A stretch of DNA of 64,000 bases from Mobula hypostoma (Eukaryota), in NCBI RefSeq assembly GCF_963921235.1, contig NC_086097.1:101930001-101994000 (forward strand). Reading direction: 5' to 3'. Under the pieces are notes generated by a model. It was not told the origin of the DNA. It saw nothing but the letters and a program-made list of their open reading frames with translations, and made no database searches. A program made the translations under genes and the position numbers. This document shows positions 1 through 64,000 of the stretch, one piece after another; position 1 is the first letter of the stretch, and the number at the start of each line of letters is the position of its first letter.

Positions 1-17
1 GAGGGGGAGGTGGGGCC

Positions 18-755
18 TTAGTGGAAGTTAGAGAAGTCAATGTTCATGCCATCAGGTTGGAGGCTACCCAGACGGAATATAAGGTGTTGTTCCTCCAACC
101 TGAGTGTGGCTTCATCTTTACAGTAGAGGAGGCCGTGGATAGACATGTCAGAATGGAAATGGGATGTGGAATTAAAATGTGTGGCCACTGGGACATCCCG
201 CTTTCTCTGGCGGACAGAGCGTAGATGTTCAGCAAAGCGGTCTCCCAGTCTGCGTCGGGTCTCGCCAATATATAAAAGGCCACATCGGGAGCACCGGACG
301 CAGTATATCACCCCAGTCGACTCACAGGTGAAGTGATGCCTCACTTGGAAGGACTGTTTGGGGCCCTGAATGGTGGTAAGGGAGGAAGTGTGAGGGCATG
401 TGTAGCACTTGTTCCGCTTACACGGATAAGTGCCAGGAGGGAGATCAGTGGGGAGGGATGGGGGGGACGAATGGACAAGGGAGCTGTGTAGGGAGCGATC
501 CCTGCGGAATGCAGAGAGAGGGGGGGAAGGAAAGATGTGCTTAGTGGTGGAATCCTGTTGGAGGTGGTGGAAGTTACGGAGAATAATATGTTGGACCTGG
601 AGGCTGGTGGGGTGGTAGGTGAGGACCAGGGGAACCCTATTCCTAGTGGGGTGGTGGGAGGATGGAGTGAGAGCAGATGTACGCGAAATGGGGGAGATGC
701 GTTTAAGAGCAGAGTTGATAGTGGAGGAAGGGAAGCCCCTTTCTTTAAAAAAGGA
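18..755 (-). mobile_element. Penelope-like retroelement (Neptune-type), 3' part of ORF: RT C-terminus, Cys-rich linker and GIY-YIG endonuclease; 5'-truncated
   Basis: Manual translation gives a stop-free frame from 755 to 18: SFFKERGFP...RVPLVLTYHP...PCKRNKCYTC...HFTCESTGVIYCVRCSRCGLLYIGETRRRLGDRFAEH...HFN...QPDGMN. The VIY/YIGET and HFN motifs and the CxxxxCxxC linker are typical of PLE GIY-YIG domains. Confidence 0.92.
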
Positions 756-760
756 AATTT

Positions 761-1217
761 TGGCATGAACATCGACTTCTCTAACTTCCGCTAAGGCCCC
801 ACCTCCCCCTCGTACCCCATCTGTTACTCATTTTTATGCACACATTCTTTCTCTCACTCTCCTTTTTCTCCCTCTGTCCCTCTGAATATACCTCTTGCCC
901 ACCCTCTGGGTCACCCCCCCCCTTTGTCTTTCTTCCCAGACCTCCTGTCCTATGATCCTCTCGTATCCCCTTTTGCCTATCACCTGTCCAGCTCTCGGCT
1001 CTATCCCTCCCCCTCCTGTCTTCTCCTATCATTTTGGATCTCCCCCTCCAACTTTCAAATCCCTTACTCACTCTTCCTTCAGTTAGTCCTGACGAAGGGT
1101 CTCGGCCTGAAACGTCGACTGCACCTCTTCCTACAGATGCTGCTTGGCCTGCTGCGATCACCAGCGACTTTGATGTATGTTGCTTGAATTTCCAGCATCT
1201 GCAGAATTCCTGTTGTT
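761..1217 (+). mobile_element. Inverted pseudo-LTR (pLTR) of the Penelope-like element
   Basis: 761-811 is the near-perfect reverse complement of 1-51. The whole segment matches the minus-strand 3' end of the second PLE (33272-33700). Confidence 0.88.
1085..1120 (+). ncRNA. Minimal type I hammerhead ribozyme in the PLE pLTR
   Basis: AGTC-CTGACGA-AGGGTCTCGGCCT-GAAA-CGTC-GACT: stem I AGTC/GACT, core CUGANGA, stem II AGG/CCT, GAAA, palindromic ACGT in place of stem III, GUC cleavage triplet. Confidence 0.85.
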
Positions 1218-1497
1218 AACTATTTGTGAGTCTGGTGGCCCTGGTGTGGATGCTACATAGCCTCCTCCCTGATGGGAGTGGGACAAACAGTCCATGACTA
1301 GGGTGTGTGGGATCCTTCATGATATTACTGGGCTTTTTCTGGCACCTTTCCGTATAAATGTCCTTGATGGCAGGTAGGCTGCTGCTGGTGATGTGTTGGG
1401 CAGTTTTGACTAGTCGTTGTAGAGCCTTCCTGTCCACTGTAGTGCAGTTTCCACACCATGCAATGATACAGCTTGTTATGATGTTCTCTCTACTGCA
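1216..1497 (-). mobile_element. Rex1/Babar-like LINE 3' coding fragment; resumes at ~2191-2280 beyond an LTR insertion
   Basis: DRKALQRLVKTAQHIT...LPAIKDIYTERC...DPTHPSHGLFVPLPSGRR is typical of the Rex1/Babar ORF C-terminus. Confidence 0.8.
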
Positions 1498-2190
1498 TGT
1501 AACGCTCTGGTAAAGGTTTTACTGCTACTGTTGCAGGGTATTTCATGTAATGGTCTTTCTGTAGAAGCAATGTTTGAGTTACTGTTGGAGATAAGGGATG
1601 GTTAGGAATGTGGACCATCCAATCAGCAGAGTGAAATGGGGAGAAGGTTCTAGAGAAGCCTGGGGGAGCAGTTTTGTGACCAACACTGGTAGTGGAGTTT
1701 TGTCTTTGTTCAGCAAGAGATGAAGAGAGAAGACGCTGGAGAGAACCAGTCATAAGATTCGATCCGGTGGGGAGATACGCCTCGATGGAGCCCAGGTGCG
1801 GAGGTTTGCCAAGGATCGGTGAATATGGCTTTTGGAAGATTTGAGCTCCAGCCTGTGCACATTTAACTGTTTCATTAATTTGCTTTTTTCTTTCTTTTCT
1901 GTACTAACTTGTTGGTTAAGTTAATGTTTACAAATATACTTCTTTATGATTGTATGCAGTGTGCGATCTGTTATTTCATGCTGACTGGCTATTGCAGGGC
2001 CGTAAATCACACAACATTCACACAAACCGGAGTCTGGGTGGATGAGGCATCCCAACCCCATGGATTTGTTGGGACCAAAGTTGTATACTCCCTAGATATA
2101 TGAAGCCGGAGAAAAGTGGTTCTTGCCGCGGACTCCAGTGGCTGTTAGTAAGGGGCTAACAATACGCATTTCCCAGTAAAAGGGGGTTTC
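1498..2190 (+). mobile_element. Solo LTR of a Gypsy family, related to the LTR at ~6196-6782
   Basis: Starts TGTAAC. Shares blocks (ttactgcta, gagataaggga, gatgaagagagaagacgctggagagaa, gagctcca) with 6196-6782. Interrupts a Rex1-like fragment. Confidence 0.7.
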
Positions 2191-2378
2191 TGTAGAAGGT
2201 CACGAGTATTGATGTGCATATTCTAGCTCTCTTCAGCCTCCTCAGAAAGAAGAGCCATTGGTGAACTTTCCTGATTGAAAAGGGGATCACTGCACTCACT
2301 TGCCCCATAATTGAAATGTTCCCACAACCAATGATCTCACTTTAAGGACTCTTGATCTCATTATCTCATCTTCTCATT

Positions 2379-2593
2379 AGAAGAAGAAAGCCCTTAACTC
2401 CGAGTGGAGTCATTGGGACGCGGTCATGATGGCGGTTTTTTTTTAGCAGGCTTTCTTATTTTTACGAGGCCGAGTTGCTAGCTCGATGCTCAACCCAGCA
2501 CGGATGGAAAGCATACAAGGGAGCCGGCTGGATTCGAACTCGGGAGCCTTCGCTCTTAAGTCCAGCGCTGCTGCCACTATGCCACCAGCCAGC
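2379..2593 (-). mobile_element. tRNA-derived SINE with an RTE-like body and (TTC)n tail
   Basis: Minus strand has A box TGGCATAGTGG and B box GAGTTCGAATCC, body motif gctagcaactcggcctcgtaaaa, and tail ctttcttcttct. Confidence 0.75.
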
Positions 2594-2920
2594 TATGTTC
2601 TCATTATTTATTTATATTTGCATTTGCATAGTTTGTTGTCTTCTGCACTCTGGTTGTTCTTCCACTGATCCTGTTATAGTTACTATTCTATAGATTTACT
2701 GAATACACCCAGAAGAAAATGAACCTCGGGGTTGTATATAGTGACATATATGTACTTTAATAATAAAATTTACTTTGAATTTTGAACTTTGAACATTTTG
2801 ATTGTGTAAGATGTGTTCTAGAACCATGAGAGGTTCTGTGAAATGTGTACTCACAGGAGTCTGAAACTGGGACATGAGAGGTTGTGTGTGATGTACACTC
2901 CTAGGAGTTTGACACTGGGA

Positions 2921-3749
2921 CCATAAGACCATAAGACAAAGAAGCAGAAGTCGGCCATTCGGCCCATTGAGTCTGTTCCGCCATTTTATCATGAGCTAAT
3001 CCATTCTCCCATTTAGTCCCACTCCCCCCCCTTCTCACCATAACCTTTGATGCCCTGGCTACTCAGATACCTATCAATCTCTGCCTTAAATACACCCAAT
3101 GACTTGGCCTCCACTGCTGCCCATGGCAACAAATTCCATAGATTCACCGGCCCCGGCTAAAAAATTTCTTCGCATCTCTGTTCTGAATGGGCGCCCTTCA
3201 ATCCTTAAGTCATGCCCTCTCATACTAGACTCCTCCACCATGGGAAACAATTTTGCCACATTCACTCTGTCCATGCCTTTCAACATTCGAAATGTTTCTA
3301 TGAGGTCCCCCCTCATTCTTCTAAACTCCAAGGAATACAGTCCAAGAGTGGACAAACGTTCCTCATATGTTAACCTTCTCATTCCCAGAATCATTCTAGT
3401 GAATCTTCTCTGTACCCTCTCCAACGTCAGCACATCCTTTCTTAAATAAGGAGCCCAAAACTACCCACAGTACTCCAGGTGAGGTCTCATAAGTGCCTTA
3501 TAGAGCCTCAACATCACATCCCTGCTCCTATACTCTATTCCTCTAGAAATGAATGCTGACATTGCATTCGCCTTCTTCACCACTGACTCAACCTGGAGGT
3601 TAACCTTAAGGGTATCCTGTACGAGGACTCCCAAGTCCCGTTGCATCTCAGAACTTTGAATTTTTGCTCCATTTAAATAATAGTCTGCCCATTTTGTTTC
3701 TTCTGCCAAAGTGCATAACCACACACTTTCCAATATTGTATTTCATTTC
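2921..3749 (-). mobile_element. CR1 LINE 3' fragment inserted into the 48-bp minisatellite
   Basis: ORFs give QRDLGVLV...RPHLEYC and LERVQRRFTRMI...RRMRGDLIETF. 8-bp tail ccataagaccataag. Both flanks are parts of one repeat unit (ggga|catga). Confidence 0.9.
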
Positions 3750-4464
3750 CATGAAAGGTTGTGTGAGATGTACACTCCCAGGAGTTTGACACTGGGACAT
3801 GAGAGATTGTGTGTGATGTGCACTCCTGGGAGTTTGAAACTGGGACATGAGAGGTTGTGTGTGATGTAAACTCCCAGGAGTTTGAAACTGGGACATGAGA
3901 GGTTGTGTGTGATGTGTGCTCCCAGGAGTTTGACACTGGGACATGAGAGGTTGTGTGAGATGTACACTCCCAGGAGTTTGACACTGGGACATGAGAGGTT
4001 GTGTGTGATGTAAACTCCCAGGAGTTTGAAACTGGGACATGAGAGGTTGTGTGTGATGTACACTTCCGGGAGTTTGACACTGGGACATGAGAGGTTGTGT
4101 GTGATGTGCACTCCTGGGAGTTTGAAACTGGAACATGAGAGGTTGTGTGTGATGTACACTCCCAGGAGTTTGAAACTGGGACATGAGAGGTTGTGTGTGA
4201 TGTACACTCCCAGGAGTTTGACACTGGGACATGAGAGGTTGTGTGTGATGTAAACTCCCAGGAGTTTGAAACTGGGACATGAGAGGTTGTGTGTGATGTA
4301 CACTCCCGGGAGTTTGACACAGGGACATGAGAGGTTGTGTGTGATGTACACTCCTGGGAGTTTGAAACTGGGACATGAGGGGTTGTGTGTGATGTACACT
4401 CCCAGGAGTTTGACACTGGGACATGAGAGGTTGTGTGAGATGTACACTCCCAGGAGTTTGAAAC
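3750..4464. repeat. 48-bp minisatellite (~15 units, plus ~2 units at 2825-2920) derived from LINE RT coding sequence
   Basis: Unit gggacatgagaggttgtgtgtgatgtacactcccaggagtttgaaact. Minus strand reads FKLLGVYITHNLSCPS and adjoins LINE RT sequence VNKTKEMFIDFRK at 4465-4560. Confidence 0.92.
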
Positions 4465-4669
4465 TGCTCAGTTTCCACTGCTGTGCCAACGATGTAAAGA
4501 AGGGTGTGAGTGGTTTGAGTTTTTCTGAAGTCAATAAACATTTCCTTTGTCTTGTTGACATTTGCCTGACACCAGGAATCTTAACTAAGGTACCTTTACT
4601 AAGTATCCTTACTAAGGATCAATATCTCATGGTTGCTAGGAAGTCAGCTCTTCCAACATTCATAGACTG

Positions 4670-5030
4670 AGGACCACTGCACCAGTGGTGAGGACCACAA
4701 AGATATGGTCAAGGGGAGGTGGAGCTGCACTTACTGGACTGGACAATATTCAGTGATTAATCTTCAGATCTGAATGAATATGCCACAGTTGCCACTGACT
4801 TCATCAAAACCTGTGTGAATGAGTGTGCATCCTCGAGAACATACTGGACATTCCCAAACCAGAAACTATGAATAAACCGTGATATTCAGCATGCTGAGAG
4901 CTAGATCTGTGGAAATCAATATTGGTGATCCAGAACTCTATAAGAAGTCCAGATATGTGCCGAGGAAGGCTATCTTACGAGTGAAAAGCAATTCTGTGGG
5001 AATTTAGAGACAGAATCGGATACATTGGAT
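4670..5030 (+). mobile_element. Degenerate Rex1/Babar LINE internal fragment
   Basis: Translates to DLNEYATVATDFIKTCVNEC...TFPNQK, typical of the region between endonuclease and RT. Confidence 0.6.
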
Positions 5031-5839
5031 AGAATTTGAATTTTTTTAACTCTTACATCCATCTCACAGCGTGAGGGAGTCAAAATCATTGTGCTATGAC
5101 TCTGTCACAATGTACAGATATGTTAATTTAAAGTCTAATGGCTTGTAGAAAGAAGCTGTCCCTTAGCCTGTTGGTCCTGGCTTTAATGCTGTGTTACCGT
5201 TTGTTGTATAATTTATGTATTGCACTGTACTTCTGTTGCAAAACAACAAAGTTTGTGATATATCTGTGATAATAAACCTGACACTGATTCTCGTTATTGC
5301 TAAAGGAACGGTCCCAATTGTTATATGAGAAACACATTTCCAGTTTATGATGGTAAGATCCTCTTAAATATTCTCCTGTTATTATAAGGGCAACATTTCT
5401 TGTTACCAGGGTGATGACTCTCATGTTCCTATTGGGAACATATTCAGTGTTCTGCAGACACTAATGATCGGTTGCTAAGCAAAAGATCACCCATGGTTAC
5501 TAGGAAACAGTCTCCCTTGGTTACAAATAGAAATTCTAATAATGATAGTAATAAGGAGTGAATGTTCTCCCGTTTCTACTAGAAAGACACAGAGTACTTC
5601 AAATTAGAATACACTGTTTTGTTATTCAGTAAGTATTCACTCTGTGTCATTACTGAAACACACTGGCAGTTTCTGTTGCATTTTGAATGATCCTTCATCA
5701 TTATTTGTGGACGATTTCATCACTGCTGCAAAAGAGCAGGCTATCTTTTAAATGTAATATGTTATAATTTTAATGCAAGGCAATCTATGACTGGTGCCAT
5801 GGTGAGCACAGCCTCCATGTTAGGGTGTAGAACAACTGC

Positions 5840-6195
5840 CAAAATTACATTGAGGAGCCTTGTCTCATTGTTACAGTTGGGAGTATTGTTTCAGTGTCCA
5901 TTGGGGATTACTGTCTCAAAACATGTCCTCAGTGGTCCAATGGGGAACGTTATGTCAATGTTACAGTGGGGAATGTTCTCTCAACATTACAGTAGGGCAC
6001 ATTCTTTCAATGTTGCAGTGTGAACCAGGTCCTCAATGGTATAGTGAGGAACATTCTCTTAATGCTACAGTGAGGTATGTTACAGTGGGGAGCATTGTCT
6101 CTGTTACTGTGGGGAGTATCATCCCAATGTTATACTACAGAGTATTGACTCAAGTGTTCCAGTGGACAACGTTGTCTCGGAGCTGCGGTGGGGGG
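5840..6195. repeat. Highly diverged copy of the 26-bp minisatellite family, opposite orientation to the large arrays
   Basis: Recurring gttacagtggggagcattgtctc-like units, the reverse complement of gagacaatgctccccagtgtaac. Confidence 0.6.
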
Positions 6196-6782
6196 AGTAT
6201 TACCCTGGTTCAAGTGTTTTTACTGCTATGCTGTGGCTATTTCATTTAGCAGTTCTGTAAGAGCAGTCTGTTCTGCTGTCAGCCTGTTTGTGTTATTGTT
6301 GAAGATAAGGGATGCTGAGGAATGTGTATTATCCAATTAGAAAGTTGGTCTTGGGCTTTTTTGTTCAGCAGGAGATGAAGAGAGAAGACGCTGGAGAGAA
6401 CAGGTGGTAGGATTCAACCCGGTGGGGGTCCGTGATTCGATGGAGCCAGGTGCTGAGATCGACTGAGGATTGGAGAATATGAATTTTGGAAGAGTTGAGC
6501 TCCAACTTGTGCACATTTGACTGTTTAATTAAAATGGGCCCTTTTTGGGTTTTTTTCTTTACTAACCCTTTAGTAAAGTTAAGTTTCATAAATATAATTC
6601 TTTTAATCGTGTGCAGTGTGTTGTCTGTTATTTCTTGGCACTGAGTTGTAACAAGGTAGCAAATTACACAGCATCTGCACAAACCGAAGTTTGGGGAGGG
6701 AGAGCCTCAATCTCACGGGTTTAGCGGGACTAGAGTGCGTCTGCCCTAGACCTACGCAGCCAAGGAAACCAGTAGGGTTACA
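6196..6782 (+). mobile_element. 5' LTR of a Gypsy provirus
   Basis: Ends ...GGTTACA and is followed by a PBS-like sequence and gag. Homologous to 1498-2190. Confidence 0.7.
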
Positions 6783-6787
6783 TTTGT

Positions 6788-6806
6788 TGGGGGTAACTTC
6801 CAGGAT
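6788..6806 (+). promoter_or_regulatory. Degenerate primer-binding site, tRNA-Pro-like
   Basis: TGGGGGTAACTTCCAGGAT versus the canonical tRNA-Pro PBS TGGGGGCTCGTCCGGGAT, 5 nt after the LTR end. Confidence 0.5.
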
Positions 6807-6889
6807 CGATTTTGTTGGATGCTGTGTGATCTGGTGGGTTGTGTGTTTAAGCCTGTGTTAAACTATTGTCCGGTAAAGTGATTACGATA

Positions 6890-9775
6890 CATGGTTCAGG
6901 ACGCAGCAGGGGGTGAGCAGAGGTGCAAATCCATGGGGCTACCAGTAACCAATGCACGTGTATTCATAGCCCCAAGGAATTGTTGATTCAAACTTTAAGT
7001 ACAGTTAAAAGATTAGGAACAGTTACGGTCATGGAGCAGAATGGCAGGCAAAGACTTTTGTTTTAGTTCAGACTAGTGCTGACGTAACGACAGTGGATCT
7101 GCCTGGTACTACTGGGGCCTTGGGAGAAGGGAGGTTGTGGGCTGTCCATACTTTCGGGGAGGAGGGGAGTGTAGGCAAGCGTGCCAAAGCAGAAGCCCAG
7201 TCTCCCGTAGCTGGGAGTGGAGACTTTAAAGGCAAGTTGCTGTTGTTTCTGTGGAGTGAGGGGAAGGTGTAGCCTGATGTGGAAGGTCTAATGAGGGCTG
7301 AGCATTCTGAGTTGCTATCAGCCCTTAACTCCCTGGCGAATAAATGACAAAATGCCCAAGTTCAAAGTCCCAGTTATCATACGTTCAGCATGTTCTCGGG
7401 AATGAAGCCCACCCCTGAAGGGAGGGGAAGAGGAGTACAAGACTTGGGTGGGGCAGACCTCTCAGTTGCTGGGTGAGTGGCAGTGCTCTGATGACGTAAA
7501 AAGACTACGATTGGTAGAGGCTCTGAGGATGCCAGCTGCTGATGTAGTGAGATCCTTGAAGACTCAGAATCCCTTTGCTACTTCTGCTGGCTGCATGCAA
7601 GCGCTAGGAAGTGTGTTGGGTGCGACGGGAAGCCCAATGGAGTTCATGACAGGGTTTCAACTTTCCCTCTACATTTTTCAGATAGAAAAGCATCTGAGTT
7701 GCTTGTGGCATTTAAACGGCCGAGGTGAATCAGTTAAGAATGGACCAAGTGGCAAAAGGCACCCATTCGCCAGGCCTGATCACTTGGGGTCTCTGGATGT
7801 CTCATAAGACAATCGCCCCTCCCTTGTTTGTTGAGGTGATCAGAGAATTAAGAGAGGTGGAGAATGCGATGGAGGCCTCTGTCAGCAGGGTACAGTCCTC
7901 AGCAGCAGCCCCCTTGGCTGAGGTGACCACTGGTAACCCACCCCGGGAGTGGTAAAGGAGCTCATGGCAGAGTTTAGGACTGAGATGTCCTGGTTGTTAT
8001 CAGTCAGTGCAGCCGCCCCGCACGATAAAGCTGACAGGGAGTTGGACCCTCTGAGGGGACGGACTAAGCAGAGGGCTGCTAGAGAACGGGGTCCAGCGAG
8101 AAGGGGAGCAACAGGTATTGTCTGTAAGAACTGTGGTGAAGAAGCACACTTCAGGCGGGAGTGTGAACGACAGGAAAACCCTCGGAGAGTGAGCACCTGG
8201 ATACCTACGCAGAGAGACCCAGTGAGGGGACGGCCTGGCATCTCTGGGGGAACACGTTCCCAGCAATATATCAAGGAACACCCCAAAGCAAAAAAACCCT
8301 ATTCCTGAGGGTTTAGTGGGGCCAAGATCCAGTGTATTGCCATGGATTGAGGGCACTTATGCTAGCGCCATACTTGACACTGGCTCTCAAGTTACTCTGC
8401 TGCACCATTCGTTTTCCAACTGGTATTTGATGCATTTACCATTGACACCACTCAGTGATCTGCAGTCTGGGTATGGATGACTATCCATACGATGGTTACT
8501 TGTCATTGAAGCTGGAGTGTTCAGAGGCAGATGTGGGAGTAGCTGAGGTTTTTTGATATATTATAGTTGGTTTGTCTGGACCCAGCTGAGAAGATCAGAG
8601 TTTCAATTCTTGTGGGAACTCCCCGGTACCAGGAGGTTGGAAGAGGAAGTTGTTTAGAGAAGATGTTGAAACTGCAAGATGCCTTTTCTACTGTCGAGTT
8701 TGATGTAGGTTGTTCCAAGATCACTCACCACACCATCCAGGTGACAGAGGACATCCCGTTCAGAGAAAGGTTGCAGCGTCTGGTGCCTGCAGAGGTAGAG
8801 AACGTTTGGCAGAATCTGCAGAGGATGGGATCATCACTGAGTCCAGAAGCCCCTGTGTGTCTCTAATAGTGGTGGCCAGGAAGAAGAATGGGAGGGTACT
8901 GATGTGTGTGGACTATCGAACTCCGAACAATTGTACAGTCCCCGACCAGTATACGCCCGAGAATCGAGGACACATTGGCTTGCCTGAGTGGTGCGAAGTA
9001 GTTCAGTGTGCTGGACTTGAAGTGTGGGTATTATCAGATACCCATGAGTGAGGCTGACAAAGAGGAGATGGCATTCACATGTCCAGTGGGATTCTTCCAC
9101 TTTGAAATGATGCCCCAGGGCATATCGGGAGCCCTGGTGACTTTCCAGTGTGTCATGGAGAAAACAGTGGGGAATATGAACTTGCTTGAGGTGTTTGTGT
9201 ACCTGGATGATCTCATAGTGTTTAGTTCCACCTTGGAGGAACATGAAGTGAGGCTACTGAAGGTGCTGGGCTGCCTGAAAGCTGAAGGGTTAAAACTTTC
9301 CCTGGATATGGGCCAGTTCTGCCAAACATCTGTTAGCTACGTTGGGCACACAGTCTCACGGCATAGAGTAGCTAAAGATCTGTCTAAGATAGAGGTGGTG
9401 GCCACATAGCCAAGGCCCCAGACAGTGAACACCTTGTGTTCGTTCCTTGGATTCTATCAGATGTTCGTGAAGGACTAGCCTAAAGTGAGTCACTCTTTAA
9501 ATTAGCTTCTGTGCGATTACCCTCCCTTGGGGAAGAAAGGGAGGAAAACTAAAAGAGATGATGGTAAAGATTATCTTAGCCCTTGAGAGCATTTTGGAGC
9601 AAGATGGGATACAAAATGCAAAGAGGCCTTTCAGTTGGTGAAGAAGCTGCTGATGAAAGCGTCTGTGCTGGCTTTTGCAAACCCTCAATTGCCATATGTA
9701 TCGCATACGGATGCCAGCAGAGAGGGCTTAGGGGGTGTTCTGTATCAGCTTCAGAGCACAGGGTTGAGATCTGTC
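6890..9775 (+). mobile_element. Decayed Ty3/Gypsy gag-pol: PNMA-like capsid, Zn knuckle, protease, RT, start of RNase H; 3'-truncated
   Basis: EWQCSDDVKRLRLVEALRMPAADVV (PNMA-like capsid), CKNCGEEAHFRREC (CCHC), AILDTGSQVTLL (~8367, protease), VARKKNGRVLMCVDYR, LDLKCGYYQIPM, MPQGISGA, VYLDDLIVFS. Multiple frameshifts and stops. Confidence 0.92.
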
Positions 9776-9829
9776 AGCCGAAGGGCCTGTAATGTGCTGT
9801 AGATTTCTATAATTCTATGATAAACTCTC

Positions 9830-10160
9830 AGGTTACTTGAAGGCAGATGATAAAATAAGCCATAATCAGCATGGTTTCCTCAAGGGAAAATCGTGCTTGA
9901 CAAATCTGTTGGAATTCTTTGAAGAGATAACAAGCAGGATAGCCAAAGGAGAATCGGTTGATGTTATGTACTTGGATTTTCAGAAGGCCTTTGACAAGGT
10001 GCCATACGTGAGGCTACGCAACAAGCTATGAGCCCACAGTATTACAAGTAAGATACTAGAACGGAGGAAGCAGTGTCCCACTGGCAGGAGGCAAACAGTG
10101 GAATAAAGAGTGCCCTGGCAGCTGGTGACTAGGGTTCTGTGCTGGGACCAATTCTTTTTA
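9830..10160 (+). mobile_element. CR1 LINE RT fragment, 5' half; continues at ~12464-12745
   Basis: NQHGFLKGKSCLTNLLEFFEE...DVMYLDFQKAFDKVP. Ends at GSVLGPILF and resumes TLYVNDLD after the nested CR1. Confidence 0.85.
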
Positions 10161-12463
10161 TATAGAAACATAGAAAACCTACAGCACAATACAGGCCCTT
10201 CAGCCCACAAAGTTGTGTCGAACATGTCCCTACCTTAGAAATTACCCATAGCCCTCTATTTTTCTAATCTCCATGTAACTGTCCAAAAGTCTCTTAAAAG
10301 ACTCTATCGTATCCACCTCCACCACCGTTGCCGGCAGCTCATTCCAAGGACTTACCACTCTCTGTGTAAAAATATTACCCCTGACATCTTCTCTGTATCT
10401 ACTCCCCAGCACCTTAAACCTGTGTCCTCTTGTGGCAACCATTTCAGCCCTGGGAAAAAGTCTCTCACTATCCACACAATCAATGCCTCTCATCATCTTA
10501 TAAACCTCTATCAGGTCACCTCTCATCCGCCGTCGCTCCAAGGAGAAAAGGCCGAATTCACTCAACCTATTTGCATAAGGCATGCTCCCCAATCCAGGCA
10601 ACATCCATGTAAATCTCCTTTGCACCCTTTCTATGGTTTCCACATCCTTCCTGTAGTGAGGCGACCAGAACTGAGTACAGTACTCCAAGTGGGATCTGAC
10701 CAGGGTCCTATATAGCTGCAATATTACCTCTCAGCTCCTAAATTCAATTCCATGATTAACGAAGTCCAATACACCGTATGCCTTTTTAACTACAGAGTCA
10801 ACCTGTGCAGCAGCTTTGAGTATCCTATGGACTTGGACCCCAAGATCCCTCTGATCCTCCACACTGCCAAGAGTCTTACCATTAATACTATATTCTGCCA
10901 TCATATTTGACCTACCAAACTGAACCACCTCACACTTATCTGGGTTGAACTCCATCTGCCACTTCTCAGCCCAGTTTTGCATCCCATCAATGTCCCGCTG
11001 TAACCTCTGACAGCCCTCCACACTATTCACAATGCCCCCAACCTTTGTGTCATCAGCAAACTTACTAACCCATCCCTCTGTTTCCTCATCCAGGTCAATT
11101 ATAAAAATCACGAAGAGTAAGGATCCCAGAACAGATCCCTGAGGCACCACTGGTCACCGACCTCCATGCAGAATATGACCTGTCCACAACCACTCTTTGC
11201 CTTCTGTGGGCAAGCCAGTTCTGGATCCACAAAGCAGTGTCCCCTTGGATCCCATGCTTCCTTACTTTCTCAATAAGCCTTGCATGAGATACCTTGTCAA
11301 AAGCCTTACTGAAATCTATATACACTACATCTACTGCTCTACCTTCATCAATGTGTTTAGACACATCCTCAAAAAATTCAATCAGGCTCGTAAGGCACAA
11401 CCTGCCCTTGGCAAAGCCCTGCTGACTATTCCTAATCATATTATACCTCCCCAAAATGTTCATAAATCCTGCTTCTCAGGATCTTCTCCATCAACTGAAG
11501 TAACACTCATCGGTCTATAATTTCCTGGGCTATTTCTACTCCCTTTCTTGAATAAGGGAACAACATCTGCAACCCTCCAATCCTCTGGAACCTCTCCCAT
11601 CCCCATTGATGATTCAAAGATCATCGCCAGAGACTCAGCAATCTCCGCTCTTGCCTCCCACAGTAGCCTGGGGTACATTTCATCCAGTCCCGGCGACTTA
11701 TCCAACTTTACGCTTTCCAAAAGCTCCAGCACATCCTCTTTCTTAATATCTACATGCTCAAGCTTTTCAGTCTGCTGCAAGTCATCACTACAATCACCAA
11801 GATCCTTTTCCATAGTGAATACTGAAGTAAAGTATTCATTAAGTACCTCTGCTATTTCCTCCAGTTCCATACGCACTTTCCCACTGTCACACTTGATAGG
11901 TCCTATTCTTTCATGTCTTATCCTCTTGCTCTTCACATACTTGTAGAATGCCTTGGGGTTTTCTTTAATCCTGCCTGCCAAGGCCTTGTCACGGCCTCTT
12001 CTGGCTCTCCTAATTTCCTTCTTAAGCTCCTTCCTGTTAGCCTTATAATCTACTAGATCTCTAACATTACCTAGCTCTCTGGACCTTTTGTAAGCTTTTC
12101 TTTTCTTTTTGACTAAATTTATTACAGCCTTTGTACACCACAATTCCTGTACCATACCATAACTTCCCTGTCTCATTGGAACGTACCTATGCAGAACTCC
12201 ACACAAATATCCCCTGAACATTTGCCACATTTCTTCTGTACTTTTCCCTGAAAACATCTGTTCCCAATTTAAGCTTCCAATTTCCTGCCTGATAGCATCA
12301 TAATTCCCCTTACTCCAATTAAACGCTTTTCTAACCTGTCTGTTCCAATCTCTCTCCAATGCTATTGTAAAGGAGATAGAATTATGATCACTATCTCCAA
12401 AATGCTCTCCCACTGAGAGAAATGACACCTGACCAGGTTCATTTCCAAATACCAAATCAAGTA
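10161..12463 (-). mobile_element. CR1 LINE, ~2.3 kb, 5'-truncated and frameshifted, nested in another CR1
   Basis: LDLVF...SDHN, KSPGLDEMYPRLL, SQQGFAKGRLCLT, DFSKAFDKV, PQGSVLG, KFADDTK, HLEYC; atagaaac 8-bp tail. Confidence 0.93.
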
Positions 12464-12745
12464 CGTTATACGTCAATGATTTGGATGATATAATTGATGG
12501 CCTTGTTGCAAAGTTTGCAGATGATATGAAGACCGGTGGAGGGGCAGGTAGTTTAAGGCAGTAGAGAGGCTACAGAAGGACAGACAGAATAGGAGAATGG
12601 GCAAAGAAGTGTCATACACTTTGGTAGAGGAAATGAAAGGGTTGACTATTTTCTAAACGGAGAGAAAATACAAAAACTGAGGCATACAGGGACCTGGGAG
12701 TCCCTTGCCCAGGATCCCTTAAAGGTTAATTTGCAGGTTGAATCT
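12464..12745 (+). mobile_element. CR1 LINE RT fragment, 3' continuation of 9830-10160
   Basis: TLYVNDLDD...AKFADDMK, then DLGV-like sequence further on. Confidence 0.8.
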
Positions 12746-12759
12746 GTGGCGAGAAGGCC

Positions 12760-15700
12760 ACGCTCCCCCTTGTCTCGCCAAGACGACACTCCCCGTTGTC
12801 ACACCGGGGCCACACTCCATGTTATCACACCGAGACGACACTCCCCATTGTCACACCGAGACGACACTCCCCATTGTCACGCCGAGACGACACTCCCCAT
12901 TGTCACGCCGAGACGAGAGTCCCCGTTGTCACACCGAGACGAGAGTCCCCGTTGTCACACCGAGACGACACTCCCCGTTGTCACGCCGAGACGACACTCC
13001 CCATTGTCACGCCGAGACGACACTCCCCATTGTCACACCGAGACGACACTCCCCATTGTCACGCCGAGACGACACTCCCCATTGTCACGCCGAGACGACA
13101 CTCCCCATTGTCACGCCGAGACGAGAGTCCCCGTTGTCACACCGGGGCCACACTCCACGTTATCACACCGAGACGACACTCCCCATTGTCACACCGAGAC
13201 GACACTCCCCGTTGTCACGCCGAGACGACACTCCCCATTGTCACGCCGGGGCCACACTCCACATCATCACGCCGAGACGACACTCCCCATTGTCACGCCG
13301 AGACGACACTCCCCATTGTCACGCCGAGACGACACTCCCCATTGTCACGCCGAGACGAGAGTCCCCGTTGTCACACCGGGGCCACACTCCCCATTGTCAC
13401 ACCGAGACGACACTCCCCATTGTCACACCGAGACGACACTCCCCATTGTCACGCCGAGACGACACTCCCCGTTGTCACACCGGGGCCACACTCCCCATTG
13501 TCACACCGAGACGACACTCCCCATTGTCACGCCGAGACGACACTCCCCGTTGTCACACCGGGGCCACACTCCATGTTATCACACCGAGACGACACTCCCC
13601 ATTGTCACACCGAGACGACACTCCCCATTGTCACACCGAGACGACACTCCCCATTGTCACGCCGAGACGACACTCCCCATTGTCACGCCGAGACGACACT
13701 CCCCATTGTCACACCGAGACGACGCTCCCCCTTGTCTCGCCAAGACGACACTCCCCGTTGTCACACCGGGGCCACACTCCATGTTATCACACCGAGACGA
13801 CACTCCCCATTGTCACACCGAGACGACACTCCCCGTTGTCACACTGAGACGACACTCCCCATTGTCACGCCGAGACGACACTCCCCATTGTCACACCGAG
13901 ACGACACTCCCCATTGTCACGCCGAGACGACACTCCCCATTGTCACGCCGAGACGACACTCCCCGTTGTCACACCGAGACGAGAGTCCCCGTTGTCACAC
14001 CGGGGCCACACTCCACGTTATCACACCGAGACGACACTCCCCATTGTCACACCGAGACGACACTCCCCATTGTCACGCCGAGACGACACTCCCCATTGTC
14101 ACGCCGGGGCCACACTCCGCGTTATCACACCGAGACGACACTCCCCATTGTCACGCCGAGACGACACTCCCCATTGTCACGCCGAGACGACACTCCCCGT
14201 TGTCACACCGAGACGAGAGTCCCCGTTGTCACACCGGGGCCACACTCCACGTTATCACACCGAGACGACACTCCCCATTGTCACACCGAGACGACACTCC
14301 CCATTGTCACGCCGAGACGACACTCCCCATTGTCACGCCGGGGCCACACTCCGCGTTATCACACCGAGACGACACTCCCCATTGTCACGCCGAGATGACA
14401 CTCCCCATTGTCACGCCGGGGCCACACTCCGCGTTATCACACCGAGACGACACTCCCCATTGTCACGCCGAGATGACACTCCCCATTGTCACGCCGGGGC
14501 CACACTCCGCGTTATCACACCGAGACGACACTCCCCATTGTCACACCGAGACGACACTCCTCGTTGTCACACCGAGACGACACTCCCCATTGTCACGCCG
14601 AGACGACACTCCCCATTGTCACGCCGAGACGACACTCCCCATTGTCACGCCGAGACGACACTCCCCATTGTCACGCCGAGACGACACTCCCCGTTGTCAC
14701 ACCGAGACGAGAGTCCCCGTTGTCACACCGGGGCCACACTCCACGTTATCACACCGAGACACACTCCCCATTGTCACACCGAGACGACACTCCCCATTGT
14801 CACGCCGAGACGACACTCCCCATTGTCACGCCGGGGCCACACTCCGCGTTATCACACCGAGACGACACTCCCCATTGTCACGCCGAGATGACACTCCCCA
14901 TTGTCACGCCGGGGCCACACTCCGCGTTATCACACCGAGACGACACTCCCCATTGTCACGCCGAGATGACACTCCCCATTGTCACGCCGGGGCCACACTC
15001 CGCGTTATCACACCGAGACGACACTCCCCATTGTCACACCGAGACGACACTCCCCATTGTCACACCGAGACGACACTCCCCATTGTCACGCCGAGATGAC
15101 ACTCCCCATTGTCACGCCGGGGCCACACTCCGCGTTATCACACCGAGACACACTCCCCATTGTCACGCCGAGATGACACTCCCCGTTGTCACACTGGGGC
15201 CACACTCCCCATTATCACGCCGAGACGACACTCCCCATTGTCACGCCGAGACGACACTCCCCATTGTCACGCCGAGACGACACTCCCCATTGTCACGCCG
15301 AGATGACACTCCCCGTTGTCACGCCGAGATGACACTCCCCGTTGTCACGCCGAGATGACACTCCCCATTGTCACGCCGGGGCCACACTCCGCGTTATCAC
15401 ACTGAGACGACACTCCCCATTGTCACGCCGGGGCCACACTCCCCATTGTCACACCGAGACGACACTCCCCATTGTCACACCGAGACGACACTCCCCATTG
15501 TCACGCCGAGATGACACTCCCCATTGTCACGCCGGGGCCACACTCCGCGTTATCACACCGAGACGACACTCCCCATTGTCACGCCGAGATGACACTCCCC
15601 ATTGTCACGCCGGGGCCACACTCCGCGTTATCACACCGAGACGACACTCCCCATTGTCACACCGAGACGACACTCCCCATTGTCACACCGAGACGACACT

Positions 15701-17037
15701 CCCCATTGTCACGCCGAGATGACACTCCCCATTGTCACGCCGGGGCCACACTCCGCGTTATCACACCGAGACACACTCCCCATTGTCACGCCGAGATGAC
15801 ACTCCCCGTTGTCACACTGGGGCCACACTCCCCGTTATCACGCCGAGACGACACTCCCCATTGTCACGCCGAGACGACACTCCCCATTGTCACGCCGAGA
15901 CGACACTCCCCATTGTCACGCCGAGATGACACTCCCCGTTGTCACGCCGAGATGACACTCCCCGTTGTCACGCCGAGATGACACTCCCCATTGTCACGCC
16001 GGGGCCACACTCCGCGTTATCACACTGAGACGACACTCCCCATTGTCACGCCGGGGCCACACTCCCCATTGTCACACCGAGACGACACTCCCCATTGTCA
16101 CACCGAGACGACACTCCCCATTGTCACGCCGAGATGACACTCCCCATTGTCACGCCGGGGCCACACTCCCCATTGTCACACCGAGACGACACTCCCCATT
16201 GTCACACCGAGACGACACTCCCCATTGTCACGCCGAGACGACACTCCCCGTTATCACGCCGAGACGACACTCCCCGTTGTCACGCCGAGACGACACTCCC
16301 CATTGTCACGCCGAGACGACACTCCCCGTTGTCACGCCGAGACGACACTCCCCGTTGTCACGCCGAGACGACACTCCCCATTGTCACGCCGAGACGACAC
16401 TCCCCATTGTCACGCCGAGACGACACTCCCCATTGTCACGCCGGGGCCACACTCCGCGTTATCACGCCGAGACGACACTCCCCGTTGTCTCGCCAAGACG
16501 ACACTCCTCGTTGTCACACCGGGGCCACACTCCATGTTACCACACCGAGACGACACTCCCCGTTGTCACACTGAGACGACACTCCCCATTGTCACGCCGA
16601 GACGAGAGTCCCCGTTGTCACACCGGGGCCACACTCCCCATTGTCACGCCGAGACGACACTCCCCATTGTCACACCGAGACGACACTCCCCATTGTCACG
16701 CCGAGACGACACTCCCCGTTGTTACGCCAAGATGACACTCCCCGTTGTCACACTGGGGCCACACTCCCCATTGTCACGCCGAGACGACACTCCCCGTTGT
16801 TACACCAAGATGACACTCCCCATTGTCACGCCGAGACGACACTCCCCGTTGTTACACCAAGATGACACTCCCCGTTGTCACACTGGGGCCACACTCCCCG
16901 TTGTCACACTGGGGCCACACTCCCCGTTATCACGCCGAGACGACACTCCCCGTTGTCACACTGAGACGACATTCCCCGTTGTCACGCCGAGACGATGCTC
17001 CGTTATCACGCCGGGGCCACACTCCCCGTTGTCACAT
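12760..17037. repeat. 26-bp minisatellite array, ~165 units, with higher-order duplications
   Basis: Unit gtcacaccgagacgacactccccatt. Matching ORF starts recur 623 bp apart (14979/15602, 15109/15732, 15342/15965, 15472/16095). Confidence 0.95.
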
Positions 17038-17644
17038 TGGAAAGATCGGTTGTGGGCCAAGTTGAGGTAGCAGGGCCCAGGCCTGAGTGCATATTGAAGT
17101 ATCAGGGTCCAGGTTGGAGTGAGGTATACGGCCCGCTTTTGGCGGATTTAAGCACCATGGCAGATTGGACGTATCAGGTATAAGCCAAATCGAGGCAGCG
17201 TGGCCTGGGCTGGAGGGTGTATTGAAGCAGTCGAGCCTGCTTCCAAGATCAACCAATGACCGGAGGTTTGGCTGACTTAAGCACCTGACCAGTTTGAAAA
17301 GGTCAGCGTGTCAGGGCCAGAGGAGAGGGACGGCTAGTGTTCAGCTTGTTTCTCTACAAGCTTTACTTGTTTCTGCACTGAACCAGGGCTGTGTTCTGCA
17401 GCCAGCAGGGTCCTGGATTGGCTGCTCTGATGTCTGGCTTGTGTCTGTGGACTCACCTTCGAGACCTTCAGGTCTGAATTTTATTTGCTTCCTGCTATTG
17501 TTTGCACGATTCCCTACAGATTGGGTGTTTGATGGCTTTCTTTGTTTAATGGGTTTTAACGGGTTTCTTTGTTTTGTGGCTGCTTGTAAAGTGATAAGTC
17601 TCAAGGTAGATTACAAAGTAGTGTGAATTGTGTAACAATTGCAA

Positions 17645-18247
17645 TGATGTTCCCCACTGTACTCAGACAGTACCCCCCCACTTAACATTGTGACGATGTT
17701 CCCCACTGTACTCAGACAGTACCCCCCCACTTAACATTGTGACGATGCTCCCCACTGTACTCAGACAGTACCCCCCCACTTAACATTGTGACGATGCTCC
17801 CCACTGTACTCAGACAGTACCCCCCCACTTAACATTGTGACAATGCTCCCCACTGTACTCAGACAGTACCCCCCCACTTAACATTGTGACGATGCTCCCC
17901 ACTGTACTCAGACAGTACCCCCCCACTTAACATTGTGACGATGCTCCCCACTGTACTCAGACAGTACCCCCCCACTTAACATTGTGACGATGCTCCCCAC
18001 TGTACTCAGACAGTACCCCCCCACTTAACATTGTGACGATGCTCCCCACTGTACTCAGACAGTACCCCCCCACTTAACATTGTGACGATGCTCCCCACTG
18101 TACTCAGACAGTACCCCCCCACTTAACATTGTGACGATGCTCCCCACTGTACTCAGACAGTACCCCCCCACTTAACATTGTGACGATGCTCCCCACTGTA
18201 CTCAGACAGTACCCCCCCACTTAACATTGTGACGATGCTCCCCACTG
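17645..18247. repeat. 49-bp minisatellite, ~12 near-identical units
   Basis: actcag recurs at 17661, 17710 and 17759. Unit gatgctccccactgtactcagacagtacccccccacttaacattgtgac. Confidence 0.92.
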
Positions 18248-18341
18248 CTGCAACATTGGGAGACAGCTGCCTGGTGTGACATTGGGGAGATGTTTGCTGA
18301 GACGATGCTCCCCACTGTAACACTGAGGCAATACTCTATAC

Positions 18342-20754
18342 CAGTGTTTCCCAACCTTTTATAGCCCAACACCCCCCCCGCCCTTAAGCACCTTCATACT
18401 TGCCAAAGCCCCTCGTAGGCTCAATATACTTTCCAGCTCCCTCATAGTGTAATAACATGTCTACCACATGCTAACACAAGAAAAATTAATCTGCTTTAAA
18501 TGTTTATGTCTTTAAACCTAGCCTACACAGTACCCATGTGCTGCACAACAGCTTCGATATAATGTGATCCTTGAGCTTGATGGTTTTAGCAAAAGTTGAA
18601 ATATCTGGTTCAAGCTGTGACAGCAAAAGCCTTAAGTCCCTAAGAGTAACAATATCCAAGTTTCTGTTTTTGTGAGCATGTGGTTCACTGCACTGAAGCC
18701 TCTTTCAATGAGGTAGGAGCATGGAAATGCAATGAAAAGCAGCTTGGCTCTTCTCCAAAGACCAGGAAACTTCATGTGACAGTGTTGCCACATTTGAAGG
18801 CAGAATACAGTATTAAAGGTAAGACCCTTGACAGTGTGGAGTATTCAAGGGATTTTGGAGTTCTTGTCCATAGGACACTCAAAGCTGCTGCACTGGAATG
18901 ATGTGGATGCTATAGAGAGAGTGCAGAAGAGATTTACAAGGATGTTGCCTGGATTGGAGAGCATACTTTATGAGAATAGGGGGGAAAAATTTTTTTTCTT
19001 CTTCATTATTCTGAATTTCGATAATTTCTTTCAAGCTTTCTTCTTGTTTTTCCACCTTGCAGTTTGGAATTTCCAGATCATTCAAATCCTTTAATCGGTT
19101 CTGAAAATGTTTCTTCAGTGACAGTAGATGGAAGCAGTGCTCTTGCAAATCATCATCTGCGAAAGATAGTGCTGTACTTTCCACGCAGGGAACATTCTTC
19201 TCCCAATATTTTCCTTGTATATTTCCAGCTTTCTGCTTAAAGTGGACACTGCACTTTTTACCTGGATTAAACTGAAATTCTCACCCTGCAGTTTCATATT
19301 TTGAATGTTAATTTTGTCATACAGATCAGCTAGATATGCCACATCTCCACGTAGAAGTTCAATCTTGTTTCCCAAGCTCCTGTCAACTTTGAGCAAAAAT
19401 TCAACCACAGTGTCAGAAAGATCAAAAAAACATTTTAAGCAGCGGCCTTTTGACAGCCAGTGCACTTCAGTGTGCAGAAGCAAGTCTTCAAACTCTTCAT
19501 TGTTATCCTGACATAACTGGCAAAATATTCTGCTGTTTAATGGATGAACTTTAATTTTGTTGACAGCAGATACTACAAGAGTCATGCTTGAAAAATGTTG
19601 TTGGCTGAGGTTTTCGTCTGCGCGATGTTGACGATAAATTATACAATGGATTGCAAGAAGACTTCTTTATTTCTTTAATTTCTTTATTCATGAATGCCAC
19701 TAAACCAGCATGGCGACCGATCACATGTGGTGGTCCATCTGTTGCACAAGAAATCATGTTCCTAATTGGAATATTTTTATCCTCAATAAACATTTTGAGC
19801 TCATCGTAGATTGATTCTCCGTTGATATTTGTTTTTAACTTTTTACAAAAGAGAATCTCTTCATAAACTTTTCCAATTTTGATAAACTATACATATGCCA
19901 TTAGCAATGCCTTCTTATCCGGAAGCAATTGACTCATTCAGTTGTATCCCAAATTCTGCTTTTTGTAGCTCTGTGCATTGTTGATACGCAATGCCTTCAC
20001 TCATTTTGTCATTACGAAGAGCTGCAGAGTTATTACTCAGAAGAATTGATCTTAAAATACTGATATCCATTTTGAGAACAGTCGTAAGCACTTTTGATTC
20101 AGCAGGCATTATTAATCTTTCAGCAGTTGTATGTGATTTTTCACACTTTGCAATCACTTTGGAAATGTTGTAAAAAGCAAGGAGACCATTATCAAGGTCA
20201 TCTTTAGCTTTCTTGGCAAATGACTCGAGTGTGCAATGCTTTTCAAATGCTTCTTTCATCTTCTGGAACTGAGTAATACCACAAGTAGCCTTTCAGGGAG
20301 ACTTTTGCGGAAGTGTTCCTGCAATCTTCATTAGCTTCTTCAGACAGTCCAGTACAGTATTACAAATAAGACACATGGGGTGTCTGTGATCTGATGGGAA
20401 TGGAATAAAATTATACTCCAGGTATGTAACATTGTATTGACACACTTTCTGTAGTTACTGTTTCTTAGCTGGAGTAGAGTTCAAGTCTTCACCGCCTTCA
20501 GACTCAGAGATCATGACGTACATATTTATCCATCATTAATGGGGCTAAATTGAAATTAAAAAATCACTCAAACTTGGAATGCCTTTCAGATGTTGATGAC
20601 GGCAGCGAATTGACACGGTTGGTCAGGTCTCATGCCTCAAGTTAGGGAGCTGCTTACCACCCCCCTCACCCAAGAATCTGGAACATCCCCTGACAACTCC
20701 TATTTCCCCCAATGCCCCCTAAACACATGTAACTGCCCTCGTCGGGAATCACTG
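18342..20754 (-). mobile_element. hAT DNA transposon (Buster/Charlie, ZBED8/SCAND3-like transposase), decayed, with a CR1 fragment inserted at ~18790-18985
   Basis: TIRs CAGTGTTTCCCAAC (18342) and GTCGGGAATCACTG (20741-20754). Decayed 8-bp TSD ctctatac/ttcaacac. Transposase motifs KSHTTAERLIMPA, SCATDG, LLLHTEVHWLSKG, VAYLADLY. Confidence 0.9.
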
Positions 20755-20829
20755 TTCAACACAGTAGCGTTAAGACCCTGCTCTCTATTGTAATAATGTG
20801 ACAATGTGTAACATTGCAAGAGTGCTACC

Positions 20830-23797
20830 TGACAAATGTTCCCCACAGTAACGCCGAGACAGTACTCCCCAGTGTAACGAGGAGATAGTGCTCCCCAGTG
20901 TAACACCGAGACAATGCTCCCCAGTGTAACGATGAGACAATGTTCCCCACAGTAACGCCCAGACAGTACTCCCCAGTGTAATGAGGAGATAGTGCTCCCC
21001 AGTGTAACACCGAGACAATGCTCCCCAGTGTAACGATGAGACAATACTCCCCCCAGTAACGCCGAGACAGTACTCCCCAGTGTAACGCCGAGACAGTACT
21101 CCCCAGTGTAACGCCGAGACAACGCTCCTCAGTGTAACGCCGAGACAACGCTCCCCAGTGTAATGACGAGACAACACTCCCCAGTGTAACGCCGAGACAG
21201 TACTCCCCAGTGTAACGCCGAGACAACGCTCCTCAGTGTAACGCCGAGACAACGCTCCCCAGTGTAATGACGAGACAACACTCCCCAGTGTAACGCCGAG
21301 ACAGTACTCCCCAGTGTAACGCCGAGACAACGCTCCTCAGTGTAACGCCGAGACAACGCTCCCCAGTGTAATGACGAGACAACACTCCCCAGTGTAACGC
21401 CGAGACAGTACTCCCCAGTGTAACGACGAGACAATGTTCCCCACAGTAACGCCGAGACAGTACTCCCCAGTGTAACGACGAGACAATACTCCCCACAGTA
21501 ACACCGAGACAGTACTCCCCAGTGTAACGCCGAGACAGTACTCCCCAGTGTAACGCCGAGACAGTACTCCCCAGTGTAACGCCGAGACAGTACTCCCCAG
21601 TGTAATGAGACAACACTCCCCAGTGTAACGCCGAGACAGTACTCCCCAGTGTAACGACGAGACAATGTTCCCCACAGTAACGCCCAGACAGTACTCCCCA
21701 GTGTAATGAGGAGATAGTGCTCCCCAGTGTAACACCGAGACAATGCTCCCCAGTGTAACGATGAGACAATACTCCCCCCAGTAACGCCGAGACAGTACTC
21801 CCCAGTGTAACGCCGAGACAGTACTCCCCAGTGTAACGCCGAGACAACGCTCCTCAGTGTAACGCCGAGACAACGCTCCCCAGTGTAATGACGAGACAAC
21901 ACTCCCCAGTGTAACGCCGAGACAGTACTCCCCAGTGTAACGACGAGACAATGTTCCCCACAGTAACGCCGAGACAGTACTCCCCAGTGTAACGACGAGA
22001 CAATACTCCCCACAGTAACACCGAGACAGTACTCCCCAGTGTAACGCCGAGACAGTACTCCCCAGTGTAACGCCGAGACAGTACTCCCCAGTGTAATGAG
22101 ACAACACTCCCCAGTGTAACGCCGAGACAGTACTCCCCAGTGTAACGACGAGACAATGTTCCCCACAGTAACGCCGAGACAGTACTCCCCAGTGTAACGA
22201 CGAGACAATACTCCCCACAGTAACGCCAAGACAACGCTCCCCAGTGTAATGCCGAGACAGTACTCCCCAGTGTAATGACGAGACAGTACTCCCCAGTGTA
22301 ACGACGAGACAATGTTCCCCACAGTAACGCTGAGACAGTACTCCCCAGTGTAATGACGAGACAGTACTCCCCAGTGTAACGACGAGACAATGTTCCCCAC
22401 AGTAACGCTGAGACAGTACTCCCCAGTGTAATGACGAGACAGTACTCCCCAGTGTAACGACGAGACAATGTTCCCCACAGTAACGCCGAGACAGCACTCC
22501 CCAGTGTAATGACGAGACAATACTCCCCAGTGTAACACCGAGACAACGCTCCCCACGGAAATGCTGAGACAATGCTCCACACGGTAACATTCAGACAGTG
22601 CTCCCCACAGTAACGCCGAGACAATACTCCCCACGGTAACGCCAAGACAACGCTCCACAGTGTAACGACAAGACAACGCTCCACAGTGTAACGACAAGAC
22701 AGTGCTCCCCATGATAACGCCAAGACAATGCTCCACATAGTAACGCCGAGACAGTACTCCCCAGTGTAACACCGAGACAACGCTCCCCAATGTGATGATG
22801 AGACAATACTCCCCACGATAACGCCGAGATGATGCTCTCCATGATAACGCCAAGACAGTGCTTCCCAGTGTAATGCCGAGACAACGCTCCCCACGGTAAC
22901 GCCAAGACAATGCTCCACATGGTAATGCCAAGACAACACTCCCCACAGTGATGCCGAGACAACGCTCCACACGGTAATGTCGTCACAACGCTCCACACGG
23001 TAACGCCGAGACAACGCTCCCCAGTGTAACGCCGAGATAACGCTCCCCACGGTAACGCTGACACAACGCTCCACACGGTAATGCCGAGACAATGCTCCAC
23101 ACGGTAACGACAACGCTCCCCAGTGTAACGCCGAGACAACGCTCACCAGCGTGACACCGAGACATTGTTCCCCAAGGTAACGCCGAGACAATGCTCCACA
23201 TGGTAATACCGAGACAGTACTCCCCACGGTAACGCAGAGTCAGTACTTCCCACGGTAACACTGAGACAACGTTCCACACGGTAACGACAAGACAATGCTC
23301 CCCAGTGTAACGAGGTGACCACGTTCCACACGGTAATGCCGAGACAGTGCTCCCCACAGTAACGATGAGACAATGCTCCCCAGTGTAACGACAAGACAAT
23401 GCTCCCCAAGGTAACACCAAGGCAGTGCTCCCCATGGTAACGCTGAGAGAACGTTCCCCATGGTAACGCCGAGACACCACTCCCCAGTGTAACGCCGAGA
23501 GAACGTTCCCCATGGTAACACTGAGACACCGCTCCCCAGTGTAACGCTGGGACATTTCTCCCCAGTGTAACGCCGAGACACCGCTCCCCAGTGTAACGCT
23601 GAGAGAACGCTCCCCAGTGTAACACTGAGACACCGCTCCCCAGTGTAACGCCGAGACACCGCTCCCCAGTGTAACGCTGAGACACCGCTCCCCAGTGTAA
23701 CGCCAAGACAACGCTCCCCACGGTAACGCTGAGACGTCACCCCCACGGTAACGATGAGACAACGCTCCCCACGGTAACGCTGAGACGTCGCCCCCAC
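20830..23797. repeat. 26-bp minisatellite array, ~113 units, same family as 12760-17037
   Basis: Unit gtaacgccgagacagtactccccagt. Homogeneous at left and centre, more diverged beyond ~22.5 kb. Confidence 0.95.
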
Positions 23798-23904
23798 TTT
23801 GAGAGAATACCATCTGCTGTAAGATTGGGACAATGTTGTTTGTTTGTTCAATTACGTGTTTATCATTGAGACACAGCATTGCATTGCATTGCATTGCCTC
23901 TCCA

Positions 23905-24113
23905 CTCTTGGAGCCACGCTGCCCAGAAAACCCCGATTTAACCCTAACCTCGTCACCAGACAATTTACAAAGACCAATTCGCCTACCAACCGCCATGTCT
24001 TTGGGAGAGAACCCACACAGATCGTACAAACTGCTCACAGGCAGTGCCAGGAATTAAATGGTGTGGCTGGTGTAGTGAAGCATTGTGCTAACCACTGTAA
24101 TGCTGTGCCACCA
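23905..24113 (-). mobile_element. Degenerate HE1/V-SINE-like SINE; related copies at ~29480-29740 and ~57660-57815
   Basis: Shared blocks (aaccctaacc, gtgctaaccact, aaacccacac, gtacaaact) among the three loci. A tRNA-like head (agtggttagcac) lies on the minus strand. Confidence 0.55.
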
Positions 24114-24142
24114 TGTTACATACTCGTCGTGTTAAGACAAAT

Positions 24143-24241
24143 AGCACTCTCCCAGTGTTAAGCAGGTAAAATTCTCCCAGTGTTACAGCTACCTGTGGTG
24201 ACATTGGGAGAATTTTACCTGCTTAACACTGGGAGAGTGCT
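24143..24241. repeat. Perfect 37-bp inverted repeat with a 25-nt spacer
   Basis: 24143-24179 agcactctcccagtgttaagcaggtaaaattctccca is the exact reverse complement of 24205-24241. Imperfect pairing extends to ~24119-24266. Confidence 0.95.
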
Positions 24242-24499
24242 TCTTGCCTTAATACTGTGAGTATGCTACCCACTGTGAGTAACATTGCCAGGATACTGAC
24301 TCAAGACACAGCAGATATTGAAATCTGGAGAAAGCAACCTGCTGGAAGTATGATTACTGAACATCAGTAGAACGAAAGGTTAGGGCAGCAGAACTATTTT
24401 GATTATCAGCTATGATTTGTTAAGTGGGGAATCAGGCTTGAAGATGATGCCTGCAGTGGTTATGAGTAGGTTACTGAATTATTGTGTATAGTTTTCACA

Positions 24500-25030
24500 G
24501 GTTCCTTAAAGTTGTCATCGGCAGGGGTGGTTGTGGGGTTGAGCTCCCACTACCTGTTAAATGGTCAATGGCACGCACCTCAAGTATCCTCTGACAACCA
24601 AGCCCAGCGGAACCATTTCTACTGACAGAAGAAGGGGCAAAGGCGGGTTATCAGGGTCTTAAAACCTGTCACTTTGGGCAGATGGAGCTCGTCAGCCATG
24701 GTTGGTAGCTCATTTAGAAGGAAAACTCTGATCTCAAACCTCCGCTGTCTTGTGGCTATACCCTCTTATGGGGAAGACTTCCGGAATCAACCTGAGGAAA
24801 ACTACAGTGCTGGACAACTTCAGGCAGTCTTACATTGAGTTCCACAGTGACTGACAACTCCTGCGATGCCACTGGTGCCAAACTGTATCTGCCTCTGCCG
24901 TTCCTGTGCACTTATCAGCCGCGTGGAGATGGGGATCCGGATGCATGGGCAACAGCTTGCTGTCCATGCCATATGGCCCTGGCTTGTGCAACGATCCATG
25001 ATCGACCCTGACCGGTGAAGGGCCTCATGG
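24500..25030 (+). mobile_element. Probable RTE-clade 5'UTR-derived non-autonomous element
   Basis: Motif gaaggaaaactctgatctcaaacc resembles RTE/BovB-type 5' regions. No ORF. Confidence 0.4.
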
Positions 25031-25349
25031 TACTTGCACAGCGTATGGCTGTTATTATTGCCTGTAAAGCTCCGGTTTGGCTACATGCTGAGTACTATGT
25101 CTATTTCTGGTCGCCTCATACAATCGATCGATCTGAATATCCTAGAGCGGTTTTATGTGAATTGACACTGTGTCAAAGAGGCTTTACCACAATTGCTCCA
25201 GGCGATGGACTTTACAAGGTTTGATTAGAGAAGCTTCTGTTGCTCTCCTTGGCACAAAGGAAGATGAAGGAAAGATTTGATGAATGTGTACATGATTATG
25301 ATAAGCTGACATAGATTTAACCAAAAAGAATGTGTTCTCCATCAGCTGA

Positions 25350-26539
25350 TAATAGACAATAGACAATAGGGGCAGGAGTAGGCCATTCGGCCCTTCGAGC
25401 CAGCACTGCCATTCACTGTGATCATGGCTAATCATCCACAATCAGTATCCAGTTCCTGCCTTATCCCAATAACCTTTGATTCCGCTATCATTAAGAGCTC
25501 TATCCATCTCTTTCTTGAAAGCATCCAGAGACTTGGCCTCCACAGCCTTCTGGGGCAGAGCATTCCATACATCCACCACTCTCTCGGTGAAAAAGTTTTT
25601 CCTCAACTCCGTTCTAAATGGCGTACACCTTATTCTCAAACTGTGGCCTCTGGTTCTGGACTCTCCCATCAGCAGGAACATGCTTCTTGCCTCCAGCATG
25701 TCCAATCCCTTAATAATCGTGTATGTTTCAGTAAGATCCCCTCTCAGCCTTCTAAATTCCAGAGTATACAAGCCCAGTCGCTCCAATCTTTCGACATATG
25801 ACAGTCCCGCCATCCCGGGAATTAACCTTGTGAACCTACGCTGCACTCCCTCAATAGCAAGAATGTCCTTCCTCAAATTTGGAGACCAGAACTGCACACA
25901 GTACTCCAGGTATGGTCTCACCAGGGCCCTGTGCAGCTGCAGAAGGACCTCTTTGCTCTTATACTCAATTCCCCTTGTTATGAAAGCCAGCATGCCATTA
26001 GCTTTCTTCACTGCCTGCTGTACTTGCATGCTTGCTTTCAGTGACTGATGTACAAGAACACCTAGATCTCGTTGTGCTTCCCCTTTTCCTAACTTGACTC
26101 CATTTAGATAATAATCTGCCTTCCCGTTCTTATCACCAAAGTGGATAACCTCACATTTATTCACATTAAACTGCATCTGCCATGCATCTGCCCACTCACC
26201 CAGCCTGTCCAAGTCACCCTGTATTCTCATAACATCCTCCTCACATTTCACATTGCCACCCAGCTTTGTGTCATTGGCAAATTTGCTAATGTTACTTTTA
26301 ATTCCCTCATCTAAATCATTAATATATATTGTAAACAGCTGCGGTCCCAGCACTGAACCCTGCGGTACCCCACTGGTCACTGCCTGCCATTCCGAAAGGG
26401 ACCCGTTAATTGCTACTCTTTGTTTTCTGTCAGCCAGCCAATTTTCAATCCATGTCAGTACCATGTGCCCTAATTTTGCCCACTAATCTCCCATGTGGGA
26501 CTTTATCAAAGGCTTTCTGAAAGTCCAGGTACACTACAT
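25350..26539 (-). mobile_element. CR1 LINE 3' part with a 340-aa uninterrupted RT frame (25442-26464); resumes briefly after 27708
   Basis: WIENWLADRKQRV...PQGSVLGP...KFANDTK...QRDLGVLV...RPYLEYCVQFWSP; tail atagacaatagacaatag. Confidence 0.93.
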
Positions 26540-27708
26540 CAGGGGTCCCCAACCTTTTTTGCAGTGCGGACTGGTTTCATATTGACAATATTCTTGCGGA
26601 CCGGCCGACCGGGGGGGGGGGGCGGGGGGTGGTTGCCAACGGACACGAGTACAGTGGCAGTCGAATACGTTGTGTTCACCCCGAAAAGACTACAATGACC
26701 ACGAAGCCTTGCGCGGGCACCAGTGCGCATGCGTGACCTGCGTATGCGTGCACGTGCTGTTTTTTGCTACAAATTGTTTTTGGCGATTCTGTTCGGGAGG
26801 GGGGCGCTGTTAATCACGACCGGAATATCGGTGATAAGTGGCTAATACACTCAATTTCGTTTCTAAAAGGGTTTATCTAACGAATTTAATATTAAACACA
26901 CAGCGCATATTTTTCTTCCCATGAATATAGCGATAAGTCAATTATCAGGGGAGGACAGGGGGGCTTGAAATACGTGTTGAAAGAACTCCCAGTAGAAGTG
27001 GCAGAAGCAAGTTCGATATTATTTAAAGTTAAATTGGATAGGAATATAGACAGGAAAGGAATGGGGGTTATGGGCTGAGTGCAGGTCGGTGGGACTAGGT
27101 GAGAGTAGCGTTCGGCACGGACTAGAAGGGCAGAGATGGCCTGTTTCCGTGCTGTGATTGTTGTATGGTTATATAAGTAAGTCAATAGCATCATAACATT
27201 TTAAGTAACGTTTGGATATTAAACACACAGCGCATATTTTCCCCGTATGAACATATAAAATCATTGCAACGCACCAACATCGCTGAATCAGTGGGAGCCC
27301 TGGGCTTGTTTCCCTGCAACAAGACGGGTGATGGGAGACAGCGATACTCGAATGGGTTCCTTAAGTCCAGTCTATTCCGCAATTTAGTTTTTGTTACATT
27401 CATCGCAGAGATAAATTGGAAATGGAAGCAACGTTTTCAGTACTTCCATGGCCATCTCAGGATATTCGCCCTTGACTTTAATCCAGAATGCCGGCAGAGA
27501 TGTTATGTCAAACATAATTTTCAGCCCGTCGTCATTTGCAAACTCGAGGAGTTGATCTCCTTCCCGCGCTGACATGGTTGACGCGCGGGTAATGACCTCG
27601 CGTGCGTTCAAGCTCAACAGTGCGCGTGACAGGGCATGAGGAAAGGTGCAGCTGACTCATATCGCGAATCACATCGTTTCCTCGCGGCCCGGTGGTTGGG
27701 GACCGCTG
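26540..27708 (-). mobile_element. Non-autonomous hAT (Buster/Charlie-type) element with a transposase C-terminal remnant and an internal CR1 3' tail
   Basis: TIRs CAGGGGTCCCCAACC and GGTTGGGGACCGCTG (14/15 match). Perfect 8-bp TSD CACTACAT at 26532-26539 and 27709-27716. Remnant FWIKVKGEYPEMAMEVLKTLLPFP and MNVTKTKLRNRLD. Confidence 0.93.
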
Positions 27709-27889
27709 CACTACATCCACTGGTTCTGATAGTATAAGGATGAGCAATCAGAGATTTAAAGAAATCCGGAGGTGAGTAAGAACGTACTTACACAATGGGT
27801 GGAAAACATCAGAAATGAGAGTACTGAAAACCAAGCCACAGACAATTTCATAACAAAGTACAGAGCTGATGGGGAGAAATGTTCTCCAG

Positions 27890-28032
27890 TGCCAGGGGGA
27901 TGACTAGGATGACCGTGAGTGAGAGGGAAACAACTAGGATGACCAGGAGTGTTGGGAAAATGGCTAAAATGACCAGGGGTGATGGGAAAATGACTAGGAT
28001 GACCAGGGGTGATGGGGAAACAACTAGGATGA
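27890..28032. repeat. 30-bp tandem repeat, 4-5 units
   Basis: Unit tgactaggatgaccaggggtgatgggaaaa. Confidence 0.75.
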
Positions 28033-28221
28033 TTGGATTGTTCAGCAGAAAGTTGACATGAATGATGGGTCAAATGTATCATTCAGCATGAATTGACACT
28101 GTGACTATCATATTTCTAGGCTTCCCATTGCTAATAGGTGTGCTTGCCTGAATTTTGAAAGAGTAGTAGTGCTTAGAAAAGTTCTCCTGTAATCAGATCA
28201 GTTCATTCATCGTTAATCAAA

Positions 28222-28948
28222 GACTATAAGTCTATAAGAAATAGGAGCAGAATTAGGCCATTCAGCCCATCAAGTCTGCCCCACCATTTCATCATGGCTG
28301 ATCTGGATCTCACTCAACACCATACACTTGCCTTCTTCCCATATCCTTTGATGCCCTGACTGGTCAGGAAACAATCAATGTCTCCTTTAAATGTACCCAC
28401 GGACTTGGCCTCCTCCGCAGCCTGTGGTAGAGCATTCCACAGATTCACTACTCCAGCTAAAAAAAATTCCTCCTTACCACTGACTATAAGGTCGCCTCTG
28501 GCGTAGTGGCATCAGCATCGGACTTTGGGACGAAAGGTCCCAAGTTAGAATCCAGCCGGCTCCCCTGCATGCTTTCCATCCGTGCTGGGTTATGAGCCGG
28601 TGATCTCTTTGGAAACTCACCTGGCAGAAGGCAATGGCAAACCACTGCTGTAACTTGCCTCGTACGCAGTTCCCCACTACGTCAGAGTGGCGTGGAGGGA
28701 AATCGTCCGCTAACCGGAGAAATTCCGGATGTGATGTACCTTTCCTTTCCTAGTTTTGGATACCTCCACCCCCCCATCCCCCCCTCCATAGGAAGCATCC
28801 TCTCCACATCCACCTTATCTAGTCCTTTCAACATTCAGTAGGTTTCAATGAAATTTCCCCACCCCCGCATTCTTCTAAATTCCAGTGTGTGTAGGCCTAA
28901 AACTGCCAAACCCTCTTCATATGTTAACCTCTTCATTCCCAGAATCAT
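28222..28948 (-). mobile_element. CR1 3' tail fragment containing a SINE insertion
   Basis: ctataagtctataag tail followed by the ggagcagaattaggccattcagccc CR1 3'UTR. Confidence 0.75.
28491..28750 (+). mobile_element. tRNA-derived SINE with an RTE/BovB-like body
   Basis: A box TGGCGTAGTGG and B-box-like AAGTTAGAATCC. Head matches that of 2379-2593. Body contains GAAGGCAATGGCAAACCACT. Tail (tttcc)n. Confidence 0.75.
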
Positions 28949-30065
28949 AGAAGGAAGACAATTATTGGCCAGGCGTTATACACTCACTCCTTACTACTGG
29001 TGGAATCCTTTGCCTTTGTAACTAGAGGAATAATTCCATGGTGCTACTCGGGAATGTTCTCCTTATTGGTGCCAAAATATTCTCTAACTTCCTTATTCTC
29101 AACTGTTCACAAGCACCAGTGTGTTTTACATCCTGTCAAGTACTTTTGATATAGCAATGGCTGGTAGTGAGCAGATGGCAACTTCACATAGTTGTAATAG
29201 AAAAGGGCATAGTACTGGGAAATAAGATGCTCCTGTAGGAATTGCCTCCTCCAAAATGAGATTCTTCAGTCCTTGGTGGCACCATGCATCCTGCTGTGGG
29301 CCTTCGTTTTATTCATCGAGCAGACTGGTTAGATGGATTCATTGGACTCATGCTTGACCACACTTGTATCTGCAACTCGGACTGGCAATAAATAGTTCTG
29401 TGCTAGCTGCCAGGCACCTGGAGGAAGGGAGTGTCATCTTCAGTTTTGGAAAGAACTAACTAAATGATTTATTGAGATACAGTCTGGAACAGGGCTTTCC
29501 AGCCCTTCGAGCCACACCACACAGCAACCCCAAACTTAACCCTAACCTAATCACGGGACCACTTGCAATAACCAATTAACCTAACAATTGATACATGTTT
29601 GGAGCACACGATTAAAACCCATGCATTCCACGGGGAGAATGTACAGACTCCTTACAGATGACATCAGAATTGAACTCTGAACTCCGACACTCCGAACTGT
29701 AATGGCATCGTGGTAACCGCTATGCTCTCCTGACACCCACATCAGAAACTACAACTGGAAAGGCATCAAGTGACATTGACTTTCTCTTGTACACAGTACA
29801 AGCCCCCTATCCCGAACAGCCCCATCCCGACACCATTTCCAGAATTTCTTATCCCAGCCTCGTCATCCCTAAAGCACCAACACTTCAAAAGCATAAACTG
29901 TCCTCAGGCATTTATGAGAGGCATTTGGGCCCACCCTAAGCTACAAATGGCCAAATTATGAATGCCCCATACATACAAAAGGGCTCATAAACATTAATAA
30001 ACTCAGAAGAAGAGAACAAATCTTGACCCTGTTTACATGGACCCAGCTTGCACAGGCTGCCAGTT

Positions 30066-30084
30066 TGACCACAAGAGGGCACTT
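30066..30084 (+). promoter_or_regulatory. Candidate CTCF-binding motif
   Basis: TGACCACAAGAGGGCACTT closely fits the CTCF core consensus CCASYAGRKGGCRS and lies in sequence I could not assign to a repeat. Confidence 0.45.
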
Positions 30085-30289
30085 AGGTGATTTGCTTTGA
30101 AAACAGATGAGTGATTGTTTCTATTAATACTTGTGCAACAATTAAACAAAGGAACATTCGTAGATGCTTCAAGCCCATTGAAACCAGACACCAAGAATGG
30201 GACATTCTGATTCTGTACTCCTGTACCCGGCCAGGGGAGGAAAATAAATAAATGTAACATGCACAAAATGCTGGAGTCCCCTCATTACA

Positions 30290-30750
30290 CAATTGAAAGT
30301 GGAGAGGGTCAGTAACTTTAAATGCCTTGCCATTATCATATCAGAGGATCTGTCCTGAGACCTGCATGTAAGAGCCAAAGAAGCCTCTACTTCCTTAGAA
30401 ATTTGCGCAGATTACGCATGTCATCTGAAACTTTAGCAAACTTTTGTCGATGCAGAGTGGAGAGTGTTCTGACAGATTGCATCAGAGCCTGGTATGGAAA
30501 CACCAATATGCAAGAATGGAAAAGCCGACAAACATTAATGTTTACAGCCTAGTCCATTGTGGGGAAAGCACCCCCCCCCCACCACCATTGAGCACATCTA
30601 CAAGGAGTGCTGCCACAAAAAACAGCATCCATCTTCCAGGAGCCTCACTATCTAGGCCATGTCCTCTTCTCACTGTTGCCATACAGGAGCAGTTATTACC
30701 CCTCAGGCTCCTGATCCATCATGGATAACTGCACTCTCCTCAACACTGAA
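30290..30750 (+). mobile_element. Degenerate Rex1/Babar/L2-like LINE 3' fragment
   Basis: KSQRSLYFLRNLRRL...LANFCRCRVESVLTDCIRAWYGN. Confidence 0.75.
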
Positions 30751-30985
30751 CTAATTTACTATCTATCCTACCTACTATTCCCATTAAGATTGTGTGTATG
30801 TTTATCAGGTTCTCCTTCAGCCCCCTTTATTGGAGAGGAAACAAGCCCAGCCTGCTGAGCCTCCCCTGAAACATCCAATCTCAAGCAACGTCCTGGTGAA
30901 TGTACTCTGCACCCTCTCCAGTGCAATCACATCCGTCCCATAGACTGGTGACCAGAGCAGCATACAATATTCCTGTTGCAAGCGG

Positions 30986-32008
30986 TGTAGGGAGTGGACC
31001 CAAGTGCAGGACACAGACACGTAAGTAGCATTAACAGAAGTGTGTTTGTTAATAGTTGCCAGGAAAACCGGGGAGCGAGGATAAAATGCTTACGTGGACG
31101 AGAATGCGGGACAACAAACAGGAGGAGCTTGGACTTGGACTTGGCCGTGGAGCCTGTACTCGGACGCGGAACCTGGACTTGGACTTGGAGTCACACTTGG
31201 ATACAGAGCCTGGACTTGAACTTGAACTTGGACTCAGACACGGACAGACAGAATACCCAACTCGGAGTAGCAGCAAGCAGCCGGGCCTACTCAGCTGGAA
31301 ATGAGGTGACCAAACCAAACAACAACAGACAATCCATACCTTGACACGGAGTAGCTCATGAAGCGGCAAGCGACCAGCAATCACTCAGCTGGACACGAAG
31401 AGACAGAGTTCCCAACTCGCAGTAGCAGCAAACGGCTGGAACCTACTCAGCTGGAATCAAGATGACTAACCCAACTGAAGACAGACAATACAAATCTTAA
31501 CACGGAGTAGCTCATGAAGCGGCAAACGGCCAGCAATCACCAGCTGGACACGAAGAGACAGAATTCCCAGCTCAGAGTGGCGGCAAAAGGCCGGACCTAC
31601 TCAGCTGGAAACAAGAAGACAAAAACCAAACAATGACAGTCCATTTGTATCTTGGTTTGGAGTGGCGGCAATTGGCCAGCAAATCTCAGCAGGACATGAA
31701 AATGACAGAATTTGCATCTTGACTCAGAGTAGTGGCAAAACGGCCAGCAACTCAGCTGGACACGAAAACGACTGAATCCACTAAGCAGCCACAGGCACCG
31801 AAGCAACTTCAAGTCCATGATTCTCGGCGGCTCCAGGACAAGCATAGCCAGACTGGCTACGGTGACGAACCAGCAGCGAGTAGATGTAAGCCAGAGTCTT
31901 TACGCTGCCAGCTCGAATGAGGATCATGTGCCCTAATCAAGGAGTCCAGTGGATCACAAGGAAAAGGAAATTAACTGAAATAAGGAGTCAACAGACTGGA
32001 CCGTGACA
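30986..32008 (-). mobile_element. Probable solo LTR, ~1 kb, with internal tandem repeats of ~155 bp
   Basis: Minus strand runs TGTCACGG...CCCTACA (TG...CA). Flanked by CR1-like sequence. The block ctactcagctggaa recurs near 31290, 31445 and 31600. No clear TSD. Confidence 0.55.
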
Positions 32009-32214
32009 ATTCCAGCTCCTCACTATCAGATTACTCTCCTCACTGGAACAGTTATCACATTAAACCAGTTCAAAGTTCTAAGTAATTTTATTATCAAGGT
32101 ACATATATGTCACCGTATACAACCCTGAGATGCATTTTCCTGTGGGCATACTCAGTAAATCTATAGAATAGTAACGATAACAGGATCAATGAATGATCAA
32201 ACAGAATGCAGAAG

Positions 32215-32545
32215 GTTCAACCAAGCAATATGTTTACAAGATTACTCAAATATTACTGAAATATTAAATACACTACTCACCTCCCTGCCTAGCTATAAAC
32301 TCCAACTCACTATGGAATGCAAGTCAACTATGTATACAGTGTACCAGATAACACAACTATAACATAGATGTCCACAGCATAGTAAATTTTAAATTGATCC
32401 CTTCAAGCCTAAAGATTTAATTGCTGGGGTGGATGACATACTCTTGTGGGAATAGTGCCTTTCCTGACGAGGTCTCGCTCTGCTTGCAGGTGTGACTTGT
32501 GGCTGTGAAACCACCTCAGGTTCAGGAATATGAGGATTGGCCCTG
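32215..32545 (-). mobile_element. Gypsy-like 3' end remnant: integrase tail, PPT and start of LTR
   Basis: Purine-rich AGGCAGGGAGGTGA precedes an AT-rich LTR-like segment on the minus strand. Peptide EVVSQPQVTP...ERHYS. A short piece of the 1498/6196 LTR family follows at ~32550-32655. Confidence 0.45.
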
Positions 32546-33271
32546 GTCTTTATTTGGCAGAAGATGAAGAGAAAAGACACTGGGGAGAACCAGTCATAGG
32601 ATTCGATCCGGTGGGGAAATGTGACTCGATGGAGCCAGGGTGCAGAGGTCTGCTGATAATTGCTTTCTTTTGAAGGCAAAGGATCTATCAGACAGGAACC
32701 AGAGGATAAAGCTTAACAAAGGAAAATGTCCAGACCTTTACAGGATGCAAAGGATTGTGGGCGCTGGTGAATGAGCACAAGGGGACTGGTTTCTCTAAGT
32801 CAGTATCATGTCATTTAAACACTGTGTAGTGGGCTGTATTCCACATCTGCACTATACATGCTGATTCAACTGAATCGCTCAGGGTCAGCCAAATTACATA
32901 TGTATCATGTGCTCCTGAATGAAACTGGCTTCTCTGCCTGAGTGCTCTCACAATGGAAGGATGGGACTTGACACAGCAGCAGATGGTAAAGACTATGTAT
33001 TCCCCCTGTTCAATATATTCATGACCCAGGTAATTACATACATTCAAGCATTCACTGAACCCAATGTAAAGTTTGTCCCACTCCACTCCTTGTGGATTAC
33101 TGCTAAAAATGAACACAAAACAAGGAATGTTAAGTGAATTTTAATCCTTTACATGGGCAATCAATATGGTGTTGGAATTTATTGCTTTTTATATATTTAG
33201 TTTCAAATGCCTTTGTTTAAACTGTAAAATAAATGATCATGAAGAATTTTTTAAAAAACCATCTCAGGTTC

Positions 33272-35170
33272 TAGCAACACACATCAAAGTTGCTGGTGAA
33301 CGCAGCAGGCCAGGCAGCATCTCTAGGAAGAGGTGCAGTCAACGTTTCGGGCCGAGACCCTTCATCAGGACTAACTGAAGGAAGAGTTAGTAAGAGATTT
33401 GAAAGTGGGAGGGGGAGGGGGAGATCCAAAATGATAGGAGAAGACAGGAGGGGGAGGGATGGAACCAAGAGCTGGACAGGTGATTGGCAAAAGGGATATA
33501 AGAGGATCATGGGACAGGAGGTCCAGGGAGAAAGAAAAGGTGGGGGGAACCCAGAGGATGGGCAAGGGGTATAGTCAGAGGGACAGAGGGAGAAAAAGGA
33601 GAGAGAAAAAAGAATGTGTGTATATAAATAAATAACGGATGGGGTAAGAGGGGGAGGTGGGGCATTAGCAGAAGTTTGAGAAGTCAACGCTCATGGCATC
33701 AGGTTGGAGGCTACCCAGACAGAATATAAGGGGTTGTTCCTCCAACCTGAGTGTGGCTTCATCTTTACAGTAGAGGAGGCCGTGGATAGACATATCAGGA
33801 TGGGAATAGGACATGGAATTAAAATGTGTGGCCACTGGGAGATCCTGCTTTCTCTGGCGGACAGAGCGTAGGTACCTCAAACCTGAGGGACGGAGAGGGG
33901 TGGAGAGGGAAAGATGTGCTTAGTGGTGGGGTCCTGTTGAAGGCGGCGGAAGTTGCGGAGGATAATGTGCTGGATCTGGAGGCTGGTGGGGTGGTAGGTG
34001 AGAACAAGGGGAACTCTCCCTGTTGTGGTGGCGGGAGGATGGGGTGAGGGCCAAAGTGCGGGGAATGGAGGAGATGTGGGTGGGGGCATCATTGACGGCA
34101 GAAGAAAAACCACGATCCTTAAAGAAAGAGGATATTTGAGATGTCCTGGAATGGAAAGCCTCATCCTGGGAGCAGATGCGGCAGAGACGGAGGAACTGGG
34201 AATAGGGAATGGCATTTTTGCATGTGGCAGGGTGGGAAGAGGTATAGTTGAGGTAGTTATGAGAGTCAGTGGGCTTATAGAAGATGTCAGTGGACAATCT
34301 GTCTCCAGAGATGGCGAGCAAGAGATTGAAAAGGGGAGAGAAGTGTCCGAGATGGACCGAGTGAATTTGAGGGCTAGGTGGAAGTTAGAAGCAAAGTTGA
34401 TGAAATTGACGAGCTCAGCATGGGTGCAGGAAGCACCAACAATTTAGTCATCAATGTAGCAAAGGAAAAGTTGGGGAGCAGTACCAGAATAGGATTGGAG
34501 CATAGACTGTTCCACATAACCAACAAAGAGGCAGGCATAGCTGGGGCCCATGCGAGCGCCCATAGCTACACTCTTGGCCTGAAGAAAGTGGAAAGAGCCA
34601 AAAGAGAAGTTATTAAGTGTGAGTACCAATTCCGCCAACCGGAGGAGGGTGGTGGTGGTGGGGAACTGGTGGGGTCTATTGTCCAGAAAGTAGCGGAGGG
34701 CTTTGAGGCCTTCTTGATGGGAATGGAAGTGTTTAAGGATTTGACATCCATAGTGAAAATGAAGCAGTCAAGACCGGGGAACTGGAAGTTATTGAAGAGG
34801 TGGAGGGCATGGGATGTATCCTGGATGTAGGTGGGAAGGGACCAAATGGAGTCCAGGTAGGCAGATACATGTTTGGTGGGGCAGGAGCAGGCAGAAGCTA
34901 TGGGTCTACCGGGACAGTCAGGCTTGTGGATCTAGGGGAGGAGGTAAAACCGAGCAGTGTGGTATGTGGGAATTATGAGTTTTGTGGCTGAGGATGGAAG
35001 TTCTCTGGAGTTGATAAGGGCAGAGGTGGTACGGGAGACAATGGTTTGATGTTTTTGGTGGGTCCTGTTCCAGGGGTAAGTAAGAGGAGGTGTCAGAGAG
35101 CTGCATTTGGCCTCAGTGAGGTAGAGATTCACTGCCAGACTACTAAGGCACCACCTTTGTCTGCGGGTTA
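33272..35170 (-). mobile_element. Penelope-like element: 3' pLTR plus decayed RT and partly deleted GIY-YIG; truncated at the satellite
   Basis: ADKGGALVVW (~35140-35165), MDVKSL, ELVLTLNNFSF, AMGARMGPSYACLFVG, YIDD, TDIFYKPTD, AIPYSQFLRLCRICS. Internal deletion near 33880. Confidence 0.92.
33337..33372 (-). ncRNA. Minimal type I hammerhead ribozyme in the PLE pLTR
   Basis: Minus strand reads AGTC-CTGATGA-AGGGTCTCGGCCC-GAAA-CGTT-GACT. Same fold as 1085-1120, with a GUU triplet. Confidence 0.85.
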
Positions 35171-38100
35171 TTGTGGCTTTTTTTTTCTGTGAGTGAGGGG
35201 ACGAGGATTGTTATTGTTCTTTTCTGTGAGTGAGGGGGTCAGGGATTGTTATTGTTCTTTTCTGTGAGTGAGGGGTCGGGGATTGTTATTATTGTTCTTT
35301 TCTGTGAGTGAGGGCTCAGGGATTGTAATTATTGTTCTTTTCAGTGAGTGAGGGGGTCGGGGATTGTTATTGTTCTTTTCTGTGAGTGAGGACTCGGGGA
35401 TTGTTATTATTGTTCTTTTCTGTGAGTGAGGGGTCGGGGATTGTTATTATTGTTCTTTTCTGTGAGTGAGGGTTTGGGGATTGTTATTGTTGCTCTTTTC
35501 TGTGAGTGAGGGGGTCAGGGATTGTTATTGTTGCTCTTTTCTGTGAGTGAGGGGGTCAGGGATTGTTATTGTTATTCTTTTCTGTGAGTGAGGGTTTGGG
35601 GATTGTTATTGTTGTTCTCTGTGAGTGAGGGGGTCAGGGATTGTTATTGTTCTTTTCAGTGAGTGAGGGTTTGGGGATTGTTATTGTTAATCTTTTCTGT
35701 GAGTGAGGGGGTCGGGTATTGTTATTGTTGTTCTCTGTGAGTGAGGGGGTGAGGGATTGTTATTGTTCTTTTCTGTGAGTGAGGGGGTCAGGGATTGTTA
35801 TTGTTCTTTTCAGTGAGTGAGGGGTCGGGGATTGTTATTGTTGTTCTTTCCTGTGAGTGAGGGGGTCAGGGATTGTTAGCAACATTCTTTTCTGTAAGTG
35901 AGGGTTTGGGGATTGTTATTATTGTTCTTTTCAGTGAGTCGGGGTCGGGGATTGTTATTGTTCTTTTCTGTGAGTGAGGGGGTCAGGGATTGTTATTGTT
36001 CTTTTCAGTGAGTGAGGGGGTCGGGGATTGTTATTATTGTTCTTTTCTGTGAGTGAGGGGGTCAGGGATTGTTATTGTTGTTCTTTTCTGTGAGTGAGGG
36101 GGTCAGGGATTGTTATTGTTGTTCTTTTCTGTGAGTGAGGGGGTCAGGGATTGTTATTGTTGTTCTTTTCTGTGAGTGAGGGGGTCAGGGATTGTTATTG
36201 TTGTTCTTTTCTGTGAGTGAGGGGGTCGGAGATTGTTAGTGACGTTGTTCTTTTCTGTAAGTGAGGGTTTGGGGTTAGTTATTATTGTTGTTTTCTGTGA
36301 GTGAGGGATCGGGAATTGTTATTATCGTTCTTTTCAGTGAGTGAGGGGTCAGGGATTGTTATTGTTATTCTTTTCTGTGAGTGAGAGGTCGGGGATTGTT
36401 ATTATTGTTCTTTTCTGTGAGTGAGGGTTTGGGGATTGTTATTGTTGCTCTTTTCTGTGAGTGAGGGGTCGGGGATTGTTACTGTTGTTCTTTTCAGTGA
36501 GTGAGGGGTCAGGGATTTTTATTGTTGTTCTTTTCTATGAGTGAGGAGGTCGGGGATTGTTATTGTTCTTTTCTATGAGTGAGGGGGTAGGGATTTGTAA
36601 GTGACATTGTTCTTTTTTGTAAGTGAGGGTTTGGGGATTGTTATTATTGTTCTTTTCTGTGAGTGAGGGAGTCGGGGATTGTTAGCGACGTTGTTCTTTT
36701 CTGTATGTGAGGGTTTGGGGTTTGTTATTATTGTTGTTTTCTGTGAGTGAGGGATCGGGAATTGTTATTGTTGTTCTTTTCTGTGAGTGAGGGGTCAGGG
36801 AATGTTATTGTTATTCTTATCTGTGAGTGAGAGGTCGGGGATTGTTATTATTGTTCTTTTCTGCAAGTGAGGGTTTGGGGATTGTTATTGTTGTTCTTTT
36901 CTGTGAGTGAGGGGGTCGGGGATCGTTATTGTTGTTCTTTTCTGTGAGTGAGAGGTCGGGGATTGTTATTGTTCTTTTCTATGAGTGAGGGGGTTGGGGA
37001 TTGTTATTGTTATTCTTTTCTGTGAGTGAGAGGTCGGGGATTGTTAGTGACGTTCTTTTCTGTGAGTGAGAGGTCGGGGATTGTTATTGTTCTTTTCTAT
37101 GAGTGAGGGGGTCGGGGATTGTTATTATTCTTCTTTCCTGTGAGTGAGGGGTTGGGAATTTTTATTATTGTTCTTTTCTGTGAGTGAGGGGGTCAGGGAT
37201 TGTTATTGTTGTTCTTTTCTGTGAGTGAGGGGGTCAGGGATTGTTATTGTTCTTTTCTGTGAGTGAGGGGGTCAGGGATTGTTATTGTTGTTCTTTTCAG
37301 TGAGTGAGGGGGTCGGGGATTGTTATTGGTATTCTTTTCTGTAAGTGAGGGGGTCGGGAATTGTTGTTGTTTCTCTTTTCTGTGAGTGAGGGGGTCAGGG
37401 ATTGTTATCGTTCTTTTCAGTGAGTGAAGGGGTCGGGGATTGTTATTGTTATTCTTTTCTGTGAGTGAGGGTTTGTGGATTGTTATTGTTTTTTTCAGTG
37501 AGTGAGGGGTCGGGGATTGTTATTGTTGTTCTTCTCTGTGAGTGAGTGGTTGGGGATTGTTATTGTTATTCTTTTCTGTGAGTGAGGGTTTGCGGATTGT
37601 TATTATCGTTCTTTTCTGTGAGTGAGGGGTCCCGGATTGTTATTATTGTTCTTTTCTGTGAGTGAGGGGTCGGGGATTGTTATTATTGTTCTTTTCAGTG
37701 AGTGAGGGGTCAGGGATTGTTATTGTTATTCTTTTCTGTGAGTGAGGGGTCGGGAATTGTTATTGTTGTTGTTATTGTTGTTCTTTTCTGTGAGTGAGGT
37801 GTTGGGGATTGTTATTGTTGTTCTTTTCTGTGAGTGAGGGCTCAGGGATTGTTATTGTTCTTTTCAGTGAGTGAGGGGGTCAGGGATTTTTATTGTTGTT
37901 CTTTTCTATGAGTGAGGGGGTCGGGAATTGTTATTGTTGTTCTTTGCTATGAGTGAGGGGGTAGGGATTTGTTAGTGACATTGTTCTTTTTTGTAAGTGA
38001 GGGTTTGGAGATTGTTATTATTGTTCTTTTCTGTGAGTGAGGGGGTCGGGGATTGTTAGCGACGTTGTTCTTTTCTGTAAGTGAGGGTTTGGGGTTTGTT

Positions 38101-41100
38101 ATTATTGTTCTTTTCTGTGAGTGAGGGGTCGGGAATTGTTATTGTTATTTTCTGTGAGTGAGGTGTTGGGGATTGTTATTGTTGTTCTTTTCTGTGAGTG
38201 AGGGGTCGAGGATTGTTATTATTGTTCTTTTCAGTGAGTGAGGGGTCAGCGATTGTTATTGTTATTCTTTTCTGTGAGTGAGGGGTCGGGAATTGTTATT
38301 GTTGTTATTTTCTGTGAGTGAGGTGTTGGGGATTGTTATTGTTGTTCTTTTCTGTGAGTGAGGGGATCAGGGATTGTTATTGTTGTTCTTTTCTGTGAGT
38401 GAGGGGTCAGGGATTGTTATTGTTATTCTTTTCTGTGAGTGAGGTCGGGGATTGTTAGTGACGTTGTTCTTTTCTGTGAGTGAGGGCTCAGGGATTGTTA
38501 TTGTTCTTTTCAGTGAGTGAGCGGTCAGGGATTGTTATTGTTGTTCTTTTCTTATGTGAGGGGGTCGGGAATTGTTATTGTTGTTCTTTGCTATGAGTGA
38601 GGGGGTAGGGATTTGTTAGTGACATTGTTCTTTTTTGTAAGTGAGGGTTTGGAGATTGTTATTATTGTTCTTTTCTGTGAGTGAGGGGATCGGGGATTGT
38701 TAGCGACGTTGTTCTTTTCTGTAAGTGAGGGTTTGGAGTTTGTTATTATTGTTCTTTTCTGTGATGAGGGGTCGGGAATTGTTATTGTTGTTCCTTTCTG
38801 TGAGTGAGGGGTCGGGGATTGTTATTATTCTTTTCAGTGAGTGAGGGGTCAGGGATTGTTATTGTTCTTTTCTCTGAGTGAAGGGGTCAGGGATTGTTAT
38901 TGTTCTTTTCTGTGAGTGAGGGGTCAGGGATTGTTATTGTTTTTTTCAGTGAGTGAGGGGTCGGGGATTGTTAGTGACGTTGTTCTTTTCTGTAAGTGAG
39001 GGGGTCGGGGATTGTTATTGTTATTCATTTCTGTGAGTGAGGGTTTGGGGATTGTTATTGTTCTTCTCTGTGAGTGAGGGGTTTGGGGATTGTTATTATT
39101 GCTCTTTTCTGTGGAGTGAGGGGGTCAGGGATTGTTAGTGACGTTGTTCTTTTCTGTAAGTGAGGGTTTGGGAATTGTTATTATTGTTCTTTTCAGTGAG
39201 TGAGAGGTCGGGGATTGTTATTGTTCCTCTTTTCTGTGAGTGAGGGGGTCAGGGATTGTTATTATTGTTCTTTTCTGTGAGTGAGGCTTTGGTGATTGTT
39301 ATTATTGTTCTTTTCTGTGAGTGAGGGGGTCGGGGATTGTTATTGTTGTTCTTTTCTATTAGTGAGGGAGTCGGGGATTGTTAGTGATATTGTTCTTTTC
39401 TGTAAGTGAGGGGGTCAGGGATTGTTATTGGTATTCTTTTCTGTAAGTGAGGGGGTCGGGAATTGTTGTTGTTTCTCTTTTCTGTGAGTGAGGGGGTCAG
39501 GGATTGTTATTATTGTTCTTTTCTGTGAGTGAGGGGTCAGGGATTGTTATTGGTATTTTTTTCTGTGAGTGAGGCTTTGGGGATTGTTATTGTTCTTCTC
39601 TGTGAGTGAGGGGGTCAGGGATTGTTATCGTTCTTTTCAGTGAGTGAAGGGGTCGGGGATTGTTATTGTTATTCTTTTCTGTGAGTGAGGGTTTGTGGAT
39701 TGTTATTGTTTTTTTCAGTGAGTGAGGGGTCGGGGATTGTTATTATTGTTCTTTTCTGTGAGTGAGGGGGTCGGGGATTGTTAGTGACGTTGTTCTTTTC
39801 TGTGAGTGAGGGCTCAGGGATTGTTATTGTTCTTTTCTGTGAGTGAGGGGGTCAGGGATTGTTATTGTTGTTCTTTTCTGTGAGTGAGGGGTCGGGAATT
39901 GTTATTGTTGTTCTTTTCTGTGAGTGAGGGGTCCCGGATTGTTATTATTGTTCTTTTCAGTGAGTGAGGGGTTCAGGGATTTTTATTGTTGTTCTTTTCT
40001 ATGAGTGAGGGGGTCGGGGATTGTTATTGTTGTTCTTTTCTATGAGTGAGGGGGTAGGGATTTGTTAGTGACATTGTTCTTTTTTGTAAGTGAGGGTTTG
40101 GAGATTGTTATTATTGTTCTTTTCTGTGAGCGAGGGGGTCGGGGATTGTTAGCGACGTTCTTTTCTGTAAGTGAGGGTTTGGGGTTTGTTATTATTGTTC
40201 TTTTCTGTGATGAGGGGTCGGGAATTGTTATTGTTCTTTTCTGTAAGTGAGGGGTCGGGAATTGTTATTATTGTTCTTTTCAGTGAGTGAGAGGTTGGGG
40301 ATTGTTATTGTTGCTCTTTTCTGTGAGTGAGGGGGTCAGGGATTGTTATTGTTCTTTTCTGTGAGTGAGGGGTCAGGGATTGTTATTGTTTTTTTCAGTG
40401 AGTGAGGGGTCGGGGATTGTTAGTGACGTTGTTCTTTTCTGTAAGTGAGGGGGTCGGGGATTGTTATTGTTATTCATTTCTGTGAGTGAGGGTTTGGGGA
40501 TTGTTATTGTTCTTCTCTGTGAGTGAGGGGTTTGGGGATTGTTATTATTGCTCTTTTCTGTGGAGTGAGGGGGTCAGGGATTGTTAGTGACGTTGTTCTT
40601 TTCTGTAAGTGAGGGTTTGGGAATTGTTATTATTGTTCTTTTCAGTGAGTGAGAGGTCGGGGATTGTTATTGTTCCTCTTTTCTGTGAGTGAGGGGGTCA
40701 GGGATTGTTATTATTGTTCTTTTCTGTGAGTGAGTCTTTGGTGATTGTTATTATTGTTCTTTTCTGTGAGTGAGGGGGTCGGGGATTGTTATTGTTGTTC
40801 TTTTCTATTAGTGAGGGAGTCGGGGATTGTTAGTGATATTGTTCTTTTCTGTAAGTGAGGGGGTCAGGGATTGTTATTGGTATTCTTTTCTGTAAGTGAG
40901 GGGGTCGGGAATTGTTGTTGTTTCTCTTTTCTGTGAGTGAGGGGGTCAGGGATTGTTATTATTGTTCTTTTCTGTGAGTGAGGGGTCAGGGATTGTTATT
41001 GGTATTTTTTTCTGTGAGTGAGGCTTTGGGGATTGTTATTGTTCTTCTCTGTGAGTGAGGGGGTCAGGGATTGTTATCGTTCTTTTCAGTGAGTGAAGGG

Positions 41101-44100
41101 GTCGGGGATTGTTATTGTTATTCTTTTCTGTGAGTGAGGGTTTGTGGATTGTTATTGTTTTTTTCAGTGAGTGAGGGGTCGGGGATTGTTATTATTGTTC
41201 TTTTCTGTGAGTGAGGGGGTCGGGGATTGTTAGTGACGTTGTTCTTTTCTGTGAGTGAGGGCTCAGGGATTGTTATTGTTCTTTTCTGTGAGTGAGGGGG
41301 TCAGGGATTGTTATTGTTGTTCTTTTCTGTGAGTGAGGGGTCGGGAATTGTTATTGTTGTTCTTTTCTGTGAGTGAGGGGTCCCGGATTGTTATTATTGT
41401 TCTTTTCAGTGAGTGAGGGGTTCAGGGATTTTTATTGTTGTTCTTTTCTATGAGTGAGGGGGTCGGGGATTGTTATTGTTGTTCTTTTCTATGAGTGAGG
41501 GGGTAGGGATTTGTTAGTGACATTGTTCTTTTTTGTAAGTGAGGGTTTGGAGATTGTTATTATTGTTCTTTTCTGTGAGCGAGGGGGTCGGGGATTGTTA
41601 GCGACGTTCTTTTCTGTAAGTGAGGGTTTGGGGTTTGTTATTATTGTTCTTTTCTGTGATGAGGGGTCGGGAATTGTTATTGTTCTTTTCTGTAAGTGAG
41701 GGGTCGGGAATTGTTATTATTGTTCTTTTCAGTGAGTGAGAGGTTGGGGATTGTTATTGTTGCTCTTTTCTGTGAGTGAGGGGGTCATGGATTGTTTTTG
41801 TTAATCTTTTCTGTGAGTGAGGCTTTGGCGATTGTTATTGTTCTTCTCTGTGAGTGAGAGGATCAGGGATTGTTATCGTTCTTTTCAGTGAGTGAAGGGG
41901 TCGGGGATTGTTATTATTGTTCTTTTCTGTGAGTGAGGAGGCCGGGGATTGTTAGTGACGTTGTTCTTTTCTGTAAGTGAGTGCTCAGGGATTGTTATTA
42001 TTCTTTTCAGTGAGTGAGGGGTCAGGGATTGTTATTGTTATTCTTTTCTGTGAGTGAGGGGGTCGGGGATTATTAGTGACGTTGTTCTTTTCTGTGAGTG
42101 AGGGCTCAGGGATTGTTATTGTTCTTTTCAGTGAGTGAGGGATCTGGGATTTTTATTGTTGTTCTTTTCTATGAGTGAGGGGGTCGGGGATTGTTATTAT
42201 TGTTCTTTTCTATGAGTGAGGGGGTAGGGATTTGTTAGTGACATTGTTCTTTTTTGTAAGTGAGGGTTTGGGGATTGTTATTGTTGTTCTTTTCTGTGAG
42301 TGAGGGGGTCGGGAATTGTTAGCGACGTTGTTCTTTTCTGTAAGTGAGGGTTTGAGTTTTGTTATTATTGTTCTTTTCTGTGAGTGAGGGGTCGGGAATT
42401 GTTAGTGACGTTGTTCTTTTCTGTAAGTGAGGGTTTGGGGATTGTTATTATTGTTCTTTTCTGTGAGTGAGGGGTCGGGAATTGTTATTGTTGTTCTTTT
42501 CTGTGAGTGAGGGGTCGGGGATTGTTATTATTGTTCTTTTCAGTGAGTGAGGGGTCAGGGATTTTTATTCTTGTTCTTTGCTATGAGTGAGGGGGTAGGG
42601 ATTTGTTAGTGACATTGTTCTTTTTTGTAAGTGAGGGTTTGGGGATTGTTATTGTTGTTCTTTTCTATGAGTGAGGGGGTCGGGGATTGTTATTCTTGTT
42701 CTTTGCTATGAGTGAGGGGGTAGGGATTGTTATTGTTATTCTTTTCTGTGAGTGAGGGGTCAGGGATTTTTATTGTTGTTCTTTTCTATGAGTGAGGGGT
42801 CAGGGATTTTTATTGTTGTTCTTTTCTATGAGTGAGGGGGTCGGGGATTGTTATTGTTGTTCTTTTCTATGAGTGAGGGGGTAGGGATTTGTTAGTGACA
42901 TTGTTCTTTTTTGTAAGTGAGGGTTTGGGGATTGTTATTATTGTTCTTTTCTGTGAGTGAGGGCGTCGGGGATTGTTAGCGACGTTGTTCTTTTCTGTAA
43001 GTGAGGGTTTGAGTTTTGTTATTATTGTTCTTTTCTGTGAGTGAGGGGTCGGGAATTGTTATTGTTCTTCTTTTCTGTGAGCGAGGGGGTCGGGGATTGT
43101 TAGTGACGTTCTTTTCTGTAAGTGAGGGTTTGGGGTTTGTTATTATTGTTCTTTTCTGTGAGTGAGGGGTCGGGAATTGTTATTGTTGTTCTTTTCTATG
43201 AGTGAGGGGGTCGGGGATTGTTATTATTGTTCTTTTCTATGAGTGAGGGGGTAGGGATTTGTTAGTGACATTGTTCTTTTTTGTAAGTGAGGGTTTGGGG
43301 ATTGTTATTGTTCTTTTCTGTGAGTGAGGGGGTCGGGGATTGTTAGCGACATTGTTCTTTTCTGTAAGTGAGGGTTTGGGGTTTGTTATTATTGTTCTTT
43401 TCTGTGAGTGAGGGGTTGGGAATTGTTATTGTTGTTCTTTTCTATGAGTGAGGGGTCGGGGATTGTTATTATTCTTTTCAGTGAGTGAGGGGTCAGGGAT
43501 TGTTATTGTTATTTTCTGTGAGTGAGGAGGTCGGTGATTGTTATTGTTATTCTTTTCTGTGAGTGAGCGGTCGGGGATTGTTATTGTTGTTCTTTTCTGT
43601 GAGTGAGGGGGTCGGGGATTGTTATTGTTGTTCTTTTCTATTAGTGAGGGAGTCGGGGATTGTTAGTGATATTGTTCTTTTCTCTAAGTGAGGGGGTCAG
43701 GGATTGTTATTGGTATTCTTTTCTGTAAGTGAGGGGGTCGGGAATTGTTGTTGTTTCTCTTTTCTGTGAGTGAGGGGGTCAGGGATTGTTATTGGTTTTT
43801 TTTCTGTGAGTGAGGCTTTGGGGATTGTTATTGTTCTTTTCTGTGAGTGAGGGGGTCGGGGATTGTTAGTGACGTTGTTCTTTTCTGTGAGTGAGGGCTC
43901 AGGGATTGTTATTGTTCTTTTCTGTGAGTGAGGGGGTCAGGGATTGTTATTGTTGTTCTTTTCTGTGAGTGAGGGGTCCCGGATTGTTATTATTGTTCTT
44001 TTCAGTGAGTGAGGGGTTCAGGGATTTTTATTGTTGTTCTTTTCTATGAGTGAGGGGGTCGGGGATTGTTATTGTTGTTCTTTTCTATGAGTGAGGGGGT

Positions 44101-47100
44101 AGGGATTTGTTAGTGACATTGTTCTTTTTTGTAAGTGAGGGTTTGGAGATTGTTATTATTGTTCTTTTCTGTGAGTGAGGGGGTCGGGGATTGTTAGCGA
44201 CGTTCTTTTCTGTAAGTGAGGGTTTGGGGTTTGTTGTTATTGTTCTTTTCTGTGATGAGGGGTCGGGAATTGTTATTGTTGTTCTTTTCTGTAAGTGAGG
44301 GGTCGGGGATTGTTATTATTGTTCTTTTCAGTGAGTGAGAGGTTGGGGATTGTTATTGTTGCTCTTTTCTGTGAGTGAGGGGGTCATGGATTGTTTTTGT
44401 TAATCTTTTCTGTGAGTGAGGCTTTGGCGATTGTTATTGTTCTTCTCTGTGAGTGAGAGGATCAGGGATTGTTATCGTTCTTTTCAGTGAGTGAAGGGGT
44501 CGGGGATTGTTATTATTGTTCTTTTCTGTGAGTGAGGAGGCCGGGGATTGTTAGTGACGTTGTTCTTTTCTGTAAGTGAGTGCTCAGGGATTGTTATTAT
44601 TCTTTTCAGTGAGTGAGGGGTCAGGGATTGTTATTGTTATTCTTTTCTGTGAGTGAGGGGGTCGGGGATTATTAGTGACGTTGTTCTTTTCTGTGAGTGA
44701 GGGCTCAGGGATTGTTATTGTTCTTTTCAGTGAGTGAGGGATCTGGGATTTTTATTGTTGTTCTTTTCTATGAGTGAGGGGGTCGGGGATTGTTATTATT
44801 GTTCTTTTCTATGAGTGAGGGGGTAGGGATTTGTTAGTGACATTGTTCTTTTTTGTAAGTGAGGGTTTGGGGATTGTTATTATTGTTCTTTTCTGTGAGT
44901 GAGGGCGTCGGGGATTGTTAGTGACGTTCTTTTCTGTAAGTGAGGGTTTGAGTTTTGTTATTATTGTTCTTTTCTGTGAGTGAGGGGTCGGGGATTGTTA
45001 GTGACGTTGTTCTTTTCTGTAAGTGAGGGTTTGGGGTTTGTTATTATTGTTCTTTTCTGTGAGTGAGGGCTCAGGGATTGTTATTGTTCTTTTCAGTGAG
45101 TGTGGGGTCAGGGATTTTTATTGTTGTTCTTTTCTATGAGTGAGGGGGTCGGGGATTGTTATTCTTGTTCTTTGCTATGAGTGAGGGGGTAGGGATTTGT
45201 TAGTGACATTGTTCTTTTTTGTAAGTGAGGGTTTGGGGATTGTTATTGTTGTTCTTTTCTGTGAGTGAGGGCGTCGGGGATTGTTAGCGACGTTGTTCTT
45301 TTCTGTAAGTGAGGGTTTGAGTTTTGTTATTATTGTTCTTTTCTGTGAGTGAGGGGTCGGGAATTGTTAGTGACGTTGTTCTTTTCTGTAAGTGAGGGTT
45401 TGGGGTTTGTTATTATTGTTCTTTTCTGTGAGTGAGGGGTCGGAAATTGTTATTGTTGTTCTTTTCTGTGAGTGAGGGGTCGGGGATTGTTATTATTGTT
45501 CTTTTCAGTGAGTGTGGGGTCAGGGATTTTTATTGTTGTTCTTTTCAGTGAGTGTGGGGTCAGGGATTTTTATTGTTGTTCTTTTCTATGAGTGAGGGGG
45601 TCGGGGATTGTTATTCTTGTTCTTTGCTATGAGTGAGGGGGTAGGGATTTGTTAGTGACATTGTTCTTTTTTGTAAGTGAGGGTTTGGGGATTGTTATTA
45701 TTGTTCTTTTCAGTGAGTGTGGGGTCAGGGATTTTTATTGTTGTTCTTTTCTATGAGTGAGGGGGTCGGGGATTGTTATTGTTGTTCTTTTCTATGAGTG
45801 AGGGGGTAGGGATTTGTTAGTGACATTGTTCTTTTTTGTAAGTGAGGGTTTGGGGATTGTTATTGTTGTTCTTTTCAGTGAGTGAGGGGTCAGGGATTGT
45901 TATTGTTATTCTTTTCTGTGAGTGAGGGGGTCGGGGATTATTAGTGACGTTGTTCTTTTCTGTGAGTGAGGGCTCAGGGATTGTTATTGTTCTTTTCAGT
46001 GAGTGAGGGATCTGGGATTTTTATTGTTGTTTTTTTCTATGAGTGAGGGGGTCGGGGATTGTTATTATTGTTCTTTTCTATGAGTGAGGGGGTAGGGATT
46101 TGTTAGTGACATTGTTCTTTTTTGTAAGTGAGGGTTTGGGGATTGTTATTATTGTTCTTTTCTGTGAGTGAGGGCGTCGGGGATTGTTAGTGACGTTCTT
46201 TTCTGTAAGTGAGGGTTTGAGTTTTGTTATTATTGTTCTTTTCTGTGAGTGAGGGGTCGGGGATTGTTAGTGACGTTGTTCTTTTCTGTAAGTGAGGGTT
46301 TGGGGTTTGTTATTATTGTTCTTTTCTGTGAGTGAGGGCTCAGGGATTGTCATTGTTCTTTTCAGTGAGTGTGGGGTCAGGGATTTTTATTGTTGTTCTT
46401 TTCTATGAGTGAGGGGGTCGGGGATTTTTATTGTTGTTCTTTTCTATGAGTGAGGGGGTAGGGATTTGTTAGTGACATTGTTCTTTTTTGTAAGTGAGGG
46501 TTTGGGGATTGTTATTGTTGTTCTTTTCTGTGAGTGAGGGCGTCGGGGATTGTTAGCGACGTTGTTCTTTTCTGTAAGTGAGGGTTTGAGTTTTGTTATT
46601 ATTGTTCTTTTCTGTGAGTGAGGGGTCGGGAATTGTTAGTGACGTTGTTCTTTTCTGTAAGTGAGGGTTTGGGGTTTGTTATTATTGTTCTTTTCTGTGA
46701 GTGAGGGGTCGGAAATTGTTATTGTTGTTCTTTTCTGTGAGTGAGGGGGTCAGGGATTGTTATTGTTGTTCTTTTCTGTGAGTGAGGGGTCCCGGATTGT
46801 TATTATTGTTCTTTTCAGTGAGTGAGGGGTTCAGGGATTTTTATTGTTGTTCTTTTCTATGAGTGAGGGGGTCGGGGATTGTTATTGTTGTTCTTTTCTA
46901 TGAGTGAGGGGGTAGGGATTTGTTAGTGACATTGTTCTTTTTTGTAAGTGAGGGTTTGGAGATTGTTATTATTGTTCTTTTCTGTGAGTGAGGGGGTCGG
47001 GGATTGTTAGCGACGTTCTTTTCTGTAAGTGAGGGTTTGGGGTTTGTTGTTATTGTTCTTTTCTGTGATGAGGGGTCGGGAATTGTTATTGTTGTTCTTT

Positions 47101-50100
47101 TCTGTAAGTGAGGGGTCGGGGATTGTTATTATTGTTCTTTTCAGTGAGTGAGAGGTTGGGGATTGTTATTGTTGCTCTTTTCTGTGAGTGAGGGGGTCAT
47201 GGATTGTTTTTGTTAATCTTTTCTGTGAGTGAGGCTTTGGCGATTGTTATTGTTCTTCTCTGTGAGTGAGAGGATCAGGGATTGTTATCGTTCTTTTCAG
47301 TGAGTGAAGGGGTCGGGGATTGTTATTATTGTTCTTTTCTGTGAGTGAGGAGGCCGGGGATTGTTAGTGACGTTGTTCTTTTCTGTAAGTGAGTGCTCAG
47401 GGATTGTTATTATTCTTTTCAGTGAGTGAGGGGTCAGGGATTGTTATTGTTATTCTTTTCTGTGAGTGAGGGGGTCGGGGATTATTAGTGACGTTGTTCT
47501 TTTCTGTGAGTGAGGGCTCAGGGATTGTTATTGTTCTTTTCAGTGAGTGAGGGATCTGGGATTTTTATTGTTGTTCTTTTCTATGAGTGAGGGGGTCGGG
47601 GATTGTTATTATTGTTCTTTTCTATGAGTGAGGGGGTAGGGATTTGTTAGTGACATTGTTCTTTTTTGTAAGTGAGGGTTTGGGGATTGTTATTATTGTT
47701 CTTTTCTGTGAGTGAGGGCGTCGGGGATTGTTAGTGACGTTCTTTTCTGTAAGTGAGGGTTTGAGTTTTGTTATTATTGTTCTTTTCTGTGAGTGAGGGG
47801 TCGGGGATTGTTAGTGACGTTGTTCTTTTCTGTAAGTGAGGGTTTGGGGTTTGTTATTATTGTTCTTTTCTGTGAGTGAGGGCTCAGGGATTGTTATTGT
47901 TCTTTTCAGTGAGTGTGGGGTCAGGGATTTTTATTGTTGTTCTTTTCTATGAGTGAGGGGGTCGGGGATTGTTATTCTTGTTCTTTGCTATGAGTGAGGG
48001 GGTAGGGATTTGTTAGTGACATTGTTCTTTTTTGTAAGTGAGGGTTTGGGGATTGTTATTGTTGTTCTTTTCTGTGAGTGAGGGCGTCGGGGATTGTTAG
48101 CGACGTTGTTCTTTTCTGTAAGTGAGGGTTTGAGTTTTGTTATTATTGTTCTTTTCTGTGAGTGAGGGGTCGGGAATTGTTAGTGACGTTGTTCTTTTCT
48201 GTAAGTGAGGGTTTGGGGTTTGTTATTATTGTTCTTTTCTGTGAGTGAGGGGTCGGAAATTGTTATTGTTGTTCTTTTCTGTGAGTGAGGGGTCGGGGAT
48301 TGTTATTATTGTTCTTTTCAGTGAGTGTGGGGTCAGGGATTTTTATTGTTGTTCTTTTCAGTGAGTGTGGGGTCAGGGATTTTTATTGTTGTTCTTTTCT
48401 ATGAGTGAGGGGGTCGGGGATTGTTATTCTTGTTCTTTGCTATGAGTGAGGGGGTAGGGATTTGTTAGTGACATTGTTCTTTTTTGTAAGTGAGGGTTTG
48501 GGGATTGTTATTATTGTTCTTTTCAGTGAGTGTGGGGTCAGGGATTTTTATTGTTGTTCTTTTCTATGAGTGAGGGGGTCGGGGATTGTTATTGTTGTTC
48601 TTTGCTATGAGTGAGGGGGTAGGGATTTGTTAGTGACATTGTTCTTTTTTGTAAGTGAGGGTTTGGGGATTGTTATTGTTGTTCTTTTCAGTGAGTGAGG
48701 GGTCAGGGATTGTTATTGTTATTCTTTTCTGTGAGTGAGGGGGTCGGGGATTATTAGTGACGTTGTTCTTTTCTGTGAGTGAGGGCTCAGGGATTGTTAT
48801 TGTTCTTTTCAGTGAGTGAGGGATCTGGGATTTTTATTGTTGTTCTTTTCTATGAGTGAGGGGGTCGGGGATTGTTATTATTGTTCTTTTCTATGAGTGA
48901 GGGGGTAGGGATTTGTTAGTGACATTGTTCTTTTTTGTAAGTGAGGGTTTGGGGATTGTTATTATTGTTCTTTTCTGTGAGTGAGGGCGTCGGGGATTGT
49001 TAGTGACGTTCTTTTCTGTAAGTGAGGGTTTGAGTTTTGTTATTATTGTTCTTTTCTGTGAGTGAGGGGTCGGGGATTGTTAGTGACGTTGTTCTTTTCT
49101 GTAAGTGAGGGTTTGGGGTTTGTTATTATTGTTCTTTTCTGTGAGTGAGGGCTCAGGGATTGTCATTGTTCTTTTCAGTGAGTGTGGGGTCAGGGATTTT
49201 TATTGTTGTTCTTTTCTATGAGTGAGGGGGTCGGGGATTTTTATTGTTGTTCTTTTCTATGAGTGAGGGGGTAGGGATTTGTTAGTGACATTGTTCTTTT
49301 TTGTAAGTGAGGGTTTGGGGATTGTTATTGTTGTTCTTTTCTGTGAGTGAGGGCGTCGGGGATTGTTAGCGACGTTGTTCTTTTCTGTAAGTGAGGGTTT
49401 GAGTTTTGTTATTATTGTTCTTTTCTGTGAGTGAGGGGTCGGGAATTGTTAGTGACGTTGTTCTTTTCTGTAAGTGAGGGTTTGGGGTTTGTTATTATTG
49501 TTCTTTTCTGTGAGTGAGGGGTCGGAAATTGTTATTGTTGTTCTTTTCTGTGAGTGAGGGGTCGGGGATTGTTATTATTGTTCTTTTCAGTGAGTGTGGG
49601 GTCAGGGATTTTTATTGTTGTTCTTTTCAGTGAGTGTGGGGTCAGGGATTTTTATTGTTGTTCTTTTCTATGAGTGAGGGGGTTGGGGATTGTTATTCTT
49701 GTTCTTTGCTATGAGTGAGGGGGTAGGGATTTGTTAGTGACATTGTTGTTTTTGTAAGTGAGGGTTTGGGGATTGTTATTATTGTTCTTTTCAGTGAGTG
49801 TGGGGTCAGGGATTTTTATTGTTGTTCTTTTCTATGAGTGAGGGGGTCGGGGATTGTTATTGTTGTTCTTTGCTATGAGTGAGGGGGTAGGGATTTGTTA
49901 GTGACATTGTTCTTTTTTGTAAGTGAGGGTTTGGGGATTGTTATTGTTGTTCTTTTCTGTGAGTGAGGGGTCAGGGATTTTTATTGTTGTTCTTTTCTAT
50001 GAGTGAGGGGTCAGGGATATTTATTGTTGTTCTTTTCTATGAGTGAGGGGGTCGGGGATTGTTATTGTTGTTCTTTTCTATAAGTGAGGGGGTAGGGATT

Positions 50101-52810
50101 TGTTAGTGACATTGTTCTTTTTTGTAAGTGAGGGTTTGGGGATTGTTATTATTGTTCTTTTCTGTGAGTGAGGGCGTCGGAGATTGTTAGCGACGTTGTT
50201 CTTTTCTGTAAGTGAGGGTTTGAGTTTTGTTATTATTGTTCTTTTCTGTGAGTGAGGGGTCGGGAATTGTTATTGTTCTTCTTTTCTGTGAGCGAGGGGG
50301 TCGGGGATTGTTAGTGACGTTGTTCTTTTCTGTAAGTGAGGGTTTGGGGTTTGTTATTATTGTTCTTTTCTGTGAGTGAGGGGTCGGGAATTGTTATTGT
50401 TGTTCTTTTCTGTGAGTGAGGGGTCGGGGATTGTTATTATTGTTCTTTTCAGTGAGTGAGGGGTCAGGGATTTTTATTGTTGTTCTTTTCTATGAGTGAG
50501 GGGGTCGGGGATTGTTATTCTTGTTCTTTGCTATGAGTGAGGGGGTAGGGATTTGTTAGTGACATTGTTCTTTTTTGTAAGTGAGGGTTTGGGGATTGTT
50601 ATTATTGTTCTTTTCTGTGAGTGAGGGGGTCGGGGATTGTTAGCGACATTGTTCTTTTCTGTAAGTGAGGGTTTGGGGATTGTTATTATTCTTTTCAGTG
50701 AGTGAGGGGTCAGGGATTGTTATTGTTATTTTCTGTGAGTGAGGAGGTCGGTGATTGTTATTGTTATTCTTTTCTGTGAGTGAGCGGTCGGGGATTGTTA
50801 TTGTTGTTCTTTTCTGTGAGTGAGGGGTCGGGGATTGTTATTATTGTTCTTTTCAGTGAGTGAGGGGTCAGGGGTTTTTATTGTTGTTCTTTTCTATGAG
50901 TGAGGGGGTTGGGGATTGTTATCGTTATTCTTTTCTTTGAGTGAGGGGGTCGGGGATTGTTATCGTTATTCTTTTCTATGAGTGAGAGGGTCGGGGATTG
51001 TTAGTGACGTTGTTCTTTTCTGTAATTGAGGGTTTGGGGTTTGTTATTATTGTTCTTTTCTATGAGTGAGGGGGTCGGGGATTTTTATTGTTGTTCTTTT
51101 CTATGAGTGAGGGGGTAGGGATTTGTTAGTGACATTGTTCTTTTTTGTAAGTGAGGGTTTGGGGATTGTTATTATTGTTCTTTTCTGTGAGTGAGGGGTC
51201 GGAAATTGTTATTGTTGTTCTTCTCTGTGAGTGATGGGGTTGGGGATTGTTATTGTTGCTCTTTTCTGTGAGTGAGAGGTCGGGGATTGTTATTGTTGTT
51301 CTTTTCTATGAGTGAGGGGGTCCGGATTTGTTAGTGACAGTGTTCTTTTCTGTGAGTTAGGGTTTGGGGATTGTTATTATTGTTCTTTTCAGTGAGTGAG
51401 AGGTCGGGGATTGTTATTATTGTTCTTTTCTGTAAGTGAGGGTTTGGGGATTGTTATAGTTGTTTTTTTCTGTAAGTGAGGGTTTGGGGATTGTTATTAT
51501 TGTTCTTTTCTGTGAGTGAGGGGGTCGGGGATTGTTAGCGACATTGTTCTTTTCTGTAAGTGAGGGTTTGGGGATTGTTATTATTCTTTTCAGTGAGTGA
51601 GGGGTCAGGGATTGTTATTGTTATTTTCTGTGAGTGAGGAGGTCGGTGATTGTTATTGTTATTCTTTTCTGTGAGTGAGCGGTCGGGGATTGTTATTGTT
51701 GTTCTTTTCTGTGAGTGAGGGGTCGGGGATTGTTATTATTGTTCTTTTCAGTGAGTGAGGGGTCAGGGGTTTTTATTGTTGTTCTTTTCTATGAGTGAGG
51801 GGGTTGGGGATTGTTATCGTTATTCTTTTCTATGAGTGAGGGGGTCGGGGATTGTTATCGTTATTCTTTTCTATGAGTGAGAGGGTCGGGGATTGTTAGT
51901 GACGTTGTTCTTTTCTGTAATTGAGGGTTTGGGGTTTGTTATTATTGTTCTTTTCTATGAGTGAGGGGGTCGGGGATTTTTATTGTTGTTCTTTTCTATG
52001 AGTGAGGGGGTAGGGATTTGTTAGTGACATTGTTCTTTTTTGTAAGTGAGGGTTTGGGGATTGTTATTATTGTTCTTTTCTGTGAGTGAGGGGTCGGAAA
52101 TTGTTATTGTTGTTCTTCTCTGTGAGTGATGGGGTTGGGGATTGTTATTGTTGCTCTTTTCTGTGAGTGAGAGGTCGGGGATTGTTATTGTTGTTCTTTT
52201 CTATGAGTGAGGGGGTCCGGATTTGTTAGTGACAGTGTTCTTTTCTGTGAGTTAGGGTTTGGGGATTGTTATTATTGTTCTTTTCAGTGAGTGAGAGGTC
52301 GGGGATTGTTATTATTGTTCTTTTCTGTAAGTGAGGGTTTGGGGATTGTTATAGTTGTTTTTTTCTGTAAGTGAGGGTTTGGGGATTGTTATTATTGTTC
52401 TTTTCTGTGAGTGAGGGGGTCGGGGATTGTTATTATTGTTCTTTTCTGTCATTGAGGGGTCGGGGATTGTTATTATTGTTCTTTTCTGTGAGTGAGGGGG
52501 TCGGGGACTGTTAGTGACCTTGTTCTTTTCTGTACGTGCGGGTTTGGGGATTGTTATTATTGTTGTTTTCACTGAGTGAGGGGTCAGGGATTGTTATTGT
52601 TATTCTTTTCTGTGAGTGAGGAGGTCGGGGATTGTCATTGTTGTTCTTTTGTGTGAGTGAGGGGGTTGTGGATTGTTAGTGACGTTCTTTTCTGTAAGTG
52701 AAGGTTTGGGGATTGTTATTGTTTTTCTTTTCTGTGAGTGAGGGAGGGGTTTGGGGTTTGTTATTGTGGCTGTTCTTTTCTGTGAGTGAGGGGGTTGGGG
52801 ATTGTTATTA
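35170..52810. repeat. ~17.6-kb satellite of ~41-bp units (about 37-44 bp; roughly 430 units), strongly G/T-rich on the + strand
   Basis: Consensus ttcttttctgtgagtgagggggtcagggattgttattgttg. Diagnostic variants recur at 1449-bp, 2813-bp and ~895-bp spacing. Confidence 0.97.
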
Positions 52811-52816
52811 TGGCAG

Positions 52817-52992
52817 AACCTGGTGATGTGGGACCTGATGGTTGAGGGGTATTAACTGTTCCTGAACCTGGTGGTGTGGGACCTGATGGTTGAGGGGTAA
52901 TAACTGTTCCTGAACCTGGTGGTGTGGGACCTGATGGTTGAGGGGTAATAACTGTTCCTGAACCTGGTGGTGTGGGACCTGATGGTTGAGGG
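52817..52992. repeat. 48-bp tandem repeat, ~3.5 units, derived from the Rex1-like ORF C-terminus
   Basis: Unit cctgaacctggtggtgtgggacctgatggttgaggggtaataactgtt. Minus strand reads RSHTTRFRNSYYPSTI (compare KAHTQRFRNSLFPSAIR at 54145-54369). Confidence 0.85.
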
Positions 52993-52999
52993 CTTTGAT

Positions 53000-53910
53000 G
53001 ATAAAATGAAATGAACCTGTAAATCTGCATTGGTATGGTGTATGTGAGCCCTTGCACAATGGTCACACAATTTGTTCTGCCAGGAAGGTTTCTGTTGAAA
53101 CGTTGCTATTTTGTTCACGCTCAATTTCATTTTTGACTGCAACTCACTTGCTTCTCTCTGTGTTGTTTTCATTGATACAGCAATTTCTATTGCTCTTTTA
53201 AATGTAAGTTGTGCTTAAGTTAGGACAAAACATTTTTGAATGTTTTCTTGTAAGATTCCACAAACGAAATGATTTTTCAGTGCATCATTAAGCCCATCTC
53301 TGAACTGGAAATGCTTGAACAATTTCTTCAATACTGTCGCATAAGCTGGAATGGAATGCCTTTTTTTTTGGATTCCACTTATGAAGCCTAAAGAATTCTG
53401 CAATCAACAGTGGTTTTGGTTGTAAATGTCCCTGCGTTATGTTCACCATATCAAAAAAGATGTTTTCAGCTGTTTTGGTTGCTGCAGTTAAACTCCTAAA
53501 CAAACTGTATGCGTTTCCATCCATTGCACGCAGTAACACTGGCCCTTGTTTTTCATTGGCTTCAAAATACGGCTCAAGTCATTGCCTGTTTGTAATTGAC
53601 TGTTCTGCCTATCCCATGTAGCTTGCTATTTCTGCTTTTTATATATTTATTATTATTACCACCCGGTACTTACTGTTTATGAAGATGTCAATTTTGTCCG
53701 TTTTCTGCCTTTTGTGAAACTTGGCTGCCTCTATCCCTACCCAAAGAAACGTGCTGCACTTCAACAGGTAGGTAGTCGTCACAAGTTCACTTTAAAACTA
53801 CCTCATCACCACTGTTATATTTTGTGACTCCAGAAACTAATCAAATGAAAAACACGGGAGCCAGGAAACTGGTCAACTTAGTTCCTTTCTTTAGTGAGGT
53901 GCTCGCATAT
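53000..53910 (-). mobile_element. Decayed Gypsy-like 5' end: LTR end, PBS and gag
   Basis: Minus strand ...ATATAACA|GTGGTGATGAGG marks the LTR end and PBS at ~53813. gag peptides YFEAN...AYSLFRSL...HLQPKPLLIAEFFR...LNDALKNHFVCGI...KLCDHC. Confidence 0.75.
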
Positions 53911-53927
53911 GTGTTTTATCCTTTATT

Positions 53928-54445
53928 AGAATCAGAATCAGGTTTATTATCACCGGCATGTGTCGTGAAATTTGTTAACTTAGCAGCAGCAGTTCAATGC
54001 AATACATAATATAGAAGAAGAGAAAATAAAATAATAATAATAAATAAGTAAATCAATTACAGTATATGTACATTGAATAGATTAAAAATCATGCCAGTAG
54101 CCAGAAATAATATATATTAAAAATGTGAGGTGGTGTTCATGGGTTCAATGTCCATTTAGGAATCGGATGGCAGAGGGGAACAAGCTGTTCCTAAATCGCT
54201 GAGTGTGTGCCTTCAGGCTTCTGTACCTCCTACCTGATGGTAACAGTGAGAAAAGGACATGCCCTGGGTGCTGGCAGTCCTTAATAATGGATGCAGCCTT
54301 TCTGAGACACCGCTCCCTGAAGATGTCCGGGGTACTTTGTAGGCTAGTACCCAAGATGGAGCCGACCAAATTTACAACCCTCTGCAGCTTCTTTCGGTCC
54401 TGTGCAGTAGCTCCCCTGCCTCCATACCAGACAGTGATGCAGCCT
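53928..54445 (-). mobile_element. Rex1/Babar-like LINE 3' end with (agaatc)n tail
   Basis: ERCLRKAASIIKDCQHPGHVLFSLLPSGRRYRSLKAHTQRFRNSLFPSAIRFLN. Confidence 0.85.
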
Positions 54446-54489
54446 CAGGTCAGTTGTAGGGAAGTTGCTGGAGAAAGTTCGAGGGGATG

Positions 54490-54790
54490 GGATATATGAG
54501 CATTTGGAAACCCTATGGCCTATTTAGGGAGAGCCAGCATAGCTTTGTGCAGGCCATGTTGTGTCTTACCAACATGATTGAGTTTTTTTGACAAAGTGAC
54601 GAGGGAGACTGATGAGACGAGAGCAGCAGATGCTGTCTACATAGATTTTGATAATGCGTTTGACAAACTCCCTGTTGGGAGCCCAATCCAGAAGATTAAG
54701 CTGCATGGCGTCTGCAATGAATTGGCTGTTTGGATTCAGACCAGGCTTGCACTGGAAGAAAGAGTGTAGTGGTTGAAGGGACTTTTCTGT
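54490..54790 (+). mobile_element. CR1 RT fragment
   Basis: FFDKVTRETDE...DAVYIDFDNAFDKLP. Confidence 0.75.
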
Positions 54791-55472
54791 TTGATGTTCT
54801 ATGTTCTAAGATGCTCCACAAAGCAGTTCCCAAATCTACATCCAATTTAGTAGTTTATTTCTGCCTTCTCCCCTTATCACTTGATTCCCTTTAATTTTTA
54901 CAGGTATTTTCATTTCCTTCTTGAATATATCAGGATTAGGTTTAATACTTAATGACTTGGGGTGAGAATCAAAAACTTATGGTTACTATTCTCAAATGGG
55001 TTTATTACTGTCACATGTTCTGAGGTACAGTGAGAAACTTTGTTTTGTATGCCATCCACAAAGGTCATTTCATTACAAGAGTGCATTGAGGTAATAGACC
55101 ATAAGACCATAAGACCATAAGACAAAGGAGCAGAAGTAGGCCATTCGGCCCATTGAGTCTGCTCCGCCATTTTATCATGAGCTGATCCATTCTCCAATTT
55201 AGTCCCACTCCCCCGCCTTCTCACCATAACCTTTGATGCCCTGGCTACTCAGATACCATCCAATGGATAATACAATGGAAAACAATAGTAAAGTGCAGAA
55301 TAAAGTTTTACAGTTACAAAGAAAGTGCAGTTCAGGTAGTAATAAGGTTTAAGGCCTTAACAAGGTAGACTATGAGCTAAAGAGTCCATCTTATCATAAA
55401 AGGGGACCATTCAATACCCTTATAACAATGGGATTATACACTCTCCTTGAGCCTGGTGGTTGTGCTTTTAGG

Positions 55473-55971
55473 TGTAATGCACTGTTCAGCTAACTCTTCT
55501 GAGATACAGTAAAAACTACAACAAATTAAGGGTGGATCAAATTATAAGTGAGTTTTTATTACTTGCAAGGGAAGATCTACCTCCATACATTAAAACATTT
55601 TTGAATGTAACCTCAAACTTACAACTCAAAACAAACCATTTTTATAATTTACAGAGACCAGTGATTCATCAACTTCCTTACCTGGATCCATCTCTTGTTC
55701 CTGACATCTGTTCTTTAATCAGCCCATTTCTCTTTTGTGGCTTCTTTCCACCTCCCCCCCCCCCATGACAACTGTGTCCTGTTTTTCTCTGTTGCCAAAA
55801 CATCCCTTATCATAAATACACCCCCTGTCATTAAACACATACAGACTTCATCTAAGCCTCTATCCAAACCAGCAAAGCACACTGGGATCACACAGGTTCC
55901 ATTTTGTCACATTACGGTTTACAAAAGTTATAAATTCATCAAGACTTCAGGGTTACAAATGTATTTCCACA
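55473..55971 (-). mobile_element. Probable solo LTR inserted in a Rex1/L2-like tail
   Basis: TG...CA termini, near-TSD TAGG/TAGA, AATAAA on the minus strand at ~55555. The host LINE reads through when the segment is removed. Confidence 0.5.
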
Positions 55972-57254
55972 TAGATTTTTGTATCTTCTGCCTAATGGGA
56001 GGTGGGAGAAGACAGAATGTCCGAGATGGATCATTGATTATGTCGGGTGCTTTACCGAGACAGCACAAAGCACGAAGGTAGACAGAGTCCATGGAGGGAA
56101 GGTTAGTTTCCATAATATGTCCAGCTATGCCCACAATTCTCAAAAAAGGCACAGAATGTTACTGTACATATAGCTTAACCTAAGGTAAATAAAGTATGGG
56201 ACTATATTCTAAGGAGGGTTAAAAACATTCATTTAAATCTAATCAAGGACACTTAGCAAGGTTTGGTTCAGGAAAGGTCACGTCTAACAAACGATTGAAT
56301 TTTTGAAGAGTTAGTGAGGAGCATCTACAGATTTGGTACATTTGATATTACTTACATGAATTTTAGCAAGGCTTTTAGCAGACATGTTAAAAAGGGTGAG
56401 AGTCCATGGGATTCGAGAGAGACTGGCAAATTGGCTGATTGGCAGCGCAACAGATAATGGTTACCAAGTGTTTCTGTGACCAGAAGGCTATTACCTATGT
56501 GGTTCATGGCCCAGGGTATCAATGTCTCCTCTAATCTTTATTACAGTCACCCAGAATAACTATTGCTCTGAGCAGTAAATTTTTATATGGTCTAAAAACT
56601 GTGCAGCACTTTAAATGTTTTTTTTGTAATATACATACTATGAATACTTGGACTGAAAACTGAAAAATCACATGCATTTGATTTTATTTATTAATTGAAG
56701 AGTATAATGAAATACAGTAGAGCAGGTCAGCGGTTTATTAACAATAAGCTACTGACTTCCATTTGGTGTTTATTGTTACAATTTGTAACATTGTAGTGTA
56801 GTAACTTGAAACACTGACAATGCAAGTACCTTGAAGCTCTAAAATGTTCCAAAGTAAAGGTTGTAGTACATTTATTGTAATACAATAGTATTATAACAAC
56901 AGAAGAGAAACTGTCCTTGCATCCAGTGATACATGCTTTCAGGATTTTGTATTTTCTCTCTGACGGGAAGGGGGGGTGGGGTGGAGAAGAAAGAATTTCC
57001 AGAGTGGGTGGTGGTCTTTAATTATGTTGGTTGCTTTGATAACCATTGCCTCTAAAGTTTTGTAATGAATTACATTAAAAACACATAAGATTGATAAAAA
57101 AAAGAAAAATTATTAAACATGCAGAATGGCAACTAGTTCACGTGAATGAATATATGTACGTACAGAATGTTGGAAACTTCTAAGCTTCCTTTTATGTATT
57201 GATATCCATACAGTAGGTCAGGTATTTTGTGGGTCCCTTCTCCTCACCTCTTCA

Positions 57255-57620
57255 TAAGATATAGGAGCAGAAGCAGGCCATTCAGCCCATCGAGTCTACT
57301 CCACCATTCAATCATGGGCTGATCCAATTCTTCCAGTCATCCCCACTCCCCTGCTTTCACCCTATACCCTTTGATGCCCTGGCTAATCAAGAACCTATCT
57401 ATCTCAGCCTTAAATACACCCAATGACTTGGCCTCCACAGCCACTCATGGCAACAAATTCCACAGATTTACCACCCTCTGACTAAAGTAATTTCTCTGCA
57501 CTGCTGTTCTAAATGGATGTCCTTCAATCCTGAAATTGTGACCTCTTGTCCTAGACTCCCCTACCATGGGAAGTAACTTTGCCATTATCTAACCTGTTCG
57601 GGCCTTTCAACATTCGGATT
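57255..57620 (-). mobile_element. CR1 3' tail fragment
   Basis: ataagatataggagcagaagcaggccattcagccc 3'UTR, similar to 2921-3300. Confidence 0.8.
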
Positions 57621-57964
57621 GTTTTTTTTGGGGGGAGGGGTTGTTTTTAAAAAATTACCTTACCATACGGTAGGTCTTTGTTCTGTGGGAGGAAACAGAA
57701 CACCTGGAAGAAACCCACATGGTCGTGGGGAGAACATTAAAGGCAGTGACTGGAACTGAACCCGGGTCACCTGTACTCTAAAGCGTTGTGCTAACCACTA
57801 CACTACCATGCCACCTGCGCTATCTCCCCTCAATCTTTCAGACCAGATGAAGTGATGACCCAAAGATGAATGGACAACTGTCCATTTCCCTTCCATAAAT
57901 GCTGCCTCACCTTTTGTGTTCTTCCAGCTTCTTGTGTATTGCTGCAGACCTTAGCATCTGCAGT

Positions 57965-58540
57965 CTCTTGCTCTCAATGTAGGGGAGGCTGGTCCTTGTG
58001 ATAGACTGGGCTGTGTTCATAATTTTCTGCAATGTCTTGCAGTCTTGGGCAGAGCAGTTGCTCTGGATAGGATGCTTTTGGTACATGTGTAAGAACCTGT
58101 AAGGGTCATTTGGGACCTGCTGAACTTCCTTAGCTTTCAGCAGAAATAGAGACAGTTGACGCATAGCATCCACGTGGTTGGACAAGGACAAATTACTTCT
58201 GATATTTACACCTAGGAACTTGAAGCTCCCAACTATATACACCTCTGTACCACCTGATACAGACAAGGATGTGTACTCTACCCCACTTCGAGTCGCTTTT
58301 TTATCTTGCTGACACTGAGGGGAAGATTGTTGTCATGACACCATGTCACTCAGTTCTTGATCTTCTTCCTGTACTCTGACTCATTGTTGCTTGAGATCTG
58401 ACTCACTATTTGCAAATTTATAGAGGGTGTCCGAGAATCTGGCTATGCAGATGTGAGTGTACAAGCAATAAAGTAAGGAGCTGAGGATGCAGTCTTGTGG
58501 GGCATCAACATTGAGGATAATCATGGCAGAGTTATTGCTG
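57965..58540 (-). mobile_element. Degenerate Rex1/L2-like LINE fragment
   Basis: VGSFKFLGVNIRSNLS and NCSAQDCKTLQKIMNTAQSIT. Confidence 0.7.
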
Positions 58541-58851
58541 TTCTCCTGATGAGTAGATTAAATTCCAGCTGTCCTGAAGTGGCTAAGAGTGGCAAAATTA
58601 CATCCAATAACCAAGCCTAATGACCATTTTATTAAAAAAAATAACTACTATACCCAGCATTACTTGGGTTATTATACAGGCAACCATGATGTTTGCATTT
58701 ATTTCCAGGAAGCTGCGTGTAATTAAATAAAAAGTAACTTAACTATACAATTCTTCCATGAAATATTTAGGTTGTTAAAATTATGTAGATTAATTAAAGC
58801 TACCAATAAAAACATACACACTGAAAACAAAAATGCATAAAAATACTTTTA

Positions 58852-60211
58852 CATAGAAACATCGAAAACCTACAGCACAATACAAGCCCTTCGGCCCACA
58901 AAGTTGTGCCGAACATGGGTCCCTACCTTAGAAATGACTAGGGTTACCCATAGCCCTCTATTTTTCTAAGCTCAGTGTACCTATCCAAAAGTCTTTTAAA
59001 AGACCCTATCATATCCGCCTCCACCGCCATGGCCGGCAGCCCATTCCACGCACTCACCACGCTCTGCGTAAAAAAACTTACCCCTGACATCTCCTCTGTA
59101 CCTACTCCCAAGCACCTTAAATCTGTGCCCTCTTGTGGCAGCCATTTCAACCCTGGGAAAAAGCCTCTGACTATCCACAGGATCAATGCCTCTCATCAAT
59201 TTATACACCTCTATCAGGTCACCTCTCATCCTCCTTCACTCCAACGAGAAAAGGCCGAGTTCACTCAACCTGTTTTCATAAGGCGTGCTCCCCAATCCAG
59301 TCAAATATACTTGTAAACTTCCTCTGCACCCTTTCTATGGTTTCCACATCCTTCCTGTAGTGAGGCAACCAGAACTGAGCACTCTACTCAAGTGGGGTCT
59401 GACCAGGGTCCTATATAGGAGTAACATTACCTCTTGGCTCCTAAATTCAATTCTACGATTGATGAAGGCCAATACACTGTATGCTTTCTTAACCACTCAG
59501 TCAACCTGCGCAGCTGCTTTGAGCGTCCTATGGACTCGGACCCCAAGATCCCTCTGATCCTCCACATTGCCAAGAGCCTTACCATTAATACTATATTCTG
59601 CCATCATATTTAACCTACCAAAATGAACCACCTCACACTTATCTGGGTTGAACTCCATCTGCCACTTCTCAGCCCAGTTTTGCATCCTATCAATGTCCCG
59701 CTGTAACCTCTGACAGCCCTCCACACTATTTACAATGCCCCCAACCTTTGTGTCATCAGCAAACTTACTAACCCATCCCTCCACTTCCTCATCCAGGTCA
59801 TTTATAAAAATCACAAAGAGTAAGGGTCCCAGAACAGATCCCTGAGGCACTCCACTGGTGACCGACCTCCATGCAGAATATGACCCGTCTACAACCATTC
59901 TTTGCCTTCTGTGGGCAAGCCAGTTCTGGATCCACAAAGCAATGTCCCCTTGGATCCCATGCCTCCTTACTTTCTCAATAGGCTTTGCATGGGGTACCTT
60001 ATCAAATGCCTTGCTGAAAACCATATACACTACATCTACTGCTCTACCTTCATTAATGTGTTTAGTCACATCCTCAAAAAAATTCAATCAGGCTCGTAAG
60101 GCACGACCTGCCCTTGACAAAACCATGCTGACTATTCCTAATCATATTATACCTCTCCAAAAATTCATAACTCCTGCCTCTCAGGATCTTCTCCATCAAC
60201 TTACCAACCAG
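58852..60211 (-). mobile_element. CR1 LINE, same subfamily as 10161-12463, inserted in the Helitron 3' region
   Basis: FSKAFDKVPH...PQGSVLGPLLF...KFADDTK. The 3'UTR closely matches 10163-10250. Confidence 0.92.
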
Positions 60212-60452
60212 TTTTAATGCAGTTCTCCCCACATATGCATGTACTTTTATACATAATGTTTACTGATTTCAATGTTGAAGTGCTTTAGAATACTTTATTT
60301 CTTTCTTTTGAATCCAGAGTAAAGATGTACAGTATATGTTTCAACTCTGAAACAACTGAAAAAAAAACGTAACCATTTGAAAATTAATGGGTTTCAAGTC
60401 AACAATTTGCCCTTGTGCTGTGTTAATGCTCAAAGCAAAACTGAGTCTGAAG

Positions 60453-61200
60453 CAACAGACCAAATGCTACAAGCACTCAGCAGGCCAGGCAACATATAGG
60501 GAAAAAGAGGAGGCAACGTGTCCGGTTGAGGGCCTTCACAGGGTGAAAGATAGAGGAAGTTTTAGCCAATATAAAAGGTGAGGAGAGGGAGGAGTGTAAT
60601 AAGAACTGGTGATACCTGGATCCAGGGAGGAGGGGGAATAGGCAGACGGAGGAAGGGGGAGAGGGAAAAGCAACAGAGTCTGGAAGATGATAGTTGGAGG
60701 CTACAAATGGATGAAGGAAGCTGGTAGCAGAGGAAGATGGAGCATGGAACCAAATAAGGAAAGTGAGTAGGACAGGAGAACAGCAGGGGGAGAGGGCTCA
60801 GGGCGAGCAGTGTGTGGGTTTTGGGCAGATTGGGAACCAGAAGGCAGGGGATAGAAACTGGATGGAAGGGAGTGAGGTGGAAAGGGTGAGATCAGCAGTG
60901 CGTGAAATGTAGGATATGTGGGTGAGAGCTCCATCAACCAGAGTTTGGGGCCGGTGCTTGTTTCCTGAAAAAAGAGGACATTTCTGATGTCAAGGAATGA
61001 AAGGCCAAGAATAAATATGATGGAGATGGAAAAAGTGCATAAAAAGAATGCTGTCCTTACAAGAGGCAGAATGGGAAGAGGTGCAGCCTAGGTAGCTGTG
61101 ACAGTCAGAGGTTTATCAGTAAATATCAGTGGATAGTTTTCCTCCTGAGGTGGAGGCGGACAGAGATCAAGAAAGGGGAGAATGAAGTCAAAAAAGGTCC
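60453..61200 (-). mobile_element. Old Penelope-like element remnant (pLTR and RT C-terminal pieces)
   Basis: cagcaggccaggcaacat pLTR motif, purine-rich pLTR body, and blocks parallel to 34110-34340. Confidence 0.65.
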
Positions 61201-61319
61201 AATTTCTTTCATGCCTATCACATTATCAATAGATATGTTGTACGGGTTGTCTGGAAAGCCGCAAGGTGTCTTTGTTCTTTGCATTGTTTTAAAATTGCTC
61301 TTTCATGCACATAGATATA

Positions 61320-61932
61320 ACCACGAAGAAGACACGCCAATGTCTCTGCTTCCTTAAGGAGATTTGGCATGTTATCGAAGACACTGACAAACGTTTATGG
61401 ATGTGCAATGGAAAGCATTCTGACTGACTGCATCATAGGTATGGTATCGTATGGTACATCGTATGGTACGGAAACTCCAATTCACAAGAATGCAAGAGGC
61501 TACAGAGAGTCATGGACCTCACCTAGAGCCCATTTGTGCAATCCAGTTCCATCACAGATACAGCTCTCCCTATCTATGCTGATGCCCCATAGATGACACC
61601 CATCATGAGGGACCGCAACACCCGGGCCATGCCCTCTTCTCAATGTTGCCATCAGGCAGGCGGTAGAGTAGCCTGAAGACTCATACCTCAAGCTCCAACA
61701 ACCATGAGGTTTCTTAACCAACCTCAGAAACCCTAACATTATATCGCATTATATTTTGCTTTCTCTCTCTCAAATTCCCTAATGCTATTATGTTTTTTTG
61801 TAGTGTTCCATGTATAATTCATGCTAATTTAAGTTCATGTTAACTTAGGTTTGTCATTTCTGTAGTGTATTATGCTGCTATTGCTACAAATAGCTAATTT
61901 TCATTGCCTATGACAATAAACTTTAACTTGAA
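61320..61932 (+). mobile_element. Rex1/L2-like LINE 3' fragment inserted in the Helitron helicase
   Basis: KTLTNVYGCAMESILTDCI, the ggccatgccctcttctc motif, and tail gacaataaactttaacttgaac. Confidence 0.7.
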
Positions 61933-62949
61933 CCATTAATAATTCAAACAGTGTTGAGAGATATTTGCAAAAACAACTTGCATCATATCATAATGTGATG
62001 TAATAACTTGTCCCAAGTTTTATATTGAAATCATTCCTGTTTAATCTTAACGTTTGATTTCTCCATTTCTTAATCTGAGTAAATTCAAAGTAAACTCTCT
62101 TGCAAATGGAGTATCGATAAAATGCACTTGATTTTTTTCACGTTTTTTAACTTCTAATGTTTCCTTAAATATATGACACATTAATACAGGCTTTTTATTT
62201 GTCTGCTTTGGTATTCTGTAGAATTGCTGGTAGTCTTTCATTGAAATCTCTGGCAAGCACAGAAGAAACATTGACCATTAATTTATTATTGTGTTTATGA
62301 TCTGACAATGTTTGATCTAATGTTTCAGTGGCTGCTTTGGGAGCCATCGTGCATTCACCTTGATGATAAGTTTTTTATGATCTATTAGAACTTCTTCCAT
62401 TGCAGTCCCTTGATCAATGTTACACTTAGAGTCTCCACACTTGACAAATTTAAACAGAGTTTAAATCCCAAATATGCAGTATTTCCCCTGAACAACAGCT
62501 TTGAAGTAATGCCTTAAGATGCAACAATCACACCATTCATGTTTTGTCTTCGAACTTTAGCTGAAAGTGGATTAATAAGGAAATAATTTTCCATTCCATC
62601 AGGAGCAACCAAAAATATCATTGGTTGATCATCGTAAACAGCCTCTATGATAATATCAAAGGTATTTCTTTGATACTTTGCCAAACCTGTTTTTTCATCT
62701 CTCAGATAATTTGTCCAGCTGGTTTGAATTATTACTAGTTTCCCACAGAACAGTCATTTTCTTTTGTGGATTACTTCAATCAAAAGTACTTAGATGAGGT
62801 CCACTTTAGTACGTTCTAAATAGATTTTTCAAAAATCATCAATTTTCAATGAGTAAAATTAAAATTTGCCTCCCTTTGGGCTATAGATAACCTTTTTAAG
62901 GGAAAAAAGTGTGGTGCACATTTTTATGCAAAACTTACAAGCAGAGATT

Positions 62950-64000
62950 GCTTTATTACTGAGCTATGACAGTACTGAGGAGGAGGTAGCTGGGTTACAA
63001 ACAAAGGCAACATGTAGTGACTGCTAGCAAGAAGAGGTTGATGATAGAACAAAATTGTCAACAGGATGAGTTGCAATGTAAGAGGCAGATAAAATCAAAA
63101 AGGGTGAAGAATACAGGACTGACGGTGTTGTACTTGTATACACGCAGTATATGGAACTTGTAGCGCAGTTACAGATTGGGAAGCATGACATTGTGGGCAT
63201 CAGTGATTCATGGCTGAAAGAAGATTATAGCTGGGAGCTTAACGTCCAAGGATGCACATGGAAATGGCAAATGGAATATAGTTTAGGGAAGTGTATGGTC
63301 ATACACTTTGGTAGAAGGAATAACGGTATAGACTATTTTTTTAAATGGGGAGAAAATTCAAAACTCAGAAGTGGAAAGGGATTTGGGAGTCCTTGTGCAG
63401 GAATCCTTAAAGGTTAACTTGCAGACTGAATCGGTGGTAAAGAGGTAAATGCCAGGACAGCATCCATTTCAAGAGGACTGGAACATAAGACCAAGGATGT
63501 GATGCTGAGGCTTTATAAGGTATTGGTCAGACTGCACTGGAGTATTGTGAAGAGTTTTGGTCTCCTTATCTGAGAAAAGATATGCTGGCATTGGCAAGTG
63601 TTCAGGGGAAGTTCTAGGACTGCTTCAGGAATAAAAGGGTTAACAAATGAGGAGCACTGGGCCAGTATTCACTGGAGTTTAAAAGAATGAGGAGGGATCT
63701 CATTGAAACCTTTTGAATATTGAAAAGCCTAGATAGAGTGGATGTGGAGAGCTTGCTTCCACAGTGAGTGAGTCTAGGACCAGAGGGTAAGCTTCTGAAT
63801 AGAGGGATGTCCATTTAGAATAGAGATGAGGAGGAATTTCTTTAGCCAGAGGGTAGTGAATCTGTAGGATTCATTGCCACAGACAGCTGTGGAGCCCAAG
63901 TCACTGAGTATATTTAAAGAGGAGTTTGATGGGTTCTTGATCAATCTGGGCATCAGAGAAGGCAGCAGAATGGAGTTGAGAGCTATAATAAATCAGACAG
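62950..64000 (+). mobile_element. Decayed, internally deleted CR1 (endonuclease start fused to RT 3' part)
   Basis: ELVAQLQIGKHDIVGISDSWLKE joined to WQMEYSLGKCMVIHFGRRN, with RRMRRDLIETF-like sequence downstream. Confidence 0.8.

Follow-up and report, generated by a model that had tools for sequence, protein, structure and literature searches.

The stretch analysed here (the window; 64,000 nt of Mobula hypostoma contig NC_086097.1) carries on its minus strand, at 58645-62842, what is most probably the 3'-terminal 1.5 kb of an autonomous Helitron of the canonical type (HLE1), left by a single ancient germ-line insertion in an ancestral cartilaginous fish and decaying neutrally since then; we put the probability of this reading at roughly 0.93. 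The locus is a further copy of an already catalogued element type, and Helitrons are already in print for cartilaginous fishes. The remnant consists of four pieces on one strand, colinear with the Helitron helicase profile (positions 206-488, 489-531 and 626-690):

61933..62842, minus strand: piece 1, decayed, covering the last part of the Rep-helicase linker and helicase motifs I to about IV
61205..61311, minus strand: piece 2, the ERAIL motif and about 30 more codons, continuing the profile from the point where piece 1 ends
60212..60450, minus strand: piece 3, with helicase motifs V-VI, the C-terminal end (stop at 60271-60269) and the first stretch of 3' non-coding sequence
58645..58850, minus strand: piece 4, AT-rich, non-coding 3' part, ending in TAG at 58645, with a T and a T-rich flank beyond it
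58652..58669, minus strand: 3' terminal hairpin of canonical Helitron type, decayed, resembling the 18-nt hairpin found at loci L007 and L022

The evidence comprises helicase homology, a Helitron-type linker upstream of motif I, and a stop followed by a hairpin and TAG|T about 265 nt further on when the CR1 insert is left out (134-583 nt in nine related loci). In addition, there are four high-copy retroelement inserts, about 94 codons are missing where a Penelope-like insert joins, and the same junctions recur in related species. When the window was scanned for the RepHel profile (48 tiles, the satellite at 36-52 kb left out), more than 28 bits were obtained in three tiles, all of them at this locus. 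The next-best tile, at 19 kb (27.8 bits), was rejected as a gappy alignment of 19% identity on a different transposon remnant. The motifs quoted in the first-pass annotation were all found on the minus strand where it had placed them, namely a Walker A-like motif (62615-62574), a Walker B-like motif (near 62356), ARDFNERLP, the W at 61933, ERAIL (about 61310), LSFALSINTAQGQ (60445-60407) and the C-terminal stretch.

Piece 1 matches Pfam PIF1 (PF05970) in two frames (E=2.3e-10 and 3.6e-4; 40.9 bits against a cut-off of 25.9). Against the Helitron helicase profile it scores 164 bits, with 102 of 281 codons equal to the profile consensus (62775-61933), and the maximum among 30 shuffles was 22 bits. 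The match reaches the RepHel linker upstream of motif I, and the alignment to one relative (P0091) begins at 62842. The 281 codons contain six stops and four frameshifts; the Walker A lysine is lost and Walker B is split by the frameshift near 62356. With that lysine gone and the frame broken many times, the present copy is predicted to be inert as a transposon. The best PDB match of piece 1 is Helraiser (7lcc), in the Walker A region, and is not significant (E=0.17); the second frame had no match in the PDB.

Piece 1 gave 35 candidates and no match in a word-index protein search, whereas an exhaustive HMMER protein search found 157 relatives of the fossil at E<=0.001. Among 37 relatives scanned with Pfam, PIF1 was present in 35 and Helitron_like_N (PF14214) in 12 as well, many of the others being fragments, and DUF6570, the marker of HLE2, was in none among the families listed. 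Helitron-type motif patterns are carried by 122 of the 150 matches listed, and the cellular Walker A pattern by none of the remaining 28; the cellular pattern was applied to these 28 only. The best named matches are Helitron-type arachnid proteins. HLE2 elements (Helentron or Helitron2) are marked by short inverted repeats at their termini, insertion at T|T and DUF6570; the 3' end of the fossil resembles HLE1 loci.

A processed pseudogene or decayed duplicate of a host cellular PIF1 gene could also lack introns, show no Rep domain within the window and have as its sole Pfam family PIF1, which is common to cellular and Helitron helicases. However, the relatives are of Helitron type by the names of the best matches and by motif patterns, no cellular PIF1 chain was found in the PDB at E<=10, and the homology runs into the RepHel linker and on to the Helitron 3' end, so that a cellular origin is hardly credible. 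The first-pass reading of the locus as an ancient Helitron is therefore upheld, with a PIF1 match above the Pfam cut-off and with Helitron-type rather than cellular PIF1 relatives.

The four-piece structure proposed in the same annotation stands for pieces 1 and 3, which are significant; piece 2 is only marginal and piece 4 is non-coding. On the stretch of the profile where it is expected, piece 2 scores 13 bits, a value reached by 9 of 1500 random segments and 22 of 1500 shuffles, and against the whole profile it is not significant (91 of 200 shuffles reach its score). The coding part of piece 3 (60448-60275) scores 39.3 bits, has 29 of 57 codons equal to the profile consensus and extends to the last profile position; none of 600 random segments and none of 200 shuffles reached this score, the shuffle maximum being 19 bits. 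The helicase codons lost from the gap between pieces 2 and 3 (profile 532-625, with the 2B subdomain among them) were searched for in five neighbouring stretches and were not found there.

The marginal piece 2 and the missing codons might suggest that only piece 1 is a Helitron remnant and that pieces 2-4 are chance matches or another insertion, the more so as an aligner in which long insertions cost little picks up junk within the inserts as well. That aligner was set aside for its spurious matches, and piece-wise tests with controls were used. Piece 3 is significant alone and spans exactly the remaining C-terminus, strand and order are common to all pieces, piece 2 picks up at the next profile position after piece 1, and every gap is occupied by a recognisable high-copy repeat; a composite origin thus appears very unlikely.

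The start coordinate of the first-pass annotation, 58645, proved to be exactly where the Helitron 3' terminus sits. Piece 4 shows low depth in relatives. A weak coding match within it (17.6 bits, reached by 4 of 200 shuffles) was dismissed as chance, because piece 3 already accounts for that part of the profile. The terminal hairpin differs from that of L007 and L022 at five positions, all transitions, and such a match is unique in the window and occurs in none of 20 shuffled windows, with a threshold set after the sequence was seen. As it stands today, the hairpin shows no better folding than shuffled sequence (76 of 200). Nine of 35 loci examined end in a hairpin and CTAG|T. The intact loci read ...CAGCTAG|T and the fossil ...TAGTAG|T, its tetramer being GTAG and not a literal CTRR; one transition and one lost base would be enough, and are explicable at such a level of decay. 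A T adjoins the 3' end, within the T-rich flank.

The Helitron sequence is interrupted or bounded by four inserts:

61312..61932, plus strand: nested LINE fragment, 5'-truncated, with an approximate 5' boundary (61312-61325)
60451..61204, minus strand: nested decayed Penelope-like element, interrupting between pieces 2 and 3
58851..60211, minus strand: nested CR1 LINE, 5'-truncated, the least decayed insert
62950..64000, plus strand: fourth insert, CR1-like, with an approximate left boundary (62940-62976), running past the window end

The LINE fragment is 71-78% identical to other copies in the window, and in one relative its depth is about 8000 versus about 10 for the Helitron. Its reading frame at the 5' edge places the start probably near 61312, not at 61320 as first annotated. 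No Pfam family was matched by this fragment, which leaves the earlier label "Rex1" unconfirmed; by resemblance it may be Rex1/L2-like. The Penelope-like element is 71-74% identical to a copy at 33300-34344 and matches at the protein level an ORF at 18-827, which itself has a weak GIY-YIG match. The CR1 LINE has an RVT_1 match (E=6e-23) and 90% identity over 1357 nt to a copy at 10156-11496; in relatives its depth is about 10^6, with loose ends at 60210, and its highest-identity named relatives come from sharks. In the CR1-like insert, 63264-63958 is 73% identical to a copy at 3752-3045, and in three relatives the depth rises from about 15 to more than 6000 at the 62976 bin. From about 62950 this insert masks, or has taken the place of, the 5' half of the Helitron with the Rep domain, the most specific feature of such elements; the upstream RepHel profile positions have no match inside the window, and the 5' TC end is likewise absent from it. 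The insert junctions show no convincing target-site duplication. The inserts that the first-pass annotation planned to excise are thus present, but the pieces joined without them do not make a whole helicase, because of the codons absent between pieces 2 and 3. By nesting and decay, the Helitron came first, the LINE and the Penelope-like element next, and the CR1 last. The claim that the Helitron is older than the copies nested in it follows from the nesting itself, and the decay estimates agree.

Nearly invariant helicase columns are retained at 48 of 84 positions (57%) and there are 2.1 stops per 100 codons, which in simulation correspond to about 0.3 and about 0.2 substitutions per site, respectively. 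Decay of this level (0.2-0.3 substitutions per site) is what would be expected without selection. The first-pass annotation had also proposed a look at orthologous loci, and contigs of three related species span the same junctions at 3-8% divergence with many indels; therefore, the copy was inherited. No empty insertion site was seen among the contigs listed of related species. In three relatives, mapping to the copy at 82% identity recovers almost only the ortholog, and the copy therefore predates any young high-copy family or has decayed far from it. No RNA was listed among the holders of words shared with the locus, which speaks neither for nor against activity. Shared words place the locus in nine organisms, in three of which it is low-copy, and this might be seen as retention by selection of a regulatory or structural element. 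Such retention is most improbable, however, as the orthologous contigs are 3-8% apart with many indels, like neighbouring repeats, four retroelements have inserted into the remnant, and the decay fits the neutral simulation.

Within the preferred reading of an old HLE1 insertion, the origin might be refined: the Helitron could have been acquired horizontally from an invertebrate and then passed on by vertical inheritance. Named relatives are mostly invertebrate (spiders, a pseudoscorpion, rotifers, nematodes and insects), there are documented cases of Helitrons passing horizontally between animals (Thomas 2010, PMC2997563), and in one HLE1 subgroup elements of fishes, arthropods, cnidarians, amphibians and mammals occur together (PMC11417382). 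However, there is no close partner, the best identity being 39% in protein and about 59% in DNA. The decay-corrected ancestor would be about 60-65% identical to the best relative, which suggests a distance within the ordinary spread of intact families (median 56%). The tree is uninformative, the fossil having a terminal branch of 1.66 outside a clade of 135, and the matches are presumably skewed to invertebrates because databases hold few chondrichthyan TE proteins. The transfer is therefore a tentative proposal that we hold possible, with the odds somewhat against it. The relatives of highest identity among 147 compared (38-39% over at most 359 residues) are invertebrate or metagenome RepHel proteins such as P0187, P0228, P0192 and P0180, with bdelloid rotifer names among them; unlike the fossil they are intact, and they are far too distant as donor.

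It is also conceivable, though unlikely, that the copy comes from an old HLE1 family missing from the catalogues and older than the thousands of Helitron copies reported in rays and skates, its insertion being common to sharks and batoids. If so, its decay of 0.2-0.3 substitutions per site in a slowly evolving lineage could place it among the oldest datable vertebrate Helitron insertions; for this class of TE, a survey of fossils yielded no pre-amniote example (Frith 2022, PMC9004415). Orthologs on both sides of the shark-ray split would date a Helitron insertion to very ancient times and help to decide between long residence and repeated invasion of Helitrons in vertebrates. The locus is otherwise of modest importance, as a worked example of a TE fossil invisible to ORF-based detection and ordered in time through nested insertions.

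Among known systems, the chondrichthyan HLE1 families belong to the same element group and host class as the fossil, a likeness by listing and not by sequence. The supplement of HELIANO (PMC11417382) lists Helitron-1_AmRa and Helitron-2_AmRa of Amblyraja radiata and Helitron-1_CM of Callorhinchus milii, and gives HLE1 counts of 1651 in Hypanus sabinus, 4818 in Mobula birostris, 11154 in Leucoraja erinacea and 1 in Carcharodon carcharias; a literature search on Helitrons of skates, rays and stingrays yielded no matching paper beyond it. The Helraiser or Helibat1 transposase (PDB 7lcc; Grabundzija 2016, PMC4778049) has an end architecture like that of the fossil, and its reconstructed active protein of 1496 aa needs for ATP hydrolysis a lysine that the fossil has not kept. 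By analogy with the Helraiser experiments described there, the living ancestor would have moved by rolling-circle transposition, its Rep nuclease nicking the 5' end, its PIF1 helicase unwinding the DNA and the 3' hairpin terminating the reaction, with insertion presumably between A and T (PMC4778049). Compared with canonical HLE1 as described by Li et al. (2024, HELIANO, PMC11417382), the fossil is dead, split four times, without about 94 codons and now ends in GTAG, and it shares with that group a PIF1-type helicase with a RepHel linker, a short 3' non-coding part, a hairpin near the 3' end and a T after the end.

Six-frame translation of 58400-63200 recovered, on the minus strand and in the claimed order and places, all the PIF1-like helicase motifs from which the first-pass annotation had reassembled a fossil Helitron, and no long ORF spans them, in line with its remark that the ORF track misses the element. 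With stops translated as X, 62720-62415 matches Pfam PIF1 (E=2.3e-10, 40.9 bits; cut-off 25.9), and 62359-62150 gives a further match under the cut-off (E=3.6e-4). Among the 15 stretches scanned against Pfam, PIF1 was found in two, RVT_1 in one (59497-60087) and weak unrelated matches in three, and nine had no match. The above-cut-off PIF1 match, together with Helitron-type relatives, bears out the fossil interpretation and supports the locus being a dead canonical Helitron (HLE1), a new copy of an already known kind of element. It is arranged as follows.

Helitron pieces and nested inserts
from near 62950 and past the window end: fourth insert, CR1-like
61933-62842, minus strand: Helitron piece 1
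~61312-61932, plus strand: LINE 3' fragment, 71-78% identity to other window copies
61205-61311, minus strand: Helitron piece 2
60451-61204: Penelope-like element, 71-74% identity to a copy near 33.3-34.3 kb
60212-60450, minus strand: Helitron piece 3
58851-60211: CR1 LINE with RVT_1, 90% identity over 1357 nt to the copy at 10156-11496
58645-58850, minus strand: Helitron piece 4, non-coding

The LINE fragment presumably resembles Rex1. The highest-identity named eukaryotic relatives of the CR1 protein are from sharks (69-76%), and many bird matches lie at ~50%, a pattern that favours a cartilaginous fish, shark or ray, as the host. Three CR1-like reverse transcriptases (P0320, P0332 and P0347), 65-75% identical to the window CR1 and labelled Klebsiella, Proteus and Carnobacterium, lie on contigs of 1.6-3 kb and are probably host contamination in bacterial assemblies.

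With piece 1 as query, an exhaustive phmmer search returned 157 protein matches at E<=0.001 (best 2.8e-9). Of these, 150 were listed, and 37 of the listed matches, picked for high rank or length, were scanned against Pfam: PIF1 is present in 35 of them, Helitron_like_N additionally in 12 of the 37, and two are unrelated. Organism names were available for four of ten relatives checked, and all four are arachnids. When P0022, a good relative rather than the fossil, was used as query, 108 of the 120 proteins listed carried Helitron_like_N; the named matches came from spiders, a pseudoscorpion, rotifers, nematodes, a snail, insects, a flatworm, a scorpion and the tailed frog. By motif patterns, 122 of the 150 listed relatives of piece 1 are of Helitron type, and none of the other 28 shows the cellular Walker A. 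In the PDB, piece 1 matched two sequences at E<=10, neither of them a cellular PIF1 chain; the stronger match was to the reconstructed active Helitron Helraiser (E=0.17). A second frame of piece 1 gave zero matches. One relative with a Helitron-type helicase (P0099) carries a C-terminal ubiquitin hydrolase (UCH) domain, which the HELIANO survey places mainly in HLE2 subgroups (PMC11417382).

Of the 120 P0022 matches, the 75 with a single Walker A and an identifiable C-terminus were used to build a profile of 690 positions, and the window DNA was compared with it by a frameshift-aware aligner. Piece 1 (62775-61933) scored 164 bits, with at most 22 for the best of 30 shuffles, and has the consensus residue at 102 of 281 codons, six stops and four frameshifts. 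Piece 3 (60448-60275) extends to the final profile position and scored 39.3 bits with 29 of 57 residues identical; none of 200 shuffles and none of 600 random segments of the window scored as high. In an independent hmmsearch that used an earlier profile, three frames of piece 1 scored 62.7, 42.5 and 10.8 bits and piece 3 only -2.1 bits, so that piece 3 is visible only with frameshift handling. Against the whole profile, piece 2 (~61311-61205) lacks significance, its score being attained by 91 of 200 shuffles; with the profile restricted to the expected stretch, 9 of 1500 random segments and 22 of 1500 shuffles scored as high. In profile coordinates, piece 2 picks up where piece 1 stops. Upstream profile positions have no match within 62740-64000. 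Profile positions 532-625 are in no piece, and in five stretches nearby, searched on both strands, they scored no higher than 17.8 bits (17-19 in other controls); we therefore infer that the Penelope junction lost ~94 helicase codons, during insertion or afterwards. The Penelope-like insert (60451-61204) coincides exactly with this gap, which suggests a target-site deletion on insertion or later recombination.

HLE1 elements are defined by TC at the 5' end, a hairpin and CTRR at the 3' end, and A|T insertion (definitions in PMC11417382; PMC2997563). Among 69 related loci retrieved, the 35 reaching the protein C-terminus were examined for 3' ends, and in nine a hairpin is followed by CTAG|T, 134-583 nt past the coding end. 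An 18-nt hairpin common to two loci, L007 and L022, matches the window at 58669-58652, and the five mismatches are all transitions. This match is unique in the window on both strands and absent from 20 shuffled windows, figures that are supportive rather than a clean probability because both loci and the threshold were chosen after inspecting the window. After the window hairpin come TAG at 58645 and a T, ~265 nt past the stop with the CR1 excluded. Two features count against a Helitron end, namely a terminal tetramer of GTAG, which differs from CTRR, and folding today that is no better than that of shuffles (76/200).

Of 84 nearly invariant helicase columns, 48 (57%) are retained. When four intact frames were decayed neutrally in simulation, this retention corresponded to ~0.3 substitutions per site, and the 2.1 stops per 100 codons to ~0.2. 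Halved pairwise distances would place the CR1 at most ~0.05, and the LINE and Penelope copies at most ~0.12-0.15, from their own families. An insertion older than the shark-ray split appears improbable, and the context for such a reading is that Helitron fossils predating the amphibian-amniote split were not found, according to the available text of PMC9004415. The best identity of the fossil to 147 intact proteins is 39%, against a median of 56% between intact pairs, and its best DNA identity to related loci is ~59%. In the tree, its branch of 1.66 lies outside a clade of 135, which fits vertical descent or old horizontal transfer alike.

Piece 1 words occur in 20 of the 24 listed sequencing runs (nine organisms), with word shares from 1.0, possibly the source itself, down to 0.07. 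Four of the 24 runs were mapped to the window, depth being taken at 82% likeness. In X10, X14 and X15, the depth is ~1-26 in Helitron bins and thousands to millions in the inserts. This low depth need not imply a small Helitron family, because copies 0.25 from their ancestor would fail to cross-map at 82%. In X17, among the pieces listed, 62034-62249 alone of piece 1 is covered.

Contigs spanning junctions
X10: 58324-58665; 60884-61497; 61677-62969
X14: 58476-58700; 62428-62971
X15: 62825-63085

These contigs differ from the window by ~3-8% substitutions and numerous indels. An indel at 62708 in X10 and X14 falls at the site of one window frameshift, and decay therefore continued after the split. 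A contig of organism D (X10 record 7) matches 60884-61497, and its next ~1 kb departs from the window sequence, a hint that the Penelope copy underwent a lineage-specific insertion or deletion.

Several other features lie in the window. A 17.6-kb tandem array at 35183-52809 (40-nt unit, ~435 copies) has extreme skews (GC +0.6, AT -0.5). Two long arrays of related 26-nt units, at 12763-17035 (~165 copies) and 20835-23786 (~114 copies), give rise to long spurious ORFs; a short relative of theirs lies at 5845-6072. The 48-nt minisatellites at 3750-4466 (~15 copies, open in three frames), 2825-2921 and 52816-52992 seem to have arisen from LINE coding sequence. Overlapping minus-strand ORFs at 18879-20292, with P0083 domain matches at 19205-19868, returned zero Pfam matches at E<=0.01; we take them to resemble a decayed hAT-type transposase. 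A Gypsy-like LTR retrotransposon remnant at 7406-9409 on the plus strand retains a PNMA-like gag (E=4e-19), a weak zinc knuckle and reverse transcriptase.

In Helraiser, the 5' end is nicked by the RepHel transposase, unwinding falls to the helicase and termination to the 3' hairpin; insertion is at an AT dinucleotide within AT-rich DNA, and the Walker A lysine is essential (mechanistic account in PMC4778049). By analogy, the living ancestor of the fossil would have been nicked at its 5' end by RepHel, unwound by the helicase up to a stop at the 3' hairpin, and would have entered AT-rich DNA at an AT dinucleotide. The present copy, judged from its sequence, is inert, because the Walker A lysine is absent and the reading frame is broken.

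No publication on this locus or naming batoid Helitrons was found; subscription journals, Repbase Reports and bioRxiv supplements, outside the search, may contain some. The available text of PMC6817897, PMC10468316 and PMC5381603 adds no further specifics. Helitrons in cartilaginous fishes are of a known kind. A vertebrate survey describes Helitrons as lost in birds only (PMC4350176), and a whale shark study includes Helitron among the TE superfamilies (PMC8455134). In the HELIANO supplement, both Amblyraja radiata and Callorhinchus milii have Repbase HLE1 families, and the counts place HLE1 in four of eight chondrichthyan genomes, with 1651, 4818 and 11154 in three batoids (Hypanus sabinus, Mobula birostris and Leucoraja erinacea) and 1 in the white shark (PMC11417382).
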